From Alphaproteobacteria bacterium (lineage in GTDB: Bacteria > Pseudomonadota > Alphaproteobacteria > Bin95): a stretch of DNA of 64,000 bases. The notes under the pieces were generated by a model, which was not told where the DNA came from, did not search any database, and saw only the letters and a program-made list of their open reading frames with translations. Position numbers and translations under genes: made by a program. Shown piece by piece: positions 1-64,000 of the stretch. The stretch lies in the NCBI GenBank assembly GCA_965205265.1, contig CBDBGH010000001.1, positions 129,077-193,076 on the forward strand. The letters run 5' to 3'. Every line of letters starts with the position of its first letter. Positions within the stretch are counted from its first letter, which is position 1.

Positions 1-168
1 GGCAGGATGACCCGTCCGTATTCGGACTGCTTGAAGTCGCCGCGCAGGATCTCGGCGACCGACCAGACGAAACCGCCCAGGTCCCTGATTTCCACCGCCA
101 TCCGCGCCTCCGTCCGTCCGTTTCCCCGCGCGGATGTGCCCGCGTCCGCGCCGTGATACCCGTGAAGA

Positions 169-360
169 ATGAACAGATTCCCGGTGAGTGGTATCAGTAG
201 CAGACCCGCATGGTCACTGTCCACTGACTGCGGCAGGCGGATCGAATTCGATGGGATGGAGGGCGCTCACAGCGTCCTGTGGAAGAAAGGTGGGCTGGCC
301 ACCGACGGTAACCTGCGGCTGCTTTGCAAACCCTGCGACCGGGAAAAGGACAGTCGGTGA
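169..360 (+). pseudogene. HNH endonuclease remnant
   Basis: Translation has C-G-x-x-I...MEGAH...W..GG.AT.GNLRLLCKPCDREK, an HNH-like pattern with degenerate catalytic residues; no convincing start. Confidence 0.4.
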
Positions 361-564
361 TCGGTTTCAATGACCCAAATGGTCAAATGGTCCAGTGGAA
401 CATAAACCAGTGGAATGACCGTATTGGTTATGGTGGTCGACTTCTGACATTTGGAACGACAGAAGTCGTTCCTGACGGTTCCTCTGCTGGTGCAACACTC
501 ATTGACTTCATTGTGTCGGCACCGCACTTGCTGGCCGCCTCAAACACGGACGGAAAGCCTCCGG

Positions 565-1083
565 ATGACCGGTGTGATATGTGAAGTCCTGAAGGATTTC
601 CAGACCGCCATTGTAGGCGTGGTTGGTTTTGCCGGTGTGATCCTGACCCTGTCCGCCAACGCCTGCCTGACCCGCAGACAGCACGAGAGGGAACAGGCAG
701 GGCGTCGCAGAGTGGTTGAGACTGGCCTGCATGAAGAGCTCGGAGCGTTTCCTGGAATGGTCGAACGGAACCTGGAACACATTGATTCAATCAAGGATAA
801 CGACCGCAGCGACCTGAACATCCTGCGTGTTCGCCCCATCGTTTCCGACCACCTGATCTTGGATGTTGGAATGCTTGAAAGGAACAGGGCACAGGCCGCA
901 CTGCGGGGCGTGATGACGGTGCATGAGCTGAACAGGAAACTGGTTCTGTTCGCGGATGGAATATCGGAAGACTACATCCGTGTGAAAAGGGAAAAGACCG
1001 CTTGTCTGACAGCGGCGTACCAAAGCGCATTGCCTGGACTGCGTAAAGCTGTCGAAGCGCCTGCGCCCAATGAAAGACGATGA
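565..1083 (+). CDS. hypothetical protein with N-terminal transmembrane helix
   Basis: ATG 565; hydrophobic AIVGVVGFAGVILTLSANA followed by a charged helical region. Confidence 0.55.
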   Translation: MTGVICEVLKDFQTAIVGVVGFAGVILTLSANACLTRRQHEREQAGRRRVVETGLHEELGAFPGMVERNLEHIDSIKDNDRSDLNILRVRPIVSDHLILDVGMLERNRAQAALRGVMTVHELNRKLVLFADGISEDYIRVKREKTACLTAAYQSALPGLRKAVEAPAPNERR

Positions 1084-1346
1084 ACGATGGGCCGGCAGGC
1101 CTATATGGTCAAGCCCACTCGTGTCCAGACAGCTTCCCGTAACCTGGCTGTCCGGCCTGTGCCGGACGGTTGACAGCTTCGCCGGAAAAAACGCCGCCCG
1201 CGGCCTGGCCGCGGGCGGACTTTACCATGGTGGATCCCCTCATCCTGATCAGGGAAAGCACCACACTTGCCCCACAGCTGTCGCTTCCGTATGACTGACG
1301 CATGAAAAACGAATCGCCAGACGCCGCGGATTGTGGTAAGCTGAAG

Positions 1347-1502
1347 AAGCGGCCAAGCGGCCAAGCGGCCAAGCGGCCAAGCGGCCAAGCGGCCAAGCGG
1401 CCAAGCGGCCAAGCGGCCAAGCGGCCAAGCGGCCAAGCGGCCAAGCGGCCAAGCGGCCAAGCGGCCAAGCGGCCAAGCGGCCAAGCGGCCAAGCGGCCAA
1501 GC
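1347..1502 (+). repeat. perfect 8-bp tandem repeat (AAGCGGCC)x19 plus partial unit
   Basis: 19 identical units 1347-1498 plus AAGC, ending directly before ATG 1503. Confidence 0.97.
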
Positions 1503-2811
1503 ATGAAGCCAACTGGCTGAACCGGACGCTGTTCCACGGCGATAACCTGACGTTTCTCCGCGCGATGAACTCCGAATCGGTGGACCTGATCGCCACCGAC
1601 CCCCCGTTCAACAAGGGCCGCGACTTCCACGCCACACCCGACAGCTTGGCCGCCGGAGCCAGGTTCCAGGACCGCTGGTCCTGGGAGCGTGATGTCCATA
1701 CGGAGTGGGTGGATCAGCTGACCGACGACCAACCGAAACTGATGGCGGCCATCAACGCCGCCCGGGCCACCCAAAGCGACGGCATGGGCGCCTATCTGTG
1801 CTTCATGTCTGTGCGGCTGCTGGAGATGCGGCGGGTACTGAAGAAGACGGGCAGCATCTACCTGCATTGCGACCCCACCGCCAGCCATTACCTCAAGGCG
1901 GTCATGGACGCCATCTTCGGGTGGCGGAATTTCTGCAACGAGATTGTCTGGTGTTACACAAGCGGCGGCGTGAGCGATCATATTTCGAAAAGAAGCATGA
2001 TTTGATCATGTCTTATGCCAAATCACACAAAAGCTATACATTCAACACTCAATATCGTCCTTATTCAGCAGGAACGATGCAAAGAGGACTGACCCAATAT
2101 AAGAAGAATCTGAATGAAGCTTATCAATTGAGCAAAAAGGGTGCTGTGCAGAATGACTGGTGGACCGATATACAACCGATCCTAAGCCCTACCGCTAAAG
2201 AGCAGACTGGCTACCCGACCCAAAAGCCGTTAGCGCTCTATTCGCGCATCATCAAGGCGTCACCCAACGAAAACGATATTGTCCTGGACCCATTCGCAGG
2301 CTGCGCCATCACGCTGGTGGCGGCGGAAATTGTGGGAAGAAAATGGGTTGGCATGGACATTTGGGAAAATGCCAAATCCGTAATAGTCGAACGAATGGAA
2401 CGTGAAGGGTTGATTCAGAAGGGACGACAGGCGAAACAGGGAAACCTGTTCGCACGGGACATACACTTTACCGACCGGCCCCCGGAACGAACCGATGAAG
2501 GCGACGAGGCTGTGCTTTTCCTCCGCGTCAGGGAGCGGGTCAGGGAACCTGACGGCCCGCGTTGGACGCGTAGGGAGATGTATGAGTATCTTCTGACGCA
2601 GTACGGCTATCAATGCATGGGCTGTAACCGGACATCCGACGACGACCCGCGCTGTCTTGAGCTTGACCACAACACGCCGCGTTCCGACGGCGGGCTGAAC
2701 CACATATCCAACCGCATCCTGCTGTGCGGGCCGTGCAACCGGCTCAAGAGCAACACCTTCACGCTCAGCGGACTGCGGCGGGAAAACAGGAAGCTTGGAC
2801 ATATGAAACGA
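1503..2811 (+). pseudogene. N6A/N4C DNA methyltransferase (beta-class order) fused to C-terminal HNH nuclease, frameshifted
   Basis: NRTLFHGDNL...DLIATDPPFN (catalytic motif), then GYPTQKP and VLDPFAGC (SAM binding), then CMGC...LELDHNTPRSDGG..NRILLCGPCNRLK (HNH). Frameshifts near 1508 and ~1975; CGA at 2809 may be a lost TGA. Confidence 0.85.
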
Positions 2812-2854
2812 AGCCAGACGGCGAGCGCAAAGGCGAATTTTTCAGATACAGCCA

Positions 2855-3895
2855 ATGTTCAGGTCCGGCCCCCGCCGGGCGGTTCAGCAACCAGGGAGAG
2901 AACAATTGGGATACAGCAACCATTCACATCCGGCGCCTCTGGCCATCCTGGCCATCGCGGCATCGGGACTTCTGGCCGCCTGCGGTGGCGGCTCGGGGAC
3001 CGCGACCGGATCGCAACCAGCCTATTCGGAAGATCCGCCCCAGGAAACGGTCGCCGAAATTTCGGTCAGGCTGGCCGGGCTGGATTCACGGTCGGATTCC
3101 CGTTTCCTGTCCGCTCTTTACGTAGAGGACATTGACAAACGTCCATTTATACCTGTCTGTGAGGGAGACGTGAGCCTCTCCGAGTCGATGTGCTATTTTC
3201 ATTCAAGTCCGGATGCAGCTTCCCCATATACGCATAGAGGTCTGCAAGGATTCCCCTTTACGGCTTCCGGGCTGGAAGCCAGAACAGCTTTCAGCAGGCA
3301 TGGCATCACCATTGTCGCTCAGGAACACGACAACGAAGCTGGTGACGTGGACTTTCTCAGGTACGGAGCCGTCATGAATCACAGCGCGTTCGCTGCTCAA
3401 GGCGTCGGCGAATTGGTTTATCTAGAGGTATTCGGCCAGTACCTTCCACTCAGATTGGATGACATCTCTCCTCCTTTCGGATGGAGACGGCGTTCCTACG
3501 CATTCGGTGACCTGACGGGATCAGGTCCGGACGGTTCGGCCACATGGACCGGACTCATGGTCGGCGTTCCGATCAGTGACAGAGCCGAAGACCGCTCCAA
3601 CTTCCTGCAGGGGGACGCTTCACTCACATACGACTTCGCGGATACATCTCTGGACGCATCGTTCACCGGCATAAGGAACATCGTCACGAAAGCGGACCAC
3701 TCGGTCCGGCGCCTCCGGTTCGATGACATTCCGGTTTCCGACGACGGGAGGTTTCATGGATACGAACTGGAGCCAGGTATCAGAAAGGAGATCGCCGGCG
3801 GCTTCTACGGTCCCGGACAGGCGGAAACCGCTGGCATTCTCGAGTACGTCGAGGCGGGGGAGGGAATTGTCGGATCATTCGGAGCCAGGCGGTAG
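2855..3895 (+). CDS. surface lipoprotein with TbpB-like C-terminal beta-barrel
   Basis: Lipobox LLAA-CGGGSG; C-terminal GSATWTG...GGFYGPGQAETAG...VGSFGARR. Start uncertain. Confidence 0.7.
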   Translation: MFRSGPRRAVQQPGREQLGYSNHSHPAPLAILAIAASGLLAACGGGSGTATGSQPAYSEDPPQETVAEISVRLAGLDSRSDSRFLSALYVEDIDKRPFIPVCEGDVSLSESMCYFHSSPDAASPYTHRGLQGFPFTASGLEARTAFSRHGITIVAQEHDNEAGDVDFLRYGAVMNHSAFAAQGVGELVYLEVFGQYLPLRLDDISPPFGWRRRSYAFGDLTGSGPDGSATWTGLMVGVPISDRAEDRSNFLQGDASLTYDFADTSLDASFTGIRNIVTKADHSVRRLRFDDIPVSDDGRFHGYELEPGIRKEIAGGFYGPGQAETAGILEYVEAGEGIVGSFGARR

Positions 3896-4152
3896 ACAGC
3901 GCAGGTGTTGACGGCGGATTGTAAGGGCGGGATTCCGGCGGTTCCGGACACGAGGTGGCCGGTGGCGGTTTCGGGACGCCCGACATGGCGGACTTTTTCG
4001 GCGCAACGCGGCCGTAGCGTGTGGACAGCGTCCGGCCGGTTTCAGGCCGTATCAGGCGCAGGAGCGGCGCTTTCTCGCCCAGCGCACTGAGACCTGACCG
4101 CCAATCCCAGGGTCCGGCATCCACCGGAGGTCCATCAACCAGGGAGAGAGAC

Positions 4153-5520
4153 ATGGAATCCGAAACACGATCAGGCCCAGCACCATTGACCCTACCGGTC
4201 CTTGTGGCCGCGGCTTTCCTGACCGCCTGCGGCGGCGGAGGAGAGGGCGGCGGAACCGCGCCCGGGATGGCGGGGCTGGGCGACCATACGCGGCGCCCCG
4301 GCGACACCGTCCGCCTGGGCGGGGAGCGCCTGTCGGTCCAGAATAGCGTGACGTTCCGTTCGGGGACGCTGCGCGACCCCAACGCCCGGAGCGCGGCGAC
4401 CGTGGCGGCCTATCTCAACAATGTCGGTTATGACGAGGATGAAGCAACCACATACCTGGTGCCAACCGGACCGGTCACCCTCCGGGTCCACGGCGGGACG
4501 GCCGGTGAGGTCGCGATGGTCAGGAGGATCGCCGCCGACATGAACCGGGTGCTGCCGCGCAGCCACCGGGTGTCCGTCGGCACCGGAACCCTCGACGTGT
4601 CGGAATTCGGGGCGGGGAGTACCCGGGACGTGATCGATATCTGGATCACGTCGGGCAGGGCCGACTGGCCGCGGGATCTGGTTGAAAGGCATCCTACCGC
4701 TCTGGGGATCGGCGGCCCGTTACGAATATGGAGCCGAATCGAGGGTCATTCATGGAAGGCCGGACGGGTTCTCCTCAACCGGAACACACGCGACCTCCAT
4801 CCACTCACAATCCACGAGATACTGCATGCCTACGGGATAACGGGCCATGTCAGTAACGCACGGTTCCCGTCCAGCTTCATGGATCGCATACCGGCGCGAT
4901 CGACAGCGGGGTCGCTTACGACCTCGATCGACGGCGAGGCGCTCGTCGCCCTGACGCGGATGATGCAACGCAGGCCGTTCCGTCCGGGAGCCGGGATCAA
5001 GGCAGGTCAGGTCAGGCCCGACCATTTCGGTCCCTGGACCGAGACCGTCTTCCACATCGCCGGGACGGCCGGTCCCGCCGGTTTCGGCGCCTCCTGGCGC
5101 AACGGCGTGGCGCGGAGCTGGGTCCTTGGCACGAAACCCGCAGGCCCCGTCTCCGGCACCCTGTCCGGAAGCGCGGTCTGGGAGGGCGCCCTGGCGGGCT
5201 TCACCGCTGCCGGCGCGACGGTGACCGGCGACGCGGCCATAGGTGTGGACTTCGCCGCCATGTCCGGGCGGGCGGAATTCGACCGGCTGGAAAGCTGGGG
5301 CGACGGGGGACATCCCGGGCCGCGCGGAACCGGCGCCGTCTGGGGCGACGGCGATCTGGGCTACACGCTCGGGGTCTCCGCCGACGGTCTCGGGTTCAGG
5401 TCGACCGGCGGCGATCCGGGGAGCGTCGAAGGAGCCTTTCTGGGCGCGGGCCACGAGGGCGTCGGCGGAACGCTGGACCACCCGGATCTGGTGGCCGCGT
5501 TCGGCGCGGTCCGTGAATGA
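4153..5520 (+). CDS. lipoprotein with zinc metalloprotease (metzincin-like) domain and TbpB-like barrel
   Basis: AGGGAG upstream of ATG 4153; lipobox FLTA-CGGGG; HEILHAYGITGH; C-terminal GSAVWEG...GAFLGAGHEGVGG...AAFGAVRE. Confidence 0.75.
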   Translation: MESETRSGPAPLTLPVLVAAAFLTACGGGGEGGGTAPGMAGLGDHTRRPGDTVRLGGERLSVQNSVTFRSGTLRDPNARSAATVAAYLNNVGYDEDEATTYLVPTGPVTLRVHGGTAGEVAMVRRIAADMNRVLPRSHRVSVGTGTLDVSEFGAGSTRDVIDIWITSGRADWPRDLVERHPTALGIGGPLRIWSRIEGHSWKAGRVLLNRNTRDLHPLTIHEILHAYGITGHVSNARFPSSFMDRIPARSTAGSLTTSIDGEALVALTRMMQRRPFRPGAGIKAGQVRPDHFGPWTETVFHIAGTAGPAGFGASWRNGVARSWVLGTKPAGPVSGTLSGSAVWEGALAGFTAAGATVTGDAAIGVDFAAMSGRAEFDRLESWGDGGHPGPRGTGAVWGDGDLGYTLGVSADGLGFRSTGGDPGSVEGAFLGAGHEGVGGTLDHPDLVAAFGAVRE

Positions 5521-5697
5521 ACGGCTCCGGGCTGGAACCAAGCCGTTACAGGATATCTGCCCGAAAGCGGGCAGGCCTTTCCATGTGGGGGAAACCGCTG
5601 GAACCGGATCCCGCGCCGTATGGTTCCCCGCTCACGTCTGGTGTGGTTTCAGTCGCTTCCGCATGCTGGCAGCATCCCTTTCATCCGGTTGGCCCGA

Positions 5698-5928
5698 TCA
5701 GGTCTCCCCATCGGCGGCCGGCGCGGGGGCGCCGTTGTCCCTGGGAATTCTCGCCAGTTGCCTGAAGAGATGTGGATGGCCACGCTTCAAGGACGGATCC
5801 CCCCGCACGGTGGTGATCAGGTGGCTGCCGTCCGGCTTGGATCGCAGCTCCATCATGCCCCTTCTGGCGTCATACCAGACAGCCAACTTGAAATAGACTG
5901 TGTTGCCAGGTTCTGATTTCTCGAACAT
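5698..5928 (-). CDS. small hypothetical protein
   Basis: 76-aa ORF MFEKSEPGNTVYFKLAVWYD... with a purine-rich upstream sequence. Confidence 0.5.
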   Translation of the reverse strand: MFEKSEPGNTVYFKLAVWYDARRGMMELRSKPDGSHLITTVRGDPSLKRGHPHLFRQLARIPRDNGAPAPAADGET

Positions 5929-7330
5929 TCCGTCTTCCCTTGGTTCCGTTTGGCATCGGCTTCGTGTCGATGTCATGGCTGGTCTCCCCTGTGCTGCCCT
6001 TTGGCATGTTGGCACAAAGGCGGGAAACGGGCCATCCTGCGCTTCGCCGACCCCATAAAGCTGGCGGCGTGATCGGATAGGCGCGGCCCGAGCCGAAGTC
6101 AAACTACTGCAGGCGGTCCGCGTGGCAAATGCCGACGCGTGCGGAAGCACTCACCAAGCTTGATTCATGCATTGCCTGGGATACGCACCATGTTCCAGAA
6201 CCCGACATACTGGACGGCCCGAACCTGCTGGAACGCGCCGCAACTCGCTTCCTCGTGGATGGCGTTGATCGGCAGGACATTCCTAAGCTCCCCTTTGCGA
6301 TGCTGTTAGGCTTTGGCCTTCAACCTCATTTGAGGTCTGTCCTGGGTGTTTTTCGATGTTATCCTCTTCCATTAGCCCGGACAGGAAACCTCTGACGCAT
6401 GAACCGCTCAATTCTGCGGCCATTGTCGTGGTTCATTCCAAGAACAAGACCGCATTCAGACAGTTGCATCACAGGAATTGAGTGATTGATGCGATAGCGG
6501 TTCTGTCGGGCGTACCATTTTCCATAGTCCGTGTAGAGATGCTGAATAGGTGGTGGCCCGGCGCGACCCTAGCGAAGTGGATTTCCGCTCTAGCGGCGGG
6601 CATCGCCAAATATGTGGCTACGATCCGTGGGAGGCCCTCTGATGTCCATCAACGCCTCGGCCATCGTTGCGACCCTGAACCACGAACCGGGATACGAGTA
6701 AATCGTGAGACATGCCGCGGATCAGGAACGTGGCTGTCACGTCTCGCCTCCGGTTCGCTTCGAGGCCCCCGCCGCCCTCGGTCGCGTTCGGAAGCGCGGC
6801 GCCCCGACTTTGACCAGCGCGAACTGGCCGAACGGCCCGTCGGCACCTTCTGCGACGAAATCGAGGCACGGAACACCGACATTGCGCGGGCGGTCGGTCA
6901 ACAGACCAATCTCGCGGCGCGGCCCTACGGCAAAATGGTCGGTCATGAGGCCGACCTGAACTCGGGGACTGCTTCGCCTACGCCTGTGCGCGGGCCTGCG
7001 GCGACCAGCTATCCACAGGGGCGATGACTTCGCCGGAACGGATATGGCATGAGTGCGGAAGGGCGGCGGGTGAAGTGCCCGCGCCCCCGAAATATCGCGC
7101 AATAACTGGTTTTTCTGGTCTGAATCCGCCTCCACCGGTCCGCCCCTCGGCAGATCCGACCCCTGGCGGTTTCCCCTTACGCAGGGGCCGAACGCGGAGG
7201 TGCCGGTGGGACCCTGACGCCCGGGCGAGGTCCCTCCGTGCGTTTTCTTCGGAAACCTGTTGATTCCCTCCCGGATATGGTAAGGTGTCTCACGTGTCAG
7301 GTATATGGTTCCCGGAAAAAGGATGGCGCC

Positions 7331-8644
7331 ATGGCCGAATTCAGACGGGAGGCCCTGCAGGATTTCGTCGACACCACCGATGGGGACACACCCCCAGTCT
7401 ACATCGGGCGGCAGGATATCCTCAGGAAGGTCGAAGGCTACGCCAGCAGCACGTGGAAAGGGCCAGGCGCCGATGTCCATGGCGTCGGCAAGGCCACCAG
7501 TGTCGTGCAGGGCGCTCCCGGGGCCGGCAAGAGCGCCCTCATCGACGAACTCCGGGAAAGGGCGGCGACCAGCGCCCATCTGCCGGAGCGGTCGCGGGTC
7601 CTCACCCTTTCCAGCAGGGATCTGGTCATCGGACTGCCGGACGTACTTGAACTCATCGGTCTGGCCGGAGGTGTTTCCGCCAGCATATGGGAAAAACTGT
7701 CAACCGGTCTTTCGCTGGGAGTCGACCTGGAGGCCGTCAAGGCCCGTGCCAACCTGTCATGGTCGGCGCCCGGCAGCTCCCATCCCGAAAATATCCTGTC
7801 CCTGGCAAGGAAGTTTCCGGCGGGGAAATGGCAGGGACCGGTCATCGTCTGCGTCGACGAGACCCAGAACCTGACCGGAGGGAAGGACACCCCCCACGCC
7901 TCTTTCCTGCAGGCTGTGCACGAGGGCCGCTCGAGCCTGCCGCTCTCGCTGGTTGCGGTCGGGTTGAGCGACACGGCGGATGTACTCGATGGCATGGGCC
8001 TGACACGGCTGTCCGTCCATCCCCTGGGCGGGTTATCCACCCAGCCGGACCCGGACCGGGACGGATACACCGAGGTCATGGACCTCATGCTGTCGTTCTG
8101 CGACCATTTCGGCATCGGACGCGAAGGCGAGACCGCAAGGCTCATGGCCCTGGCCGCACCCTGCGAGGGCTGGCCACGGCACCTGCATTACGCCCTGCAG
8201 GCCCTGGGACGCGGTGTCCTGGAGACCGCCGGCGACCTGGCCACCGTCGACTGGCCCACAATCCTGCGGGAGGCCGCCGACAGCCGTCAGGAATACTACC
8301 GGATACAGCAGAATCGGGATATGAAGGACAGCCATATGCTCGTGGCCCGCATCCTGCGGGATTTCCGCGATGGCATGGCAGGCAGTGCCGTCACGGACCT
8401 GATCCAGCGCTCCGTGGATGACCGTCCGGGGCTGCGGCTGCCCGAAGACGGAACCCCTCTGGGGTTTCGCAGCCTTCTGGTCCACCGCGGCGCCCTGCAC
8501 ATGGACCTGGACGGCGCCTATCATTGCCCCATCCCCTCGTTCCGCAGCTTCCTCGTCAGGGCCGGGGGGCTGGGTCCGGAGAGGTTTCCGGAACGGAACC
8601 CCACGGAAAGGGACATTGACCGGGATATGGACTTCAGCCCCTGA
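7331..8644 (+). CDS. AAA/P-loop ATPase
   Basis: YIGRQDIL, Walker A GAPGAGKS, Walker B VCVDETQ, GWPRHL. Confidence 0.8.
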   Translation: MAEFRREALQDFVDTTDGDTPPVYIGRQDILRKVEGYASSTWKGPGADVHGVGKATSVVQGAPGAGKSALIDELRERAATSAHLPERSRVLTLSSRDLVIGLPDVLELIGLAGGVSASIWEKLSTGLSLGVDLEAVKARANLSWSAPGSSHPENILSLARKFPAGKWQGPVIVCVDETQNLTGGKDTPHASFLQAVHEGRSSLPLSLVAVGLSDTADVLDGMGLTRLSVHPLGGLSTQPDPDRDGYTEVMDLMLSFCDHFGIGREGETARLMALAAPCEGWPRHLHYALQALGRGVLETAGDLATVDWPTILREAADSRQEYYRIQQNRDMKDSHMLVARILRDFRDGMAGSAVTDLIQRSVDDRPGLRLPEDGTPLGFRSLLVHRGALHMDLDGAYHCPIPSFRSFLVRAGGLGPERFPERNPTERDIDRDMDFSP

Positions 8645-9012
8645 TTCCGCCAGACCGGCATCATGGAACGTGGATGGCCCTCGGACGTTCCGCAGCCTCG
8701 CCGTCCTCTGCGCCGTGCGTACGGTCGCCGAGGTCAGGGCCCCGCCGCCGCGGCGGGCGGCTGCCCGGGGACATGCCGGAGCTGCCGGTCGGGTCCGTCA
8801 TGGTCGGGCGGTGGACACATATGGCCCGGGGTCTTCAGGTTTCGGTATTGACGCCTGACGGGCAGCTGTTCTTTCCATCCACCCGCCACCGCCGGCCGTC
8901 AAGCGTTCACGGATATGCCGGGTGGGTAGTGCATTCGCGGCGCGGACAGGATAGGATTGCCTCCGGGGCGGGGAAGTCGGCGGCGTGCCGCCCCGCCCGC
9001 CGGAGATGGAAT

Positions 9013-10815
9013 ATGGACGAAAAGCCGATCGGGGCCGTCTGGAGGCCGGTGCGCGACCTGGCGCCGGAGCATCGGGGCCTTGCGCATGAGCCTGCGCGGC
9101 AGGCCGCGGCCCGCTGGAGGGAGGCCCGCCGGAGGCTGGAGGATCCGGGGATCGACCGGTCCTCCATGGATCTCTGGCTCCAGTCGCAGAGGCGGGCGTT
9201 TGCCATCGAGACCGGCCAGATCGAGGGTCTTTACCTGCTGCGCCGGGGCGTGACCGAGACACTGATCGCCGAAGGCTTCGAGAACGTGCGCGGCGCGCAT
9301 TCGGTGAGCGACATCGGCGACGACACCCTGAGGGGTCTGCTGCAGGACCAGGAGGCGGCCCTTGAGATGATGTTCGCGCATGTGACGGACGAGCGCCCGC
9401 TGACGACATCCGCCATCAAGGAATGGCACGCGCTCCTGACGCGTCACCAGGACACCGCGACCGGTATCGACATCTTCGGGAAACGGGTCGAGATACCGCT
9501 GCTCAAGGGACAGTGGAAGATATGTCCCAACAATCCCCGCCGGGACGACGGGCACGTCCACGAATACTGCCCGCCGGAGCAGGTGGCGGCGGAGATGGAT
9601 CGGTTCCTGGAGTTTCACGAGGGGCATGCCGGGATGGGCCTCGCGCCCGAGACGGAGGCGGCATGGCTGCACCATGAGTTCGTGCGCATACATCCCTTCC
9701 AGGACGGCAACGGCCGGATTTCCCGGCTGCTGATGGCCTACGCCTACGCAAAGGCGGGAGAGTTCCTGCCGGTGATTCCCGCCCAGGGCAAACTGGACTA
9801 CATCGAAGCTCTCGACGCGGCGGACGAAGGCAGGTTCACCGCGTTCGTTGAATATCTCGGACTTCTGGCGACGGCGCGTTCCCAGGCGGCGGCTGTCCGC
9901 GCCGAAGGCATCCTCGCTGGCCGGACGAACTTCCGCCACGGCAATGGCGGCGTCACATCGAACGGGGTCTACCATCCGCCGGAGGAACTGGCTCCGGGCC
10001 CCGACCCGCGTATCGCCGACGACGCTGTCGTTCTCACCTGCGCGGTCTCCGAACGTATCGACTCCGCCTCTCCCGTTCACCGGAGTGCGCTACCCGTGGA
10101 CGTGGCGGAGGTACTGGAGGTATCGATCCAGGCTGGAGACGTTCCGGAGGACGAGGTCGATGGTGTCGCCCGCGGAATCGCGCGGAAGCGTGCCGAGACC
10201 GACCTGCGGGTTGCCACGGTCCGGGAGACCGGCGGTGGTGGGTATTCCGAGGCCAGGGCACAGTTCGAGGGGAACCCGGACTATCCGGAGATGGATCGCC
10301 AGGACGCCTACGAGGCTGCCATCCGGGACGGCCTTCGCCGCCTCGACGAAACTGTACCCGTTCCCTCGGAGACCGAGCGTCGCGTGGCGTGCGCCGTGGT
10401 CGCGACACGGGGCACCGGGCGGCACGGGCTGGCGCTGGCCCTTGCGCAGGCGCTGGAGCGTGGGACGCCGCCGACCGCGGACAGCATCCGTAGGGAGCGG
10501 GATGCCGTCATGGGGCAGCTGCGGGATGGCACGGAGATCGTTGACCCATACGAGGCGCGGCTGTTCCTGCGACGGGTCTACCGCAGCTACACCGCCGCGG
10601 AGATCATCGAGATGTCTGAGGGGAGGGGACAGCTCCTCCAGCGCCTGGCCGACGACGCGTCGCGGACGCGGGTCCGGGATAGGCTGTTGAGCCTGCACCG
10701 CGACGTCACCTATCCGGAGGCGTCTCCCTGGCGCGGACACCACGATGCCATCGCCCGCGCGGCCGGACTGGACCACCGCCACGAACGCGGCCTCGGCGTG
10801 GAGGTCGACATCTGA
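9013..10815 (+). CDS. Fic-family protein with long C-terminal extension
   Basis: Canonical HPFQDGNGRISR motif; ETGQIEG inhibitory-helix-like segment; roughly 270 aa of extra C-terminal sequence. Confidence 0.88.
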   Translation: MDEKPIGAVWRPVRDLAPEHRGLAHEPARQAAARWREARRRLEDPGIDRSSMDLWLQSQRRAFAIETGQIEGLYLLRRGVTETLIAEGFENVRGAHSVSDIGDDTLRGLLQDQEAALEMMFAHVTDERPLTTSAIKEWHALLTRHQDTATGIDIFGKRVEIPLLKGQWKICPNNPRRDDGHVHEYCPPEQVAAEMDRFLEFHEGHAGMGLAPETEAAWLHHEFVRIHPFQDGNGRISRLLMAYAYAKAGEFLPVIPAQGKLDYIEALDAADEGRFTAFVEYLGLLATARSQAAAVRAEGILAGRTNFRHGNGGVTSNGVYHPPEELAPGPDPRIADDAVVLTCAVSERIDSASPVHRSALPVDVAEVLEVSIQAGDVPEDEVDGVARGIARKRAETDLRVATVRETGGGGYSEARAQFEGNPDYPEMDRQDAYEAAIRDGLRRLDETVPVPSETERRVACAVVATRGTGRHGLALALAQALERGTPPTADSIRRERDAVMGQLRDGTEIVDPYEARLFLRRVYRSYTAAEIIEMSEGRGQLLQRLADDASRTRVRDRLLSLHRDVTYPEASPWRGHHDAIARAAGLDHRHERGLGVEVDI

Positions 10816-11347
10816 GGAGCGTTCGCGCCTCCTGTCGCCAAGGCCATACCTTTCTGCGGCTGTCGTTCGATCATGAGGCGGCTGGCATCCGAATGGCGCA
10901 AGAACCAAGTGGAAAGGGGAGCACCACGATGGATGAATCGAAAGTTCGTTGCACTGGCTCTCCTTTGCCGCATCGGATAGTGTTTGAGCAGGATCACGCC
11001 GGGAAGGAACGGACACCGGCATTATGGACGGTTACTGCAGACGCACTTTCTGCCGTTTTCTTTGGCGTCACAGACGGTTCGCATGGGCTCTGCCTGGTGC
11101 GTCCACGGTGTGGCTGGCCTTCCTCATCGGTGGCTTCAACATGTTGCCTTCCGACAAAGTGGACTTCATTTTCAGAGCATTCGGGGTGGACAGGAATGAT
11201 GTCGCCGCGCTGCCGCTGAAGGCATGGCCGAGTCTGCCGATTCCTGTTGCGATTGTATCTGGCGATCACGATATTGGTGGCATCCGGCATTCTACCGATT
11301 GTTGAAATGCTCGATTTCTGGAGATCCCAGGAACTGTGCTGGCAGAC

Positions 11348-12136
11348 ATGAAGTATATCAGGCCCGTCCTTGTGTCGACGTTGGCTGTGGCCAACGTGGT
11401 GACTGGGAGCCCGGCACTATCCTGGACGAGGCATCTTTGCCCCGACCAGCCAACAGGAGACGAGACACTCCATGCAATAGGGTTCCAGTCACCTGCGAAA
11501 TTCGAGGAAGTCACTTATTTCGGAGAGTACGGAGCCGTCCTGAGGGCACTGGTGAACTTCTGGGCGACCCCCAGTGAGGATGTTGTCTATGCGTACCCTC
11601 TAGCCGTCTTCGATGATTTGGTCCAGTATCCGACAGCTCAAGGCCCAAACTACACAATGGAGGGGAGTGAGGGCGGCTCGAAGCCAGTCGTCTCCTATGG
11701 TGACTATATGGCCTGGCTCGAGGATCCAGGAAAAACCGCCATCGTCAGCGGGGTTCCCGGGGAGCACTATGTTGGGACGCCAGTGGAGTGGTCCCCGATG
11801 GTCATCGGTTCTTTCAAGGCAGTCGGTCCCTTGTCGGAGGCCGCTTCCCAGGTGGCGGATTTTTCAGACATTGCGCTGAAAGTGAGCCTCGCCAGCGGCG
11901 TCTACAATTATGGATCTCCGTCATCCAGCATTGTTGAAGCGGTGAGGATCGAAAACCTCGACCTTGGCAACGATATCAACTGCATTGCTGCAATGATTGA
12001 GGACGAAGAGGTTTACGCGAATCTGAGAGAATCGATGAGTGCCGACAGCTACCTGGCCGCCACCGAGCCCATCCCGGGACTGGAACCAATGAACCGGTTG
12101 ATCGTCTCGCGAGATTTCTGGCCTGAAGAAGGCTGA
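11348..12136 (+). CDS. hypothetical exported protein
   Basis: Signal-peptide-like MKYIRPVLVSTLAVANVVTGSPALS; lower GC than the backbone. Confidence 0.6.
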   Translation: MKYIRPVLVSTLAVANVVTGSPALSWTRHLCPDQPTGDETLHAIGFQSPAKFEEVTYFGEYGAVLRALVNFWATPSEDVVYAYPLAVFDDLVQYPTAQGPNYTMEGSEGGSKPVVSYGDYMAWLEDPGKTAIVSGVPGEHYVGTPVEWSPMVIGSFKAVGPLSEAASQVADFSDIALKVSLASGVYNYGSPSSSIVEAVRIENLDLGNDINCIAAMIEDEEVYANLRESMSADSYLAATEPIPGLEPMNRLIVSRDFWPEEG

Positions 12137-12397
12137 AAGTGGACTTCCCTGCCCGCCCGCGAAGCGTCCGTCCCGAAATCACCGGACGCTACGGGAAAGC
12201 ATCCATGTTGGAAATCAAGCCCGGATCCGGCTTTTTTTCCGTTTTTTCCGGGTTCCGGATCCGGCTGTCCCGGACCTTTCCACAGCGTTCCCCACAGGCG
12301 GCGCCGTCCGGGCACGCCGGAAGCGCCCGCCGGGGAGACCCCGGCCGGCCCGAAGGTGATTCGTTTCCGTGCCGGACCGCGGCGGTCCGTCCGTGCG

Positions 12398-13345
12398 TCA
12401 GGCGGCGGTGGCCGCCGTCCGGTCCTCCCAGACGCGCCGGTCGCGGAGAAGGGCGTTGGCGGTCACGACCAGCCTGCGCATGACTGCCACGAGGGCGACC
12501 CTGTGTGGCCTGCCCCTCTCCCGGAGCCGTTGGTACAGCTCCCCCATGTCCGGGGAGCACCTGCTAGCCGACATCGCCGCCATGTAGACGACGTCCCTCG
12601 GCCGCCTCCTTCCGCCGCCGATGTGGCGCCCGCCCCTGATGGTGCCGCTGTCGCGGGCGAAGGGGGCCACGCCCAGCAGGGAGGCGGCCTGCCGGTTGCC
12701 GATGGCGCCCAGCTCCGCCATCCACGCGATCAGGGCCGCGGCGGTGACGGGGCCGATGCCCGGCACCGAGGTCAGGATGCGGTGGCTTTCGGCGAACTCC
12801 GGCGATCCGGCGACCGTCACGCCGATCCGCCGCTCCAGGGCCGCGATGGCGGCGTCGATGTCCTCGAGGACCCTGCCGACCTCCGCGCCGGGCGTCCCCC
12901 CGTCGATCTCCGACAGGACGGTCCTCAGCTCGGCCCGCTGGTCCACAAGTTTCTCCCGCAGCACCAGCATGTCGCGGAGCAGGTCGATGGCGGCGCTGGC
13001 CGGCTCCGTGGCCTGCATGTCCGGGAACGCGGCCCCGAAGGCCGCCAGTATCCTGGCGTCCACCCTGTCCGTCCTCCCCAGCGCCCCGGCGGCCTTCGCG
13101 AAGTCCCGGGCCTGGCGGGGGTTCACCACGAGGGTGGCGAAACCCCTGGCGTGCAGCGACTGCAGCAGCGCCCGGTGCATGCGCCCCGTCGCCTCCATGA
13201 CGGCCTTCACGGCGCCAGCCTCCCTGAGGAGGCGGGCGACCCTGCGCAGGCCGTCGCTGTCGTTGGTGGCCGTGAAGTCCCGCCCGTTGACGTGGATGTT
13301 GAGTGTACGCTTGCTTACGTCGATTCCGGCGATTACTGTGGTCAT
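12398..13345 (-). CDS. IS110 DEDD recombinase/transposase
   Basis: GIDVSK, MEATG, VNPRQAR, RTDRVDA, SVPGIG, DSG motifs. Confidence 0.95.
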   Translation of the reverse strand: MTTVIAGIDVSKRTLNIHVNGRDFTATNDSDGLRRVARLLREAGAVKAVMEATGRMHRALLQSLHARGFATLVVNPRQARDFAKAAGALGRTDRVDARILAAFGAAFPDMQATEPASAAIDLLRDMLVLREKLVDQRAELRTVLSEIDGGTPGAEVGRVLEDIDAAIAALERRIGVTVAGSPEFAESHRILTSVPGIGPVTAAALIAWMAELGAIGNRQAASLLGVAPFARDSGTIRGGRHIGGGRRRPRDVVYMAAMSASRCSPDMGELYQRLRERGRPHRVALVAVMRRLVVTANALLRDRRVWEDRTAATAA

Positions 13346-13349
13346 GCTC

Positions 13350-13650
13350 TCCCGCTCCTATCCTCGCGATGATCCGGTTCTGAAAACCCAGGCATCCATC
13401 CAGGACCCGGGAGACGGACGGGAGGACGGGCCGACCACGCTTCCCCACGGATCCGCTGTCGCGATCCAAGGCGGTATCGGTCCAACCCGTCCTGCGGGGC
13501 CAGCCCCGCACCGACGCCGCCGGGTGGGACCCGGCGGCGTCGGCCCCGACACAGGAATGAACCGGAGGGACGGCGGAAGGCAACCGGCATGTTTTCCACA
13601 GGAAAGCGCGCCAGATTTTTCCACAGCCACCTCCTCCTTTCATTTCTGAT
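13350..13650 (-). ncRNA. putative IS110 bridge RNA in the left non-coding end
   Basis: Perfect 14-bp hairpin 13511-13543; ATGGATGC (13399-13392) matches the donor junction ATGGATGCT; CGAG (13368-13365) is the reverse complement of donor CTCG. Boundaries approximate. Confidence 0.6.
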
Positions 13651-13850
13651 TCTCTGAACATACGAGGTGTCCTGTCTTGCCGCGTCCCGCGTTGGCGCGC
13701 CGCTCGACATCATCCGCGAATATTGCCCGGAAAGGCCGTCCAGCTCTGCGAGGGAGCCGTGCCGGGTGGATTCCTGAACTGAAGGCGGAAAGGCGCTCGC
13801 CAACGGCAGGATGGCTGCGGCGGGAGGTGTCCCGATCGACAACCAGCGGC

Positions 13851-14744
13851 CTAGCCCCAAAGGTCGATTCCCGTCCCCCGCACGGCGGTCCTGACGGCAT
13901 CGTGGTATCTCGCCTCCGTGCTCCGTGCCATTTCCGGGAGCTGGGCGGACGTGCGTTCGCAGAGCGCGGTGAAGTCGTCCATCCTGATTTCCCGGAAGGC
14001 CTGTCTCAGGTGAAGCACAAGCTCGTTCTCCTCTGGCTGCCTCGCTGCGCCCCTGCCTTCCGAGACCGCAAGGTTGTCGGCGAATATCTGGCACGAAACC
14101 AGGACGTCCCTTGATTTCGCCTGGGTCCACCGCCTGGGAATGACGGCCCCGAGCACCGCCTCCAACGCGACGTCGGACACCGTCCGCCGCTCCTCCCTGG
14201 CAATGGCGGCCGTGTGGTCGAGCAGACCCTTGACCGTCACCGGCGGCGCCTGGAGGCCCCTTTCGGTGAAATGGGCCTCCAGGCGGTCCCTCAGGATCGT
14301 GTTCCGGTTCCTGCTGGCCAGGACGTCAATCCCATGCGCCCATGCCTGGGCATAGATCTGGCGGTCGCTGTCATTGTCGTCGGTGAACGCCGCCTCCGGG
14401 AGGACCGCCGATCGCCGGACGTATTCCTGTTTGCCCAGATCGTGCAGGTGCGTGTAGGTCGAGGTGTTGCGCAGGCGCTCCTGATCCCACCATTCGGCCG
14501 CGGCCCGGGCCGCGGCTCCCGCAGCCCTATCCACGTTGTCCGGGCCCGCGATCCGGTCGCTCCTGCAGAGTCGCTGGATATACGTCGCCGCCTGCATCGG
14601 CAGGTTACTCTCCAGTTCGGCGTCCACCATGGGGAGAATGGCGACCCGCCGCCCGCGCATTCCCTCGATGGACGTGAGATAGCGCCTCGGAGTGGGATGG
14701 CGGATCAGGTTGGTGTCGGCCGCGACGGCCACCGCCGCTGTCAT
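13851..14744 (-). CDS. PIN-domain-like protein (putative toxin)
   Basis: VAADTNL, conserved E, DDNDSDRQIYAQA...DVLASRN acidic pattern of PIN RNases; about twice VapC length. Confidence 0.6.
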   Translation of the reverse strand: MTAAVAVAADTNLIRHPTPRRYLTSIEGMRGRRVAILPMVDAELESNLPMQAATYIQRLCRSDRIAGPDNVDRAAGAAARAAAEWWDQERLRNTSTYTHLHDLGKQEYVRRSAVLPEAAFTDDNDSDRQIYAQAWAHGIDVLASRNRNTILRDRLEAHFTERGLQAPPVTVKGLLDHTAAIAREERRTVSDVALEAVLGAVIPRRWTQAKSRDVLVSCQIFADNLAVSEGRGAARQPEENELVLHLRQAFREIRMDDFTALCERTSAQLPEMARSTEARYHDAVRTAVRGTGIDLWG

Positions 14745-15007
14745 CGCGCCGCCTCCGCCAGCGCATGGAGCCGGGCGTCGTCCGCCAGCGCCCGCTCACA
14801 GAGTTCCGCGTCGCCCCTTCGCCAGGCGGCCATGGCGGTCAGGAGGGGTGACCGCTCCCCATATTCCCAGAGGGATTCGATCGCCGCCCCGCACCATTCC
14901 GCCCGCTCCGGCGTCGTGCCGAGATGGGGGATCACGGCGTCCCGGAAGGCTGTCCGGTATTCCTCCTCGCCCGTGCGGGCGGTTCCGAGCGTCACAGGTA
15001 CCGCCAT
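14741..15007 (-). CDS. small protein coupled to the PIN gene (putative antitoxin)
   Basis: ATGA stop/start overlap with the PIN gene; 88 aa. Confidence 0.5.
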   Translation of the reverse strand: MAVPVTLGTARTGEEEYRTAFRDAVIPHLGTTPERAEWCGAAIESLWEYGERSPLLTAMAAWRRGDAELCERALADDARLHALAEAAR

Positions 15008-15176
15008 TGTCCCGTCTCTCCGCCGCCAGGGCTGCATCCTACCACAGGCAGGCCAGTGAGCAACAGCCGATGCGGATTCGGGTGTGCGCCATCGCTCACG
15101 GTCGCTCCGCAGTGCGACAACGGGAAACCCCGGCCCGGTATCCGCCGCGTAGTCGCGGCCCCTCCAGGCCGGGCGG

Positions 15177-16592
15177 TCACGAGGGAAGTCCGGGTGACCC
15201 GGCGGGCAGCCCCCTCGGCTGGCGTCCGGCGCGTTCCCGATCCCAGATGCCGTTCACCGATCTGGTGAGGTTGAGGCGTCCCTCGGCCGCCAGGGCGGTG
15301 AATCTCCGCAGTGTGCCTCCCGGCGAGCGGACGGGGCTCGTCGGATGGAACCGGTTCCGGTCGATGACGAGCAGGGCGACGAAGGCGGCGGTCTGGCCCA
15401 TGACCTCGACCGCGTCCTCGTAGGCGGACGCGGCGATGCCGAGCTCGCGCAGGATCAGCGGGACGGCGTCCCGCCAGTCGGCGAAGGCGTCGAGGTAGAG
15501 TTCGGCATCACGGGAGGCCAGCGACCGCAGCGTCGCGACGGTCAGCCTGGCGGCCATCTTCAGGCTGATGAGGTCGCCGTCGACAGCCGTCCCGGTGCTT
15601 TCGCTCCCGTCCCTCCCGGCTTCGGAAACGGGTTCCCTGACAGGGGGGGAACCTCCCGATCCACCCTCATCCCCGGTTTCACCGGACCCAGCTGGGTTAC
15701 AGGATTCATTCCCGGTTTCGGTTGTAGGTTGTATATGGCGCCGGACACCAATGTCCGGTGCGGCGGACATATCCGCCTGAATCCGCGTGATTTCCTGCGG
15801 CCCGGATCCGGAACATTCCGCCGGATCCCCGGACGCGGCGGCCCGCTCCGGCGCGGTTCCGGGGGACGGCGCGGCCTCCGCAGGCCCCCCGGCCGCCGCC
15901 ACCTGCCGCTCCAGACCGAGGATGGCGTCCAGCCAGGCCGCAAGGGACTCGTGCGTGGCCGTCCTGAGGCAGGCGGGCTTCAGCCGCCGTTCGGTTTCCC
16001 CGAGGCGCTCCGTGAGTTCGGCTTTCCGGTCCGGATCCTTGACGGCCCCGATGCCCTGGCCGAGCCTGCGCCGGGCCATGCTTGCCCTGAGCCGGGTGTC
16101 CTGCCGCTCCCGCTCGGCGGTCTCCGCCTGCCGGAGCAGCGCGGTGACCGCGGCGTGGTTGGCGATGCAGGGCTCCAGGGAGATTCCGGCCACCGGGGCC
16201 GCCGCGCCGGACCTCCGTCCCCTGTAGCCGTTGGCGGCCGTGGTCCTCGCGACCACGCCGAAGGCCTGGAGGCTGGTCTCGATCCTGCGGAACTGCCGCT
16301 CGCCGATCCCGACCTCGCGCGCCATGTCGGCCTGACGGCGGAAGTTCACCGCCGCCTCGGTTGTGGAGTGCCACGCGGCGCGGCCGGTGGTGTCGGCGAT
16401 CTGCCTGAAGACGAGGATTTCGGTGGCGTTCGCCCCGAACAGCCGCAGCGCCGCCTCGGCGTTCCGGATCGCCCGGGCCTTCGTGACATCCCCGGGCAGG
16501 GAGAAGCGCTCGTCCTCGGAGGGAAGGAACGCCTGGACCGTCGTGGCCCGGTGCGGATCGTAGCCTGATTTGAGTTCTGTCTGGATCGTCAT
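15177..16592 (-). CDS. repC: plasmid replication initiator RepC
   Basis: N-terminal HTH (QADMAREVGIGERQFRRIETSL...NGYRG), RHIQ motif, C-terminal LGI..SAYEDAVEVMG...VRSPGGTLR. Confidence 0.85.
   Translation of the reverse strand: MTIQTELKSGYDPHRATTVQAFLPSEDERFSLPGDVTKARAIRNAEAALRLFGANATEILVFRQIADTTGRAAWHSTTEAAVNFRRQADMAREVGIGERQFRRIETSLQAFGVVARTTAANGYRGRRSGAAAPVAGISLEPCIANHAAVTALLRQAETAERERQDTRLRASMARRRLGQGIGAVKDPDRKAELTERLGETERRLKPACLRTATHESLAAWLDAILGLERQVAAAGGPAEAAPSPGTAPERAAASGDPAECSGSGPQEITRIQADMSAAPDIGVRRHIQPTTETGNESCNPAGSGETGDEGGSGGSPPVREPVSEAGRDGSESTGTAVDGDLISLKMAARLTVATLRSLASRDAELYLDAFADWRDAVPLILRELGIAASAYEDAVEVMGQTAAFVALLVIDRNRFHPTSPVRSPGGTLRRFTALAAEGRLNLTRSVNGIWDRERAGRQPRGLPAGSPGLPS
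15690..15790. promoter_or_regulatory. candidate oriV inside repC
   Basis: AT-richer patch, GANTC sites at 15703 and 15779, inverted repeats CCGGACA-N4-TGTCCGG (15741-15758) and GCGGA-N4-TCCGC (15763-15776); RepC origins are known to lie within repC. Confidence 0.45.
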
Positions 16593-16975
16593 CTCGGAAC
16601 TTCCTCTGTTGGGAGCTGTCCGGGGATCCGACCGTGGCGGCGGTGCGGGAAAGACGCGAATCCGCCGATTCCCTCCCTCACGCCGCCCGCATCCATCTGA
16701 TACCAAAACGCCGATGGTGCGCGCCCGCTGGCGCCATTTCCGGTGCGTTGTCTGAGGTCTGGATCCTCGGCCACCAGCTCTGTGGTGGATGGCACGGGGT
16801 CGCTCCCCGGCCCGACTTCACCGCCGGTCCGTGGGGCGACACCGCGTCTGGAGGCGGATCCACAGCCGCGGCCAGGTTGCCATAGCAAGGCCTCCGGCGT
16901 TGCCGGAGGAAACCCCTTGATCCCCGGGGATTTCGGCGCTAGCTTCGCAGCGCCATGGTTTTGAAGAGGATCATA

Positions 16976-17001
16976 CCCCCCCCCCCCCCCCCCCCCCCCC
17001 C
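16976..17001 (+). repeat. C26 homopolymer in the divergent repC/pil intergenic region
   Basis: 26 consecutive C. Confidence 0.9.
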
Positions 17002-17108
17002 GCAATTTCCGGGGAGCGGACGGCGGTGAACCGCGTGCGGCGATAGGTCTCCGCCGGGTATCCGGCCAGCTTCAGCGCTGCCGTACCGAGGGATCCTGCC
17101 GGACGGGC

Positions 17109-17984
17109 GTGGATGCGACTCGCGGATTCCATGCCTCCAGCTTACGGGCGATCGGCGCCTTTGCCACATCCTTGATTCTGGCCTGCCTTTCCGGCCCTGC
17201 CGCCGCCACGGTCGATCCGGTGATCCGCTGCCCGGACTGGCAGCGCCATGCGCCGCCGGTCCGGCTGGCCGACGCCTCGGCTGGCCAGACACGCAGGGAC
17301 TTCGAAACCCGCTCGTCTCCTCCCGGCGGGTCGGCGGCCGCGGTGGACCCATCCATCGTTCAATCCACCGCGGCCGCCGTTTGCCCCACCCACACCGTCC
17401 GGTCCGGCGACACACTGTCGGGGATCGCGGCCGCCCGGCTGGGCAGCGCCGGACGCTGGGGCGAGATCGCCGCGGCGAACGGCGGGCTGGATCCGGTCAG
17501 GCTCCGGGTCGGGGCCGTGCTGGACATTCCCTGCGGGGACAGCGGGGCGACCGCTGGAAACGGACGGCTGGCCGCGGACGGCGGCCCGCCGCCGGCCGCG
17601 TCGGGGGGCTTCCTGGCCCGGCTGTTCGGCATCGCCCGGACACCTCCGGCGGATCCCGGGGATACGTCCGGGAACGGTCGGGCGGGGCAGGGGACCCACC
17701 CGCCGTCGGACGCGGCCGTTCCTGAGCCCAAGCCACCGCCGCCGGTCTGGCAGGCCCGGAAGGGCGAGTATTTCGCCGATGTCCTCAGGCGCTGGGGCGG
17801 GGAGGCGGGCTACACGGTCATCGCCGACAGCGTGGACGTCTGGCGGCTGGGCGTGCCGGTTCGCATCCGGGCGGCGTTCGAGGACGCGGTCGCGGAACTG
17901 GTGCGCGGCCTGGGCCACGGCGGCGTCGCGCCCCGCGTCCGCATCCATCCGAACGGGGTCATCCGACTCGGAGGGCCGGTCTGA
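17109..17984 (+). CDS. LysM + TcpQ-like domain type IVb pilus protein (PilL-like)
   Basis: LysM HTVRSGDTLSGIA...LRVGAVLDIP; C-terminal WQARKGE..DVLRRW...FEDAVAELV. Confidence 0.7.
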   Translation: MDATRGFHASSLRAIGAFATSLILACLSGPAAATVDPVIRCPDWQRHAPPVRLADASAGQTRRDFETRSSPPGGSAAAVDPSIVQSTAAAVCPTHTVRSGDTLSGIAAARLGSAGRWGEIAAANGGLDPVRLRVGAVLDIPCGDSGATAGNGRLAADGGPPPAASGGFLARLFGIARTPPADPGDTSGNGRAGQGTHPPSDAAVPEPKPPPPVWQARKGEYFADVLRRWGGEAGYTVIADSVDVWRLGVPVRIRAAFEDAVAELVRGLGHGGVAPRVRIHPNGVIRLGGPV

Positions 17985-19462
17985 TGGCGGGCCGGACAGC
18001 TGCCGCCCTCCTGCTTTGCGCGGCCACGCTGGCCGGGGGCTGCGACGGCATCCGCAGGGACGCCGCCACCGGCGTGGCGGAGGGCCGCCGGCTGACCGCC
18101 GCCGAGATCGGCAGGCAGCGCGCGGTGCAGCGCGGGGAGATCATCCGCGAGGAGCGGCCGTTCTACGGCGCCGCGGTCGAGGCCGAACGCGGCTCCCGGT
18201 CGGGCGATCCGCTCCCGGCCGCCGTCGACGGTGCGCGTGGCTTCCGCATCGCGCTGGCGGGACAGGCCGATGTCCGCACGGTCGCGGAAGCGGTCACGGC
18301 GGCGACCGGCATCCCGGTGAACATACGGACCCGCTACGTGCTTGGGTCGGGGGTCGTCGACGTTCCCATCGGAACCCGCATGGCGGCGCGGTTCGAGGGC
18401 CCGCTCTCCGCCTTCCTCGACCGGCTCGGCTCCCGGATGGACGTGGCCTGGTCCTACGACGGCCGCGCCATCACCATCGACCGCATGGTCCGGCGGACCT
18501 GGAGGGTTCCGCTGCCGTTCGGCGCCACCGACATATCGGACAGCGCCGCGACCGAGGCGGGGGCCAGCGTCTCTACCACGCGGTCGCTCGATCCCTGGGC
18601 GGAGCTCGGCGACCGCCTCTTGCCCCTCGCGCCGCCTCCCGCTCAGATCAGCCTCTCGCCGCAGACCGGACGGGTCGAGGTCCTTGGCCCGCCCTCGGTG
18701 ATCGACTCCGTCACCCGGGTTCTCGAGGATGTGGTGACGACCGCCTCGGTGCGCATCGGACTGGAGATCGGGGTGTATTTCGTCGACACTGACAGGGCCG
18801 ACAGCTTCGGCGTCGCCCTGGACCTCGAGGCCCGGGCCGGGGACCTCACCGCGTCGCTGGCCGCCGCGGCCACCGGCGCCGCCGCCGGGAGCCTGGTGAT
18901 AGGACGTCCGGGGACCCGGGAATCCGCCATCGACTTTCGGGCGCTGGCGCGCGACAGCGCCGTCGTCGACTACAGGCTCGCCTCCACCGTCGCCCAGTCG
19001 GGCGTGATCTCGCCGATCGCCTTGACCCGGGAGACCCGGTACATCGAGCGGATCACGACGGTCACGGCCGAGAACGGGACCAACACGACGGCCTACGAGC
19101 CCGGCGAGTTCGAGACCGGTCTGTCGATCTCGGCGCTCCCCCGGCTGGTCGACCGCCGCCGGGTCCAGCTCGCCCTGACCCTGACGCAGCGTGAACTGGT
19201 GGACTTCCTGCGGCGGGGCGGCACGACCGGGGCCATCGGGCTGCCGTCGATCGAGAACCGTTCCATCCGCAACGAATCGGTGCTGGTCCCCGGGGAGACC
19301 CTGGTCCTGTCGGGATACGAGAGCGAGCGCTCCGAGCGCGGAAACCAGGGGATCGGGTTCCTCCGGCTTCTGGGGATCGGGGGCAGCAGCGAAGCCAGGC
19401 GCCGCAAGGTCAGGATGGTCGTCCTCGTGCGGCCGACCCTGATACCGGCGGGGAGGGCATGA
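17984..19462 (+). CDS. pilN: type IVb pilus secretin lipoprotein (PilN-like)
   Basis: Lipobox LAGGC; secretin C-terminus with LVPGETLVLSGYE and VVLVRP. Confidence 0.8.
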   Translation: MAGRTAAALLLCAATLAGGCDGIRRDAATGVAEGRRLTAAEIGRQRAVQRGEIIREERPFYGAAVEAERGSRSGDPLPAAVDGARGFRIALAGQADVRTVAEAVTAATGIPVNIRTRYVLGSGVVDVPIGTRMAARFEGPLSAFLDRLGSRMDVAWSYDGRAITIDRMVRRTWRVPLPFGATDISDSAATEAGASVSTTRSLDPWAELGDRLLPLAPPPAQISLSPQTGRVEVLGPPSVIDSVTRVLEDVVTTASVRIGLEIGVYFVDTDRADSFGVALDLEARAGDLTASLAAAATGAAAGSLVIGRPGTRESAIDFRALARDSAVVDYRLASTVAQSGVISPIALTRETRYIERITTVTAENGTNTTAYEPGEFETGLSISALPRLVDRRRVQLALTLTQRELVDFLRRGGTTGAIGLPSIENRSIRNESVLVPGETLVLSGYESERSERGNQGIGFLRLLGIGGSSEARRRKVRMVVLVRPTLIPAGRA

Positions 19463-20835
19463 CGGTGACGGACAGGCCCGAGCGGATCGGCTACGTCGGG
19501 ACCGACGGCGGGCTCCGGCTCGCGGCCGGGCTCTCCTGGAGGGCGGTGGCGACGGATCCGACCTGGCGGATCGGCGCGACCGGACTCGCGCTTGTCCACG
19601 CGGAAGGGGGGTCGGCGGAGGAGGGCCGCTACGCGCGGACCCAGGACATGGCGGCCGAGGGTGCGTCGTCGCTGCTCCTTGCGCTTGCCCGGTGCCTCAC
19701 GGAGGCGGGCGATGGCGGCCCGCTGGCGGAGGGGGGCGACTGGCTGTTCGTCGCCCGCACCGATCCTGACAGCGCACATCCCGAAGGCCGCCACTGGCTG
19801 GCCCAGGCGAGCGTCTCGGTGACGGGGGACGCGACCGTCACCGCGGTTCCGCTCGCCCGTCCGGAGGAGTGCCACGATTCGTTCGACGGCCTCATGCAGG
19901 CGGTGACCGAGATCTCCTCCGTCTGGATCGTGGCGGGTCTGGCGGTCATGGACACCGATCCGTTCGCCGACCGGGTCACGGAGGCGCTGGTGGCGGCGGG
20001 CGTGTTCGACGCCGCCCGCATCCGTCGCGTGTCGCCGAGGGCTGACGGCCTTCCGGTCTTCACGAGGTTCAGGCGCATGCCCGTCGCCACTGTGGCGGTG
20101 GCCATGTCCGCGGCGGGGGCCGCGCTTGTGGCGGCTCTGTTGCTGCCGGGCCTGCTCTCCTCCCTGATGGCGGCCGCGCCGCCGCCGCCGGTGCAGCTGG
20201 CCCGCGCCACCGTCGCCGACGGCGCGTTCCGTTCGGCGTGTTCCGGCAGCCTGTCGGACTGGTGGCCGCGTGTGGTCGGCTGGCGGACGCGCTCCTCGGG
20301 CTGCGCCCTCGCCGGCCACGTCCCTGCCCGGATCGGGATTGCCCCGCCACGGATCTCCCCTGCGGAGCCCGGGGCCGCGATGCTGTCCTGGCGGCGGCTG
20401 GAGCTCGAGGACAGCGCGAATCCGGTGCTTGCGGCGGGCGCCGCCGAGCGGGTCCTGGCCGACTGGCCGCATGGCTACATCCGGGAGGCGCGGGCGGTCA
20501 CGCTCTGGCGTCCGTTCACGTTGCCGCTGGTGGCGGAGTCCCCGCCGGAACACGCTCCGGAGGACGTCCCGTCCGCCCGTCTACGGAAGCTCTGGGCGGA
20601 CACGCCCGGCGCCGTACGGGAAGGGCAGGGGGGATTCACGGTCACCGCGCCCGGAGCGCCGGATGACCTGCTCGCCCGGGCCTCGCGGGTCCCCGATCTG
20701 GCGCCCGTCCTGCTCGATGTGCCTGAGACGGGTCCCGCCACCATGGTGCTGCGCCCGCCCCAATCCCGGAACCTTCCCGCCGCCCTTCTCGCCGGACCCC
20801 GGGCGGCCACCGTCAACGAAAGGAACGGACCATGA
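19459..20835 (+). CDS. type IVb pilus assembly protein (PilO-like)
   Basis: LAAGLSW N-terminus, central TM helix, coupled after pilN. Confidence 0.55.
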   Translation: MTVTDRPERIGYVGTDGGLRLAAGLSWRAVATDPTWRIGATGLALVHAEGGSAEEGRYARTQDMAAEGASSLLLALARCLTEAGDGGPLAEGGDWLFVARTDPDSAHPEGRHWLAQASVSVTGDATVTAVPLARPEECHDSFDGLMQAVTEISSVWIVAGLAVMDTDPFADRVTEALVAAGVFDAARIRRVSPRADGLPVFTRFRRMPVATVAVAMSAAGAALVAALLLPGLLSSLMAAAPPPPVQLARATVADGAFRSACSGSLSDWWPRVVGWRTRSSGCALAGHVPARIGIAPPRISPAEPGAAMLSWRRLELEDSANPVLAAGAAERVLADWPHGYIREARAVTLWRPFTLPLVAESPPEHAPEDVPSARLRKLWADTPGAVREGQGGFTVTAPGAPDDLLARASRVPDLAPVLLDVPETGPATMVLRPPQSRNLPAALLAGPRAATVNERNGP

Positions 20836-23594
20836 GAAAGACGGCGCGCGGTGCGCTTCTCGCGACCACGGCGCTGGCCGCGCTTCCGGCGCTTCCGGCG
20901 ACGGCCCTCCAGGGGATCGACTGCGAGCGCATTCCGGCCCGGTACAGCGGGCGGGCGCTGTGCGAGGCGGACCGGGCGACGGCGCTTCACTACGCACGGC
21001 AGCTGGAGGCGGTGCGCGACAGGGTCCTGCGCGCCCTCGCGACGCTTCCGGCGGCGGAGAGGGCGTCGCTGGTGGCCCATCTTGAGACCGACGACCGGAT
21101 CGGTGACTGGCGTCCGCCGCCCGGCGCCCCGGCCTGGGTGTGGTCGGAATACTCCCGGGGGCTGCTGGACACGCTGGGGATCGACGCCTCCGCATGGGAC
21201 ATTCGCGTACGTGGCTGCGGCGGACGGCTGGGCTGGATGGCGGCCTACTACGGATCCGGGGCGCTGAAGGCCCGCTGGGATGGTGGCCGCATCCAGCGCG
21301 CGGCGGAGGAATGGACGGCGACCCGCCTCGTGGATCCGGAGGGCGTTCCCCGGACGGTCTCCGGCGCGGTGGGCTCCCCGGCGGCCCGGCGGCCGGACGG
21401 GACGGCGCAGGCGCTGGACGGCTGCCTGGATTCGGTGTCGGCGTACGGCTCCCCGATGCCCCGCGGCGCGGCCGCGCTGCACGGCGTGATGGTGTGGCCG
21501 CTGGAGGTCGCGCGGGCCTCGGCGCGCGATCCGTCGACGCTCGACTGCGGCTGGAACCTCTTCCCGGTGCCTGACAGGTGTCGGCCACCCCCACCCCCGC
21601 CGCCTCCTCCGGACCCATGGTGGACGTGGTGGCGGCCAACTCCTCCGCCACCGCCGCCTCCACCCGCCCCGAAGGAACCGCCAGCGCCGGCCCCGAAGGA
21701 GCCACCGGAGACGGGGACGGAAGACCCGCCCACCCCTCCGCCGCCGAGGAAGCCGCCGCCCGTCGACCGCCGCCCGCCCGAGCGGCAGGGCGATGACAGC
21801 CGCGACGAGCCGGACAGAAGCTTCGACGTGGACGGTGACGGCCGCGGCGACTACCGCACCAGCGGCGATGCCAGAAGGGCCGGTTACTCGAGCAGGGAGA
21901 TACGGACGGTCGAGAGCGACTGCCAGAGCTGCAACGGGCCGTCGCGGCGATCAGACAGGGATGACGGCGACGATGACCGTGGCGGGGGCGGCTGCTTCCT
22001 GACCACGGCGGTGACCTCGATGCGCGGCGAACCCGACGACGGACCGACGCTCACCCTGCTCAGGGCGTTCCGCGATGGCTGGCTCTCGCGCCGGCCCGAC
22101 GGTCCGGCGCTGCTCGCCGCCTACTACGACATCGCCCCGCGCATCGTGGCTGCCATCCCGCCCGGCCATCCTGAATGGGAGCGGATCGCGGCGGATGTGG
22201 ATCTCGCGGCGTTCCTGATCGCCGCCGGGGAACCCGCGTCCGCATTCGCCGTCTACCGCTCCATGGTGGTCCGCCTGATTCGCGGCTGGCTGCCCGGGAC
22301 GGCGCCCGGTCGCAAGGGAAAATGGAAGGAGTCCGGACATGAGGATCATGAAAGTCCTGGCGGCGGCGCTGTCACTCTCCGCCTGCGCAATGGCGCAGCC
22401 GACCAGCCATGCCGAGTGGCGCGGGATCGACGGGACCCATCGCCAGCGCCCGAGCTGGCCGCACCCGCCGGTGAACCTGACCCCGGATGGCCATCTGGAA
22501 CTGTTCCGGGACGCGGTGTTCGTGCACGACATGTGGGGGTACCCCCCTGTCCAGGTGCAGTTTTACGGACGCGACGGAAGGTACCTCCGGTGCAATACCG
22601 ACGACGACGGCTACTTCTGGAGGGAGAACACCTGGAAACCGGTCGTGGAGGCTCGGAGGAACGGGGTGACGCCGCTGCTCCACGCGCCGGGTGGCGGCGC
22701 GGAGGGTCACCCGCGGCTGGGCCATCTCTACGACGGCCACACCGGCGAGCTGGCGTCGTTCACCGAATGGCGGCGGCGCTGGTGGGACTGGCAGACGGGC
22801 CATCTGCAGAGACGGCTGCCGGCGGCGGTCCGGGATCTCTGCCCGGGGTTCCCGTCGGCGGAGGAACTCGGGATCGGGATCAACCACGCGCAGACCGCCC
22901 TGTCCTACGACGAACTGGTGGCGCAGGATCCCGGCGACAGGATCCTCCGCCCGGACCTCATGGCGCCGGACGCGGTCAGACCCTACGAGTGACGCTCTCC
23001 GCGCTCGCCGCCGCGGCTCTGCTGGCGGCGGCGGCGGACGCCCGGGATGTCGTGACGCAGGCCACCCCGTCCGACGCGGCGCGGTGGCTCGCGGCGTACG
23101 GTGCCCTGATGCGCCTGCACAGCGGACGGCAGGTCCGCCTCGCCGGCGGCGCCGACCTCGTTCCCTACGCCCCGCTTTCGGCGGTGTGGGCGGTCGCTAA
23201 GGGAAGACCGGAATCGCCGGTCGTCTCGGCGGGGGCCATCCGCGTCGGAGGGACGGATGACGTGCCGACCATCACCGTCGAATGGGAGGACGGATCGTCG
23301 ACCGGCCTCGCATGGCCTGAACCTCCACCGGAGGTCGTCCATGTCGGGGCCGTGCATCCGGTCGCCCTGTTCCATGACCGCCTGCTGGCGCTGCCGCTGG
23401 GACGGGACATCGGCGGAATTCCGGCCGGTGGCCGCTTCGCCGTCGACGGAACGGTGATCCTCCCCGGCGGGAAGCTCTCCGTTCCGCTGCGCTGGTCGAG
23501 CTTCGGGGACATGATCGTGGTCACCGGTGCCGACGGAACGCGGCGGTCGCTGCCATGGACCGAGGTCGACAGGGCGCTCGGAGGTACGGGATGA
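20832..23594 (+). CDS. exported Pro-rich protein with CFI-box-CTERM-like domain (ORF probably reads through its natural end near 22300)
   Basis: Signal peptide; poly-Pro stalk; DVDGDGRGDY; GGGGCFLTTA...LRAFRD..L....G..L...YY.IAP. Confidence 0.6.
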   Translation: MRKTARGALLATTALAALPALPATALQGIDCERIPARYSGRALCEADRATALHYARQLEAVRDRVLRALATLPAAERASLVAHLETDDRIGDWRPPPGAPAWVWSEYSRGLLDTLGIDASAWDIRVRGCGGRLGWMAAYYGSGALKARWDGGRIQRAAEEWTATRLVDPEGVPRTVSGAVGSPAARRPDGTAQALDGCLDSVSAYGSPMPRGAAALHGVMVWPLEVARASARDPSTLDCGWNLFPVPDRCRPPPPPPPPPDPWWTWWRPTPPPPPPPPAPKEPPAPAPKEPPETGTEDPPTPPPPRKPPPVDRRPPERQGDDSRDEPDRSFDVDGDGRGDYRTSGDARRAGYSSREIRTVESDCQSCNGPSRRSDRDDGDDDRGGGGCFLTTAVTSMRGEPDDGPTLTLLRAFRDGWLSRRPDGPALLAAYYDIAPRIVAAIPPGHPEWERIAADVDLAAFLIAAGEPASAFAVYRSMVVRLIRGWLPGTAPGRKGKWKESGHEDHESPGGGAVTLRLRNGAADQPCRVARDRRDPSPAPELAAPAGEPDPGWPSGTVPGRGVRARHVGVPPCPGAVLRTRRKVPPVQYRRRRLLLEGEHLETGRGGSEERGDAAAPRAGWRRGGSPAAGPSLRRPHRRAGVVHRMAAALVGLADGPSAETAAGGGPGSLPGVPVGGGTRDRDQPRADRPVLRRTGGAGSRRQDPPPGPHGAGRGQTLRVTLSALAAAALLAAAADARDVVTQATPSDAARWLAAYGALMRLHSGRQVRLAGGADLVPYAPLSAVWAVAKGRPESPVVSAGAIRVGGTDDVPTITVEWEDGSSTGLAWPEPPPEVVHVGAVHPVALFHDRLLALPLGRDIGGIPAGGRFAVDGTVILPGGKLSVPLRWSSFGDMIVVTGADGTRRSLPWTEVDRALGGTG
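22339..22992 (+). CDS. hypothetical lipoprotein/exported protein
   Basis: AAGGAG RBS; MRIMKVLAAALSLSAC signal; Trp/Tyr-rich protein-like composition. Confidence 0.65.
   Translation: MRIMKVLAAALSLSACAMAQPTSHAEWRGIDGTHRQRPSWPHPPVNLTPDGHLELFRDAVFVHDMWGYPPVQVQFYGRDGRYLRCNTDDDGYFWRENTWKPVVEARRNGVTPLLHAPGGGAEGHPRLGHLYDGHTGELASFTEWRRRWWDWQTGHLQRRLPAAVRDLCPGFPSAEELGIGINHAQTALSYDELVAQDPGDRILRPDLMAPDAVRPYE
22989..23594 (+). CDS. hypothetical exported protein
   Basis: GTGA coupling to the previous gene; signal-like TLSALAAAALLAAAADA. Confidence 0.5.
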   Translation: MTLSALAAAALLAAAADARDVVTQATPSDAARWLAAYGALMRLHSGRQVRLAGGADLVPYAPLSAVWAVAKGRPESPVVSAGAIRVGGTDDVPTITVEWEDGSSTGLAWPEPPPEVVHVGAVHPVALFHDRLLALPLGRDIGGIPAGGRFAVDGTVILPGGKLSVPLRWSSFGDMIVVTGADGTRRSLPWTEVDRALGGTG

Positions 23595-23671
23595 CGGGTG
23601 TGGGCGTTCCGTTCGGGGGAAAAGCCGCCGCCAGCGGAGCGTCGGCGCGCGCCGTTCCGGTCCAGGTGTCC

Positions 23672-24031
23672 CTAGCCGAGATACTGGACGGCGGCGATGA
23701 TGCCCGCCAGAACGGTCATCCAGACGCCGAGACGCACAGTGACGGTGTTCGCCAGCGCGGCGATCTCCGTCCGGATTTCGGCTGCGACCCTGTCGATTTT
23801 CGCGTCCAGTCGGACCATTTCCTCCCGCAGCCCGGCGATGCTTCCGTCGAGGCGGTTCGCCTCCTGCGTGATCCGGGCATCGAGCGTGTTCCGCACCCGC
23901 TCGAGGTCGAAGGCTGTGGCGGCGGCGGGGCTGGCCGTCTCGACAACCGTCCCGCCGGTCCCGCGCTCCATCCCTTCGGTGGCGCTGCGGTCACGGGCCC
24001 TGTGGTTTTCAGTTTGGGCGACGTCAGCCAT
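23672..24031 (-). CDS. DUF1640/CCDC90-like coiled-coil protein with C-terminal membrane anchor
   Basis: AAGGA RBS; heptad coiled coil followed by TVRLGVWMTVLAGIIAAVQYLG. Confidence 0.7.
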   Translation of the reverse strand: MADVAQTENHRARDRSATEGMERGTGGTVVETASPAAATAFDLERVRNTLDARITQEANRLDGSIAGLREEMVRLDAKIDRVAAEIRTEIAALANTVTVRLGVWMTVLAGIIAAVQYLG

Positions 24032-24053
24032 GGTTCGGATTCCTTCACTGCGC

Positions 24054-24083
24054 ACTATAGCCCATTCCGGCTCGGAGACGCAA
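24054..24083 (-). promoter_or_regulatory. putative sigma70 promoter of the antisense gene
   Basis: TTGCGT-N18-TATAGT on the minus strand. Confidence 0.5.
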
Positions 24084-24112
24084 GCCCCGTCCGCCGCGGA
24101 TCCGGCCCGGTC

Positions 24113-24892
24113 GTGGTGGCCCTTGCGGCCGCCATGGCGCTATCGGCGGCCGCCGTGCATGCCCAGGGCATCGCCACACTCGGGCAGGAGGACGGCTTCC
24201 GTGCGCGTCTCGGTGACTGCCCGGTCGAGCAGCTCCGCGCGGCGTGGGGAGGGATGTCGACCCTGGAGGCCGCCGCCGTCGAGGCGGAGGTCCTGCGCCT
24301 GTGCACCGAGCGGGCGGAGGCGATCAACCGTTTCATCCGTTCGCAGGACGAGCTCGACGTCGCGATCGGGGGTCTCGTGGCCAGACAGGCCACAGCCAAG
24401 GCACCCCCCGCCGCCAGCGACATCCTGGCCAACCCACCGGTTGACCCGGACCCGGACCGGGCGGGTGATCGGATGCCCGCCAGGTCCCCGGATTTCCCGC
24501 CCCCCGCCGCCGACGGCGTCACCATGGCCGCCCCTCCCCCTGACCGGGGAACCCCCGTCTGGCTGGTCAGCTACACCGTGCAGGCGGGAGGCGGGCCGTG
24601 GCTCGCGATGCTCCGGGGAGAGACCTGCCGCACCATCACACTGCCACCCGCCGAACCCGGCGCTCCGGCGGAAGTCCGGACGCTGTGCGATCCCACCCAC
24701 GGACTTTACGGCGTCGGTGACCCGCTTCCCGACGGCTGGCGGGTCGGGAGGATCTCGGCGGAGTCGGTCGATCTGCGGCCGCCGGAGGGGCAGGGCGATG
24801 GCATGGAGCGCATCTCCTGGAGCCGGCCGGGGGACGGCAGCAGGGCCGCCGAGGTGACGTGGAACGCGGTGCCGGAGGAAGTGTGGCAATGA
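24113..24892 (+). CDS. exported pilus accessory protein (PilP-like)
   Basis: Signal AAAMALSAAAVHAQ; C-terminal VGDPLPDGWRVGRISAESV; precedes the ATPase. Start uncertain. Confidence 0.5.
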   Translation: MVALAAAMALSAAAVHAQGIATLGQEDGFRARLGDCPVEQLRAAWGGMSTLEAAAVEAEVLRLCTERAEAINRFIRSQDELDVAIGGLVARQATAKAPPAASDILANPPVDPDPDRAGDRMPARSPDFPPPAADGVTMAAPPPDRGTPVWLVSYTVQAGGGPWLAMLRGETCRTITLPPAEPGAPAEVRTLCDPTHGLYGVGDPLPDGWRVGRISAESVDLRPPEGQGDGMERISWSRPGDGSRAAEVTWNAVPEEVWQ

Positions 24893-26538
24893 GGGCCGCG
24901 GACCGGCGGCCGACCCCGATGCTGAAGCTGTTCGGGGCGCTGGCGCGGCGTATGGCCGGCGGACGCCGCGTCCAGCCGCCGTCGAACGACCGGGGCGTCC
25001 TGCTTGTCGGAAGCGAACGGTTCAGGGAGGCCTGCGCGCTGACCATCGACGGGGTCCACCACATCGTGCCCGAATACAACCTGCCCGGGCTCTGGCTGGA
25101 GATGGCGGAGATCGGCGAGCGCTACGAGCTGCCGGACTTCAAGGGCTACGCCCCGGCCACCCTTGCCGGCATCGCCGCCATGTACGGGCGCGACAGTTCC
25201 GGCAGGATCGCGACCGCCACAGGGCTCACCGACGGCGCCCGGCGCATGATGAGGGTCATCGACGAGGCGGCCGGGCTGCGGGCGAGCGACATCAAGATCT
25301 ATGTCCGGGCCAGCCACGCCGACCTTCGCCTGAAGCTCGGCCACGCGGAACACAGCCATGGGGCCCAGTGGCAGGTCGGGGAGGCCATGGAGGCCATCGC
25401 GTGGCTCTACGACCGCAGGGACTTCGGTGACGGCGCGAGCGCGCAGCAGCTCGGGCGGCATCAGGGATTCTCGATCGGCGCGGAGCGGCGCGTGCCGCTG
25501 CCGAGGTCCGTCGCGGCCCTGCGCGGGCAGCGCGGCTTCCACGGCGAGGGCCGGGACTTCATGGCCCTTCGCCTGATCTATCGGGAGGAGGACTGCGACG
25601 CGGGACGCATCGAGGATCTGGGCTTCGACGATGACGTCCTTGAGCAGCTCGCCGTCGAGCGCGCCAGTGACACCGGCCTTGTCATCATCGGCGGATCGAC
25701 GGGCGACGGCAAGTCCACCACCCTGGTCCGGGAACTCGAGAGGCTCTACCAGGAGCGGCAGGGGCGTGTCTCCATCGTCACGATCGAGGATCCGGTCGAG
25801 TATCCGGTGGCCGGTGCCGGAATCCTGCAGATTCCCGTGCCGGTGTCGGCGGCGGGGGGGCAGAGGACGGCGGCCTTCTCCGAGACGCTCCGCTGCTTCG
25901 TCCGGATCAACCCGGACATCGGAATGGTGTCGGAGGTCCGGTCGGCCGACGACGCCCGCGAGATCCTGCAGTTCGTGATCTCCGGCCACAAGATATTCAC
26001 CACGGTCCACTCCTTCAGCGCGAACGCGGTGCTGTTCAGGCTGGTCTCGCTCGGCGTGGATCCGAAGGAACTGGCCGAGCCGGGTGTCGTCAACCTCGTC
26101 ATGCGCCAGCGCCTCGTTCCCGTCCTGTGCCCCGGATGTGCCCGCCCGGCCGAAGGCGAGGCGCGCGAGAGCGTCGCCCAATGGACGGGCAATCCGTTCG
26201 GCCGCCCGATGGTCCGCCGCCGCGAGGGCTGCTCCGACTGCCTTGCGGGAAGGGCCAGCGAGACCGCCCGGGCCGCCTGGGGCGGGCTGTCGCGGAAGAG
26301 GGCGGTCGCCGAATTCATCAGGCCCGACGACCGCTACCGCGCCCTTGTCGAGGCCCGCGACCCGCGCGGCGCCTTCGCCTACTGGCTCACGCCGGAGTCC
26401 GACGGTGGTCTGGGCGGGCGTACGGTCGACGACCGCGTCCGGGACATGGTCGCCCGGGGGGAGGTCGATTTCGAGGCGGTGACGCATACCCACCTTTCCC
26501 GCCGGTCCGGCCCCTCCAGCGGGAGGGCGGCGGCATGA
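24889..26538 (+). CDS. pilQ: pilus assembly ATPase (PilQ/GspE family)
   Basis: ASDIKI, Walker A GSTGDGKST, TIEDPVEY, NPDIGMVSEVR, SGHKIFTTVH, CxxC motifs. Confidence 0.9.
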   Translation: MRAADRRPTPMLKLFGALARRMAGGRRVQPPSNDRGVLLVGSERFREACALTIDGVHHIVPEYNLPGLWLEMAEIGERYELPDFKGYAPATLAGIAAMYGRDSSGRIATATGLTDGARRMMRVIDEAAGLRASDIKIYVRASHADLRLKLGHAEHSHGAQWQVGEAMEAIAWLYDRRDFGDGASAQQLGRHQGFSIGAERRVPLPRSVAALRGQRGFHGEGRDFMALRLIYREEDCDAGRIEDLGFDDDVLEQLAVERASDTGLVIIGGSTGDGKSTTLVRELERLYQERQGRVSIVTIEDPVEYPVAGAGILQIPVPVSAAGGQRTAAFSETLRCFVRINPDIGMVSEVRSADDAREILQFVISGHKIFTTVHSFSANAVLFRLVSLGVDPKELAEPGVVNLVMRQRLVPVLCPGCARPAEGEARESVAQWTGNPFGRPMVRRREGCSDCLAGRASETARAAWGGLSRKRAVAEFIRPDDRYRALVEARDPRGAFAYWLTPESDGGLGGRTVDDRVRDMVARGEVDFEAVTHTHLSRRSGPSSGRAAA

Positions 26539-27710
26539 GCCGCCCGGTCACCTCCCTCCCCGCGCGGGCCGCCGCGGTGATCGAAGGTCTCCGCCGGATC
26601 GACGCGGCGCTCGGGTCGGCGCTGCGGGGAGCGGCCAGAGAGCCCGGCGCACCGCTCCATGGCCCGGCCCGTCTCTGGCGCAGGATCAGGTTCCCGAAGC
26701 GGGTCAGGGCCGAGACCTGGCAGATTCTCGCCGATGCCATGGCCGGAGGCTCCGACGCGGGCCGGATGATCGAGGCGCTCGCCGAGGGCTACCGGCTCTC
26801 CGGGCAGGGAGCGGTCGCCGATGTGCTCCTTGAGATACGGGTGGGGATCGGCGAGGCGCGGCTGTCCGAGCGGATGGAGCCGTATGTCGGCACGGCCGAG
26901 CGGCTGGTGTTCGAGGGTTTCGGCGCCCATGATCCGGCCAGGATTTGCGCCAGCGCGGCCCGGGTCCTCCGCATGGAACTGGCGTTCCGGAAAGCCGTGG
27001 GCGCCGCCGTGGCCCTTCCGGCCGTGCTGCTCGCGGGCCTGCTCGGCCTGTTCTACTTCTTCGGCCTCCAGCTGCTTCCCGCGCTGGAGGAACTGGTGGA
27101 CTTCGACCTGCTGCCCGGCTTTCCGGGCGCCGTCGTCGGCCTGGCGCTCGGGTTCGCCGAGCGACCGCTCGTTCCCGCGTTCGCCGTGGCGGGCGTCGTG
27201 GCGGCGGTCGCCCTGCTGATGCGGTACTGGACAGGGTTCGGCCGGCGGGTCGCTGACCGGTTCCCGCCGTTCTCGATGCAGCGGCTGCAGGCCGGGGCGG
27301 GCTTCCTGTTCGCCGTCACCGAATACGGCAGGTCCGGGCAGGCTGTCACGACCCGGGTGCTGGAGCGCATGGCGGCGGAGGCGCCGCCCTACGCGGCCTC
27401 CAGGATCCGCGCCCTTGCGGCGGAGTTCGTTCCGGCCGGCAGCAACCTCGGCGCCGCGGCGCTTCGGGCAGGGCAGGGGTTCCCGGCCGTCGAGCTCATG
27501 GCGGTGCTCCGGGCGCTGTGGAACGAACCTGACGGGATCCAGCGCTGCGGCGGTTTCATCGAGCGGTGGATGGAGCGCGTCGAGACGACGGTGCGGGCCC
27601 GTATGGCGGTCCTCAACGGCGTTCTGCTGACGGCCGTCGCCGTCGCCCTTCTCGCCCTCATGTCGATCGCCCTGCCGATCGTCGACCAGATCAGCCGGGG
27701 GACCCTCTGA
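26535..27710 (+). CDS. pilR: inner-membrane platform protein (PilR/GspF family)
   Basis: Three TM segments in GspF-like spacing; coupled to the ATPase. Confidence 0.75.
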   Translation: MSRPVTSLPARAAAVIEGLRRIDAALGSALRGAAREPGAPLHGPARLWRRIRFPKRVRAETWQILADAMAGGSDAGRMIEALAEGYRLSGQGAVADVLLEIRVGIGEARLSERMEPYVGTAERLVFEGFGAHDPARICASAARVLRMELAFRKAVGAAVALPAVLLAGLLGLFYFFGLQLLPALEELVDFDLLPGFPGAVVGLALGFAERPLVPAFAVAGVVAAVALLMRYWTGFGRRVADRFPPFSMQRLQAGAGFLFAVTEYGRSGQAVTTRVLERMAAEAPPYAASRIRALAAEFVPAGSNLGAAALRAGQGFPAVELMAVLRALWNEPDGIQRCGGFIERWMERVETTVRARMAVLNGVLLTAVAVALLALMSIALPIVDQISRGTL

Positions 27711-27749
27711 TGGGCCGCCCGCAGCCTAAACCGGAAAGGGAGTCTTTCA

Positions 27750-28376
27750 ATGCCTACACCCATCCTTAACCGCCTTGGCCGCGCGAGGGTCTCCGTCGTC
27801 CGCCTCCCCGGCCGTCCGTCACACCCCGCCCGGCTTCCCCGGCGGGCCCGTCGCGGTCTCATCAACGTGCTGCTGACGGTCGCGGTCATCGCCGCCGCGA
27901 TGATCGGCATCCTCGCCATATACAACCAGGTGAACACCTCGATATCGACCAGCTCGGTCCAGAACCTGGTGACCACGATGGAGGCCGAGATCCGGCGGGC
28001 CTACGCCAGCGCTCCGCAGTACACCGGCGACATCGACGAGTTCATCGAGGCCTCCCTGCCGTCCTCGGCCCTCAACGGCGAAGGCGCCGACCGCGAGATC
28101 GTCACGCCGTGGGGCGGCGCTGTCCAGGCTGGCGGCGGCACCACGCCCGGCACCGACACTGACAGCCCCAACAGGTTCTGGATCCTTGTGGCGGGCCTGC
28201 CGGAGCGGGCCTGCGAATCGCTGGCGAACGCGTTTCTCGACCTGAGCTCGGTCCAGGCGATCCAGACGGGCACCGGCCGGCGCGGCAACCTCGCCGCCCG
28301 GACCGATTCCGACGAGATCTCGGACGGATGTGCCGCTGCGGACAACAACCGTGTCGCGGTCATCTTCAGGGGCTGA
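27750..28376 (+). CDS. pilS: type IVb major prepilin (PilS-like)
   Basis: Long basic leader RRARRG/LINVLLTVAVIAAAM; TPWGG and GLPERAC motifs; C-terminal Cys pair. Confidence 0.75.
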   Translation: MPTPILNRLGRARVSVVRLPGRPSHPARLPRRARRGLINVLLTVAVIAAAMIGILAIYNQVNTSISTSSVQNLVTTMEAEIRRAYASAPQYTGDIDEFIEASLPSSALNGEGADREIVTPWGGAVQAGGGTTPGTDTDSPNRFWILVAGLPERACESLANAFLDLSSVQAIQTGTGRRGNLAARTDSDEISDGCAAADNNRVAVIFRG

Positions 28377-28381
28377 TACGG

Positions 28382-29035
28382 ATGCGCCGCCCCTGCGCCT
28401 GTCCGACGGCCGTGCGGGCCTCCCGCGCGCGGAGGGGCCTGGCGGCGCTGTCGGCGGTGGCGATGGTCACCGTCATCGCCGCGCTGGCGGTGGTGACCCT
28501 GCAGGTCCGGGAAGGCCGCGGCCGCATGGAGGGCCGGGCGTTCCTGGTCGCCGATGTCGCCGCCGCCGAGGGCCGGGCGCTGCATCACTGGCTCCATCAG
28601 GCGCAGGCCGGAGCGGCGTTCGCCCTGCCGGCGACCGGGTCGGCACGGCGGCTTTCCCCCGCCGAAACGGCAGCGGCGGAGGCCGATCCCTCCGGCGCTC
28701 CCTGGCGGACGCCTCCGCGTGGCTGGACAGCCATCCGGCTGGTCGCGACACCCTCCGGGCAGGGAGGGCCGGAACGCGCGTTCGGAATACTCGTTCTCCG
28801 GCCCGCCGCGCGGGTCACCGACCCTCAGCGGACCAAGGCCGTCTCGCGGCTGCGGGAAGCGGTGGACGGGGGCGCGGCCGCGCTGGCCGCGACGGTGCCT
28901 GGACTGGCGTTCAACGACGCCCGCGACATCGCGGTCTTCGCGCATCCCTTCTGGCAGCTGGACACCGGGTGGATCCTCAGGGAGCCGCGGTCGGGCCACC
29001 CGCCAGAGGCCATGGTCACCCGGGGCGTTCCGTGA
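28382..29035 (+). CDS. minor pilin-like protein
   Basis: RARRG/LAALSAVAMVTVIAALAVV class III signal-like N-terminus. Confidence 0.55.
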   Translation: MRRPCACPTAVRASRARRGLAALSAVAMVTVIAALAVVTLQVREGRGRMEGRAFLVADVAAAEGRALHHWLHQAQAGAAFALPATGSARRLSPAETAAAEADPSGAPWRTPPRGWTAIRLVATPSGQGGPERAFGILVLRPAARVTDPQRTKAVSRLREAVDGGAAALAATVPGLAFNDARDIAVFAHPFWQLDTGWILREPRSGHPPEAMVTRGVP

Positions 29036-29940
29036 GCCGCGCCGTCCGCCGCTCCCGCCGGGGTCTGGGCCTCGCCGAGGCGCTCCTTGCGGTCGCCGCG
29101 CTCACCGCGGCGGCATACTGGGGAACCGGGGTGCTCGGGGAAATGGCCGCCCGGCACCTTCTGGGGCGGGAGGCGCGCGCCGTCTCCGCCGCCGCGCTGG
29201 CCACCCGGCTGTGGGTCGAGGGCGATCCGGCGGCCAGGGCCCCGACGGGCCCCGCGCCAGTCGCGGTCACATTCGCGCAGCTGCGGACGGAGGGGCTCTG
29301 GGGCGTGGCCACGCCGGAGACCACACCGGGACGGCGGCGCGACATGACCATCTGGCTCTGGCGCCAGTCGGCGGCGCGGACGCTGGTGTTCGTCCGCGCC
29401 AGGGGAGAGGCGGCGAACATACCTCCGGGCATTCCCGGGGCTTCCGACAGTGCCGCCGCGGTCGGCGTGATTCCCGATGTGGCCGGTGAGACGGCCATCC
29501 GGGGGGCCGACGTTCTCTTCGACACGACCGATGTCGTTTCGGCGCCCGCGGGCTGGGCCGGGCGGGGAGACATGTTCGCGATCGAATCGGTCCGGACGGA
29601 TCCAGCGGGCTGCACCCCGTTCCTGCACCGCGAGCCGGTCCCCGGCTGCGCCGTCGCCAACACGATGGCGGCGGATTTCACGGTCGCCGGCGACTTCAGT
29701 TCCGACGGCGACCTCACGGTGGGCGGCGACGCGGGTGTCACCGGGGCGCTTGACGTCGCCGGTGGACTTACGGTCGACGGGGGGCTCCTTTCGACGTCGG
29801 CCAGCGAGGCCGTCGAGGTCCTGGCCAGCATGTCCGTCGGCCAGAACCTTGACGTGGCCGGCAGCCTCGTCGTCAGCGGCAGCATCACCGCGGCCAGCGT
29901 CTCGGCCGGTGGGTCGGTCGTCTGCACGGGTGGGGGCTAG
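29032..29940 (+). CDS. PilV-like minor pilin/adhesin
   Basis: RSRRG/LGLAEALL with Glu at +5; C-terminal repetitive G-D/x-L-T-V-x-G region. Confidence 0.65.
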   Translation: MSRAVRRSRRGLGLAEALLAVAALTAAAYWGTGVLGEMAARHLLGREARAVSAAALATRLWVEGDPAARAPTGPAPVAVTFAQLRTEGLWGVATPETTPGRRRDMTIWLWRQSAARTLVFVRARGEAANIPPGIPGASDSAAAVGVIPDVAGETAIRGADVLFDTTDVVSAPAGWAGRGDMFAIESVRTDPAGCTPFLHREPVPGCAVANTMAADFTVAGDFSSDGDLTVGGDAGVTGALDVAGGLTVDGGLLSTSASEAVEVLASMSVGQNLDVAGSLVVSGSITAASVSAGGSVVCTGGG

Positions 29941-29942
29941 CC

Positions 29943-30350
29943 GTGGCCGCGCGTCTCGCCATCGTTTCCCTTGCGGCGTTCGCCGCGCTGGCAGTCCCGG
30001 CGGCGGGAGACCGCCATGGTGCTCCCGTCGCCGGGGGAGGTTCGGTTGGGGCGTCGGAGGCGGGCCAGCGGGACGGGGTCGGGCCGGAGACCCGGAGGCT
30101 GGGCAGGGAGATCGCCCGGCTCAGGCGCGAGATCGCCGATCTCGAGCGTCTTGCGGTCTGGCAGCGTGAGCTGCTCAGGGCGGCGAAGAGCGATCCGCCG
30201 GCGGCGATGCGCCAGAGGCGTCCCATGGCGGACTGCCTTTCCTCGGCGTTCGCGCCGGTCTGCGACAGGCTCACGGCGATGTTCGCCCCGCCGGAACGGC
30301 CGCCGGTGATGGAAGGCCGGACGCCGGGTCTGGAGGCGGGACCGAGATGA
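29943..30350 (+). CDS. hypothetical exported coiled-coil protein
   Basis: Signal peptide, short coiled coil, Cys pair; within the operon. Confidence 0.5.
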   Translation: MAARLAIVSLAAFAALAVPAAGDRHGAPVAGGGSVGASEAGQRDGVGPETRRLGREIARLRREIADLERLAVWQRELLRAAKSDPPAAMRQRRPMADCLSSAFAPVCDRLTAMFAPPERPPVMEGRTPGLEAGPR

Positions 30351-30961
30351 CCGGACAGGTGGCCTTCCTCCTCGCCGCGGCTGTGGCGCTCTGCGCGGTG
30401 GCCCTCTCCATGGCGTCCATGGCGGCCGTCGCGTGCCGGGACATGCGGAGTTTCGAGATCGATCCCGACCCGCTTCTGGCCGCCACCCTTGCGGCCCTCG
30501 CGGCCGTCGCGGCGGCCGAGGGTCTCCACGGCCTGCCCGATTCGCTGCTTGCCGCCTCGGTCGGATGGGCCGCGGTCCGGGTTGTGGCCCGCCTGCTGCC
30601 CGGACGGATCGGACAGGGCGATGTATGGCTCTTCGCCGCCATGGGAGCCATCGCGGGAACCGGACTGCTGCCACTGCTTCTGGCCCTGTTCGCCGTCTTC
30701 GCGGTGGCTGCCGCCGCGGCGTACAGCTGGATGCGGGGCCGGAGGATGTTCCGCTCGATGGTTCCCGCGGCGCTGCCCGGAATGGCCGCCGCCGCCATCG
30801 TCCTGGCGCTGCGTGTCGGCGAGCCGCTCGTCCGGGGTGTCCCGCGCGACGCGGGGACCGCCCTGGCCGGCCCGAACGCCGTCTCCGTGCTGCTGCTGCT
30901 GACGGCATGGACCGTCGCGGCCCGCGCCGGCCTCGTGTCCCACCGGGGAGCGCGGCGATGA
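30347..30961 (+). CDS. prepilin peptidase (A24, PilU-like)
   Basis: RDMRSFEID and IGQGDVWL aspartate motifs; multiple TM helices. Confidence 0.75.
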   Translation: MTGQVAFLLAAAVALCAVALSMASMAAVACRDMRSFEIDPDPLLAATLAALAAVAAAEGLHGLPDSLLAASVGWAAVRVVARLLPGRIGQGDVWLFAAMGAIAGTGLLPLLLALFAVFAVAAAAAYSWMRGRRMFRSMVPAALPGMAAAAIVLALRVGEPLVRGVPRDAGTALAGPNAVSVLLLLTAWTVAARAGLVSHRGARR

Positions 30962-31191
30962 ACCCGGAACGGAAACCTCCGGTGGAGCGGGCGGTGCTCG
31001 CGGCGGTCCGTGACCTCTTCGGCAGGGGATGGACCACAGGCCAGATCGCGGCGGAGGTCAACTCCGTGGAATGGCGGCTCGACAACCGGTCGGCGGCGTA
31101 CCACAGGCGGCTCACCGAGACCGATGTCCTGGCGCTTGTCGACGCGGAGCGGCTCTGGCTTGAGCCACCGCCGGAAGGGGAACGCCCGTGA
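30958..31191 (+). CDS. hypothetical protein
   Basis: ATGA coupling; 77 aa. Confidence 0.45.
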   Translation: MNPERKPPVERAVLAAVRDLFGRGWTTGQIAAEVNSVEWRLDNRSAAYHRRLTETDVLALVDAERLWLEPPPEGERP

Positions 31192-31236
31192 CCTCCGCGG
31201 GCATGATCGGAAGACAGAGCGAAAGGGAGTGACCCG

Positions 31237-31449
31237 ATGACAGAGACCGGAATGTTCCTCGTGAAGGGCGCGAGGAAGGACCGCGACGGCAAGCCACGCT
31301 ACACCAGTCTCGGCGTGCTGTGGCGCAACGTCACCAGGGACGGCGGGACGTATTTCAGGCTCCAGCTTGACTACATCCCGGCGGATCTGGCCGGCACGGA
31401 GATCCTCGCGTTTCCGCCGGAGCGCCGCGACGGTCCGGAGGGCTCCTGA
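31237..31449 (+). CDS. small DUF736-like / putative ssDNA-binding protein
   Basis: GGGAG RBS; YTSLGVLWRN...GTYFRLQLDYIP. Confidence 0.55.
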   Translation: MTETGMFLVKGARKDRDGKPRYTSLGVLWRNVTRDGGTYFRLQLDYIPADLAGTEILAFPPERRDGPEGS

Positions 31450-31462
31450 CCGTGGCGCCGGA

Positions 31463-31490
31463 AGTTAACATAATCCCCGTTATAGGTCAA
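31463..31490 (-). other. dif/cer-like XerCD recombination site
   Basis: Minus strand TTGACCTATAA-CGGGGA-TTATGTTAACT: 11-6-11 layout, XerD arm 10/11 identical to E. coli TTATGTTAAAT. Confidence 0.7.
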
Positions 31491-31609
31491 ACATGCTGAC
31501 CTTTCATGCGGACCGCCTGAACCGGCGAGTCCGGCGCCGTGGCCTGCGCACCTGCCGCCGGAGGCCAGGCCAGCCGTCCGGATTACGGATCACCGGTGAA
31601 GGAAGGTCC

Positions 31610-32134
31610 ATGTCACGCGCCGCCCTCCCGGCCCTTCTCCTGGCCGGTGCGGCGCTGGCCGCCGCATGGGATTTCGGGGCGGACCCGGCCACGCCGGAGC
31701 CTTGGATGGCCGCCGCGGCGGACACCGTCCGCGGCCCGGCCAGGGTCGTTGACGGCGACACCCTGGGGATCGGTGATGCCAGGATACGGCTCCACGGCAT
31801 CGACGCCCCGGAGAGCGGCCAGACCTGCACCGACGCGTCCGGACGGATCTGGTCCTGCGGTCCGGAGGCCACCGCGGCGCTCCGGGAGCTGGTCGGAAAC
31901 CGCGCGGTCGGCTGCGCCGTCCGCGACACCGACCGTTACGGGCGGCTGGTCGCCGTCTGCAGCCTGTCGGGCATCGACCTCAACGCCTGGATGGTCGAGA
32001 ACGGACGGGCGCTCGCCCACCGGCGCTACAGCCGCGACTACGTCCTTCAGGAAGGTGTGGCGAGGGCGGAACGCCGCGGCCTGTGGCGTGGCGGGTTCGT
32101 GGCGCCGTGGGACTGGCGGAGGGGACGGAGATGA
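31610..32134 (+). CDS. thermonuclease (SNase-like) family exported nuclease
   Basis: VVDGDTL, IRLHGIDAPE, DRYGRLVA, LNAWMVENGRA. Confidence 0.9.
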   Translation: MSRAALPALLLAGAALAAAWDFGADPATPEPWMAAAADTVRGPARVVDGDTLGIGDARIRLHGIDAPESGQTCTDASGRIWSCGPEATAALRELVGNRAVGCAVRDTDRYGRLVAVCSLSGIDLNAWMVENGRALAHRRYSRDYVLQEGVARAERRGLWRGGFVAPWDWRRGRR

Positions 32135-32577
32135 TCCGGCCCGCCGCACCCGCCACCATGGGCCGGATGGCGCCGCCTGACAGGCGGCAGTCCGAGACAA
32201 GGCGGATACGGTGGTCCTGCCCGCTGTCGCCCGCCTCGCCGGAGACGACCATCCACGTCACGATCGGCTATGACGTGGATTTCCGGCGGCCGATCGAGAT
32301 ATTCTACGCCGGTGGCTACAGGTCCGGTTCGGAGGTCGAGACCCAGGTTTCCGACATGTGCATCGTCCTGTCCCACATGCTGCAGCGTTCCGACAGCCCC
32401 GACCCCTCCGATATCCTCGGGACGGTGGCCCGCGAGGCCGATCCGGTCACGGGCGAGGTCCGTCCGGCGAGCCTGGTCGGGGTGCTGCTTGAGGAGCTGC
32501 GGAAGCCTCCGCACTGGTGGCCCGGGGAGCCCGGGTCCCCCGGAGATCCCCCGCTGCCACAGGGGCATATCCGGTGA
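32131..32577 (+). CDS. stand-alone TSCPD-like (NrdJ C-terminal-like) protein
   Basis: HVTIGYD...PIEIF...SGSEV...DMCIVLSHMLQ. Confidence 0.55.
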   Translation: MIRPAAPATMGRMAPPDRRQSETRRIRWSCPLSPASPETTIHVTIGYDVDFRRPIEIFYAGGYRSGSEVETQVSDMCIVLSHMLQRSDSPDPSDILGTVAREADPVTGEVRPASLVGVLLEELRKPPHWWPGEPGSPGDPPLPQGHIR

Positions 32578-32612
32578 CCGCCCTGCCCCCACGCCACCAC
32601 CCGGATCCGTTC

Positions 32613-33029
32613 TCAGGACAGGACGGCGAAGAGCGAGGCCGCCGCGGCGGCCGACAGGACCACGGCGGCGGGAACGGCCCGCGCGAGGAGCACGGTCTCC
32701 CGCCGGGGCGGATCGTCGAAACCGACGAAGGGAAGATGACCGGGAAGACTGGGATCGGGAAGGACATCCGGCATGTGCCTGGGAAAGCCGAGGCCCTCGG
32801 CGTGGACGGCGAAGAAGAACGGGTCGTAGGCGGCCACGCGGCGCAGCACCATGACGGCGGCGACCACGAGCATGCCACCCGCGGTCACGCCGGTGAACGT
32901 GATGCCGAACAGGACGACGACGGCGAAGGCGCCTGCGCCGACCGCGGCGATGAACGGCGTCCGCTCGCAGCCAAGAAGCAGGGGCGGCCGCGCCAGATCG
33001 AGGTCGACGCTACCATACGGGTCTTCCAT
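32613..33029 (-). CDS. trbD: TrbD/VirB3 family protein
   Basis: LARPPLLLGCER, two TM helices, LRRVAAYDPFFFAV. Confidence 0.75.
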   Translation of the reverse strand: MEDPYGSVDLDLARPPLLLGCERTPFIAAVGAGAFAVVVLFGITFTGVTAGGMLVVAAVMVLRRVAAYDPFFFAVHAEGLGFPRHMPDVLPDPSLPGHLPFVGFDDPPRRETVLLARAVPAAVVLSAAAAASLFAVLS

Positions 33030-33126
33030 GGTCCCGCCCCTAGCCGACGGCGGCGGGGCAGCGCAAGCCGGAGGGCCGGATTCCGCCGCGGTCCGACATG
33101 CCCCGACCGCAGTGGTGGAGGTCCCG

Positions 33127-33249
33127 ATGCGGCTGCCTGACGCCATCCTCCTTCTCGCCATCGCGGCGCTGACGGTCTCGCTGGCGGTTCTGGGCGGCGA
33201 CAGGGGGCCGGCGGACCGCCCGCCGCCGCCGCCGGAGGAAAGCCGGTGA
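33127..33249 (+). CDS. small membrane peptide
   Basis: GGAGG RBS; 40 aa with one TM; GTGA coupling to trbB. Confidence 0.35.
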   Translation: MRLPDAILLLAIAALTVSLAVLGGDRGPADRPPPPPEESR

Positions 33250-34289
33250 GCATGGAGAAGGTACGGGAGCTTCTGGGACCGGTCGCGGCCCTGCTTGACG
33301 ACCCCGGCGTTGTCGAGATCGGCTGCAACCCCTCCCCCGATCCGAACCGCGGGACGCTTGACATGTTCGTGGAGCGGTTCGGCAGGTGCCCGGAACGCCT
33401 GGAGGGGATCGACAGGGCGGACACCGACCGCTTCGTCCGCTGGTGCGCGACCCATTCGAACGCCCGCATCGCCGCCGACCGTCCGATATTCTCGGGACGC
33501 ATTCCCGGGACGGCGCACCGCATCGAGGCGCTGTACCCTCCCGTCACCGACCAGCCCTGTTTCTCGATCCGCCGCCATACCGAACGGACGGTGACGCTGC
33601 GGGACTTCATTCCCCCGCTCCGCCGCAGGCGGCTGGTGGCGGAGGCGGTCGCGGCGCGCAGGAACATCCTGATCGCCGGGGCGACCGGTTCCGGAAAGAC
33701 GACATTCCTCAACGCCTGCCTGCTGGAGCTTGACCGGGTGGCCCCGGAGACGAGGCTTGTCGTGATCGAGGACACCACAGAGATACGCTCGCCCCTCGCC
33801 AACACGCTGCCGTTGCGGACGACGGAGACCGTCGGGATGGACCGGCTGCTGAAATCCGCGCTGCGGCTCGCTCCCGACCGGATCATCGTCGGCGAGGTGC
33901 GGGACGGCCAGGTTCTCATGACCCTGGTCAAGGCATGGAACACGGGGCATCCGGGCGGGCTGGCCACGCTCCACGCGAATTCGGCGTCGGAGGTCCTCGA
34001 CCGGCTGAGGTTGCTGGCGACCGAGGTCCTGGGCACCGACCCGACACCCGCCCTGCTGCGGACGACGGACATGGTCGTCTTCGTCGAGCGCGGCGCCGTC
34101 CGTCCCGTCGTCTCGTCCATCGCCTGGACCGTGCGACCGGACGGCGGCGCACCGCGGCTGGAAACACTCCCGAACGACCATACAGCCCGTCCGGTCAATG
34201 GCCACGCCACCCCGCTGGCCGGTGGCCAGCGGGGACGGATGGCGCGGGTGGAGGAACCCGTCGCCGCGGATGAAAGGAAGGAACCATGA
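33246..34289 (+). CDS. trbB: conjugative transfer ATPase TrbB/VirB11
   Basis: GATGSGKTT, IEDTTEI, LRLAPDRIIVGEVR, WNTGHPGGLATLHAN. Confidence 0.92.
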   Translation: MSMEKVRELLGPVAALLDDPGVVEIGCNPSPDPNRGTLDMFVERFGRCPERLEGIDRADTDRFVRWCATHSNARIAADRPIFSGRIPGTAHRIEALYPPVTDQPCFSIRRHTERTVTLRDFIPPLRRRRLVAEAVAARRNILIAGATGSGKTTFLNACLLELDRVAPETRLVVIEDTTEIRSPLANTLPLRTTETVGMDRLLKSALRLAPDRIIVGEVRDGQVLMTLVKAWNTGHPGGLATLHANSASEVLDRLRLLATEVLGTDPTPALLRTTDMVVFVERGAVRPVVSSIAWTVRPDGGAPRLETLPNDHTARPVNGHATPLAGGQRGRMARVEEPVAADERKEP

Positions 34290-34690
34290 GAGAGACGGCA
34301 CTCCGGACTCTTCCGGCGGTCGCGGCCGCGCTGCGGACCTGCACCCCCGCCGCCGCCGCCGACAACATCTTCGGCAGCGGAAGCCCGCTGACGCGATTCG
34401 TCGATTTCGTGGCCGGACCGATGGCCTACGCCGTCGTCATCGTGGCGCTGGTGATCACCGTCGGCACGCTGGCCCTCGGCGGGGAGTTCTCCGGCTTCGC
34501 CCGACGGATGCCGATCGTGGTGATCGCCGGAGGGATCGTCATTCTCGCCGACACCGTCATCGGCAACCTGTTCGGAGGTTCCAGGGCCTTCACCATGCCG
34601 GACCACTGGGAGATCACGGCGCCGCTGCCGGATGCGGACGCCGAAGGACCGCCCCCCGCCCGTGCGGGCGGTCCGGGGGAAGGCGGCTGA
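34286..34690 (+). CDS. trbC: TrbC/VirB2 pilin
   Basis: PLTRFVDFVAGPMA, two TM helices, GGEFSGFARR. Confidence 0.85.
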   Translation: MRETALRTLPAVAAALRTCTPAAAADNIFGSGSPLTRFVDFVAGPMAYAVVIVALVITVGTLALGGEFSGFARRMPIVVIAGGIVILADTVIGNLFGGSRAFTMPDHWEITAPLPDADAEGPPPARAGGPGEGG

Positions 34691-35979
34691 TGCGCCCGGG
34701 CCGGCCCCTCCTCCAGCTGCTCGCCCTGCTGGCGATGTCCGCGGCGGTGGCCGCGCAGGAATCCCGGCCGCAGGGAATGGGGACGGACTTCCTGCCGGAT
34801 GTCGGTGACTCCGGTGAGGCGGCGCCGGAGGCGCCCGACCCCGCGTCCGCTGCTTCCGGTGAGGGCGGTGAGGGTACGGAGGAAACCCCGTCCGCCGCCG
34901 TCCTTCCCGACCGGCCCGAACCGCGGACCGCGCAGGGGGCGGAGTCGGCCGACCCGGACGACGGAACGCCGGACGATGGCGGCGGCGCCTCCCCCGACGC
35001 GTCGATCATCCCCGAACCTCCCCAGCGGCAGGCCCCGCTCGTCATGCTCTCGGAGCTGTGGCGGCAGGCCGTCGCCGCCGGTCGGACCGACTCCGGTTTC
35101 GAGACCTGGCTGGAGCGGGAGCTTGGCATGCGCAGGAGCCCCGCCGCGCCCGCCCCGTCCGGAGACCAGGCCGGACGGACGAGGGCCGTCGCGGCCGAGT
35201 GGGACAGGAGGGCGGGACCCGTGGCGCTCGGGGCCGCGGGGCGTGTGGTGACGACCTTCGGTGCGGCGATACCGCAGGCACTGTGCTCGCCCCTCACCGT
35301 CTGCTACATCGAGCTCGAGCCGGGAGAGGAACTGACCGACACGCCGAGCTGGGGCGACACCGCCAGATGGCAGGTGGTCGCCAAGGTCCAGGGCCGCGGC
35401 CCGGAAACCGTGGTGCTGGAAGTCAAGCCGGCGGAGGACGCGGGCCACACGAACCTCGTCATTCCGACGGACCGCCGCCTTTACACGATTTCCCTGGTCA
35501 ACGATCCGGACGTGCACACCCCGATCCTGTCGTTCAGGTATCCGGATTCGGCCGCAAGGGCCGCGGCGGCGGCCATCGAGGAACGCAGGAAGCGCGATGC
35601 GCAGGCGGCCGAGGCCGAGCAGGTCGCCGCCGCGGTGGCGCGGGCGGCCAGGCAGGCGAGGCTGGAGCGGGAGGGCCTGCCGACCGCCACGGGTCCGCGT
35701 CTGGTCGAGGATCTCGATTTCGGGTTCAGGATCGAGGGCAAGGCGCCGTTCCGCCCCGTCCGGGTGTTCGCCGACGGGCGGCGAACCTACATCGACCTCC
35801 ATCCGCGCTACAGGGGCACGCTCCCGGCGATCATTCCCGGCCCGGACGAGGAGAACCGGGCGCTCAACACCCGCGTGACGGACGAGGGCCGTCGGCTCGT
35901 CGCCGACCGGGTGATCACCGATGTCTGGCTTCAGGCGGGGCGGCAGCGTGTCCGTGTCCGCAGGGAGGTCCGGCGATGA
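34690..35979 (+). CDS. trbG: TrbG/VirB9 family protein
   Basis: CSPLTVCYIELEPGE, GDTARW, TNLVIPTDRRLY, PVRVFADGRRTYI. Confidence 0.9.
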   Translation: MRPGRPLLQLLALLAMSAAVAAQESRPQGMGTDFLPDVGDSGEAAPEAPDPASAASGEGGEGTEETPSAAVLPDRPEPRTAQGAESADPDDGTPDDGGGASPDASIIPEPPQRQAPLVMLSELWRQAVAAGRTDSGFETWLERELGMRRSPAAPAPSGDQAGRTRAVAAEWDRRAGPVALGAAGRVVTTFGAAIPQALCSPLTVCYIELEPGEELTDTPSWGDTARWQVVAKVQGRGPETVVLEVKPAEDAGHTNLVIPTDRRLYTISLVNDPDVHTPILSFRYPDSAARAAAAAIEERRKRDAQAAEAEQVAAAVARAARQARLEREGLPTATGPRLVEDLDFGFRIEGKAPFRPVRVFADGRRTYIDLHPRYRGTLPAIIPGPDEENRALNTRVTDEGRRLVADRVITDVWLQAGRQRVRVRREVRR

Positions 35980-36431
35980 GGTGGCGTCTGCCGCTCCTGT
36001 TCCTCATCCTTTTCCCCGGCTGCGGCGGGCTGTCAGGGACGTCGCTCACCGCGGCGGGCGACACGCGCCTGACCGAGGCGCAGGCCTGCGCCATCGGCTA
36101 CGATCTCGCCCGTGAGATGCACGGCAGGGTATCGATCGGGCGCACGGTTCTCGTCGCGCCGAAGCGGATGTCCTCCTGTGAGGGCCACGCCCTCGAATAC
36201 CTCCGTCGGGCCGGTTTCCGTATCGACGGCGCCGGACTTGGCGGAACGGAGTTCTGCATCCGGGTCACGGGAATTGACCGGGAGACGGTTTCGGCGGTGG
36301 CCGAGATCGGCGGCGACCTCCGCATCGCCCGGCCCTACCTGCCCGTACGCACCGGCGTCGTGCCCGTCGGGCCGGTCAGCGTGCAGCGGCTGTCCCCCGA
36401 CACCCATTCGACACGGGAGGGGTTCCGATGA
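35976..36431 (+). CDS. TrbH-like lipoprotein
   Basis: Lipobox-like ILFPGC; LEYLRRAGF; coupled after trbG. Confidence 0.55.
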   Translation: MRWRLPLLFLILFPGCGGLSGTSLTAAGDTRLTEAQACAIGYDLAREMHGRVSIGRTVLVAPKRMSSCEGHALEYLRRAGFRIDGAGLGGTEFCIRVTGIDRETVSAVAEIGGDLRIARPYLPVRTGVVPVGPVSVQRLSPDTHSTREGFR

Positions 36432-36465
36432 TGCCGATGATGCGGGCAACCGCCGCTGCCGGAAG

Positions 36466-36792
36466 TCACCTGTTCCGGGGCAGGCGTTCCTCCAGGATGG
36501 CCTCGATGCGTGCCTGTCCCTTCGCGAGTTCGGTGATCGCGGTGCGGTTCTCCCGGATCTCCTCGCGGAGTTCCTCGCGGAGGGAATCGATCTCCTCGCG
36601 TACGGAGCCGATCTCCTCGCGTACGGAGCCGATCTCGGCCCAGAGGAAGCTGGATGCCGCGATCCCCAGTGCGGTCAGTCCGCCGAACATCCACATGACC
36701 GTGGGCCTGTCGAAGCCCCTGAGGACGGCGAACTGCCTCTCCAGCCAAGCCATCTGCCGCGGGGTGAAGCCGTGATCCGTCAGGTCTGCCAT
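36466..36792 (-). CDS. membrane-anchored coiled-coil protein, paralog 1
   Basis: MADLTDHGFTP...DRPTVMWM-TM-EIGSVRE repeats...LAKGQARIEAILEERLPR. Confidence 0.75.
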   Translation of the reverse strand: MADLTDHGFTPRQMAWLERQFAVLRGFDRPTVMWMFGGLTALGIAASSFLWAEIGSVREEIGSVREEIDSLREELREEIRENRTAITELAKGQARIEAILEERLPRNR

Positions 36793-36920
36793 CCTTGCGT
36801 CTACCTGTCTTCGACGTGCGGGACCACATCCACCGTGTCCCTTTCGTCAATACACATACAGCGGCGACCTGCGCATTGCAAGCACATCAGGCGGGGTGTC
36901 CGCCCGGCGGATGCCCTCCG

Positions 36921-37226
36921 TCACCTGTTCCGGGGCAGGCGTTCCTCCAGGATGGCCTCGATGCGTGCCTGTCCCTTCGCGAGTTCGGCGATGGCGCCGC
37001 GGTTCTCCTGGATATCCTCGCGGAGTTCCTCGCGGAGGGAGCCGACCTCGCCGCGTACGGAGCCGATCTCGGCCCACAGGAAGCCGGCGGCGCCGATCCC
37101 AAGGGCCGTCAGGCCGCCGACCATCCACATGACCGTGGGCCTGTCGAAGCCCCGGAAGGCGGTGAAACGCCTGTCCAGCCACGCGATCTGCTGCGGGGTG
37201 AAGCCGTGATCCGCCACGTCAGCCAT
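36921..37226 (-). CDS. membrane-anchored coiled-coil protein, paralog 2
   Basis: Near-identical to paralog 1 with one fewer heptad. Confidence 0.75.
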   Translation of the reverse strand: MADVADHGFTPQQIAWLDRRFTAFRGFDRPTVMWMVGGLTALGIGAAGFLWAEIGSVRGEVGSLREELREDIQENRGAIAELAKGQARIEAILEERLPRNR

Positions 37227-37354
37227 CGTTCCGTCTCCCCGTTATCGCCGTGCGGGCCACCGCCCGCCGTTCCCTGTCCGGCACGGAAGGTATCACGGTG
37301 GTTTCCTTACCGCAGGCGTGTCAGGTCGCGCCTCCGCCGGGGGGCTTCCTTACG

Positions 37355-37714
37355 TCACCTTTCCCGAGGCAGGCGTTCCTCCAGGATGGCCTCGATGCGG
37401 GCAAGGCCCTTCGCGAGTTCGGTGATTGCGGCGCGGTTCTCCCGAACCTCATCGCGGAGGGAATCGATCTCGCCTCCGAGTTCCTCGCGGAGGAAGCCGA
37501 TCTCGCCGCGTACGGAGCCGATCTCGCCTCGGACCTCAACCCGGAGGGATTCGATCTCGGCCCACAGGAAGCCGGCGGCGCCGATCCCAATGGCCGTCAG
37601 GCCGCCAACCATCCACATGACCGTGGGCCTGTCGAAGCCCCTGAAGACGGCGAACCGCCTGTCCAGCCACCGGATCTGCTGGGGGGTGAAGCCATGATCC
37701 GCCACGTCGGCCAT
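37355..37714 (-). CDS. membrane-anchored coiled-coil protein, paralog 3
   Basis: GGGAGG RBS; near-identical to paralogs 1-2 with the longest coil. Confidence 0.75.
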   Translation of the reverse strand: MADVADHGFTPQQIRWLDRRFAVFRGFDRPTVMWMVGGLTAIGIGAAGFLWAEIESLRVEVRGEIGSVRGEIGFLREELGGEIDSLRDEVRENRAAITELAKGLARIEAILEERLPRER

Positions 37715-37833
37715 ACCTGCGCCTCCCTGTCTGCGTCGCGCGGGCCACCGCCCGCCGTTCCCGTACGTCATATATCGCGGCGGTCTCCCTATCGCAAGCG
37801 TGTCGGACCGCGCCTCCGCCGGGGGGCTGGCCG

Positions 37834-40194
37834 ATGACCCGTGTCCGACGCTTCGTCGATGTCCTGAACTGGACCGCGGTCGTGGCCCCGGGCGTCATCC
37901 TCTGCAAGGACGGCCGGCTGCTCGCCGGATGGCGGGTGACGGGCATCGACACCGAGAGCCTCGAGCCGGACGCCCTCGCCGGACGTCTGCGGCACCTGTC
38001 GTTCGCGCTCTCCGGTCTGGGGGACCCGCACACGCTCTGGAGCGTGTTCCGCCGCCGGTCGTGGTCGCGGGCGGACAGCGGCGGGACACTGCCGGAGACC
38101 GGCAACCCCGCGCTCGACGCTCTCGCCGTCGAGGCCAGCGCCCTGCTCGGGGCGCCCGGCGTGACCTGGACCGACACCCTCGACCTGTTCCTCTGCTGGA
38201 AGGGCCACGGCTCCCCGGATGGCCTGACGGGGCTCATCGGGGACTTCGAGGCCGAATGTTCCCGCACCGCCGCCCGGTTCGGATCGGTCATCGGCCTCTC
38301 GCGGCTGCTTCCTGACAGGGAGGGCCGCTGTTCGCTCTGCGCCGCCCTCGCCGACCTCCTGCTGCCGGGACGCACGGTGCCGCCGGTACGTGGCCATGCC
38401 CTGCCGCTGGGGATCGACGCGGTGGTCGGCGCGGACGTGGTCCAGCCATCCCGCTCCGGCCCGCTGCTGGTCGACGGCCGGCCAGCGGCGCTTCTGGCGG
38501 TGGACGGCCTGCCCGGGCAGTATCCGATCGCCCCGTTCGAGCATTTCCAGGACATCGCCCGGCCGTTCAGCTGGATCACGCGCTACGACGCGCTGTCGCC
38601 GGCGAGCACACGCAGGGTGGCCCGAACCATCCAGCGCTTCTGGCGCCAGTCGGCGGCGGACTTCGCGGCGGACCTCGCCGGAGAGGGCGGCGGGCGCAGG
38701 GGGCGCTTCGAGGACGCGATGGCCGAGGGCGTCGAGGCCACGATCGCCCGGGCCAGCCTCGGCGACGAGGGGCACGGGCGCTATCTCTCCCTGTTCCTGC
38801 TCCACGCGCCGGAGCCGGGCGGCGAGGACAGCCTCGCTAAGCTGACCGCCGCCATCATGGAGACGGCTGGCGACCGCCGGATCGTCCTGAGGGAGGAGCG
38901 GGGCAACGCAATTCCCGCGCTGCTCTCCGCGCTTCCCGGCCACTGCCGCGCCAACGCCCGCAATGTCGTGCTCCGCGCCCGGGCCATGGCGGACTTCATG
39001 CCCGTCCGGGGAACATGGCAGGGGATGGACCACTGCCCCTCCCCGCACCTTCCGGCGGGAACCCCGGCGCTGCTGCCGGCGCGGGCCCGGACCGGACAGG
39101 CGTTCCACTTCAACCTGCACCACGCGGAAGTGGGACACACACTCATATTCGGGCCCACCGGCGCCGGAAAATCCGTCCTTCTGGGCCTGCTGGCCTCCGC
39201 ATGGCTCCGGTATCCGGAGGCGCAGGTGATCTATTTCGACCGCCAGAGGTCGATCCGCCACGCCTGCAACGCGATCGGCGGACGGTTCCTGGAGCCCGGC
39301 GCCGGCGCCGGGGAGGGGATCGCGCCCCTGTCCCATGTCGCGGAGCTCGGCGCGGCATGGGCGTCCGACTGGTTGGCGGAGCTGGTGCGGCGCAGCGGCG
39401 TTGACCACTGCACGGCCGGGCAGGCCGCCGAGCTGCGGAACGCGGTGACCTCCCTGGGCCGCTCCCGCAGCCCGTGCCTTCGTGACGTCAGGGACTTCGT
39501 GCAGGACGAGGAGCTCCGCAGGGCGCTCGACACCTGGCTGGAGGGTCCGCATTCGGGTGTGTTCGACCAAGACGGGCTGGATCTCGGGGACGGCTCGCGC
39601 TCCGGCCCCGGCCACGCCTTCACCGTCTTCGAGACGCACCCGCTTCTTGAGGCCACCCCGACGGTCACCGTGCTGTCGCTCGACTACATCTTCGCCCAGG
39701 TGTCGCGGAGGTTCGACGGCAGGCCGACCCTGGTCGTGCTTGACGAGGCGTGGAGCTTCTTCGCGCACGGGATGTTCGAGGACAGGATCCGGAGCTGGCT
39801 CAAGGAAGGCCGCAAGAGCAATGTCGCGGTGGTCATGGCGACCCAGTCGGTGGCCGACGCGGCGGGTGCCCGGATCACGGTGGATCTGCTCGAGAGCTGT
39901 CCCACGAAGATATTCATGCCCAATCCCGAGGCGGAGACGTCGGTCTCCGCGCCGCATTACACGTCACTGGGCCTCGCGCCCTCCCAGACCGCGCTGGTCG
40001 CCGCCATCCAGCCGAAGCGGGATCTCTATGTCGTGCAGCCGGACGGACGCCGGGTCGTGAGCTTTCCGCTCGGACCGGCGGCGCTGTCGATCCTCGGCAG
40101 GACATCCGCCGGCGACAGTGCCCGCGCCGCCGAACGCGCCGCTGCGGACCCGGACTACTGGAAGGGGGACCTCTCCGATGCGCTTGCCGCCTGA
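37834..40194 (+). CDS. trbE: TrbE/VirB4 ATPase
   Basis: PGVILCKDG, VGHTLIFGPTGAGKS, LDEAW, MATQS, LLESCPTKIFMPN. Confidence 0.93.
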   Translation: MTRVRRFVDVLNWTAVVAPGVILCKDGRLLAGWRVTGIDTESLEPDALAGRLRHLSFALSGLGDPHTLWSVFRRRSWSRADSGGTLPETGNPALDALAVEASALLGAPGVTWTDTLDLFLCWKGHGSPDGLTGLIGDFEAECSRTAARFGSVIGLSRLLPDREGRCSLCAALADLLLPGRTVPPVRGHALPLGIDAVVGADVVQPSRSGPLLVDGRPAALLAVDGLPGQYPIAPFEHFQDIARPFSWITRYDALSPASTRRVARTIQRFWRQSAADFAADLAGEGGGRRGRFEDAMAEGVEATIARASLGDEGHGRYLSLFLLHAPEPGGEDSLAKLTAAIMETAGDRRIVLREERGNAIPALLSALPGHCRANARNVVLRARAMADFMPVRGTWQGMDHCPSPHLPAGTPALLPARARTGQAFHFNLHHAEVGHTLIFGPTGAGKSVLLGLLASAWLRYPEAQVIYFDRQRSIRHACNAIGGRFLEPGAGAGEGIAPLSHVAELGAAWASDWLAELVRRSGVDHCTAGQAAELRNAVTSLGRSRSPCLRDVRDFVQDEELRRALDTWLEGPHSGVFDQDGLDLGDGSRSGPGHAFTVFETHPLLEATPTVTVLSLDYIFAQVSRRFDGRPTLVVLDEAWSFFAHGMFEDRIRSWLKEGRKSNVAVVMATQSVADAAGARITVDLLESCPTKIFMPNPEAETSVSAPHYTSLGLAPSQTALVAAIQPKRDLYVVQPDGRRVVSFPLGPAALSILGRTSAGDSARAAERAAADPDYWKGDLSDALAA

Positions 40195-41002
40195 ACTGAT
40201 GGCGCCTGTCGCCGCCGTGCTGGTCGCCCTGCCCTGCCCCGCCCCGGCTGGTCCGGGCGGCGGCCTGGCGACGGAATGGACCCAGGCGCTCAACAACGCC
40301 GAGCTCGCGGCCATCGCAAGCCTCGAGGGACGGATCCTCTCGACCGAGACGGAAAGCCTCGCGGCGCAGCTGGAGCAGCTGCGGACCGAGATCGCGTCAT
40401 GGGAGATCATGCGGCGCAACATCGCGCAGCTGCCGGAACGGCACCACGCGGAGGCGATGCTGCCCGTGCTGCGGCTCCGGCGGATCGCCGACCAGGTCGG
40501 CGGCATCGTCCGGTCCGGAACCGACCTTGACCGGTTCCTGCGCAGCGATCTCGTCACCGACCCGCTGTTCGACCGCCGGGGCCTCGACCGCGCGGCCGTG
40601 GCCGAGAGCTACACCGAATGGAACGACCGCTGGCACGCGTCCATGGAAACCGGCCTGCGCCAGGCGGGGCTGACCATGGAGGACGTGGAATCGGAGGCCC
40701 TGCTGCTCGACCGCATCACCCGCCAGTTCGGCGGCGAGGACGGCCAGATGCAGGTGCTCCAGGGCGCGAACGACCTCGCGGCCTCGATGGCCAGGCAGAT
40801 GAACGACCTGCGCCGGATCGCGGCGACGCAGTCCGAGACCGTCGCGGTCGCATGGAGCCGCATGCTCGCCGACCTGGACCGCCGCGAGGCGGCCGAACGC
40901 CGCCACGAAAGGGAGATCCACGAGACCCTGGAGGGTCTCCGCAACGCGCCGAAGGGACGCACCATGAACGAGCTGTTCGGCATCGGGCAGACGCGGCCAT
41001 GA
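40178..41002 (+). CDS. trbJ: TrbJ/VirB5-like protein
   Basis: ATEWTQALNN, GQMQVLQGAN. Confidence 0.8.
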   Translation: MRLPPELMAPVAAVLVALPCPAPAGPGGGLATEWTQALNNAELAAIASLEGRILSTETESLAAQLEQLRTEIASWEIMRRNIAQLPERHHAEAMLPVLRLRRIADQVGGIVRSGTDLDRFLRSDLVTDPLFDRRGLDRAAVAESYTEWNDRWHASMETGLRQAGLTMEDVESEALLLDRITRQFGGEDGQMQVLQGANDLAASMARQMNDLRRIAATQSETVAVAWSRMLADLDRREAAERRHEREIHETLEGLRNAPKGRTMNELFGIGQTRP

Positions 41003-42129
41003 GGTGCCGGCCCGGCCTGCTGGCGACCCTCGCCGCCCCGCTTCTCCTGGCGGCCGGGCCGGACGCCGCCCTCGCCCAGGCGAACGCGGCCGGGGCCGCG
41101 CTCGACAGCGCGCTCGACAATATGGCGGACACTCTCGACCGTCTGGGATCGACCCTCGGAACCCGTGCCCAGCAGCTGCTGCTGGCGCTGCTCGTGGTGG
41201 ACTTCGTCTGGCGCGGCGGGAAATGGGCGATCGGCGAGGACCGCATCGACGTGGTGTTCCAGGGATTCCTCTACCAGCTCGCCTTCGTCATCATGGTCTG
41301 GGGCGTCGCCATGGGTGTCCCTGAAATCGTCGCGGCGCTGGCCGACGCGGCGCTCGACATCGCGGGCGTCGCGGGCGGCACCGAGGCGCGTCCGAGCGCG
41401 ATAGTGGCCGGCGGTCTGCAGCGGGCGGTCGGCTGGCTCGGGGACATCTCCCTGACGGACCCCGGGACCTGGTTCTACGTCTTCGCCGCCGCGGCCTCGG
41501 TCATCGTCCTCGCCGTGGCCGTCGCCATGGTCGTGGTGGTCTACGCCGAACTCTACATCGCCGGTCTCGCCGGCGTCATCGCCCTTGCCTTCGCCGGGCT
41601 TTCGGAGACCAGGGACATCGCCGTCAGCTACGTGAAGTCGCTGATCGGGAAATCCTTCAAGCTGATGGGCGCCATGGTGGTGATCGCGGCCACCGGCGAG
41701 ATCACCACGGCGCTCGCCGCCCGCCCGGTCGGCGGCTTCGAGAACGCCATGGGAATGCTGCTGCTCCAGATCGTCGGCGGCGTGCTCATCATGACCCTGC
41801 CGGCGGCGCTGGAGAACCTGGTGTCCGGGTCGCGGCTCGGCAGCCGTTCGGCCGAGGCCGTCGGCCGCGCGGTGGGTGGCGCCGTGCGCAAGGCGGCCGT
41901 CGCCGGCGCCGCGGCGACCGGTGGCGCCGTCGGTGGCGCGGTCGGCGGAAGCGTCGGGGCGGCGCGGTCAGGTGCGTCCGCCGGCGGGGTCGTGAAGGCC
42001 GCCGTCGGCGGCGGGGCGCGTGGCGGCATGGACTGGGGCGGGGTCGCGGCGCGGGGCGATCTCCGGAGCGAGATATTCGGGCGCGTCCGCGATATGCTGG
42101 CCGGCGGGCCCCGGGGAGGTGGCCCATGA
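40999..42129 (+). CDS. trbL: TrbL/VirB6 family protein
   Basis: Multiple TM helices, ETRDIAVSY, Gly/Ala-rich tail. Confidence 0.85.
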   Translation: MRCRPGLLATLAAPLLLAAGPDAALAQANAAGAALDSALDNMADTLDRLGSTLGTRAQQLLLALLVVDFVWRGGKWAIGEDRIDVVFQGFLYQLAFVIMVWGVAMGVPEIVAALADAALDIAGVAGGTEARPSAIVAGGLQRAVGWLGDISLTDPGTWFYVFAAAASVIVLAVAVAMVVVVYAELYIAGLAGVIALAFAGLSETRDIAVSYVKSLIGKSFKLMGAMVVIAATGEITTALAARPVGGFENAMGMLLLQIVGGVLIMTLPAALENLVSGSRLGSRSAEAVGRAVGGAVRKAAVAGAAATGGAVGGAVGGSVGAARSGASAGGVVKAAVGGGARGGMDWGGVAARGDLRSEIFGRVRDMLAGGPRGGGP

Positions 42130-42249
42130 GCGGCCCCGCGGTTCCGGCGCATCCCCCGGATCAATCCGGATCGGGATGGGCGGCCGCCGCCGTGACGGAT
42201 CCGCCGACGGCCCGGGCCACGGTGTCCGGCGTGGGCGGGGTCTCCTGAC

Positions 42250-42912
42250 ATGGCCGGTTCCGCCGATCCCTGGGACCGCGCCCGCGCCGTGTGGGAGGAC
42301 CGCCACGGCACCCTCGCCGCCGAGCGCGACCGGTGGTACCGCGCCTTCCTCGCGATGGCCGCCCTCACCGCGCTGGCCGTGTGCTTCGGCATCTGGGCGG
42401 CGGTCAGCACGGAATACGTCCCCTACATCGTCGCCGTCGACGACCTCGGGCGGACGGCGCCGGTGCTCGCGCCGCGCGAGATACGGGAATGGCCGGACGC
42501 GGCGGTGCGCCACGAGCTCGCCGCCTTCCTGCGGGACTGGCGCTCCGTCTCGACCGACACCGCCGTCATGCGCGGACGCCTGCGGCGCATCCAGCACTTC
42601 CTTGAACGGGATTCGGCGGCTGACCGGAAGATCGTGGACTGGGCCACGGCTCCGGCGACCAGCCCGTTCCGCACGGCGGAGCGCCAGACCGTCGAGGTCT
42701 CCGTCGCGTCGGTTGTCCATGTCGGCGGCCGCAGCTGGCTGGCGGAATGGACGGAGACACGCCGCAGCCGGATGAACGGGACCGCCGCCGCCGCCCGCCG
42801 CTTCCAGGGCACCTTCGTGCTGGGCCGCAGGCGCATCACGGACCAGGCGGTCCTCATGCAGAACCCCATGGGGATGGTGATCGAGAACTACGACATGGTG
42901 AGGGTCAGGTGA
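42250..42912 (+). CDS. trbF: TrbF/VirB8 family protein
   Basis: WEDRHG, VPYIVAVD, WRSVSTD, NPMGMVI. Confidence 0.88.
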   Translation: MAGSADPWDRARAVWEDRHGTLAAERDRWYRAFLAMAALTALAVCFGIWAAVSTEYVPYIVAVDDLGRTAPVLAPREIREWPDAAVRHELAAFLRDWRSVSTDTAVMRGRLRRIQHFLERDSAADRKIVDWATAPATSPFRTAERQTVEVSVASVVHVGGRSWLAEWTETRRSRMNGTAAAARRFQGTFVLGRRRITDQAVLMQNPMGMVIENYDMVRVR

Positions 42913-43973
42913 GCGCCACCGGTCCACGCATTCCGGTCGCCGCCACCGCGGTGACGGTGCTGTTCGCCCTCTTGCTGGGGTTCTTCGGCAACGACGCCGT
43001 GAAGGTGTGGCTCGACCGCCCGGAGAACGGGCAGGCCACGGATCTGGACACCGGTGACCTGGACCAGCGCACCGACAGGCTCGGCGCGCCCGACGGGCAG
43101 GAGGCCAGCCAGCCGGCGGCCGGAACCGGTCCGCAGGTCACGTCCCCGCCCGCCTCCCCGGTGGCCGATGACCCAGAATTCCTCGCGATACGGGAACGCC
43201 TCGCGGCGGACCTCGCGCGCCGTGAGGAACGCGCGAGGCTCGCTTCCGACAGTCCGCTGACGCCCGCCGTCACCGCCACGGCGGATCTGGCGGGGCGCGG
43301 GCGGGAACCGCCACCGGCCGCCCCGGTCACGCAGGATGGACCGCCGGGCGCCGAACCACCGCAGGTCACCACGGCGCCGGAGGGGGCGGATCCGGCCCCC
43401 ACCCATCTCCTCGCGCGGGGAAGCTTCATCCCGGCCGTGCTGCGGACGCTCGTGAACTCGGATCTTCCGGGTCTGGTGCAGGCGCAGGTCACCGAACCCG
43501 TCTTCGACAGCGTGACCGGCGCCCACATGCTGATTCCGGCCGGATCCTCGATCGTGGGCACCTATGGTTCGGACGCCGCGCCCGGGCAGCGGCGGATGTT
43601 CATCACCTGGACGGACCTCCGGATGCCGGACGGCACGCCGCTGGGGCTGCGGGAGTTCCCGGCGGTCGGCGATGACGGCGCCACCGGGATCAGGGGCCGC
43701 CGCAGCACCAATGTCCTCTCGGCGCTGGGCGCGGCGGTGCTCTTCGACCTCGCGGGCAACGCGACGGGGATCATCTTCGGCGACGGTCCGGCCACGCGAT
43801 CCGATCCCGCCTCCATCCTCGGAATGGCCGCGGGGAACGCCACCTCGCGGGTGGCGCAGGAATACCTGGGCCGGCTGCTCGCCCGCGGGCCCCGTTTCCG
43901 GGTGCGGCCGGGAACCCTGATGAACGTGGTGGTGGAACAGGACATGCTGCTCCCCGCCATCGGGGGGGCCTGA
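42909..43973 (+). CDS. trbI: TrbI/VirB10 family protein
   Basis: GSFIPAVLRTLVNSDLPG, VFDSVTG..LIPAGS, RVRPG. Confidence 0.88.
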   Translation: MSATGPRIPVAATAVTVLFALLLGFFGNDAVKVWLDRPENGQATDLDTGDLDQRTDRLGAPDGQEASQPAAGTGPQVTSPPASPVADDPEFLAIRERLAADLARREERARLASDSPLTPAVTATADLAGRGREPPPAAPVTQDGPPGAEPPQVTTAPEGADPAPTHLLARGSFIPAVLRTLVNSDLPGLVQAQVTEPVFDSVTGAHMLIPAGSSIVGTYGSDAAPGQRRMFITWTDLRMPDGTPLGLREFPAVGDDGATGIRGRRSTNVLSALGAAVLFDLAGNATGIIFGDGPATRSDPASILGMAAGNATSRVAQEYLGRLLARGPRFRVRPGTLMNVVVEQDMLLPAIGGA

Positions 43974-43974
43974 C

Positions 43975-44808
43975 GTGCGGTTGCTGGCCCTGCCATCCGT
44001 GGCGCCTGTCCCCGGCCGGAAACTCCCGAGGGTGGCGGGAACCATCGTGACGGCTGGCATGGTCACCGGTCCACATCCCGGGCTCCGCCCCGCCGCGGCG
44101 ATCCTGGTCCTTTCGGGCCTGAGGTCCGCCGCCGTCGCCGAACCCCACGCGGTCACCGGTCTCCTTCCCTTCATACGGGCGATCGAGGCGCCGCGCGGCT
44201 ACGGCGATTACGAACGCCGGATCCGGATTCCCCCGCCCCGCCCCCTCACCGATATGTCCCTCGCGGACGTGCTGGCCTGGCAGGACCGCGTCCGCAGGGC
44301 CGGCGCTCCCTCGACGGCGGCGGGTGGCTACCAGATCATCCGCCCGACCCTGCGCAGGCTCATGGACAGCCATGGCCTCGATCCGGATGCGCGGTTCGAC
44401 CGGAAGATGCAGGACCGGTTGGCCCGGCTGCTCATCGCCGAATGCGGACCACAGGGACCTCCGGCCAGTCTGCCGGCCTACGGTAACTGCCTCGCGGGAA
44501 TCTGGGCCTCGCTTCCGCTCACCGACGGTCCGGACCGCGGACGCTCGGCCTATCACGGAATGAACGGCAACCGCGCCCTCACCACCCCCGAAACGGTCCT
44601 CTCGCTGCTGGCCGGGGATTCCGTGCAGGTCACGCCGGGCGCCGGAGCTGGCGGACGGCCGCGCATCACCGACGGGGTGGCGCTCGCATTCGGAGCGGTG
44701 CGGGTCAGCCGGTCCCGGATCTCCGCCGCCATGCGGGACGCGGCCCGGGCCGGTACGCTCACCCGGTCCGCCCGCAGATGGAGCTTCGATCCCTATGCGG
44801 TCGACTGA
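43975..44808 (+). CDS. lambda-R/GH104-like muramidase (VirB1 substitute)
   Basis: FIRAIEAP, STAAGGYQI, FD..MQDRLA, WASLP motifs. Start uncertain. Confidence 0.7.
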   Translation: MRLLALPSVAPVPGRKLPRVAGTIVTAGMVTGPHPGLRPAAAILVLSGLRSAAVAEPHAVTGLLPFIRAIEAPRGYGDYERRIRIPPPRPLTDMSLADVLAWQDRVRRAGAPSTAAGGYQIIRPTLRRLMDSHGLDPDARFDRKMQDRLARLLIAECGPQGPPASLPAYGNCLAGIWASLPLTDGPDRGRSAYHGMNGNRALTTPETVLSLLAGDSVQVTPGAGAGGRPRITDGVALAFGAVRVSRSRISAAMRDAARAGTLTRSARRWSFDPYAVD

Positions 44809-45949
44809 GCGTCCACCCCCTGCCCCGCCCTCGCGGGCCGCGCTGCCGTGGGCATGGCCGGTCGCCCTCGCCGCCACCGTTCTGGCGATGGCCACTCCGC
44901 AGACGCCGCTCCAGTGTTCCCTGTTCCCGCTATGGCTGGCGGTCTGGCGGGGGACGACGTCCGCCCGGGCGCTGGGAATGGCGCTGTTCCTGGCTCCCGC
45001 GGTCTTCCTCTGCGTCTGGGGTCTGGTCGGTACCGGTGTGCCCCCCGCCATGGCGCTGGTCGGCGCGGCGGCGTTCTGCGCGGCGGTCTCCGCCATCGCC
45101 GCGGTGGCGGGCGTCGTGGCGGCCGGGGCCCTGCTCGCCGCCGTTCCCTTCCTGCCGATGTCGCCGGTGGCGGCGGTGGCGGCGGGGATTCCGGGGCTGG
45201 GTCTGTCCGGACTGGTGCTGGCCGGCCTCGCGCTGGCGGTGGCCGAGGCGCTCCGTCGCCGCCGGATCCGGGGGATGCTGGTGGCGGCGCTGGCAGCCGG
45301 TGGCCTGACCGCCGGGACCCTGGGGCGGGCCGCGCCGGACCCGGATGGGTGGCGGGAACTGCCGGAACCGGCCGCGGTCACGCAACGCGCGCGCTGGATC
45401 GCGATCCGCGACAGCATCCCGCACGGCGCGGAGGCGATCCTGGGGGAGAACGTGTTCGACGCCGACGATGCCGGAGCGCTGGCCTTCTGGTGCGCCGCCG
45501 CGGTGGCGCGGGGGTCGGTCCTGTCCATCGGCGTGGCCACTCCCGGCCCGGACTACCGGAGGGGCGTTGTGTGGAGGCTCGACCCCGAGGCATGCGAACG
45601 GCCTGGGCGTCCGCCCGAAACCGTCCATGGCGCGGTGTGGGGGCTGCCCCATCTCACAGGACCATGGGGTGCGATGCCTCCGGTGGACCCGCCGGCCCGC
45701 GCCACCGCCGTCGACTGGCTGGTCTGCCTCGAGGCGTTCCTGCTGCGGGCCTGGGCTCCCCTTCTCGTGTCCGGGACGGACCGGCCGGTGGTGGTGCTGT
45801 CGAATGACGCGGCGTTCGGCGCGGCGGCCGGAGCTGTACGTACGCTTCGAAGGAAGGTCTCCTCCGCCATGGCCGGACTGCGCAGCCGCGCCGCGCTCCA
45901 CGCCGGGACCGGCCGGACATTCCTTCTCCGGCGCGAGGGGCGGGGATGA
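44795..45949 (+). CDS. Ti-type TraB-like membrane protein (Lnt/CN-hydrolase-like)
   Basis: N-terminal TM bundle; LVCLEAFL (ICYE-like) motif; next to traG. Confidence 0.5.
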   Translation: MRSTERPPPAPPSRAALPWAWPVALAATVLAMATPQTPLQCSLFPLWLAVWRGTTSARALGMALFLAPAVFLCVWGLVGTGVPPAMALVGAAAFCAAVSAIAAVAGVVAAGALLAAVPFLPMSPVAAVAAGIPGLGLSGLVLAGLALAVAEALRRRRIRGMLVAALAAGGLTAGTLGRAAPDPDGWRELPEPAAVTQRARWIAIRDSIPHGAEAILGENVFDADDAGALAFWCAAAVARGSVLSIGVATPGPDYRRGVVWRLDPEACERPGRPPETVHGAVWGLPHLTGPWGAMPPVDPPARATAVDWLVCLEAFLLRAWAPLLVSGTDRPVVVLSNDAAFGAAAGAVRTLRRKVSSAMAGLRSRAALHAGTGRTFLLRREGRG

Positions 45950-48144
45950 TGCGGCGGGCGGGTGCCGTCGCCTCCCGGGCCGTCGCGGCCCTCCGCGGGG
46001 CGTTGCCGCCGGTGGCGGTGACGGTGCTGGTCGCCGTGGCCACCGCGGCGGCGTTCCTGGGCAACCGGGCGCTTTTCAACGCCTACGCCACATCACCCGG
46101 CCAGAACGAGACCGGCCTGCTGCTGGCCTGCTCGGCCCCGGCGGTCGCCGGCCATCTCGCCGCATGGTACATGGGGCGGACCGCCGCGGGCTGGTGGCTG
46201 CTCCACACACCCGGGCTGGCCCTCTACATCGCCCGCCCGGTCATGGTGCGGGAGGAATGGCGGCCGACGTGGGTCCTCGACGATCTCGGACGCGCCGCCT
46301 GGAGCGTCGTGCGGAACTACGACGTGACGCCCGACGGGACATTCATGCTGCTGTCCTGCGGGGTGGCGCAGCTGCTGCTGGCGACGGCCGTCGCCGCCCG
46401 CCTCTGGAGCGCGGGGACCCGGCGGATCAGGGATCTGGCGAGGGATGGCGGGGCGGATGGAGCGGGGCGTGACGGCGGTCCGGACCGCCCCGTCCGCGGA
46501 CTCCCGCAGGCCACATGGGCCTCCCCGGCCGAGGTGAGGCGGAGTTTCTCGCACCCGGGCGGCATCGTGCTGGGCGAGTTCACCGACCCGGTGCGCCAGA
46601 GCGGCGGGTTCGATCCGGCGCACCCGTCGACCTGGGGGCGTCAGGGCCGGGGACGGCTCATCACGCTGGATCCCGCCGACGGCAACGGCCATGTCCTCGT
46701 GACCACCCAGGCGTCGGGCTACAAGACCACCGGACTGCTGATCCCCAACATCCTGACCTACCGGGGTCCGCTGGTGGTGTTCGACCCCAAGTGCGAGGTC
46801 TACGCACGGACACGGCGGGCCCGGGAGAGGATGGGCTTCACCCCGGTCGTGATCGACTCCCGCAACGGCTTCGATCCCGCCCGGCTGCTCGCGGTGCTCG
46901 CGAAGGACCGCCCGTCGGTCTATCTCTCCATGGCGAAGCTCATGATCCCGAAAGGGTATGAGGGGGTCGAGAACGGCAAGTACTTCAAGGACGCGGCGAC
47001 CGCCCTGTTCACCGCCCTGCTGGCGTTCTACGCCGAGACCGGCTCGTCCAACATCATCGGCTCGGTCGCGGCGGTCCTCAGCCAGCCGGCCCGGACCGTC
47101 GGCGGCGCCGTCAAGTCCCTGCTGCCGGACGTGAAATACGCGGTCATCCGCAACCGCCTGCGGGACGTCGCCGGCATGGAGGAGCGGTTCTACTACAGCG
47201 TGAAGACCGAGATCACCAACCAGCTGCTGTTCGCGGAGTTCCCGGACATCCAGAGATACGCCACGATGCCGCCGGACAGCCCTGTTCTGGCCCAGGTCCT
47301 CGATCCGCGGTGCGACATCTTCCTCAACATCCCGCAGCATGTCGCCGAGGACTTCGCGCCGATGCTGCGGCTGATGCTCGGCAGCCTCCTGCTGGCCGCG
47401 CAGCTGACCGAGATAAACGAGGCGCCGCGCGCCCGGAGGCTGCTCCTGATCGACGAGGCCGCGAAGCTCGGGAACATGGACATCCTGGAGAACATCCGGG
47501 ACCGGGGCCGGTCGATCGGGCTGCACCTGATGCTGTTCTACCAGACGCCGGGGGCCGTGGAGAAGCTCTGGGGCCGGGCCGGGATGACCTCATGGCGCGA
47601 CGGCTGCTCCGCGACCGTCACCGGCCCGCTCTCGAGCCGGGAGAGCGCGCAGGAGCTCTCGACGATGCTGGGCAACCGCACCGTCCGTGTGACGACCGAG
47701 GGCAGCTCCTCCTCCAGTCCGGTCCTGTCGCCCCTGGGCGGATCCGTGGGCTCGTCGGAGTCCGAGCAGATCCGCGACCTCGCGCTGGTGTCGCCCACGG
47801 CCATCAACCAGCTTCCCCGCCACGCCTCGATCATCACCTCTCCCGGCCACCGGCCGATACTCGCCAGCAAGGCGATCTGGTTCACGCGCCCGGAGATGCG
47901 GGAGCGCGTGCTCGGGACGGAGGGCATCAGGGGCGAACTGGACGTGACCGAGGCCCAGCGGGACGTGCTGCACCGCGTCCGCGTGGCGGCGGGTCTGGAA
48001 CCCGCCCCGGAGGCGGAAGATGCGGCCACCGGGCAGGCGGGGGAGCCGGCTTCCGGGCCGGAGGCGGCCGCCCGCGCCGCGGACCCGTCCGGCGGCGGTG
48101 GCGATGTGGCGCCGGAAGGTGACGATGGCGGGCGGGATCCCTGA
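45946..48144 (+). CDS. traG: type IV coupling protein TraG/VirD4
   Basis: GHVLV...SGYKTT, IPNILTY..VVFDPKCE, LLIDEAAKLG, GRSIGL. Confidence 0.88.
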   Translation: MMRRAGAVASRAVAALRGALPPVAVTVLVAVATAAAFLGNRALFNAYATSPGQNETGLLLACSAPAVAGHLAAWYMGRTAAGWWLLHTPGLALYIARPVMVREEWRPTWVLDDLGRAAWSVVRNYDVTPDGTFMLLSCGVAQLLLATAVAARLWSAGTRRIRDLARDGGADGAGRDGGPDRPVRGLPQATWASPAEVRRSFSHPGGIVLGEFTDPVRQSGGFDPAHPSTWGRQGRGRLITLDPADGNGHVLVTTQASGYKTTGLLIPNILTYRGPLVVFDPKCEVYARTRRARERMGFTPVVIDSRNGFDPARLLAVLAKDRPSVYLSMAKLMIPKGYEGVENGKYFKDAATALFTALLAFYAETGSSNIIGSVAAVLSQPARTVGGAVKSLLPDVKYAVIRNRLRDVAGMEERFYYSVKTEITNQLLFAEFPDIQRYATMPPDSPVLAQVLDPRCDIFLNIPQHVAEDFAPMLRLMLGSLLLAAQLTEINEAPRARRLLLIDEAAKLGNMDILENIRDRGRSIGLHLMLFYQTPGAVEKLWGRAGMTSWRDGCSATVTGPLSSRESAQELSTMLGNRTVRVTTEGSSSSSPVLSPLGGSVGSSESEQIRDLALVSPTAINQLPRHASIITSPGHRPILASKAIWFTRPEMRERVLGTEGIRGELDVTEAQRDVLHRVRVAAGLEPAPEAEDAATGQAGEPASGPEAAARAADPSGGGGDVAPEGDDGGRDP

Positions 48145-48386
48145 TGACCCGCCTGCCCTCCCTGCCCCGCTGGCGCGGACTTCCGGCCATCCCCTTTTCC
48201 CGCCCGTCGGACACCGCCCTGCGCAGGGTCCGGGACCTCCCGCATCCGGCGGGCCGGGAGGAGGTCCACGCCCGGCAAGGTCGGGGCGGCGGCGAATGCC
48301 TCGTCCGCTGGCGGCTTCGGGCGCTGCTGGCCGGGCAGCCGCCCGGGCGGCCCGACTGGCTGGGGGACGGCCATGGCGACCGCTAG
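48144..48386 (+). CDS. hypothetical protein
   Basis: Overlaps both neighbours in operon fashion. Confidence 0.3.
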   Translation: MTRLPSLPRWRGLPAIPFSRPSDTALRRVRDLPHPAGREEVHARQGRGGGECLVRWRLRALLAGQPPGRPDWLGDGHGDR

Positions 48387-48795
48387 GCTGCCCACGGACC
48401 GGGATGCCCCGGCCGTCCCGGGATGCGTGGCGCTGGCCGCTCCGCTGGCGGCCATCGGCATCGCCGCCTGGGCGGGACTCCTGCTTGGCAGCGCGTCCGG
48501 ATCCGTCCCTCCCGGCGTCTACCTGCGCGCGGCCCCGGCCGACGCGACCTACGTCACCTTCTGCCTCGCCGAGCGCCACCGGGGCGCCGAATACTGTCCG
48601 CATTTCTGCTCCCCCGATCACCCTGACGGCACGACGATCCTCAAACGGATCGCCGCCCGCCATGCCGACGGCGGCCTGTCGGTCTCCGGCGACACCCCTC
48701 GGGCACTCGACAGCCGTGTGCTCGGCAGGATCGACCGCTCCGAGGTCCGGTCGTGGTGGCGGCCGCTGGTGCGGTTTGGGGCGCGGCGGCCATGA
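48373..48795 (+). CDS. traF: S26 signal peptidase, TraF-like pilin maturase
   Basis: SGSVPPGVY, ILKRIAA, GD..RALDSR.LG. Confidence 0.75.
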   Translation: MATARLPTDRDAPAVPGCVALAAPLAAIGIAAWAGLLLGSASGSVPPGVYLRAAPADATYVTFCLAERHRGAEYCPHFCSPDHPDGTTILKRIAARHADGGLSVSGDTPRALDSRVLGRIDRSEVRSWWRPLVRFGARRP

Positions 48796-49502
48796 GCGCT
48801 TCCGGAAAGAAGGCCCGGCGCAGGGTCCGTCCGCCCGACGAACGGCTCGCCCATCTCGACGGCGAGATCGCCCGCGTCACCACCCGCGAGGAGCGTCGAC
48901 TCATCCGCGTCGCCCGCCAGGCGGGCCTCTTCGGGCGCAGGATACCGTCGGCGCGGATCGGCGAGGTGCTGGAAGGCCTGGTCCGTGACGGCGGGCATCC
49001 TCTCTCGTCACTCGCGAAACTCAGGGCGCAGGCCGACCGGGTGCGCGGCAGACAGGCGGCCTCGGCCCGCTCCGACGACGCCCGCCGCAAGGCCATCCTG
49101 GGCGGTTTCCTGGTCGCGCAGTTCCGGCACAGGCCGGGGCTGATGGCGCGGATGCGGCCGGACATCGAAGGGCATCTCCGGAGCCATCGCTCGGAGGCGG
49201 TCGCGCAGGCGAACCTCGCGCTCGTCACCGCGTTCCTGGACCGGATCGCCGGCGGCGGGCCGGAGGTTCCGGCGCCCGAAACGGGCGCCGGGGACACGGG
49301 GCGGGCCACGCGTGACCGCGCCCGCCGCCAGATACCGCTTGGCGCCTGGCTGCTCGCCCGGCGGGATGCCATCCCCGCGCTCGACGGGCTCGTCAGGGAG
49401 GAGCTCGGGAGGTTCCTGGAGCGGGACAGACGGGCGGGACGCCGCAACGCCGCGCTGCTGGCCGACATGCTCGTGGGCGGGGGAAATGCCCCCTTAGGGT
49501 AA
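48792..49502 (+). CDS. TraD/MobC-like relaxosome accessory protein
   Basis: Two copies of the R.DxRRKxxLG motif (DDARRKAILGG; DRARRQIPLG). Confidence 0.6.
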   Translation: MSASGKKARRRVRPPDERLAHLDGEIARVTTREERRLIRVARQAGLFGRRIPSARIGEVLEGLVRDGGHPLSSLAKLRAQADRVRGRQAASARSDDARRKAILGGFLVAQFRHRPGLMARMRPDIEGHLRSHRSEAVAQANLALVTAFLDRIAGGGPEVPAPETGAGDTGRATRDRARRQIPLGAWLLARRDAIPALDGLVREELGRFLERDRRAGRRNAALLADMLVGGGNAPLG

Positions 49503-49604
49503 TCCCACGAAACAAACCTTCCGATGCGGCCTACTGCGCACGAGCAACCGCGACAACGCAGCCACTTACGGACCAAATGGAATTTCCTATGGCGGATCCG
49601 GGAC

Positions 49605-50320
49605 CTATGTTGGGTTTGGAACAACGTTGCATGTGTCAACCCCCCTCGAGGTAGACGCAAATTCTTCGAAAAACCCCGGCACGCCGTCGCCACCAATCAA
49701 CACTGCCCGATCCAGCGACCGGTTGAACAACTCGCACGCCGGCTCGGGGACGAAGAGGCAAGAGTGGCAGGCAGCCCCGTTCAGGGGGTCGCTTGCCGTA
49801 CTGACCCCGGACATGCAGAGCGGATCGGAGGAACACCACTTCAGACGCCCGATAGCGCGCCGGACGGTTCCCGCAATCCGGTGCGACAGCCCCTCGCGTT
49901 CCAGGCCTCCAAGAGTCCCGTCTTTGTCCGAGGTCGCGGTGTAGAGCAGAACTCCCGCCATGGGTTCGCCCTCCGCATCCGCATAGAGCCGCTCCAGCAA
50001 GGAGGCCGCACCGTATCCAGACGTGATCGAAAGCTCCAGCATCAGCGCATGGGACATGGCATGGACCAGAAGGCCGCGCGCGGTGACCGATTGCGGCGGC
50101 GTGTCGTCGGGGCGGTCGAACCGCTTCCGCCAGTCCGCGACCCATTCGTCGTGCAATTGCCGCGCACGTGCCTCGACCGTGTCTTCCGCTTCCCAGGCGG
50201 CCACTCTGCCCTCGTTCAGAGCCAGGAAAAGCCCCTCGCCCGAGGTGGCGATGGCCGGTCGCCAGTTGGCATTTCGTGACAGGGGCGCGATGGTCTGGCC
50301 GTCCGTCCCCTCGGGTGGAT
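49605..50320 (-). pseudogene. drmB: DUF1998 / DISARM DrmB C-terminal fragment
   Basis: GEGLFL, HAMSHALM, ASLLERLY, DGTLGGL, CSSDPLC, GAACHSC...CELFN; 5' part replaced by IS debris. Confidence 0.8.
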
Positions 50321-50613
50321 AACGCCGCTTATGGGCTTTTGCCGGATGCCATTTCGACCCATTGCCTGACTTGCGCATCGGTATGCCCAGGTCATGGCCA
50401 GGGCAACGACCACGAGTAGAGTTGCAGGTTTGGCAGGGTCGGTGATGTGGGTGTCTTCGATGTTGAAGCCTCGGGTTTTGGCATCAGCGAAGAGGCGCTC
50501 GATACACCATCTCTTCCGATAGAGGCGGAGCGCACTTTTGGGTGCCGGGATATTTGTGGCGACCAGAAGCAATTCGCCACCCTTGATCGCTTTTCCCTCC
50601 CGCGTTCCACCCT
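50320..50613 (-). pseudogene. IS4-family transposase fragment
   Basis: LVATN...LYRKRWCIERLFADAKTRGFNIEDTH (YREK-type motif). Confidence 0.75.
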
Positions 50614-50636
50614 GAAGTGCAACACCATTGGCGGTG
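50614..50636 (+). repeat. 23-bp direct repeat, copy 1 (IS30-type end)
   Basis: GAAGTGCAACACCATTGGCGGTG, identical to 54567-54589. Confidence 0.85.
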
Positions 50637-50883
50637 ACGACAGCATTTGCGAGGACGGCAAGAGCTGCCGCCGCCGCGCCGAGGCCTTCAGCCGGTGCGC
50701 CCGTTTCCAGTGGTGGCCAGAACATCCATGGTCCATCCCGCAACCATCTATCGATGCATCGACGGGACAATTTCTTATGACCCTCACCGTTCCGTTCACG
50801 CGTACAGGCCGATCTGATGGCGGAACCCAAGAAAGTGTACACCAAGGTTGACAGCGCCCTATTACAACAATATTGGTGTAAAT

Positions 50884-51363
50884 ATGCTGCCAAACTACAT
50901 ATCAATCCCCGGTGCGCCCTGGCCCGTTCTCACGCCTGGTGTCCATCCGGCGACGCTTGCCGAGATCGAGCGGCACTTCGCCTACAACTCCCGGCGACGG
51001 CAGCTGTTCCAGGGCCTGAAGGCCGCGGCAGCCAACCTCGCCCAGGCCGGATGCGGGGCGCTCTTCCTCGATGGCAGTTTTGTCACCGACAAGCCCATTC
51101 CCGGTGACTTCGATGCCTGTTGGGACCCGAAAGGTGTCTCACGACAAGAGCTGGACCCGGTCTTTTCCCGGTTTGCCAACCAACGCGAGGCACAGAGAAG
51201 GAGGTTCGGTGGCGAGTTCTTTCCGTCAACCACGCGCGCCGACGCACAGGACCGGACCTTCCTCGAGTTCTTCCAGATCGAGAGGTTCACCGGCCAATCC
51301 AAGGGGATCGTGCTGATCGACCTCAGCAATGAACCCATGCTCCAAACACAGGTGAAGTCATGA
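50884..51363 (+). CDS. DUF6932-like nucleotidyltransferase-fold protein
   Basis: LTPGVH...LDGSFVTDKPIPGDFD (GS...DxD), KGIVLIDL. Confidence 0.7.
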   Translation: MLPNYISIPGAPWPVLTPGVHPATLAEIERHFAYNSRRRQLFQGLKAAAANLAQAGCGALFLDGSFVTDKPIPGDFDACWDPKGVSRQELDPVFSRFANQREAQRRRFGGEFFPSTTRADAQDRTFLEFFQIERFTGQSKGIVLIDLSNEPMLQTQVKS

Positions 51364-52637
51364 TCCACAGCGACAGACAGCATCGCATCTCCAGCGGTGA
51401 ACTCGCCAAACTCAAGAGTGCCCTTGCCGCCACGGAGGCCCAACCCAGGGAAGAGGAGTGGCTTCAGGAAATCGAGGTCGCGGGCCTGAAAAGCCAGATC
51501 GCCGGAATCGAAGCCGATATCGCCCACTACGACATGCTCAAGGCAGGTGAGATCCCAGTTGCCAAATCTTTCTCGCTGACCGCGTTACCTGACGTCCTGA
51601 TCGAGGCGAGGATCGCTTCCGGCATGAGCCAGACCGATCTCGCGGACGCAATCGGTGTCCGCGCCCAGCAGATCCAGCGCTATGAGGCCTCCAACTACAT
51701 GGGAGCCAGTCTCGCGCGGCTGATCGAAATCTCAAAAGTGCTCAATGTCCACACCGTCGGCCTGTTCGAAACCGAGAGCCGACGCGAAGGGGCTGTCTAT
51801 GGCTGGGACGATGTCGATAACGTCTTCTGGCGGCAGATGCCCGCCCGCGAGATGGTGAAACGGAAATGGTTCGACGTCCCGCATGGGGCCGATCTGACCG
51901 AACGGATCAAGGCGTATTTCCTGGATGCCGCAGGGCCGCAGTTCGCGACCGCGCTGCATCGCAAGAAGATGCGCGGATCCACACTTCCCAACGAGCACTC
52001 CCTGCTCGCCTGGCAGGCCCGGGTGCTGGAGCGGGCCCGTGCGCATATCGAAGACGAGGATATCCCCGCATTTCGCCTGGACGATCGCTGGCTCCCGGAT
52101 CTCGCCCGGCTCACACGCCGAAAGGATGGCCCGAGGCGCACCCGTCAGCTCCTTGCCGAACATGGCATCGCGCTCGTCACCGAGGAACATCTGCCCGGTA
52201 CGTATCTGGACGGCGCGGCCATGTTGGGCAGCGGGGACCGGCCCGTGATCGGCCTTACCCTGCGTCACGACCGGCTCGACAACTTCTGGTTCGTCCTCTT
52301 CCACGAGATCGGACACATCTTCCTGCACCTCTCGGCCGGGATCCGGTACGATTTCTTCGATGACGGGGACTCCAGTACGGAGGACAGCGTTGAGACCGAG
52401 GCCGACCGGTTCGCGTTGGATAACCTGATTCCCGAGGGTCTCTGGGACCGGTGCCTGTCACGCTTCGCACTGTCGGAAAGGGCCGTTCAGATAGATGCGC
52501 GGCAGCTCGGTATCGATGCGAGCATCATCGCCGGACGCATCCGAAAGGAGCGGAACGACTACACCATCCTTAACGGGCTCGTCGGCTATCATAAGGTCCG
52601 TGCGCAGCTGAAGGAGGGATATGATGGTCCTGAGTGA
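51360..52637 (+). CDS. XRE HTH + ImmA/IrrE (M78) metallopeptidase protein
   Basis: ARIASGMSQTDLA...QQIQRYE HTH; TYLDGA, RHDRLDNFWFVLFHEIGH, ETEADRFA. Confidence 0.85.
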   Translation: MIHSDRQHRISSGELAKLKSALAATEAQPREEEWLQEIEVAGLKSQIAGIEADIAHYDMLKAGEIPVAKSFSLTALPDVLIEARIASGMSQTDLADAIGVRAQQIQRYEASNYMGASLARLIEISKVLNVHTVGLFETESRREGAVYGWDDVDNVFWRQMPAREMVKRKWFDVPHGADLTERIKAYFLDAAGPQFATALHRKKMRGSTLPNEHSLLAWQARVLERARAHIEDEDIPAFRLDDRWLPDLARLTRRKDGPRRTRQLLAEHGIALVTEEHLPGTYLDGAAMLGSGDRPVIGLTLRHDRLDNFWFVLFHEIGHIFLHLSAGIRYDFFDDGDSSTEDSVETEADRFALDNLIPEGLWDRCLSRFALSERAVQIDARQLGIDASIIAGRIRKERNDYTILNGLVGYHKVRAQLKEGYDGPE

Positions 52638-53724
52638 CGGCATGTACGTCCCGGCGCTGCGCTGGCGCCAGGGCGAGTACCAGGCGCTCTGGCGTCTGGA
52701 AGATGCCGTGAAGGATAAGGTGGTTCCCCTGATCACCGTGCCGGAGGTCGAGTTTGATTTCGAACTGCGGCAACCTAAGAGGACCGTCCACGAGCATGCA
52801 CTGCCCTTCCCCGACCGTTTCAGGAGCAAGTGGGGTCGCCGACCCGCATGGGTCCATCTTGATGAGAGGATCGCCATCGGTCGTATGGACGATGGGGCAC
52901 ATATCTTCGACTATGTCTTCGACGCCCTCCGCCCGCACCAAACCTCCGCCATACCCTCTGTCCCCCTTGGCACGGACACGGACACGCTTGCGGCTGCGGC
53001 GCGCGCCGTCAGCCACGACCGCCGCGGCATTGCGGTCACCCTCAGACTGGAGGATCTGATGGCCGGAAACCCAAAGCGGAGTGTCGTCAGGCTCCTCGAG
53101 ACAGTGTCATCCGATCCTAGGGATGCCGATCTGATCATCGATCTTCACGCCCCGAATTTCGAACCTTACGATGCCTTTGCCAGGGCTTTGGTGTCCGCCT
53201 TGCGAAAGATGGGCGACCTCAACCAGTTCAGGAACCTGGTGCTCCTCTCAACCGCCATCCCGGATACCTTTGCCGGTATCGCCAGGGGCACGGACCGGAT
53301 TCCGCGCCATGACTGGCTTTTCCACAGAGCCCTGTTGGCGGCGTTGCCGGGCGACATGCGGAAGCCGACCTATGGTGACCACACGATTGTCCATCCAGAC
53401 TTCGTCGCCAAGGATATGCGAAAGATCAGGGCCGCCGGAAAGGTCATCTACACCACCACTGACACCTGGGCAACGCGCAAAGGTGGCGCCTTCAGGGGGA
53501 ACGAGGCCCAGATGCACCGCCATTGCGAGGAAATCGTCAAGGACAGCACGTTCCAGTTCAAGGGCGCGGCTTTCTCATACGGTGATGGCTACATCGCCGG
53601 CTGTGCCTCGGGGCAGGAGCGGCCGAGCAACCAGACCCGCTGGAAGGTTGTTGCCATCAACCATCACATCACGATGGTCGTGAAAGATCTCGCCACAGCC
53701 GCCGCCGCTCCATGGCCGCCCTGA
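52621..53724 (+). CDS. beta-protein family (sce7725-like) protein
   Basis: YVPALRWRQGEYQAL N-terminus; YGDH; FSYGD...W...INHHIT C-terminus. Confidence 0.75.
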   Translation: MMVLSDGMYVPALRWRQGEYQALWRLEDAVKDKVVPLITVPEVEFDFELRQPKRTVHEHALPFPDRFRSKWGRRPAWVHLDERIAIGRMDDGAHIFDYVFDALRPHQTSAIPSVPLGTDTDTLAAAARAVSHDRRGIAVTLRLEDLMAGNPKRSVVRLLETVSSDPRDADLIIDLHAPNFEPYDAFARALVSALRKMGDLNQFRNLVLLSTAIPDTFAGIARGTDRIPRHDWLFHRALLAALPGDMRKPTYGDHTIVHPDFVAKDMRKIRAAGKVIYTTTDTWATRKGGAFRGNEAQMHRHCEEIVKDSTFQFKGAAFSYGDGYIAGCASGQERPSNQTRWKVVAINHHITMVVKDLATAAAAPWPP

Positions 53725-54304
53725 TATTGGCAGTGAGCTGCGTTTCGCCTATGGTGTCGACCAGGGCCCTGTAGAGGACGGCGCGGGGAGCGCACAGGTC
53801 CGCTTTGTCAGCCCCCAGCGCGGCCAGAATCGACCGGACCTCATCACGCCACAGGAGATGAGCCATCACGAATGGATCGACATCCGGGTTACGGCGCGTG
53901 CGCTGCAGAACGTCGAACCGTATGGCGCCGCGGGGACCCCGGGAGGCCCGCAGGACACCACACCAGGATGGCGCGCGTTCCAGCACCGGGCCGACATGGC
54001 GGTCGGCAACCACCAATGTCAGCTTCTGCAGGGACTGGCTGTAGGTCTCAAGCTGGCCCGCGAGCCTCCCGAGACCGTCGACGGCGCTCTTGATCTCGTA
54101 CCCGTGAACGACGCCGTTGATCACCGCGAGATCGATGCGCCGCCGGGCATGTGCGAGTCCCAGTTCGTGGATGACCAGCGTGTTCGCGTCCCGCACATGG
54201 CCGCGAAGCGGCTTTGCCAGCAATCCCTGCCGGATGGCCCAATCATTCAGCGGTGCATCGAAGGAGCGCTTCGAACTGTTCCTCCGTATCGCTGCGCGGG
54301 ACAT
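53669..54304 (-). CDS. sce7726-like PD-(D/E)xK-type protein
   Basis: VIHELGL...RIDLAVING.VHGYEIKS..D.L.RL..Q; LLWRDE. Confidence 0.75.
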   Translation of the reverse strand: MSRAAIRRNSSKRSFDAPLNDWAIRQGLLAKPLRGHVRDANTLVIHELGLAHARRRIDLAVINGVVHGYEIKSAVDGLGRLAGQLETYSQSLQKLTLVVADRHVGPVLERAPSWCGVLRASRGPRGAIRFDVLQRTRRNPDVDPFVMAHLLWRDEVRSILAALGADKADLCAPRAVLYRALVDTIGETQLTANIRAAMERRRLWRDLSRPS

Positions 54305-54566
54305 TGGCTGGTCATCCTCCCCCTGGATAGCGGCACCGCGGCTTTGTAGATGAAGCCTTCCTGACGGCCGTTCGCTGTCACGATGCTACCGACGGGCCCG
54401 TGGCCTGACAAGGGGCAGGGCAATCGAATTTGGATCTCTGTCGTCGCGTTGATGGCCCTAAATGCATAAATGTAGCGACCTGCAATCATGAACGCATCGG
54501 CCTGCATTCAGGCCTGTACGCATGAATGGAACGGTGGGGCTCATAAAGCATGCCCTATTCCAGTAC

Positions 54567-54878
54567 GAAGTGCAACACCATTGGCGGTGGTGACCGGTTT
54601 TCCTGCCGTATGATGTTGCGGATCGGCCAGCAGGCGGCGACAGTCCCCTTGTCGGGAAGAGGGAGACCGCCATGCCCGAGGGCCAGCGCCACCTGACCCA
54701 TGGGATGGATGCCGGATCGGCGCGCTGAGGGAAAGCGGGCTGTCGGACGGGGCGGTCGCGGCCCGTCCGGGCCGTGACCGCCCATCGGTCTGGCGGGAGC
54801 TGCGCCGGAACGGCGGGGATTCGGGCTACAGCCCGGGCGCGCCGCAGGGGAAGGCGGAGGCGCGCCGCAGCGGGGCGT
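54567..54878 (+). mobile_element. IS30-family remnant (end plus HTH fragment)
   Basis: Second copy of the 23-bp repeat followed by frameshifted HLT...RIGALRESGLS..VAAR.GR...VWRELRRN...Y...QGKAEARR. Confidence 0.6.
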
Positions 54879-54948
54879 GGGGTCTGAGTAGCAAAGGAAC
54901 AGAAAACCTACATAACGGGTCGAGTGCCGGAAGGGGCGAAAAACCCCG

Positions 54949-55554
54949 TTAAGGACTTGCCCGATGCCGTTTCATGATTTCAAGCACGGTGTTCTTGCTG
55001 ATTCCGAGGTCGTGCGCGATCCATCGGTAGCTCCGGCCCTCCCCGACGGCCCGGATGACCTTCGGCGCGAGCCTGTCCGATTTCGGTCTCTGCCCGGGCT
55101 GGCGACCGAGTTTCTTTCCCCGCGCCTTCGCCGCCGCCAGTCCTGACCTGACGCGCTCGCCCAGCAGGTCGCGCTCGAACTGCGCGATGCCCGCCAGCAT
55201 TGTGGCCATCATCCGTCCGTGCGGGGTGTCCAGTTCGAATGTCAGGCCGTGCATCGCGACCAGTGAGACATTCCAGCCCGATAGCATTTCCAGGGTGGCG
55301 AGCAGATCCCGGGTCGACCGCCCCCACCGGGAGAGCTCGGTCACGAGGATGGCGTCGATCCGGCGGGCCTGGGCAAGGTCGATCACCTGCCTGCGGAGGC
55401 GGCGGGAGGCCGAGGCTCCCGAAGCGGTTTCCTCGAAAACCCCGACAACCTCATAACCGCAGCGACGGGCGAATCCCTTCAGGTCGGCGACCTGCCGGTC
55501 GCAGCTCTGGTCGGCGGTCGAGACACGGGCGTAGATGGCGGCTGACCGTCCCAT
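54949..55554 (-). CDS. tnpR: serine resolvase
   Basis: YARVSTADQ, LSRWGRS, AQFER, C-terminal HTH. Confidence 0.92.
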   Translation of the reverse strand: MGRSAAIYARVSTADQSCDRQVADLKGFARRCGYEVVGVFEETASGASASRRLRRQVIDLAQARRIDAILVTELSRWGRSTRDLLATLEMLSGWNVSLVAMHGLTFELDTPHGRMMATMLAGIAQFERDLLGERVRSGLAAAKARGKKLGRQPGQRPKSDRLAPKVIRAVGEGRSYRWIAHDLGISKNTVLEIMKRHRASP

Positions 55555-55647
55555 TTGAACCCCACTGGATTTTCGGTGTGTAACCCATTGAAATCCATCA
55601 TAGGGCAACCGTCCCTGACAGACCACCCTTCAAGGAGGACAGACTGA

Positions 55648-58551
55648 ATGCCAAGACGCAATGTCCTGACGGCCCGCCAGCGGGCCTCTCTCTTCGACCT
55701 GCCCTCTGACGGGGCGTCCCTGCTGCGTCACTATACCTTGGCGGATGACGACATCGAACACATCCGGTTACGACGGAGACCGGAAAACCAGATCGGTTTC
55801 GCGCTGCAGCTCTGCGCGTTCCGCTATCCGGGGCGGCTGTTGAGGCCGGGCGAACTGATCCCCGAAGCCCTGTCCAGTTTCGTCGCCGCCCAGATCGGGC
55901 TGAGGACGGAGGATCTTCTGCCATACGCAAGCCGCGAGAACACCAGGTACGAGCATCTCTCGGCCCTGCGCGGGATTTACGGGTACAGGATGTTCACGGG
56001 CAAGCGGGCGAAGAGGATGAAATCCTGGATCGGCCAGCAGGCCGAAGCGGCGGAATCAAACGAAGGCCTCGTGAGTGACTTCGTGGCGGAATGCCGGCGT
56101 CAGCGGATAATCCTGCCCGGCATCTCGACCATCGAGAGGCTGTGCGCCGGTGCCCTGGTCTCCGCCGAGCGCCGGATCGACGCCCGGATCGTCGCTCGCC
56201 TGAAAGGCGGGATGCGCGACCGCCTTGACAGCCTCATCAACGAGGACGCGGATGGCAGGATCAGCAGATTCGTCTGGCTGCGCCAGTTCGAGGTGGGTCG
56301 AAACACGGCCGATCTCAACCGCCAGCTCGACCGGCTGGAGTTCCTGCAGGGGATCGACCTCCCGCCCGCGGTCCTTGATGATATCCCACCCCACCGGATC
56401 AAACGCCTGCGGCGCCAGGGCGAACGGTACTTCACGGGCGGTCTTCAGGAGATCACCGGTGACCGCCGCCTCGCCATTCTGGCCACCTGCGTCGTGGAGT
56501 GGCGCGCTTCCATTGCGGATGTCGTCGTCGAAACACATGACCGGATCGTGGGCCGGGCATGGCGGGAGGCGAGGAAACACTGTGAACTTCGGGTCAGGGA
56601 GGCGCAGGCGGACATCTCCGGCACACTGGCCGGTTTTGGATCGCTGGGCGCGGCGCTGCTGCTGGCAAGGGGCGATGACGCGGCCCTGACCGGCGCGGTT
56701 GACGCGTCCTGCGGCTGGGACGGGCTGGGGACGCTTGTCGCCAAGGCCACCAGACTGGGGCAGACCGCCAAGGCCGAGCCCCTGGACCATATCGTGAAGG
56801 GGTTCCACAGTTTCAGGCTCTATGCGAGACGCATGCTGAACGCGCTGGATATCAGGGGCGGTACCGCGGCCCAGCCCCTGCTCGATGCCGCAGCCATTAT
56901 CCGGGACGGGCTGGACATTCCCTCCCGGTCGATGCCTTTCCTGGCACCCCGGTCAAAGTGGCGGGAACAGATGCGAAAGCCGGAAACCGACATGGAGCGG
57001 CTTTGGACCGTGGCGGTGATGTGCCATCTGCGTGAAGCCTTCCGGTCCAACGACATCTGGCTGGCACATGCCCGCCGGTATGCCGACACAAGACAGGTGC
57101 TCGTGCCGGTCGAGGTGGCGCAGGCCATGCCGGAACTCACGATTCCACTGGAACCCGGCGCCTGGATCAGGGATCGCAGACGCCGGCTTGAGGATGGACT
57201 GGCCCGTCTCGCGGCGGCGGTCAGGAACGGCGCCCTTCCCAACGGCATCATCGAAGCCGGCGAGCTGCGAATCGAGCGCCTGAAGGCCGATGTGCCCGAA
57301 GAGGCCGGTGAGCTGGTCCGCGATCTGTACCGGCGTCTGCCCAATGCCCGGATCACGGATATCCTTCTCGACGTGGACAGCGCGACGGGCTTCACCGAGC
57401 CTTTCACGCATCTGCGCACGGGCACCCCCTGCAGGGACAGGATCGGGCTGCTGAATGTCCTGCTGGCGGAAGGGCTGAACCTTGGCCTGAGCAAGATGGC
57501 CGAGGCGACCAGTTCGCATGACTATCTCCAGCTGTCCCGCCTGTCGCGCTGGCACGTCGAGAACGGGGCGATCAACCAGGCCTTGGCCATGGTGATCGAG
57601 GCGCAGTCCAGACTGCCCATGGCCCGGCACTGGGGCTCGGGCCGGACCTCATCCAGCGACGGGCAGTTCTTTCCGGCCGCGCGCCAGGGCGAGGCCATGA
57701 ACCTGGTCAACGCCAGATACGGTCAGGATGCGGGACTGAAAGCCTACACCCATCTGTCCGATCAGTTCGGACCTTTCTGGATCGCCGCCATACCCTCCAC
57801 GGTGAGCGAGGCGCCGTACATTCTGGACGGCCTGTGCCTGACCGAGACCGGAAAGCGGATCAGGGAACACTACACGGACACGGGCGGGTTCACCGATCTC
57901 GTGTTCGCGGCCAGCTCGCTGCTGGGCTATCTCTTCATCCCCCGCATCCGGGACCTGCCATCCAAGAGGTTCCACGTCTTCGATCCCGGAAGCGTCCCAA
58001 AAGAACTCAAAGGCGTGACCGGGGACAGAATCCGGGAAATGACGGTCATCGACAACTGGTCCGATGTGCTTCGCTGCACCGCCACGATGCTCTCCGGCAA
58101 GGTACCGCCGAGCCAGATGCTGAAGCAGCTGTCGGCCCGGCCGCGCCAGCACGACCTGGCCATAGCGCTGCGGGAGGTCGGACGGATCGAGCGGACGCTG
58201 TTCATGATTGAATGGGCGCTGGATACCGACATGCAGCGACGGGCCAGTATCGGCCTCAACAAGGGCGAATCACACCATGCCCTGAAGAACGCGTTGCGGA
58301 TCGGCCGCCAGGGCGAGATCCGGGACCGGACAACCGAGAGCCAGCACTTCCGTCTCGCCGGCCTGAACCTGCTGACGGCGATAATCATATTCTGGAACAC
58401 GCGGCAGCTCGGCGCGGCCGTCATGCAGCGCAGGCGCGCGGGTCTGGAAACGCCTGATAAACTGCTCGCGCATATCTCGCCCCTCGGATGGGAGCATATC
58501 CTTCTCATCGGCCAGTACATCTGGCCTGGAGAGGGAGCCGAAATCGCCTGA
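55648..58551 (+). CDS. tnpA: Tn3-family transposase
   Basis: 967 aa; SSSDGQ, EAPYILDG, YTDTGG, LNKGESHHAL, HISPLGWEHI. Confidence 0.95.
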   Translation: MPRRNVLTARQRASLFDLPSDGASLLRHYTLADDDIEHIRLRRRPENQIGFALQLCAFRYPGRLLRPGELIPEALSSFVAAQIGLRTEDLLPYASRENTRYEHLSALRGIYGYRMFTGKRAKRMKSWIGQQAEAAESNEGLVSDFVAECRRQRIILPGISTIERLCAGALVSAERRIDARIVARLKGGMRDRLDSLINEDADGRISRFVWLRQFEVGRNTADLNRQLDRLEFLQGIDLPPAVLDDIPPHRIKRLRRQGERYFTGGLQEITGDRRLAILATCVVEWRASIADVVVETHDRIVGRAWREARKHCELRVREAQADISGTLAGFGSLGAALLLARGDDAALTGAVDASCGWDGLGTLVAKATRLGQTAKAEPLDHIVKGFHSFRLYARRMLNALDIRGGTAAQPLLDAAAIIRDGLDIPSRSMPFLAPRSKWREQMRKPETDMERLWTVAVMCHLREAFRSNDIWLAHARRYADTRQVLVPVEVAQAMPELTIPLEPGAWIRDRRRRLEDGLARLAAAVRNGALPNGIIEAGELRIERLKADVPEEAGELVRDLYRRLPNARITDILLDVDSATGFTEPFTHLRTGTPCRDRIGLLNVLLAEGLNLGLSKMAEATSSHDYLQLSRLSRWHVENGAINQALAMVIEAQSRLPMARHWGSGRTSSSDGQFFPAARQGEAMNLVNARYGQDAGLKAYTHLSDQFGPFWIAAIPSTVSEAPYILDGLCLTETGKRIREHYTDTGGFTDLVFAASSLLGYLFIPRIRDLPSKRFHVFDPGSVPKELKGVTGDRIREMTVIDNWSDVLRCTATMLSGKVPPSQMLKQLSARPRQHDLAIALREVGRIERTLFMIEWALDTDMQRRASIGLNKGESHHALKNALRIGRQGEIRDRTTESQHFRLAGLNLLTAIIIFWNTRQLGAAVMQRRRAGLETPDKLLAHISPLGWEHILLIGQYIWPGEGAEIA

Positions 58552-58601
58552 AGGGGTTTTTCGCCCCTTCCGGCACTCGACCCCCATAAGGATTTTGTCG
58601 G

Positions 58602-58997
58602 TCATCGCCAGGGCCCTATCTCCTTGATCGTTTTCCTGAGGCATTTGAGGTGATGTTTCATCAGTTTGATGTCGTGGAGGTAATCCTGCTCCGGCCGGAA
58701 CCCGTGGCCCGGGTCGATGTGGAATGGGTTGCGGGTAAAGCACTCGAACAGATTGATGCCGCCCCAGGTGCCGAGAGCCTGTTCGAGGCTTTTCGCCGTA
58801 TGATGTAAGGGCGAACCGGGTCCGTCATTATCCTTCATTTTATAAGGGTGTGCGTGGATATGCTGCAGCATGTCGGTCCGCATGTAGCTGTTCAGGAGCA
58901 TGGGGGAGTGGGTCGGTGTCTTCGGAACGGCAAAGCCCATCCTGTCTTCTGGCGGCAGGTCCACGGTGTCCTGCCCGTCGTCGTTGTCAATCATCAT
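58602..58997 (-). CDS. hypothetical protein (outer transposon cargo), possibly degenerate
   Basis: 131-aa ORF between the outer IR and the res-like region. Confidence 0.5.
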   Translation of the reverse strand: MMIDNDDGQDTVDLPPEDRMGFAVPKTPTHSPMLLNSYMRTDMLQHIHAHPYKMKDNDGPGSPLHHTAKSLEQALGTWGGINLFECFTRNPFHIDPGHGFRPEQDYLHDIKLMKHHLKCLRKTIKEIGPWR

Positions 58998-59182
58998 TTG
59001 CCCCCCGGCGGCATCCCCAAAAACCTTGCCCGAACCTCGCAGCAAACCCCGGTTTGATGTGACGCTGCGAAGCCGTTCGCAAAAACTCCGGATCGACCTT
59101 CGAATTTCATAAATACCCATATAAAAACCTATAGCCGACAAAGCTGGTGCCGTCTAAGTTAATATGAAAGTGGGGAGCAACC

Positions 59183-59780
59183 ATGCTGATTGGCTACACG
59201 CGCGTATCGACCGGAGAGCAGAATTTCGATCTTCAGTGCGACGAGTTGAAGCGTGCCGGGTGCGAGAAAATCTATGATGACGTATGCTCCGGTTGTTCCA
59301 CAGAGCGGCCCGGTCTTGCGAAGGCGCTCGAAGTTGCCCGTGCGGGAGATGCGCTGATTGTATGGAAACTCGACCGTATCGGTCGCTCGCTTGCCCATGT
59401 AGTCGGCCTGGTGGGTGACTTGCGTGAATGCGGGATCTGCTTCAAAGTTCTGACTGGTGACGTAGACACCACGACAACGACCGGCCGCCTGGTCTTCGGC
59501 ATTTTCGCAACGCTGGCGGAATTCGAACGCGATCTAAATCCATGAACGTACCATGGCGGGACTGGCTGCGGCCCGCGGCAGGGCCGGCGGGCGCCCGCTT
59601 GTGATGACCCGAAAGAAGCTGAAGGCGGCCATGGCGATGATGTCAGACCGGGACAATGCCGCACGCGATGTCGCGGCTGAACTCGGTGTGTCCCTGTCGA
59701 CGCTCTATGCTTATGTCGATGCGAAGGGAGAACCGCGCGCTCGAGCCAACGAGTTGCTCGCCAAGCAAAACGTAATGTGA
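59183..59780 (+). pseudogene. serine resolvase, frameshifted
   Basis: IGYTRVSTGEQ...AEFERDL, frameshift near 59540, then MAGLAAAR.RG...HTH. Confidence 0.85.
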
Positions 59781-59799
59781 CAAGTCAGGCCTGACGAAG

Positions 59800-60478
59800 T
59801 TGCCGGCAGGATTCCTGAGCGATGGTCAGGTCCGTGAGTATGCCCGCTTCAACGGCGAACCGACACCCGACCAACTGGCCCGCTATTTCCACCTCGATGA
59901 CACCGATCGCGCGTTCGTCGCCACGCATCGCGGCGATCACAATCGTCTGGGTGTCGCCGTCCAGCTCGGATCGTTGCGCATGCTGGGGATTTTTCTCGAA
60001 GATCCGGGCCGGGTTCCGACCTCGGCCCTGCGCTTTACCGCCCGCCAGCTTTCTCTCTCCGATCCTGAGGAATTAATAGCGGAACATGCACTTGGTGAAG
60101 GACGCTGGCGACATGCTCCCCGTATCCGCCAGCAATATGGCTATCGCCCCTTTACCGATCCCGGTGCAGGATTCCGGCTCAATCGTTTCCTTTATGCTCT
60201 GTGTTGGACAGGATCGGATCAAGCTTCCGCCCTTTTCGACCGAGCAGCCGCCTGGTTGCTGGAGGCCAAGGTTCCGCTCCCTGGTCCATCTGTTCTCGAG
60301 CGCATCGTGGCCAGGGTGCGCGCACGAGCGACCGCCCGCCTGCACCGACTGTTGATCGAAACGATGACACCCAAGCAACGGGCAAGGCTCGACAGGCTTG
60401 TCGCAGTTCCGGAAGGGGAGCGACAAAGTCCACTCGATCGGTTGAGGAACGGTCCATACATCCAGAGCAACCGGGAAG
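59800..60478 (+). pseudogene. Tn3 transposase N-terminal fragment (DUF4158-like)
   Basis: FLSD.Q...LARYFHLDD...RGDHNRLG.AVQL; cut by IS66 debris. Confidence 0.8.
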
Positions 60479-61490
60479 TCCGCCGGGCGACGGGCGGCAG
60501 CCCGCCCATCCTCTCCGCCCACGGCCAGCCGTTGCTGTCGGTCACGGCCTGGAGCCTGCGCGGGAGGTGGGGGCCGCAGGGCCGGTGCCTGCGGTTCCTG
60601 TAGGTGAGGTACGCCTTCCAGCGGTCGTGGACGATGACGCCTCCGTACCTGGGTATGATCCCGATGCCGTCGATGGCCCCGCATCCGCGCTTTCGGTGCG
60701 GCCGCCTGCCCGTGACCGGCCCGCCGGAGCGGACGTGGATCCAGTGGTCCGTTCCGTTCACCCGCAGCGAGGTCCCGTCCACGTCGGCAACGGCGTGGTC
60801 CCGGAGAGCGGCCGCCCGGCCATCGCCTGGATCATGGCCGCCGTCCGCACGGGCGGGACCATCCGGGCACAGAGCGGGTGGACGGCGCAGGCGGCGATGC
60901 CCGGCCCGTACCGCAGGGGTCCCGGCATGGTGTCGGGGAACGCCCCCGTCGTCCGGGCGCCGCAGCGCGGGCAGTCCCTGACCCCGGCCACGACCCGGCG
61001 GTCCCGGAGACGATGTCGACCCCGCCGCGCTCCCCGTGCCCGGAGCATCCGGTTCCGGTCAGGTCGTGGCCACACCCGCGGCACCCGGACCCGGTTCCGT
61101 GACGGTGACCGTGCGCAGGTTGCCCGGGTCCGTCCGGCCCGCCTTCGGCCCCCTGCCGCCGGAGCCCTTTCCGGCGCTCCGCGCGATCCCGTCCCCGTCC
61201 CTGCGCGACGGCGGCAGGCCGGAGTTGCGCGGGGTCCTCCGCGTCGTCCTCCCGGCAGCACCGCCACCAGGAGGTCCAGAAGCATGAAGAGGACGTTGAC
61301 CGTCTCGACCGTCTCGACCGTCTCCGCGCCCGCCCCGCCGCTCCGCCTGATGGCGGCGGCACCGGGATCGGCAGTCCTCCAGCCGCCTGGGCGGCAATGT
61401 ATAGGCGTGCCTGTCAGGGAATCCGGAACGGCAGCCACGCGGTCAACCTTGCATCAGGCCGGATTCAGTGGGAAGGGGGGGGGTAGTTAC
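60479..61490 (-). mobile_element. IS66-family remnant (frameshifted transposase)
   Basis: GTAACTAC terminus at 61490; PRNSGLPPS, CPRCG...YGPGI, DGTSLRVNG..HW, VHDRWKAY. Confidence 0.75.
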
Positions 61491-61656
61491 CGCCGTTCCA
61501 TTGATACACGTTCGATTTTCCGATCGTTGGCAATCCGGAATCACTGCGCTGACAGCCCACCGTTCCACTCGACCCAGCCTCTCAGGGCCGGAAGAGCTCG
61601 CTTGCTCCGGGTTTCGGCTTTGGCAATGGAAAGATCTCGGTTCGCCGCGCAGGCAC

Positions 61657-62509
61657 CTATCCCGCGAACCAACAGCTGACCGCGCCTCCAGTTTCGGAAT
61701 ACTTGATCCTGTTCCAGTTCGGATCGCCATTCAGCGCATTTCTGGCCTCTGAATATGCGCCTGGCATTGCCCGCCGAAATACCGGTGCATCCACATATGC
61801 CCACCAATTGAACCCACCGTCTTTGCTCTCGACCCAATCCATGTCCTGCCTACCGCCATACGACCTCTGAGGACGACCGATATTTCTGGCCGCGTAGGAA
61901 TGAACCCTCTCCTGCCTGACCGTTTCCTGGAAGAGAAACGTACCCGCCATGTCCATCCGTTCGACGTTTCGTTTCTTGAGTTCAGAAGGGTCTGCCAACC
62001 AAAGAAAGGTCTGATGCATTACCATTGAGTCCAATGCAAAATTCACAGGTCAGTTCAGGATGACCATATAGAAGGAACAGCGAATTCAGAATCGATGTCA
62101 TCAATCCATAAGTTGGCCAGTGCGAGGAAGATCCCCCATATCTGGATATGACCTTGGCATGGGCATCTGCGACGGCCCATGACTCAAGCGCCAGAATCGC
62201 CCTTTTCCCTGCTGCGCCATCGTCACCGAAATACCACCTGCTTGAATTGACAATCACGAATGCCTGCATTCGGAGTGTCTGATCTGAATGTCCCTGATGC
62301 GTTAGGTCAACAACGATTTCCGGTGCCGGTGATGAGGTTGAGATTCTACTGTTTGACAGCCGGCATCCTCGTGCTTGAGCCTTACTTGCCTTAAGCTGCG
62401 CAAGAACCCGATCAAGAGAAGTTGGACGACCCTGTGCAAACGCTCCTTGGCCTGACAGCCCCATGCCAGCGGCAGCGGCGGAGCGGAGCAGGAAATCCCG
62501 TCGCAACAT
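61657..62509 (-). pseudogene. Tat-exported alginate-lyase-like protein, frameshifted
   Basis: Tat signal LRRDFL; AILALESWAVADA; NFALDSMVM in a second frame. Confidence 0.4.
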
Positions 62510-62989
62510 CGAGTTTCCTCCTTCAAGTCTTCACCTACCGCGAATTCTACTGGAAAGGCTTATCCCGTTGACTGCGGCCCCGCAAGAGGTTGTACTGGTG
62601 ACCTGTCGGCCAGCCTACCGCATTCCGGCGGAATCCGGGCCGCCGCCGTCGCGGCAGGGCATCGACGCCCCGTCCACCTCCGCGACTGCCTGCTGCGGGC
62701 GACGGAGGAAGCTCTCGCCGGAAAAGTCGGGGCCGGAGAACCGCGACCGGCTCATCAAGGCGCTAGGGCGCAGGGTCTTGCCGTGGCGTAACGCGGTGAA
62801 GGACAGGATCGGGCACCGGACGCTTCCTTTCAACGGCGGTCAATGATCGACGAATCTGCCGACATGTCCCCTTTCAGATCGCCTGCTTCAATGGCCTTCG
62901 ACATATTCCCTTCGTTCGGCTGGCGAACCCAAACCGGCCGAAAGCATCCATAGTGAAGACGAAACGGACGTTCTGGGCAGTCACTCGCT

Positions 62990-63936
62990 GAGATACCTGC
63001 AGAGAAAGATCGTTCTGGTGGCTTTCCCAAGCCCAGGCAGCGCGGCGAAGACCCGGTGGCTACAGCTTCATCGATGGGCGCGGGCTGCTCCGGTATTCGC
63101 TGGTGATCAGTCCGGCTGAACGCGGGAGCACCTATGCCATCGACGGGCCGATGCACAACGATGTCGTCAGGAGCACGATCCATTCCACGGATGAACACGG
63201 GTTCAGGGAGGCGATTTTCCGCCTCACCCACCTGCTCGGCATCTCCTGTGCGCCGAGGTTCAGGAACCTGAAGAGGCAAACCCTCCACCACTTCCGGAAC
63301 CGCAGGAACGCAAGCGGCGACTGGATGATCGCGCCGAAGAAATACGTCAACGAGAAAGTCATTCCCGAATGCTGGGATGACCTGCTGCGCCTTGCCGTCA
63401 CGATCAGGCTCAGGGAGGCAACCGCACCAAGCATCCTCCGCCGACTGAATTCCCACTCCCACCAGCACCGCCTCCACCAGGCGATGAAGGCTTTCGGCCA
63501 GATCATCAAGTCGATGTTCATCCTGCGCTACATCAACAAGGTCGAGCTGCGTCAGGCCATCGAGAGGCAGCTGGGCAAAACCGAACTGGCGAACGGGTTC
63601 ACCCGCGCGGTTGCGGTCGGAAATCCAAACGGTCTGGAATACGCCGAAAAATCCGAACAGGAGATCGCCGAAGGCTGCAATCGATTGATCAGGAACAGCA
63701 TAATCTGCTGGAACTGCCTCTACCTGACACGAAAAGTTGCAACGGCAAAGACCGGGGAAGAGCGGAAAAGGCTGCTGGATATCATCGAAACACATTCGCC
63801 GCAGTCGTGGGGCAGCTTCAACATGCTCGGAGAGTTCGATTTCCCGGACGGGAAGCTTCAGGATGCGACCGGCGTGCTTCCCCTCAAAAAACAGGCCAAA
63901 ACCATCCCCGAAAATTGGGAGGCGCCAAATCGATGA
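62990..63936 (+). pseudogene. Tn3-family transposase C-terminal fragment
   Basis: VISPAER..YAIDG, HSTD.HGF, LRQAIERQL.K.E..N.F, IICWN..YL, HSP..W..FNMLGEFDF. Confidence 0.85.
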
Positions 63937-64000
63937 TACAGAAGCCGTTTCAACAGTATATCGAAAATCCTACGGTGGATTCGGGGCCTTTGTGGTGTTA

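Follow-up and report, generated by a model that had tools for sequence, protein, structure and literature searches.

Tandem antisense genes in a plasmid-like T4SS region encode members of an uncharacterised family of predicted membrane-anchored coiled-coil proteins

We have analyzed an array of three tandem genes on the minus strand of a T4SS operon (region 36466..37830 of a 64,000-nt stretch of DNA, called here the window). The three genes are paralogs and belong to a real, uncharacterised protein family whose members vary in length and occur in scattered genomic contexts. Our preferred explanation, in which we place moderate confidence, is that the repeated unit is a stand-alone accessory gene with its own promoter, encoding a bitopic, probably trimeric stalk protein that is not part of the T4SS. 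Each gene would specify a small single-pass inner-membrane protein, with a short N-terminal helix (the 'head') that is probably cytoplasmic. The TM helix would run directly into a parallel, in-register stalk, modelled as a trimer and probably periplasmic, with the almost invariant sequence RIEAILEERLPR at its tip. The length of this stalk would shift as 21-bp and related repeats slip or recombine unequally, and the three-gene array would have arisen by local tandem duplication of a self-contained promoter-plus-gene unit of ~0.45 kb. Such units may be accessory cargo that settles in intergenic gaps, both on chromosomes and in the plasmid lineage of the window, where each backbone would offer a different slot, always occupied in the antisense orientation. 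As to function, our best guess is that the stalk may serve as an envelope scaffold or spacer that presents its conserved tip to a partner encoded elsewhere.

The array and its surroundings

By its gene content in a Pfam scan, the window is plasmid-like. It contains a RepC gene (15177-16706, minus strand) and an R64-like type IVb pilus operon (about 17109-30961) that includes a LysM lipoprotein, a secretin, a T2SSE ATPase, a PilS-type pilin and an A24 peptidase. Also present are a staphylococcal-type nuclease gene and the genes of a VirB/Trb-type T4SS, the latter including VirB11 (33246-34289), a CagX/VirB9 domain ending at 35979 and, following VirB4/TrbE, TrbL, VirB8, TrbI/VirB10 and VirD4. 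The array is flanked by two plus-strand genes, a lipoprotein gene (35976-36431, lipobox LFPGC) that is convergent with paralog 1 and a VirB4/TrbE ATPase gene (37834-40194). A reading of the DNA made from the sequence only had placed the array between trbH and trbE. The second assignment stands, since it is given both by Pfam and by PLSDB matches annotated as TrbE (about 31% identity), while the first is a tentative label for the gene at 35976-36431, which has a lipobox and no Pfam match.

The three genes are all encoded on the minus strand. Paralog 1 (108 aa, 36466-36792) consists of the head, the TM helix, a coiled coil encoded in part by a perfect 2 x 21-bp repeat, and the conserved tail; paralog 2 (101 aa, 36921-37226) has the shortest coil of the three and paralog 3 (119 aa, 37355-37714) the longest. 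A longer reading of paralog 3 from 37771, of 138 aa, is unlikely because the upstream ATG (37771-37769) lies inside a putative -10 hexamer. The GC3 patterns are coding-like in each case (0.64/0.46/0.86 for paralog 1, 0.70/0.48/0.88 for paralog 2 and 0.70/0.50/0.82 for paralog 3). Pairwise identity among the paralogs is 79-80%; they share a conserved head, TM helix and tail and differ for the most part by indels of 4, 7 or 11 residues in the coil. Predicted ORFs, GC3 and alignment thus agree with the sequence-only reading, which had described three antisense paralogs of this four-part construction that differ mainly in their coil units. The perfect 21-bp repeat that it reported in paralog 1 is also present, both in the sequence itself and as a heptad-length tandem array found by TRF (36572-36636; period 21, 3.1 copies), and similar arrays occur at 37031-37071 and 37486-37534. 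The unit that has been duplicated comprises the whole gene and about 130 nt upstream of it, and recurs with a period of 434-488 bp.

The protein sequence encoded by these genes is under purifying selection: dN/dS lay between 0.21 and 0.55 in 28 of 28 pairs (Nei-Gojobori method) among eight copies from the window and from three related loci, designated L003, L005 and L008. Values of dS within a locus were 0.17-0.33 in the window, 0.30 in L003 and 0.30 in L005, as against 0.5-1.1 between loci. The paralogs of one locus are mutual closest relatives, and the arrays therefore arise, or are homogenised, locally.

The protein family and its predicted architecture

A search of 5.8 billion clusters returned 128 proteins at E<=0.01, of which the best 120 have lengths of 67-191 aa. 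A profile search of 1.84 billion representatives gave 113 matches at E<=0.001, of which 28 reach E<=1e-10 and 3 reach E<=1e-30. Among the 120 proteins listed, the tail motif is present in 118, and only 12 carry a name, which is 'hypothetical protein' in each case. In the same 120 proteins, 33 to 103 residues (median 56) follow the TM helix, in keeping with the expandable stalk that had been proposed from the three window genes. The closest relatives, P0002 (108 aa) and P0005 (105 aa), also differ in repeat number. Searches of the paralogs against Pfam, NCBIfam, PHROGs and PADLOC yielded weak coiled-coil noise and no applicable family, and tblastn of paralog 1 against the PLSDB plasmids yielded no match at E<=1e-3. 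The single phage match of paralog 3 by tblastn (34% coverage, E 3e-3) was taken as noise. In the ESM Atlas the matches were to unnamed clusters, with DUF7201 (0.82-0.83) to be regarded as a lead only. Three apparent fusions, P0134, P0150 and P0126, resemble frameshifted or mispredicted ORFs extended by low-complexity sequence, and the first two of these matched no Pfam family. Two copies are present in each of L003 and L005, and there are 13 cases in which two or three family clusters come from contigs of equal size, which need not be the same contig. Multi-copy loci thus appear to be common in the family.

The paralogs begin with MADVADHGF and their first hydrophobic segment begins near residue 33; neither a signal peptide nor a lipobox is present, so in this respect they are unlike TrbK. 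The TM helix, at about residues 33-52, lies ahead of the stalk, in which the heptad EIGSVRE, as read from the sequence, has Ile in position a and Val in position d, with Arg and Glu paired at e and g. An AlphaFold2 model built on a 47-row alignment (pLDDT 89.5) has a helix at residues 11-26 and a single long helix at 29-114 that spans both the TM segment and the coil. A Foldseek search of the PDB found nothing at E<=0.001, a lone long helix being uninformative for a search of this kind. When three copies were modelled as a complex the score was 0.75, compared with 0.02 for the best of three controls; contact agreement between runs was at least 96% and the pLDDT of the partner at least 84. The contacts join the same residue across chains (97-97, 100-100, 50-50), and the modelled bundle is thus parallel and in register. 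In calibration the mark was reached by 20 of 30 solved same-chain pairs and by 1 of 23 single chains, counts that are only a rough guide for three copies and a custom alignment, and coiled coils tend to score high. The modelling supports a homo-oligomer of the paralogs, modelled as three copies, and so favours, at the level of a model, the trimer that had been put forward for checking with AlphaFold. Taken together, purifying selection, the long-helix model and the three-copy model support a bitopic coiled-coil protein.

The orientation in the membrane is suggested by charge. The net charge of the TM flanks is +0.78 on the N-terminal side and -1.26 on the C-terminal side in the best 120 of the 128 family proteins, and the number of Lys plus Arg residues on the N side is the higher in 54 of these 120 proteins, the lower in 18 and equal in 48. 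From this modest bias the head is probably cytoplasmic and the stalk probably periplasmic.

The profile search yielded, as its weaker matches, coiled-coil membrane proteins composed of the same EIGSVR-type repeat, which lead to the DUF1640 or CCDC90-like proteins (PF07798, which comprises MCUR1/CCDC90B and prokaryotic relatives). P0183, P0157 and P0175 score 52.8, 45.8 and 45.2 bits, above the Pfam gathering cut-off of 33.5 bits for this family. For the three window paralogs PF07798 was not listed even at E<=1, and one of 47 family members matched it at E<=0.01. In hhalign the head of the paralog family fell on the head of P0183 with a probability of 94% over 17 columns, a single comparison over a short segment, and P0162 aligned over its full length with a probability of 98%; E-values from hhalign refer here to single comparisons, and the segments are short or repetitive. 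P0162 has a DUF1640-like head followed by a TM helix, a coil and a tail of the paralog kind. A weak sequence match in the PDB also falls on the CCDC90B coiled coil (6h9m, E 0.0064).

MCUR1 and CCDC90B reportedly form a 'head-neck-stalk-anchor' trimer, a description attributed to Adlakha et al. 2019. The paralogs resemble the DUF1640/CCDC90-like proteins in being, by prediction, membrane-anchored coiled coils and in having the EIGSVR-type repeat module, which also occurs in P0183 and P0193, both of them above the Pfam cut-off. The three-copy model would be consistent with membership of a trimeric family of this kind. They differ in the position of the TM helix, which lies between head and stalk in the paralogs, whereas the DUF1640 anchor is C-terminal, and in the RIEAILEERLPR tail, which is specific to the paralog family. 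A further difference lies at the start of the stalk, where DUF1640 proteins are described as having a beta-layer motif, [aliphatic]-A-T-K-[polar]-[DE] (PMC4786415): ATK is absent from the three paralogs but present in P0183 and P0193. Bacterial DUF1640 genes are reported in prophage remnants and on small plasmids (PMC5291501 and a table of PMC13516913), and the domain is listed in a table of PMC4428218. The description that best fits the paralog family on this evidence is that of a rearranged and remote relative of the DUF1640/CCDC90-like membrane coiled coils.

Two other groups of proteins share the overall layout. Phage Rz-type i-spanins and the division proteins FtsB, FtsL and DivIC have an N-proximal TM helix that leads into a coiled coil of about 50-100 residues, as do the paralogs by prediction, and one family member, P0020, weakly matches the Rz-like spanin model of the PHROGs (E 7.8e-5). 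The window paralogs, however, gave no match to any spanin model of the PHROGs, and neither a lysis cassette nor an o-spanin partner was found, no neighbour recurring within 3 kb of the copies at 10 loci. Nor do the copies lie in a division-gene context, which separates them from FtsB, FtsL and DivIC.

Genomic contexts and linkage to transfer genes

The context of the family was examined in nine related loci from a genome collection, ten with the window. Five of these (L001, L002, L004, L006 and L009) have housekeeping surroundings (CinA/PgpA/IspDF, CitMHS/Fe-S/ArgS, CysS/RlaP, patatin/kinase and ABC transporter/OYE), and L007 lies beside a Fic protein and HipBA. T4SS or pilus genes are absent from the vicinity in 6 of the 9 loci; the remaining three, L003, L005 and L008, have the same pilus/T4SS backbone as the window. 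Within this backbone the position of the copies differs every time. In L005 they lie between the equivalents of window positions 20352 and 20946, where two genes of the window overlap by 4 bp; in L003 between the equivalents of 21110 and 25234; and in L008 between those of 30299 and 32248. The corresponding intervals of the window contain no family copy. The slot in L003 also holds an ankyrin-repeat gene and an HTH/MqsA-like gene, and has the look of a cargo hot spot.

In each of the four backbones, that of the window among them, the copies run antisense to the operon. Across the ten loci they are antisense to both neighbours in seven, co-directional with the neighbours in L006 and L007, and mixed in L004. 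This antisense bias is suggestive, not significant; for four of four by chance, p is about 0.06-0.13. The antisense copies in all four backbones could reflect a functional tie to the transfer genes, beyond mere tolerance. When the ORFs within 3 kb of the copies at the ten loci were compared all against all, the only matches were between backbone homologues of L003 and L005, and no recurrent neighbour was found. An empty site corresponding to the window array was not found either, L008 ending before the junction and the closest PLSDB TrbE being ~31% identical. No convincing terminal repeats, whether inverted or direct, were detected around the units.

The window carries a fourth antisense gene for a coiled-coil membrane protein, situated inside the pilus operon (23672-24031, minus strand, 119 aa, with coding-like GC3). 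Its slot is the one that holds two family copies in L003. In its product, which starts with MADVA like the paralogs, the coil precedes a C-terminal TM helix, giving a tail-anchored layout of the DUF1640 type. The only homologue found, P0231 (198 aa), is identical to it except for a 79-residue block of coil repeats, and matches the CCDC90-like profile through its C-terminal coil-plus-anchor part at 25.7 bits, below the cut-off of 33.5. A promoter-like pair, TTGCGT-N18-TATAGT, can be read upstream of this gene (24083-24054, minus strand). Beyond the first five codons, the upstream regions of the fourth gene and of the array units have no clear homology.

These contexts bear on the possibility that the array is an accessory of the T4SS or of the type IVb pilus, contributing to entry or surface exclusion, to immunity or to the spacing of a channel by means of its membrane-anchored stalk. 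The sequence-only reading had regarded the array as a T4SS-specific system of this sort. In line with such a role the array is situated between T4SS genes, the Pfam scan of the window revealed no TrbK-like gene, three of the nine related loci (four of ten with the window) share the backbone and are all antisense to the operon, and a second, related antisense coiled-coil gene is found inside the pilus operon. The survey of homologues for linkage to trb loci nevertheless weighs against it: in nine loci the contexts are scattered, six being without T4SS or pilus genes, the slot changes from backbone to backbone, and no partner gene recurs at the ten loci. Exclusion or immunity is further disfavoured by the inconstant linkage and by the lack of both signal peptide and lipobox. 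A ruler is argued against by the three stalk lengths that coexist in one array and by the range of 33-103 residues in the family. Neither an exclusion nor a ruler role is supported for the array, and we consider an accessory role in the T4SS or pilus unlikely.

Transcription and the remaining alternatives

A promoter of its own for each unit, as had been claimed earlier, is suggested by hexamer pairs read from the sequence, all on the minus strand. TTGCAA-N17-TATGTG (36881-36853) precedes paralog 1, the weaker pair CTGCGG-N17-TACCTT (37315-37287) precedes paralog 2, and TTGCGA-N17-TATATG (37797-37769) precedes paralog 3 and is divergent from virB4, ending 37 nt from the virB4 start codon. The pairs do occur where they had been placed, but that of unit 2 is poor and a generic sigma-70 scan of 35900-38100 called none of the three (0 sites found, 0.1 expected). 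Outside the window, a motif consisting of CTTGC, a gap of 15-19 nt, ATAGNWTGR and then GGAGG has seven matches in the nine related loci, all of them directly upstream of family copies and none elsewhere in these loci. It precedes 7 of the 11 copies outside the window, and L008 has it with one mismatch, whereas the window itself has no match. Transcription independent of the transfer operon, as claimed, is thus plausible where the family is concerned and putative in the window. The start codon is TTG in 8 of the 11 copies outside the window and ATG in the three window genes. An alphaproteobacterial heat-shock (RpoH) promoter was considered for the motif and rejected, as the spacing and two -10 positions disagree with the consensus. 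In L005 the -35 region of the unit overlaps the first codons of a backbone gene, for which no good start codon is left.

Such signals raise the question of whether it is transcription that matters and not the protein, the antisense, self-promoted units serving to dampen or split transfer operons by convergent transcription or antisense RNA. The antisense orientation in all four backbone loci would suit this idea. The stop codons of paralog 1 and the convergent lipoprotein gene are 34 nt apart and no terminator-like site was found, and at the other end the upstream region of unit 3 abuts virB4, its repeat D3 (37759-37828) reaching within 6 nt of the virB4 start. The purifying selection described above acts on the protein, however, and the amino-acid sequence of the tail is retained even in L002, from a genome of 40% GC. 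Moreover, chromosomal copies lie among unrelated genes, and four of four antisense has the modest chance probability given earlier. An effect of transcription by itself thus seems distinctly unlikely.

To a broader proposal we give the same low probability. Here the ~0.45 kb unit would be a minimal hitchhiking cassette that dispenses with transposase and terminal repeats, colonises the junctions of conjugation and pilus operons in antisense orientation, amplifies in tandem and modulates transfer, either by convergent transcription or through a length-variable trimeric stalk acting on envelope machines; the tail-anchored gene in the pilus operon would then be a second member of the regulon.

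The tandem layout also resembles that of the E. coli LDR (ldr/rdl) repeats, in which tandem, self-promoted units of about 0.5 kb each encode a small single-TM protein. The window array likewise consists of tandem promoter-plus-gene units for a predicted single-TM protein. The paralogs are, however, three times longer, with a coiled coil that is conserved. In an Rfam search of 35500-38500, which a new antisense RNA could escape, there was no match and thus no sign of such an RNA. An addiction- or toxin-type membrane module, by analogy with LDR or with hok/sok, would be compatible with the ~0.45 kb units with their promoter-like sites, the frequent TTG starts and the toxin-antitoxin-type neighbours in L003 (HTH/MqsA-like) and L007 (HipBA), but it is the least probable of these alternatives, since type I toxins are hydrophobic, under about 60 aa and accompanied by a cis antisense RNA, while the paralogs, at 101-119 aa, carry a long charged coiled coil that ends in a conserved tip, and a promoter for an antisense RNA was not identified in the array.

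The explanation that we prefer, a stand-alone accessory gene for a membrane-anchored stalk, has several implications. The exclusion or ruler reading of the array as a new T4SS component was tempting, and as it is unsupported it has been removed. In its place the analysis delineates a protein family that has lacked annotation and comprises at least about 128 sequence clusters, and whose design would combine a head, a TM helix, a repeat-tunable and, in our models, trimeric stalk, and an invariant tip. It also ties the paralog family to the DUF1640/CCDC90-like proteins of prokaryotes, which are themselves poorly understood. Finally, if these units are indeed cargo, small self-promoted genes can occupy antisense slots in conjugation and pilus operons, slots that differ from one related plasmid to the next, and this would bear on how transfer operons tolerate, or are tuned by, the genes inserted in them.

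The pilus operon and its antisense coiled-coil gene

A type IVb (thin) pilus operon resembling that of R64 lies in the window at 17109-30961 (plus strand) and encodes a LysM lipoprotein, a secretin, a T2SSE ATPase, a PilS/bundlin-type pilin and an A24 peptidase. Directly downstream, on the same RepC plasmid, lies a VirB/Trb-type T4SS, the TrbE of which is about 31% identical to the nearest TrbE in PLSDB. A fourth coiled-coil membrane gene (23672-24031, minus strand) is placed antisense within the pilus operon; its product is tail-anchored and shares a MADVA start with the three paralogs of the family. Its sole relative is identical except for an indel of 79 residues in the coil repeats.

Family copies at related loci

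L003 and L005 are among the related loci that share this backbone. In L003, two family copies share one cargo slot with an HTH/MqsA-like antitoxin-type gene (5846-6181, plus strand) and an ankyrin-repeat protein gene (6713-7771, minus strand). In L005 (960-1100), the -35 region of the family unit overlaps the first codons of a backbone gene on the opposite strand, the homologue of window 20832-23594, and the signal peptide of this gene lacks a good in-frame start codon there. At another locus with a family copy, L007, this copy and an HTH-HipA lie downstream of a stretch (1-2127) corresponding to a large Fic-domain protein gene of the window (8674-10815, plus strand), with 83% identity across 323 aa.

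Small features around the paralog array

A 9-bp tandem repeat, CCGATGATG (2.1 copies, 36425-36443), covers the stop codon of the convergent lipoprotein gene (at 36431) and extends into the 34 nt between that codon and the paralog 1 stop. The 5' UTRs of the window units are about 25 nt longer than those of their relatives (37250-37300 and 37730-37760, minus strand), and the extra stretch contains a GC-rich, palindrome-like segment, GGGCGGTGGCCCGC, which could fold into a hairpin.

Transposases and a candidate defence or regulatory pair

An IS110-family transposase is found at 12398-13345 (minus strand), a complete Tn3-family transposase together with a resolvase at 54949-58551, and a second, partial Tn3 transposase close to the window end (63103-63936). 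A two-gene pair (51360-53724, plus strand) consists of an HTH_3 and Peptidase_M78 (ImmA/IrrE-like) gene followed by a 'Beta_protein' gene, which matches PF14350 with an E value of 7e-77; the two may constitute a defence or regulatory pair.
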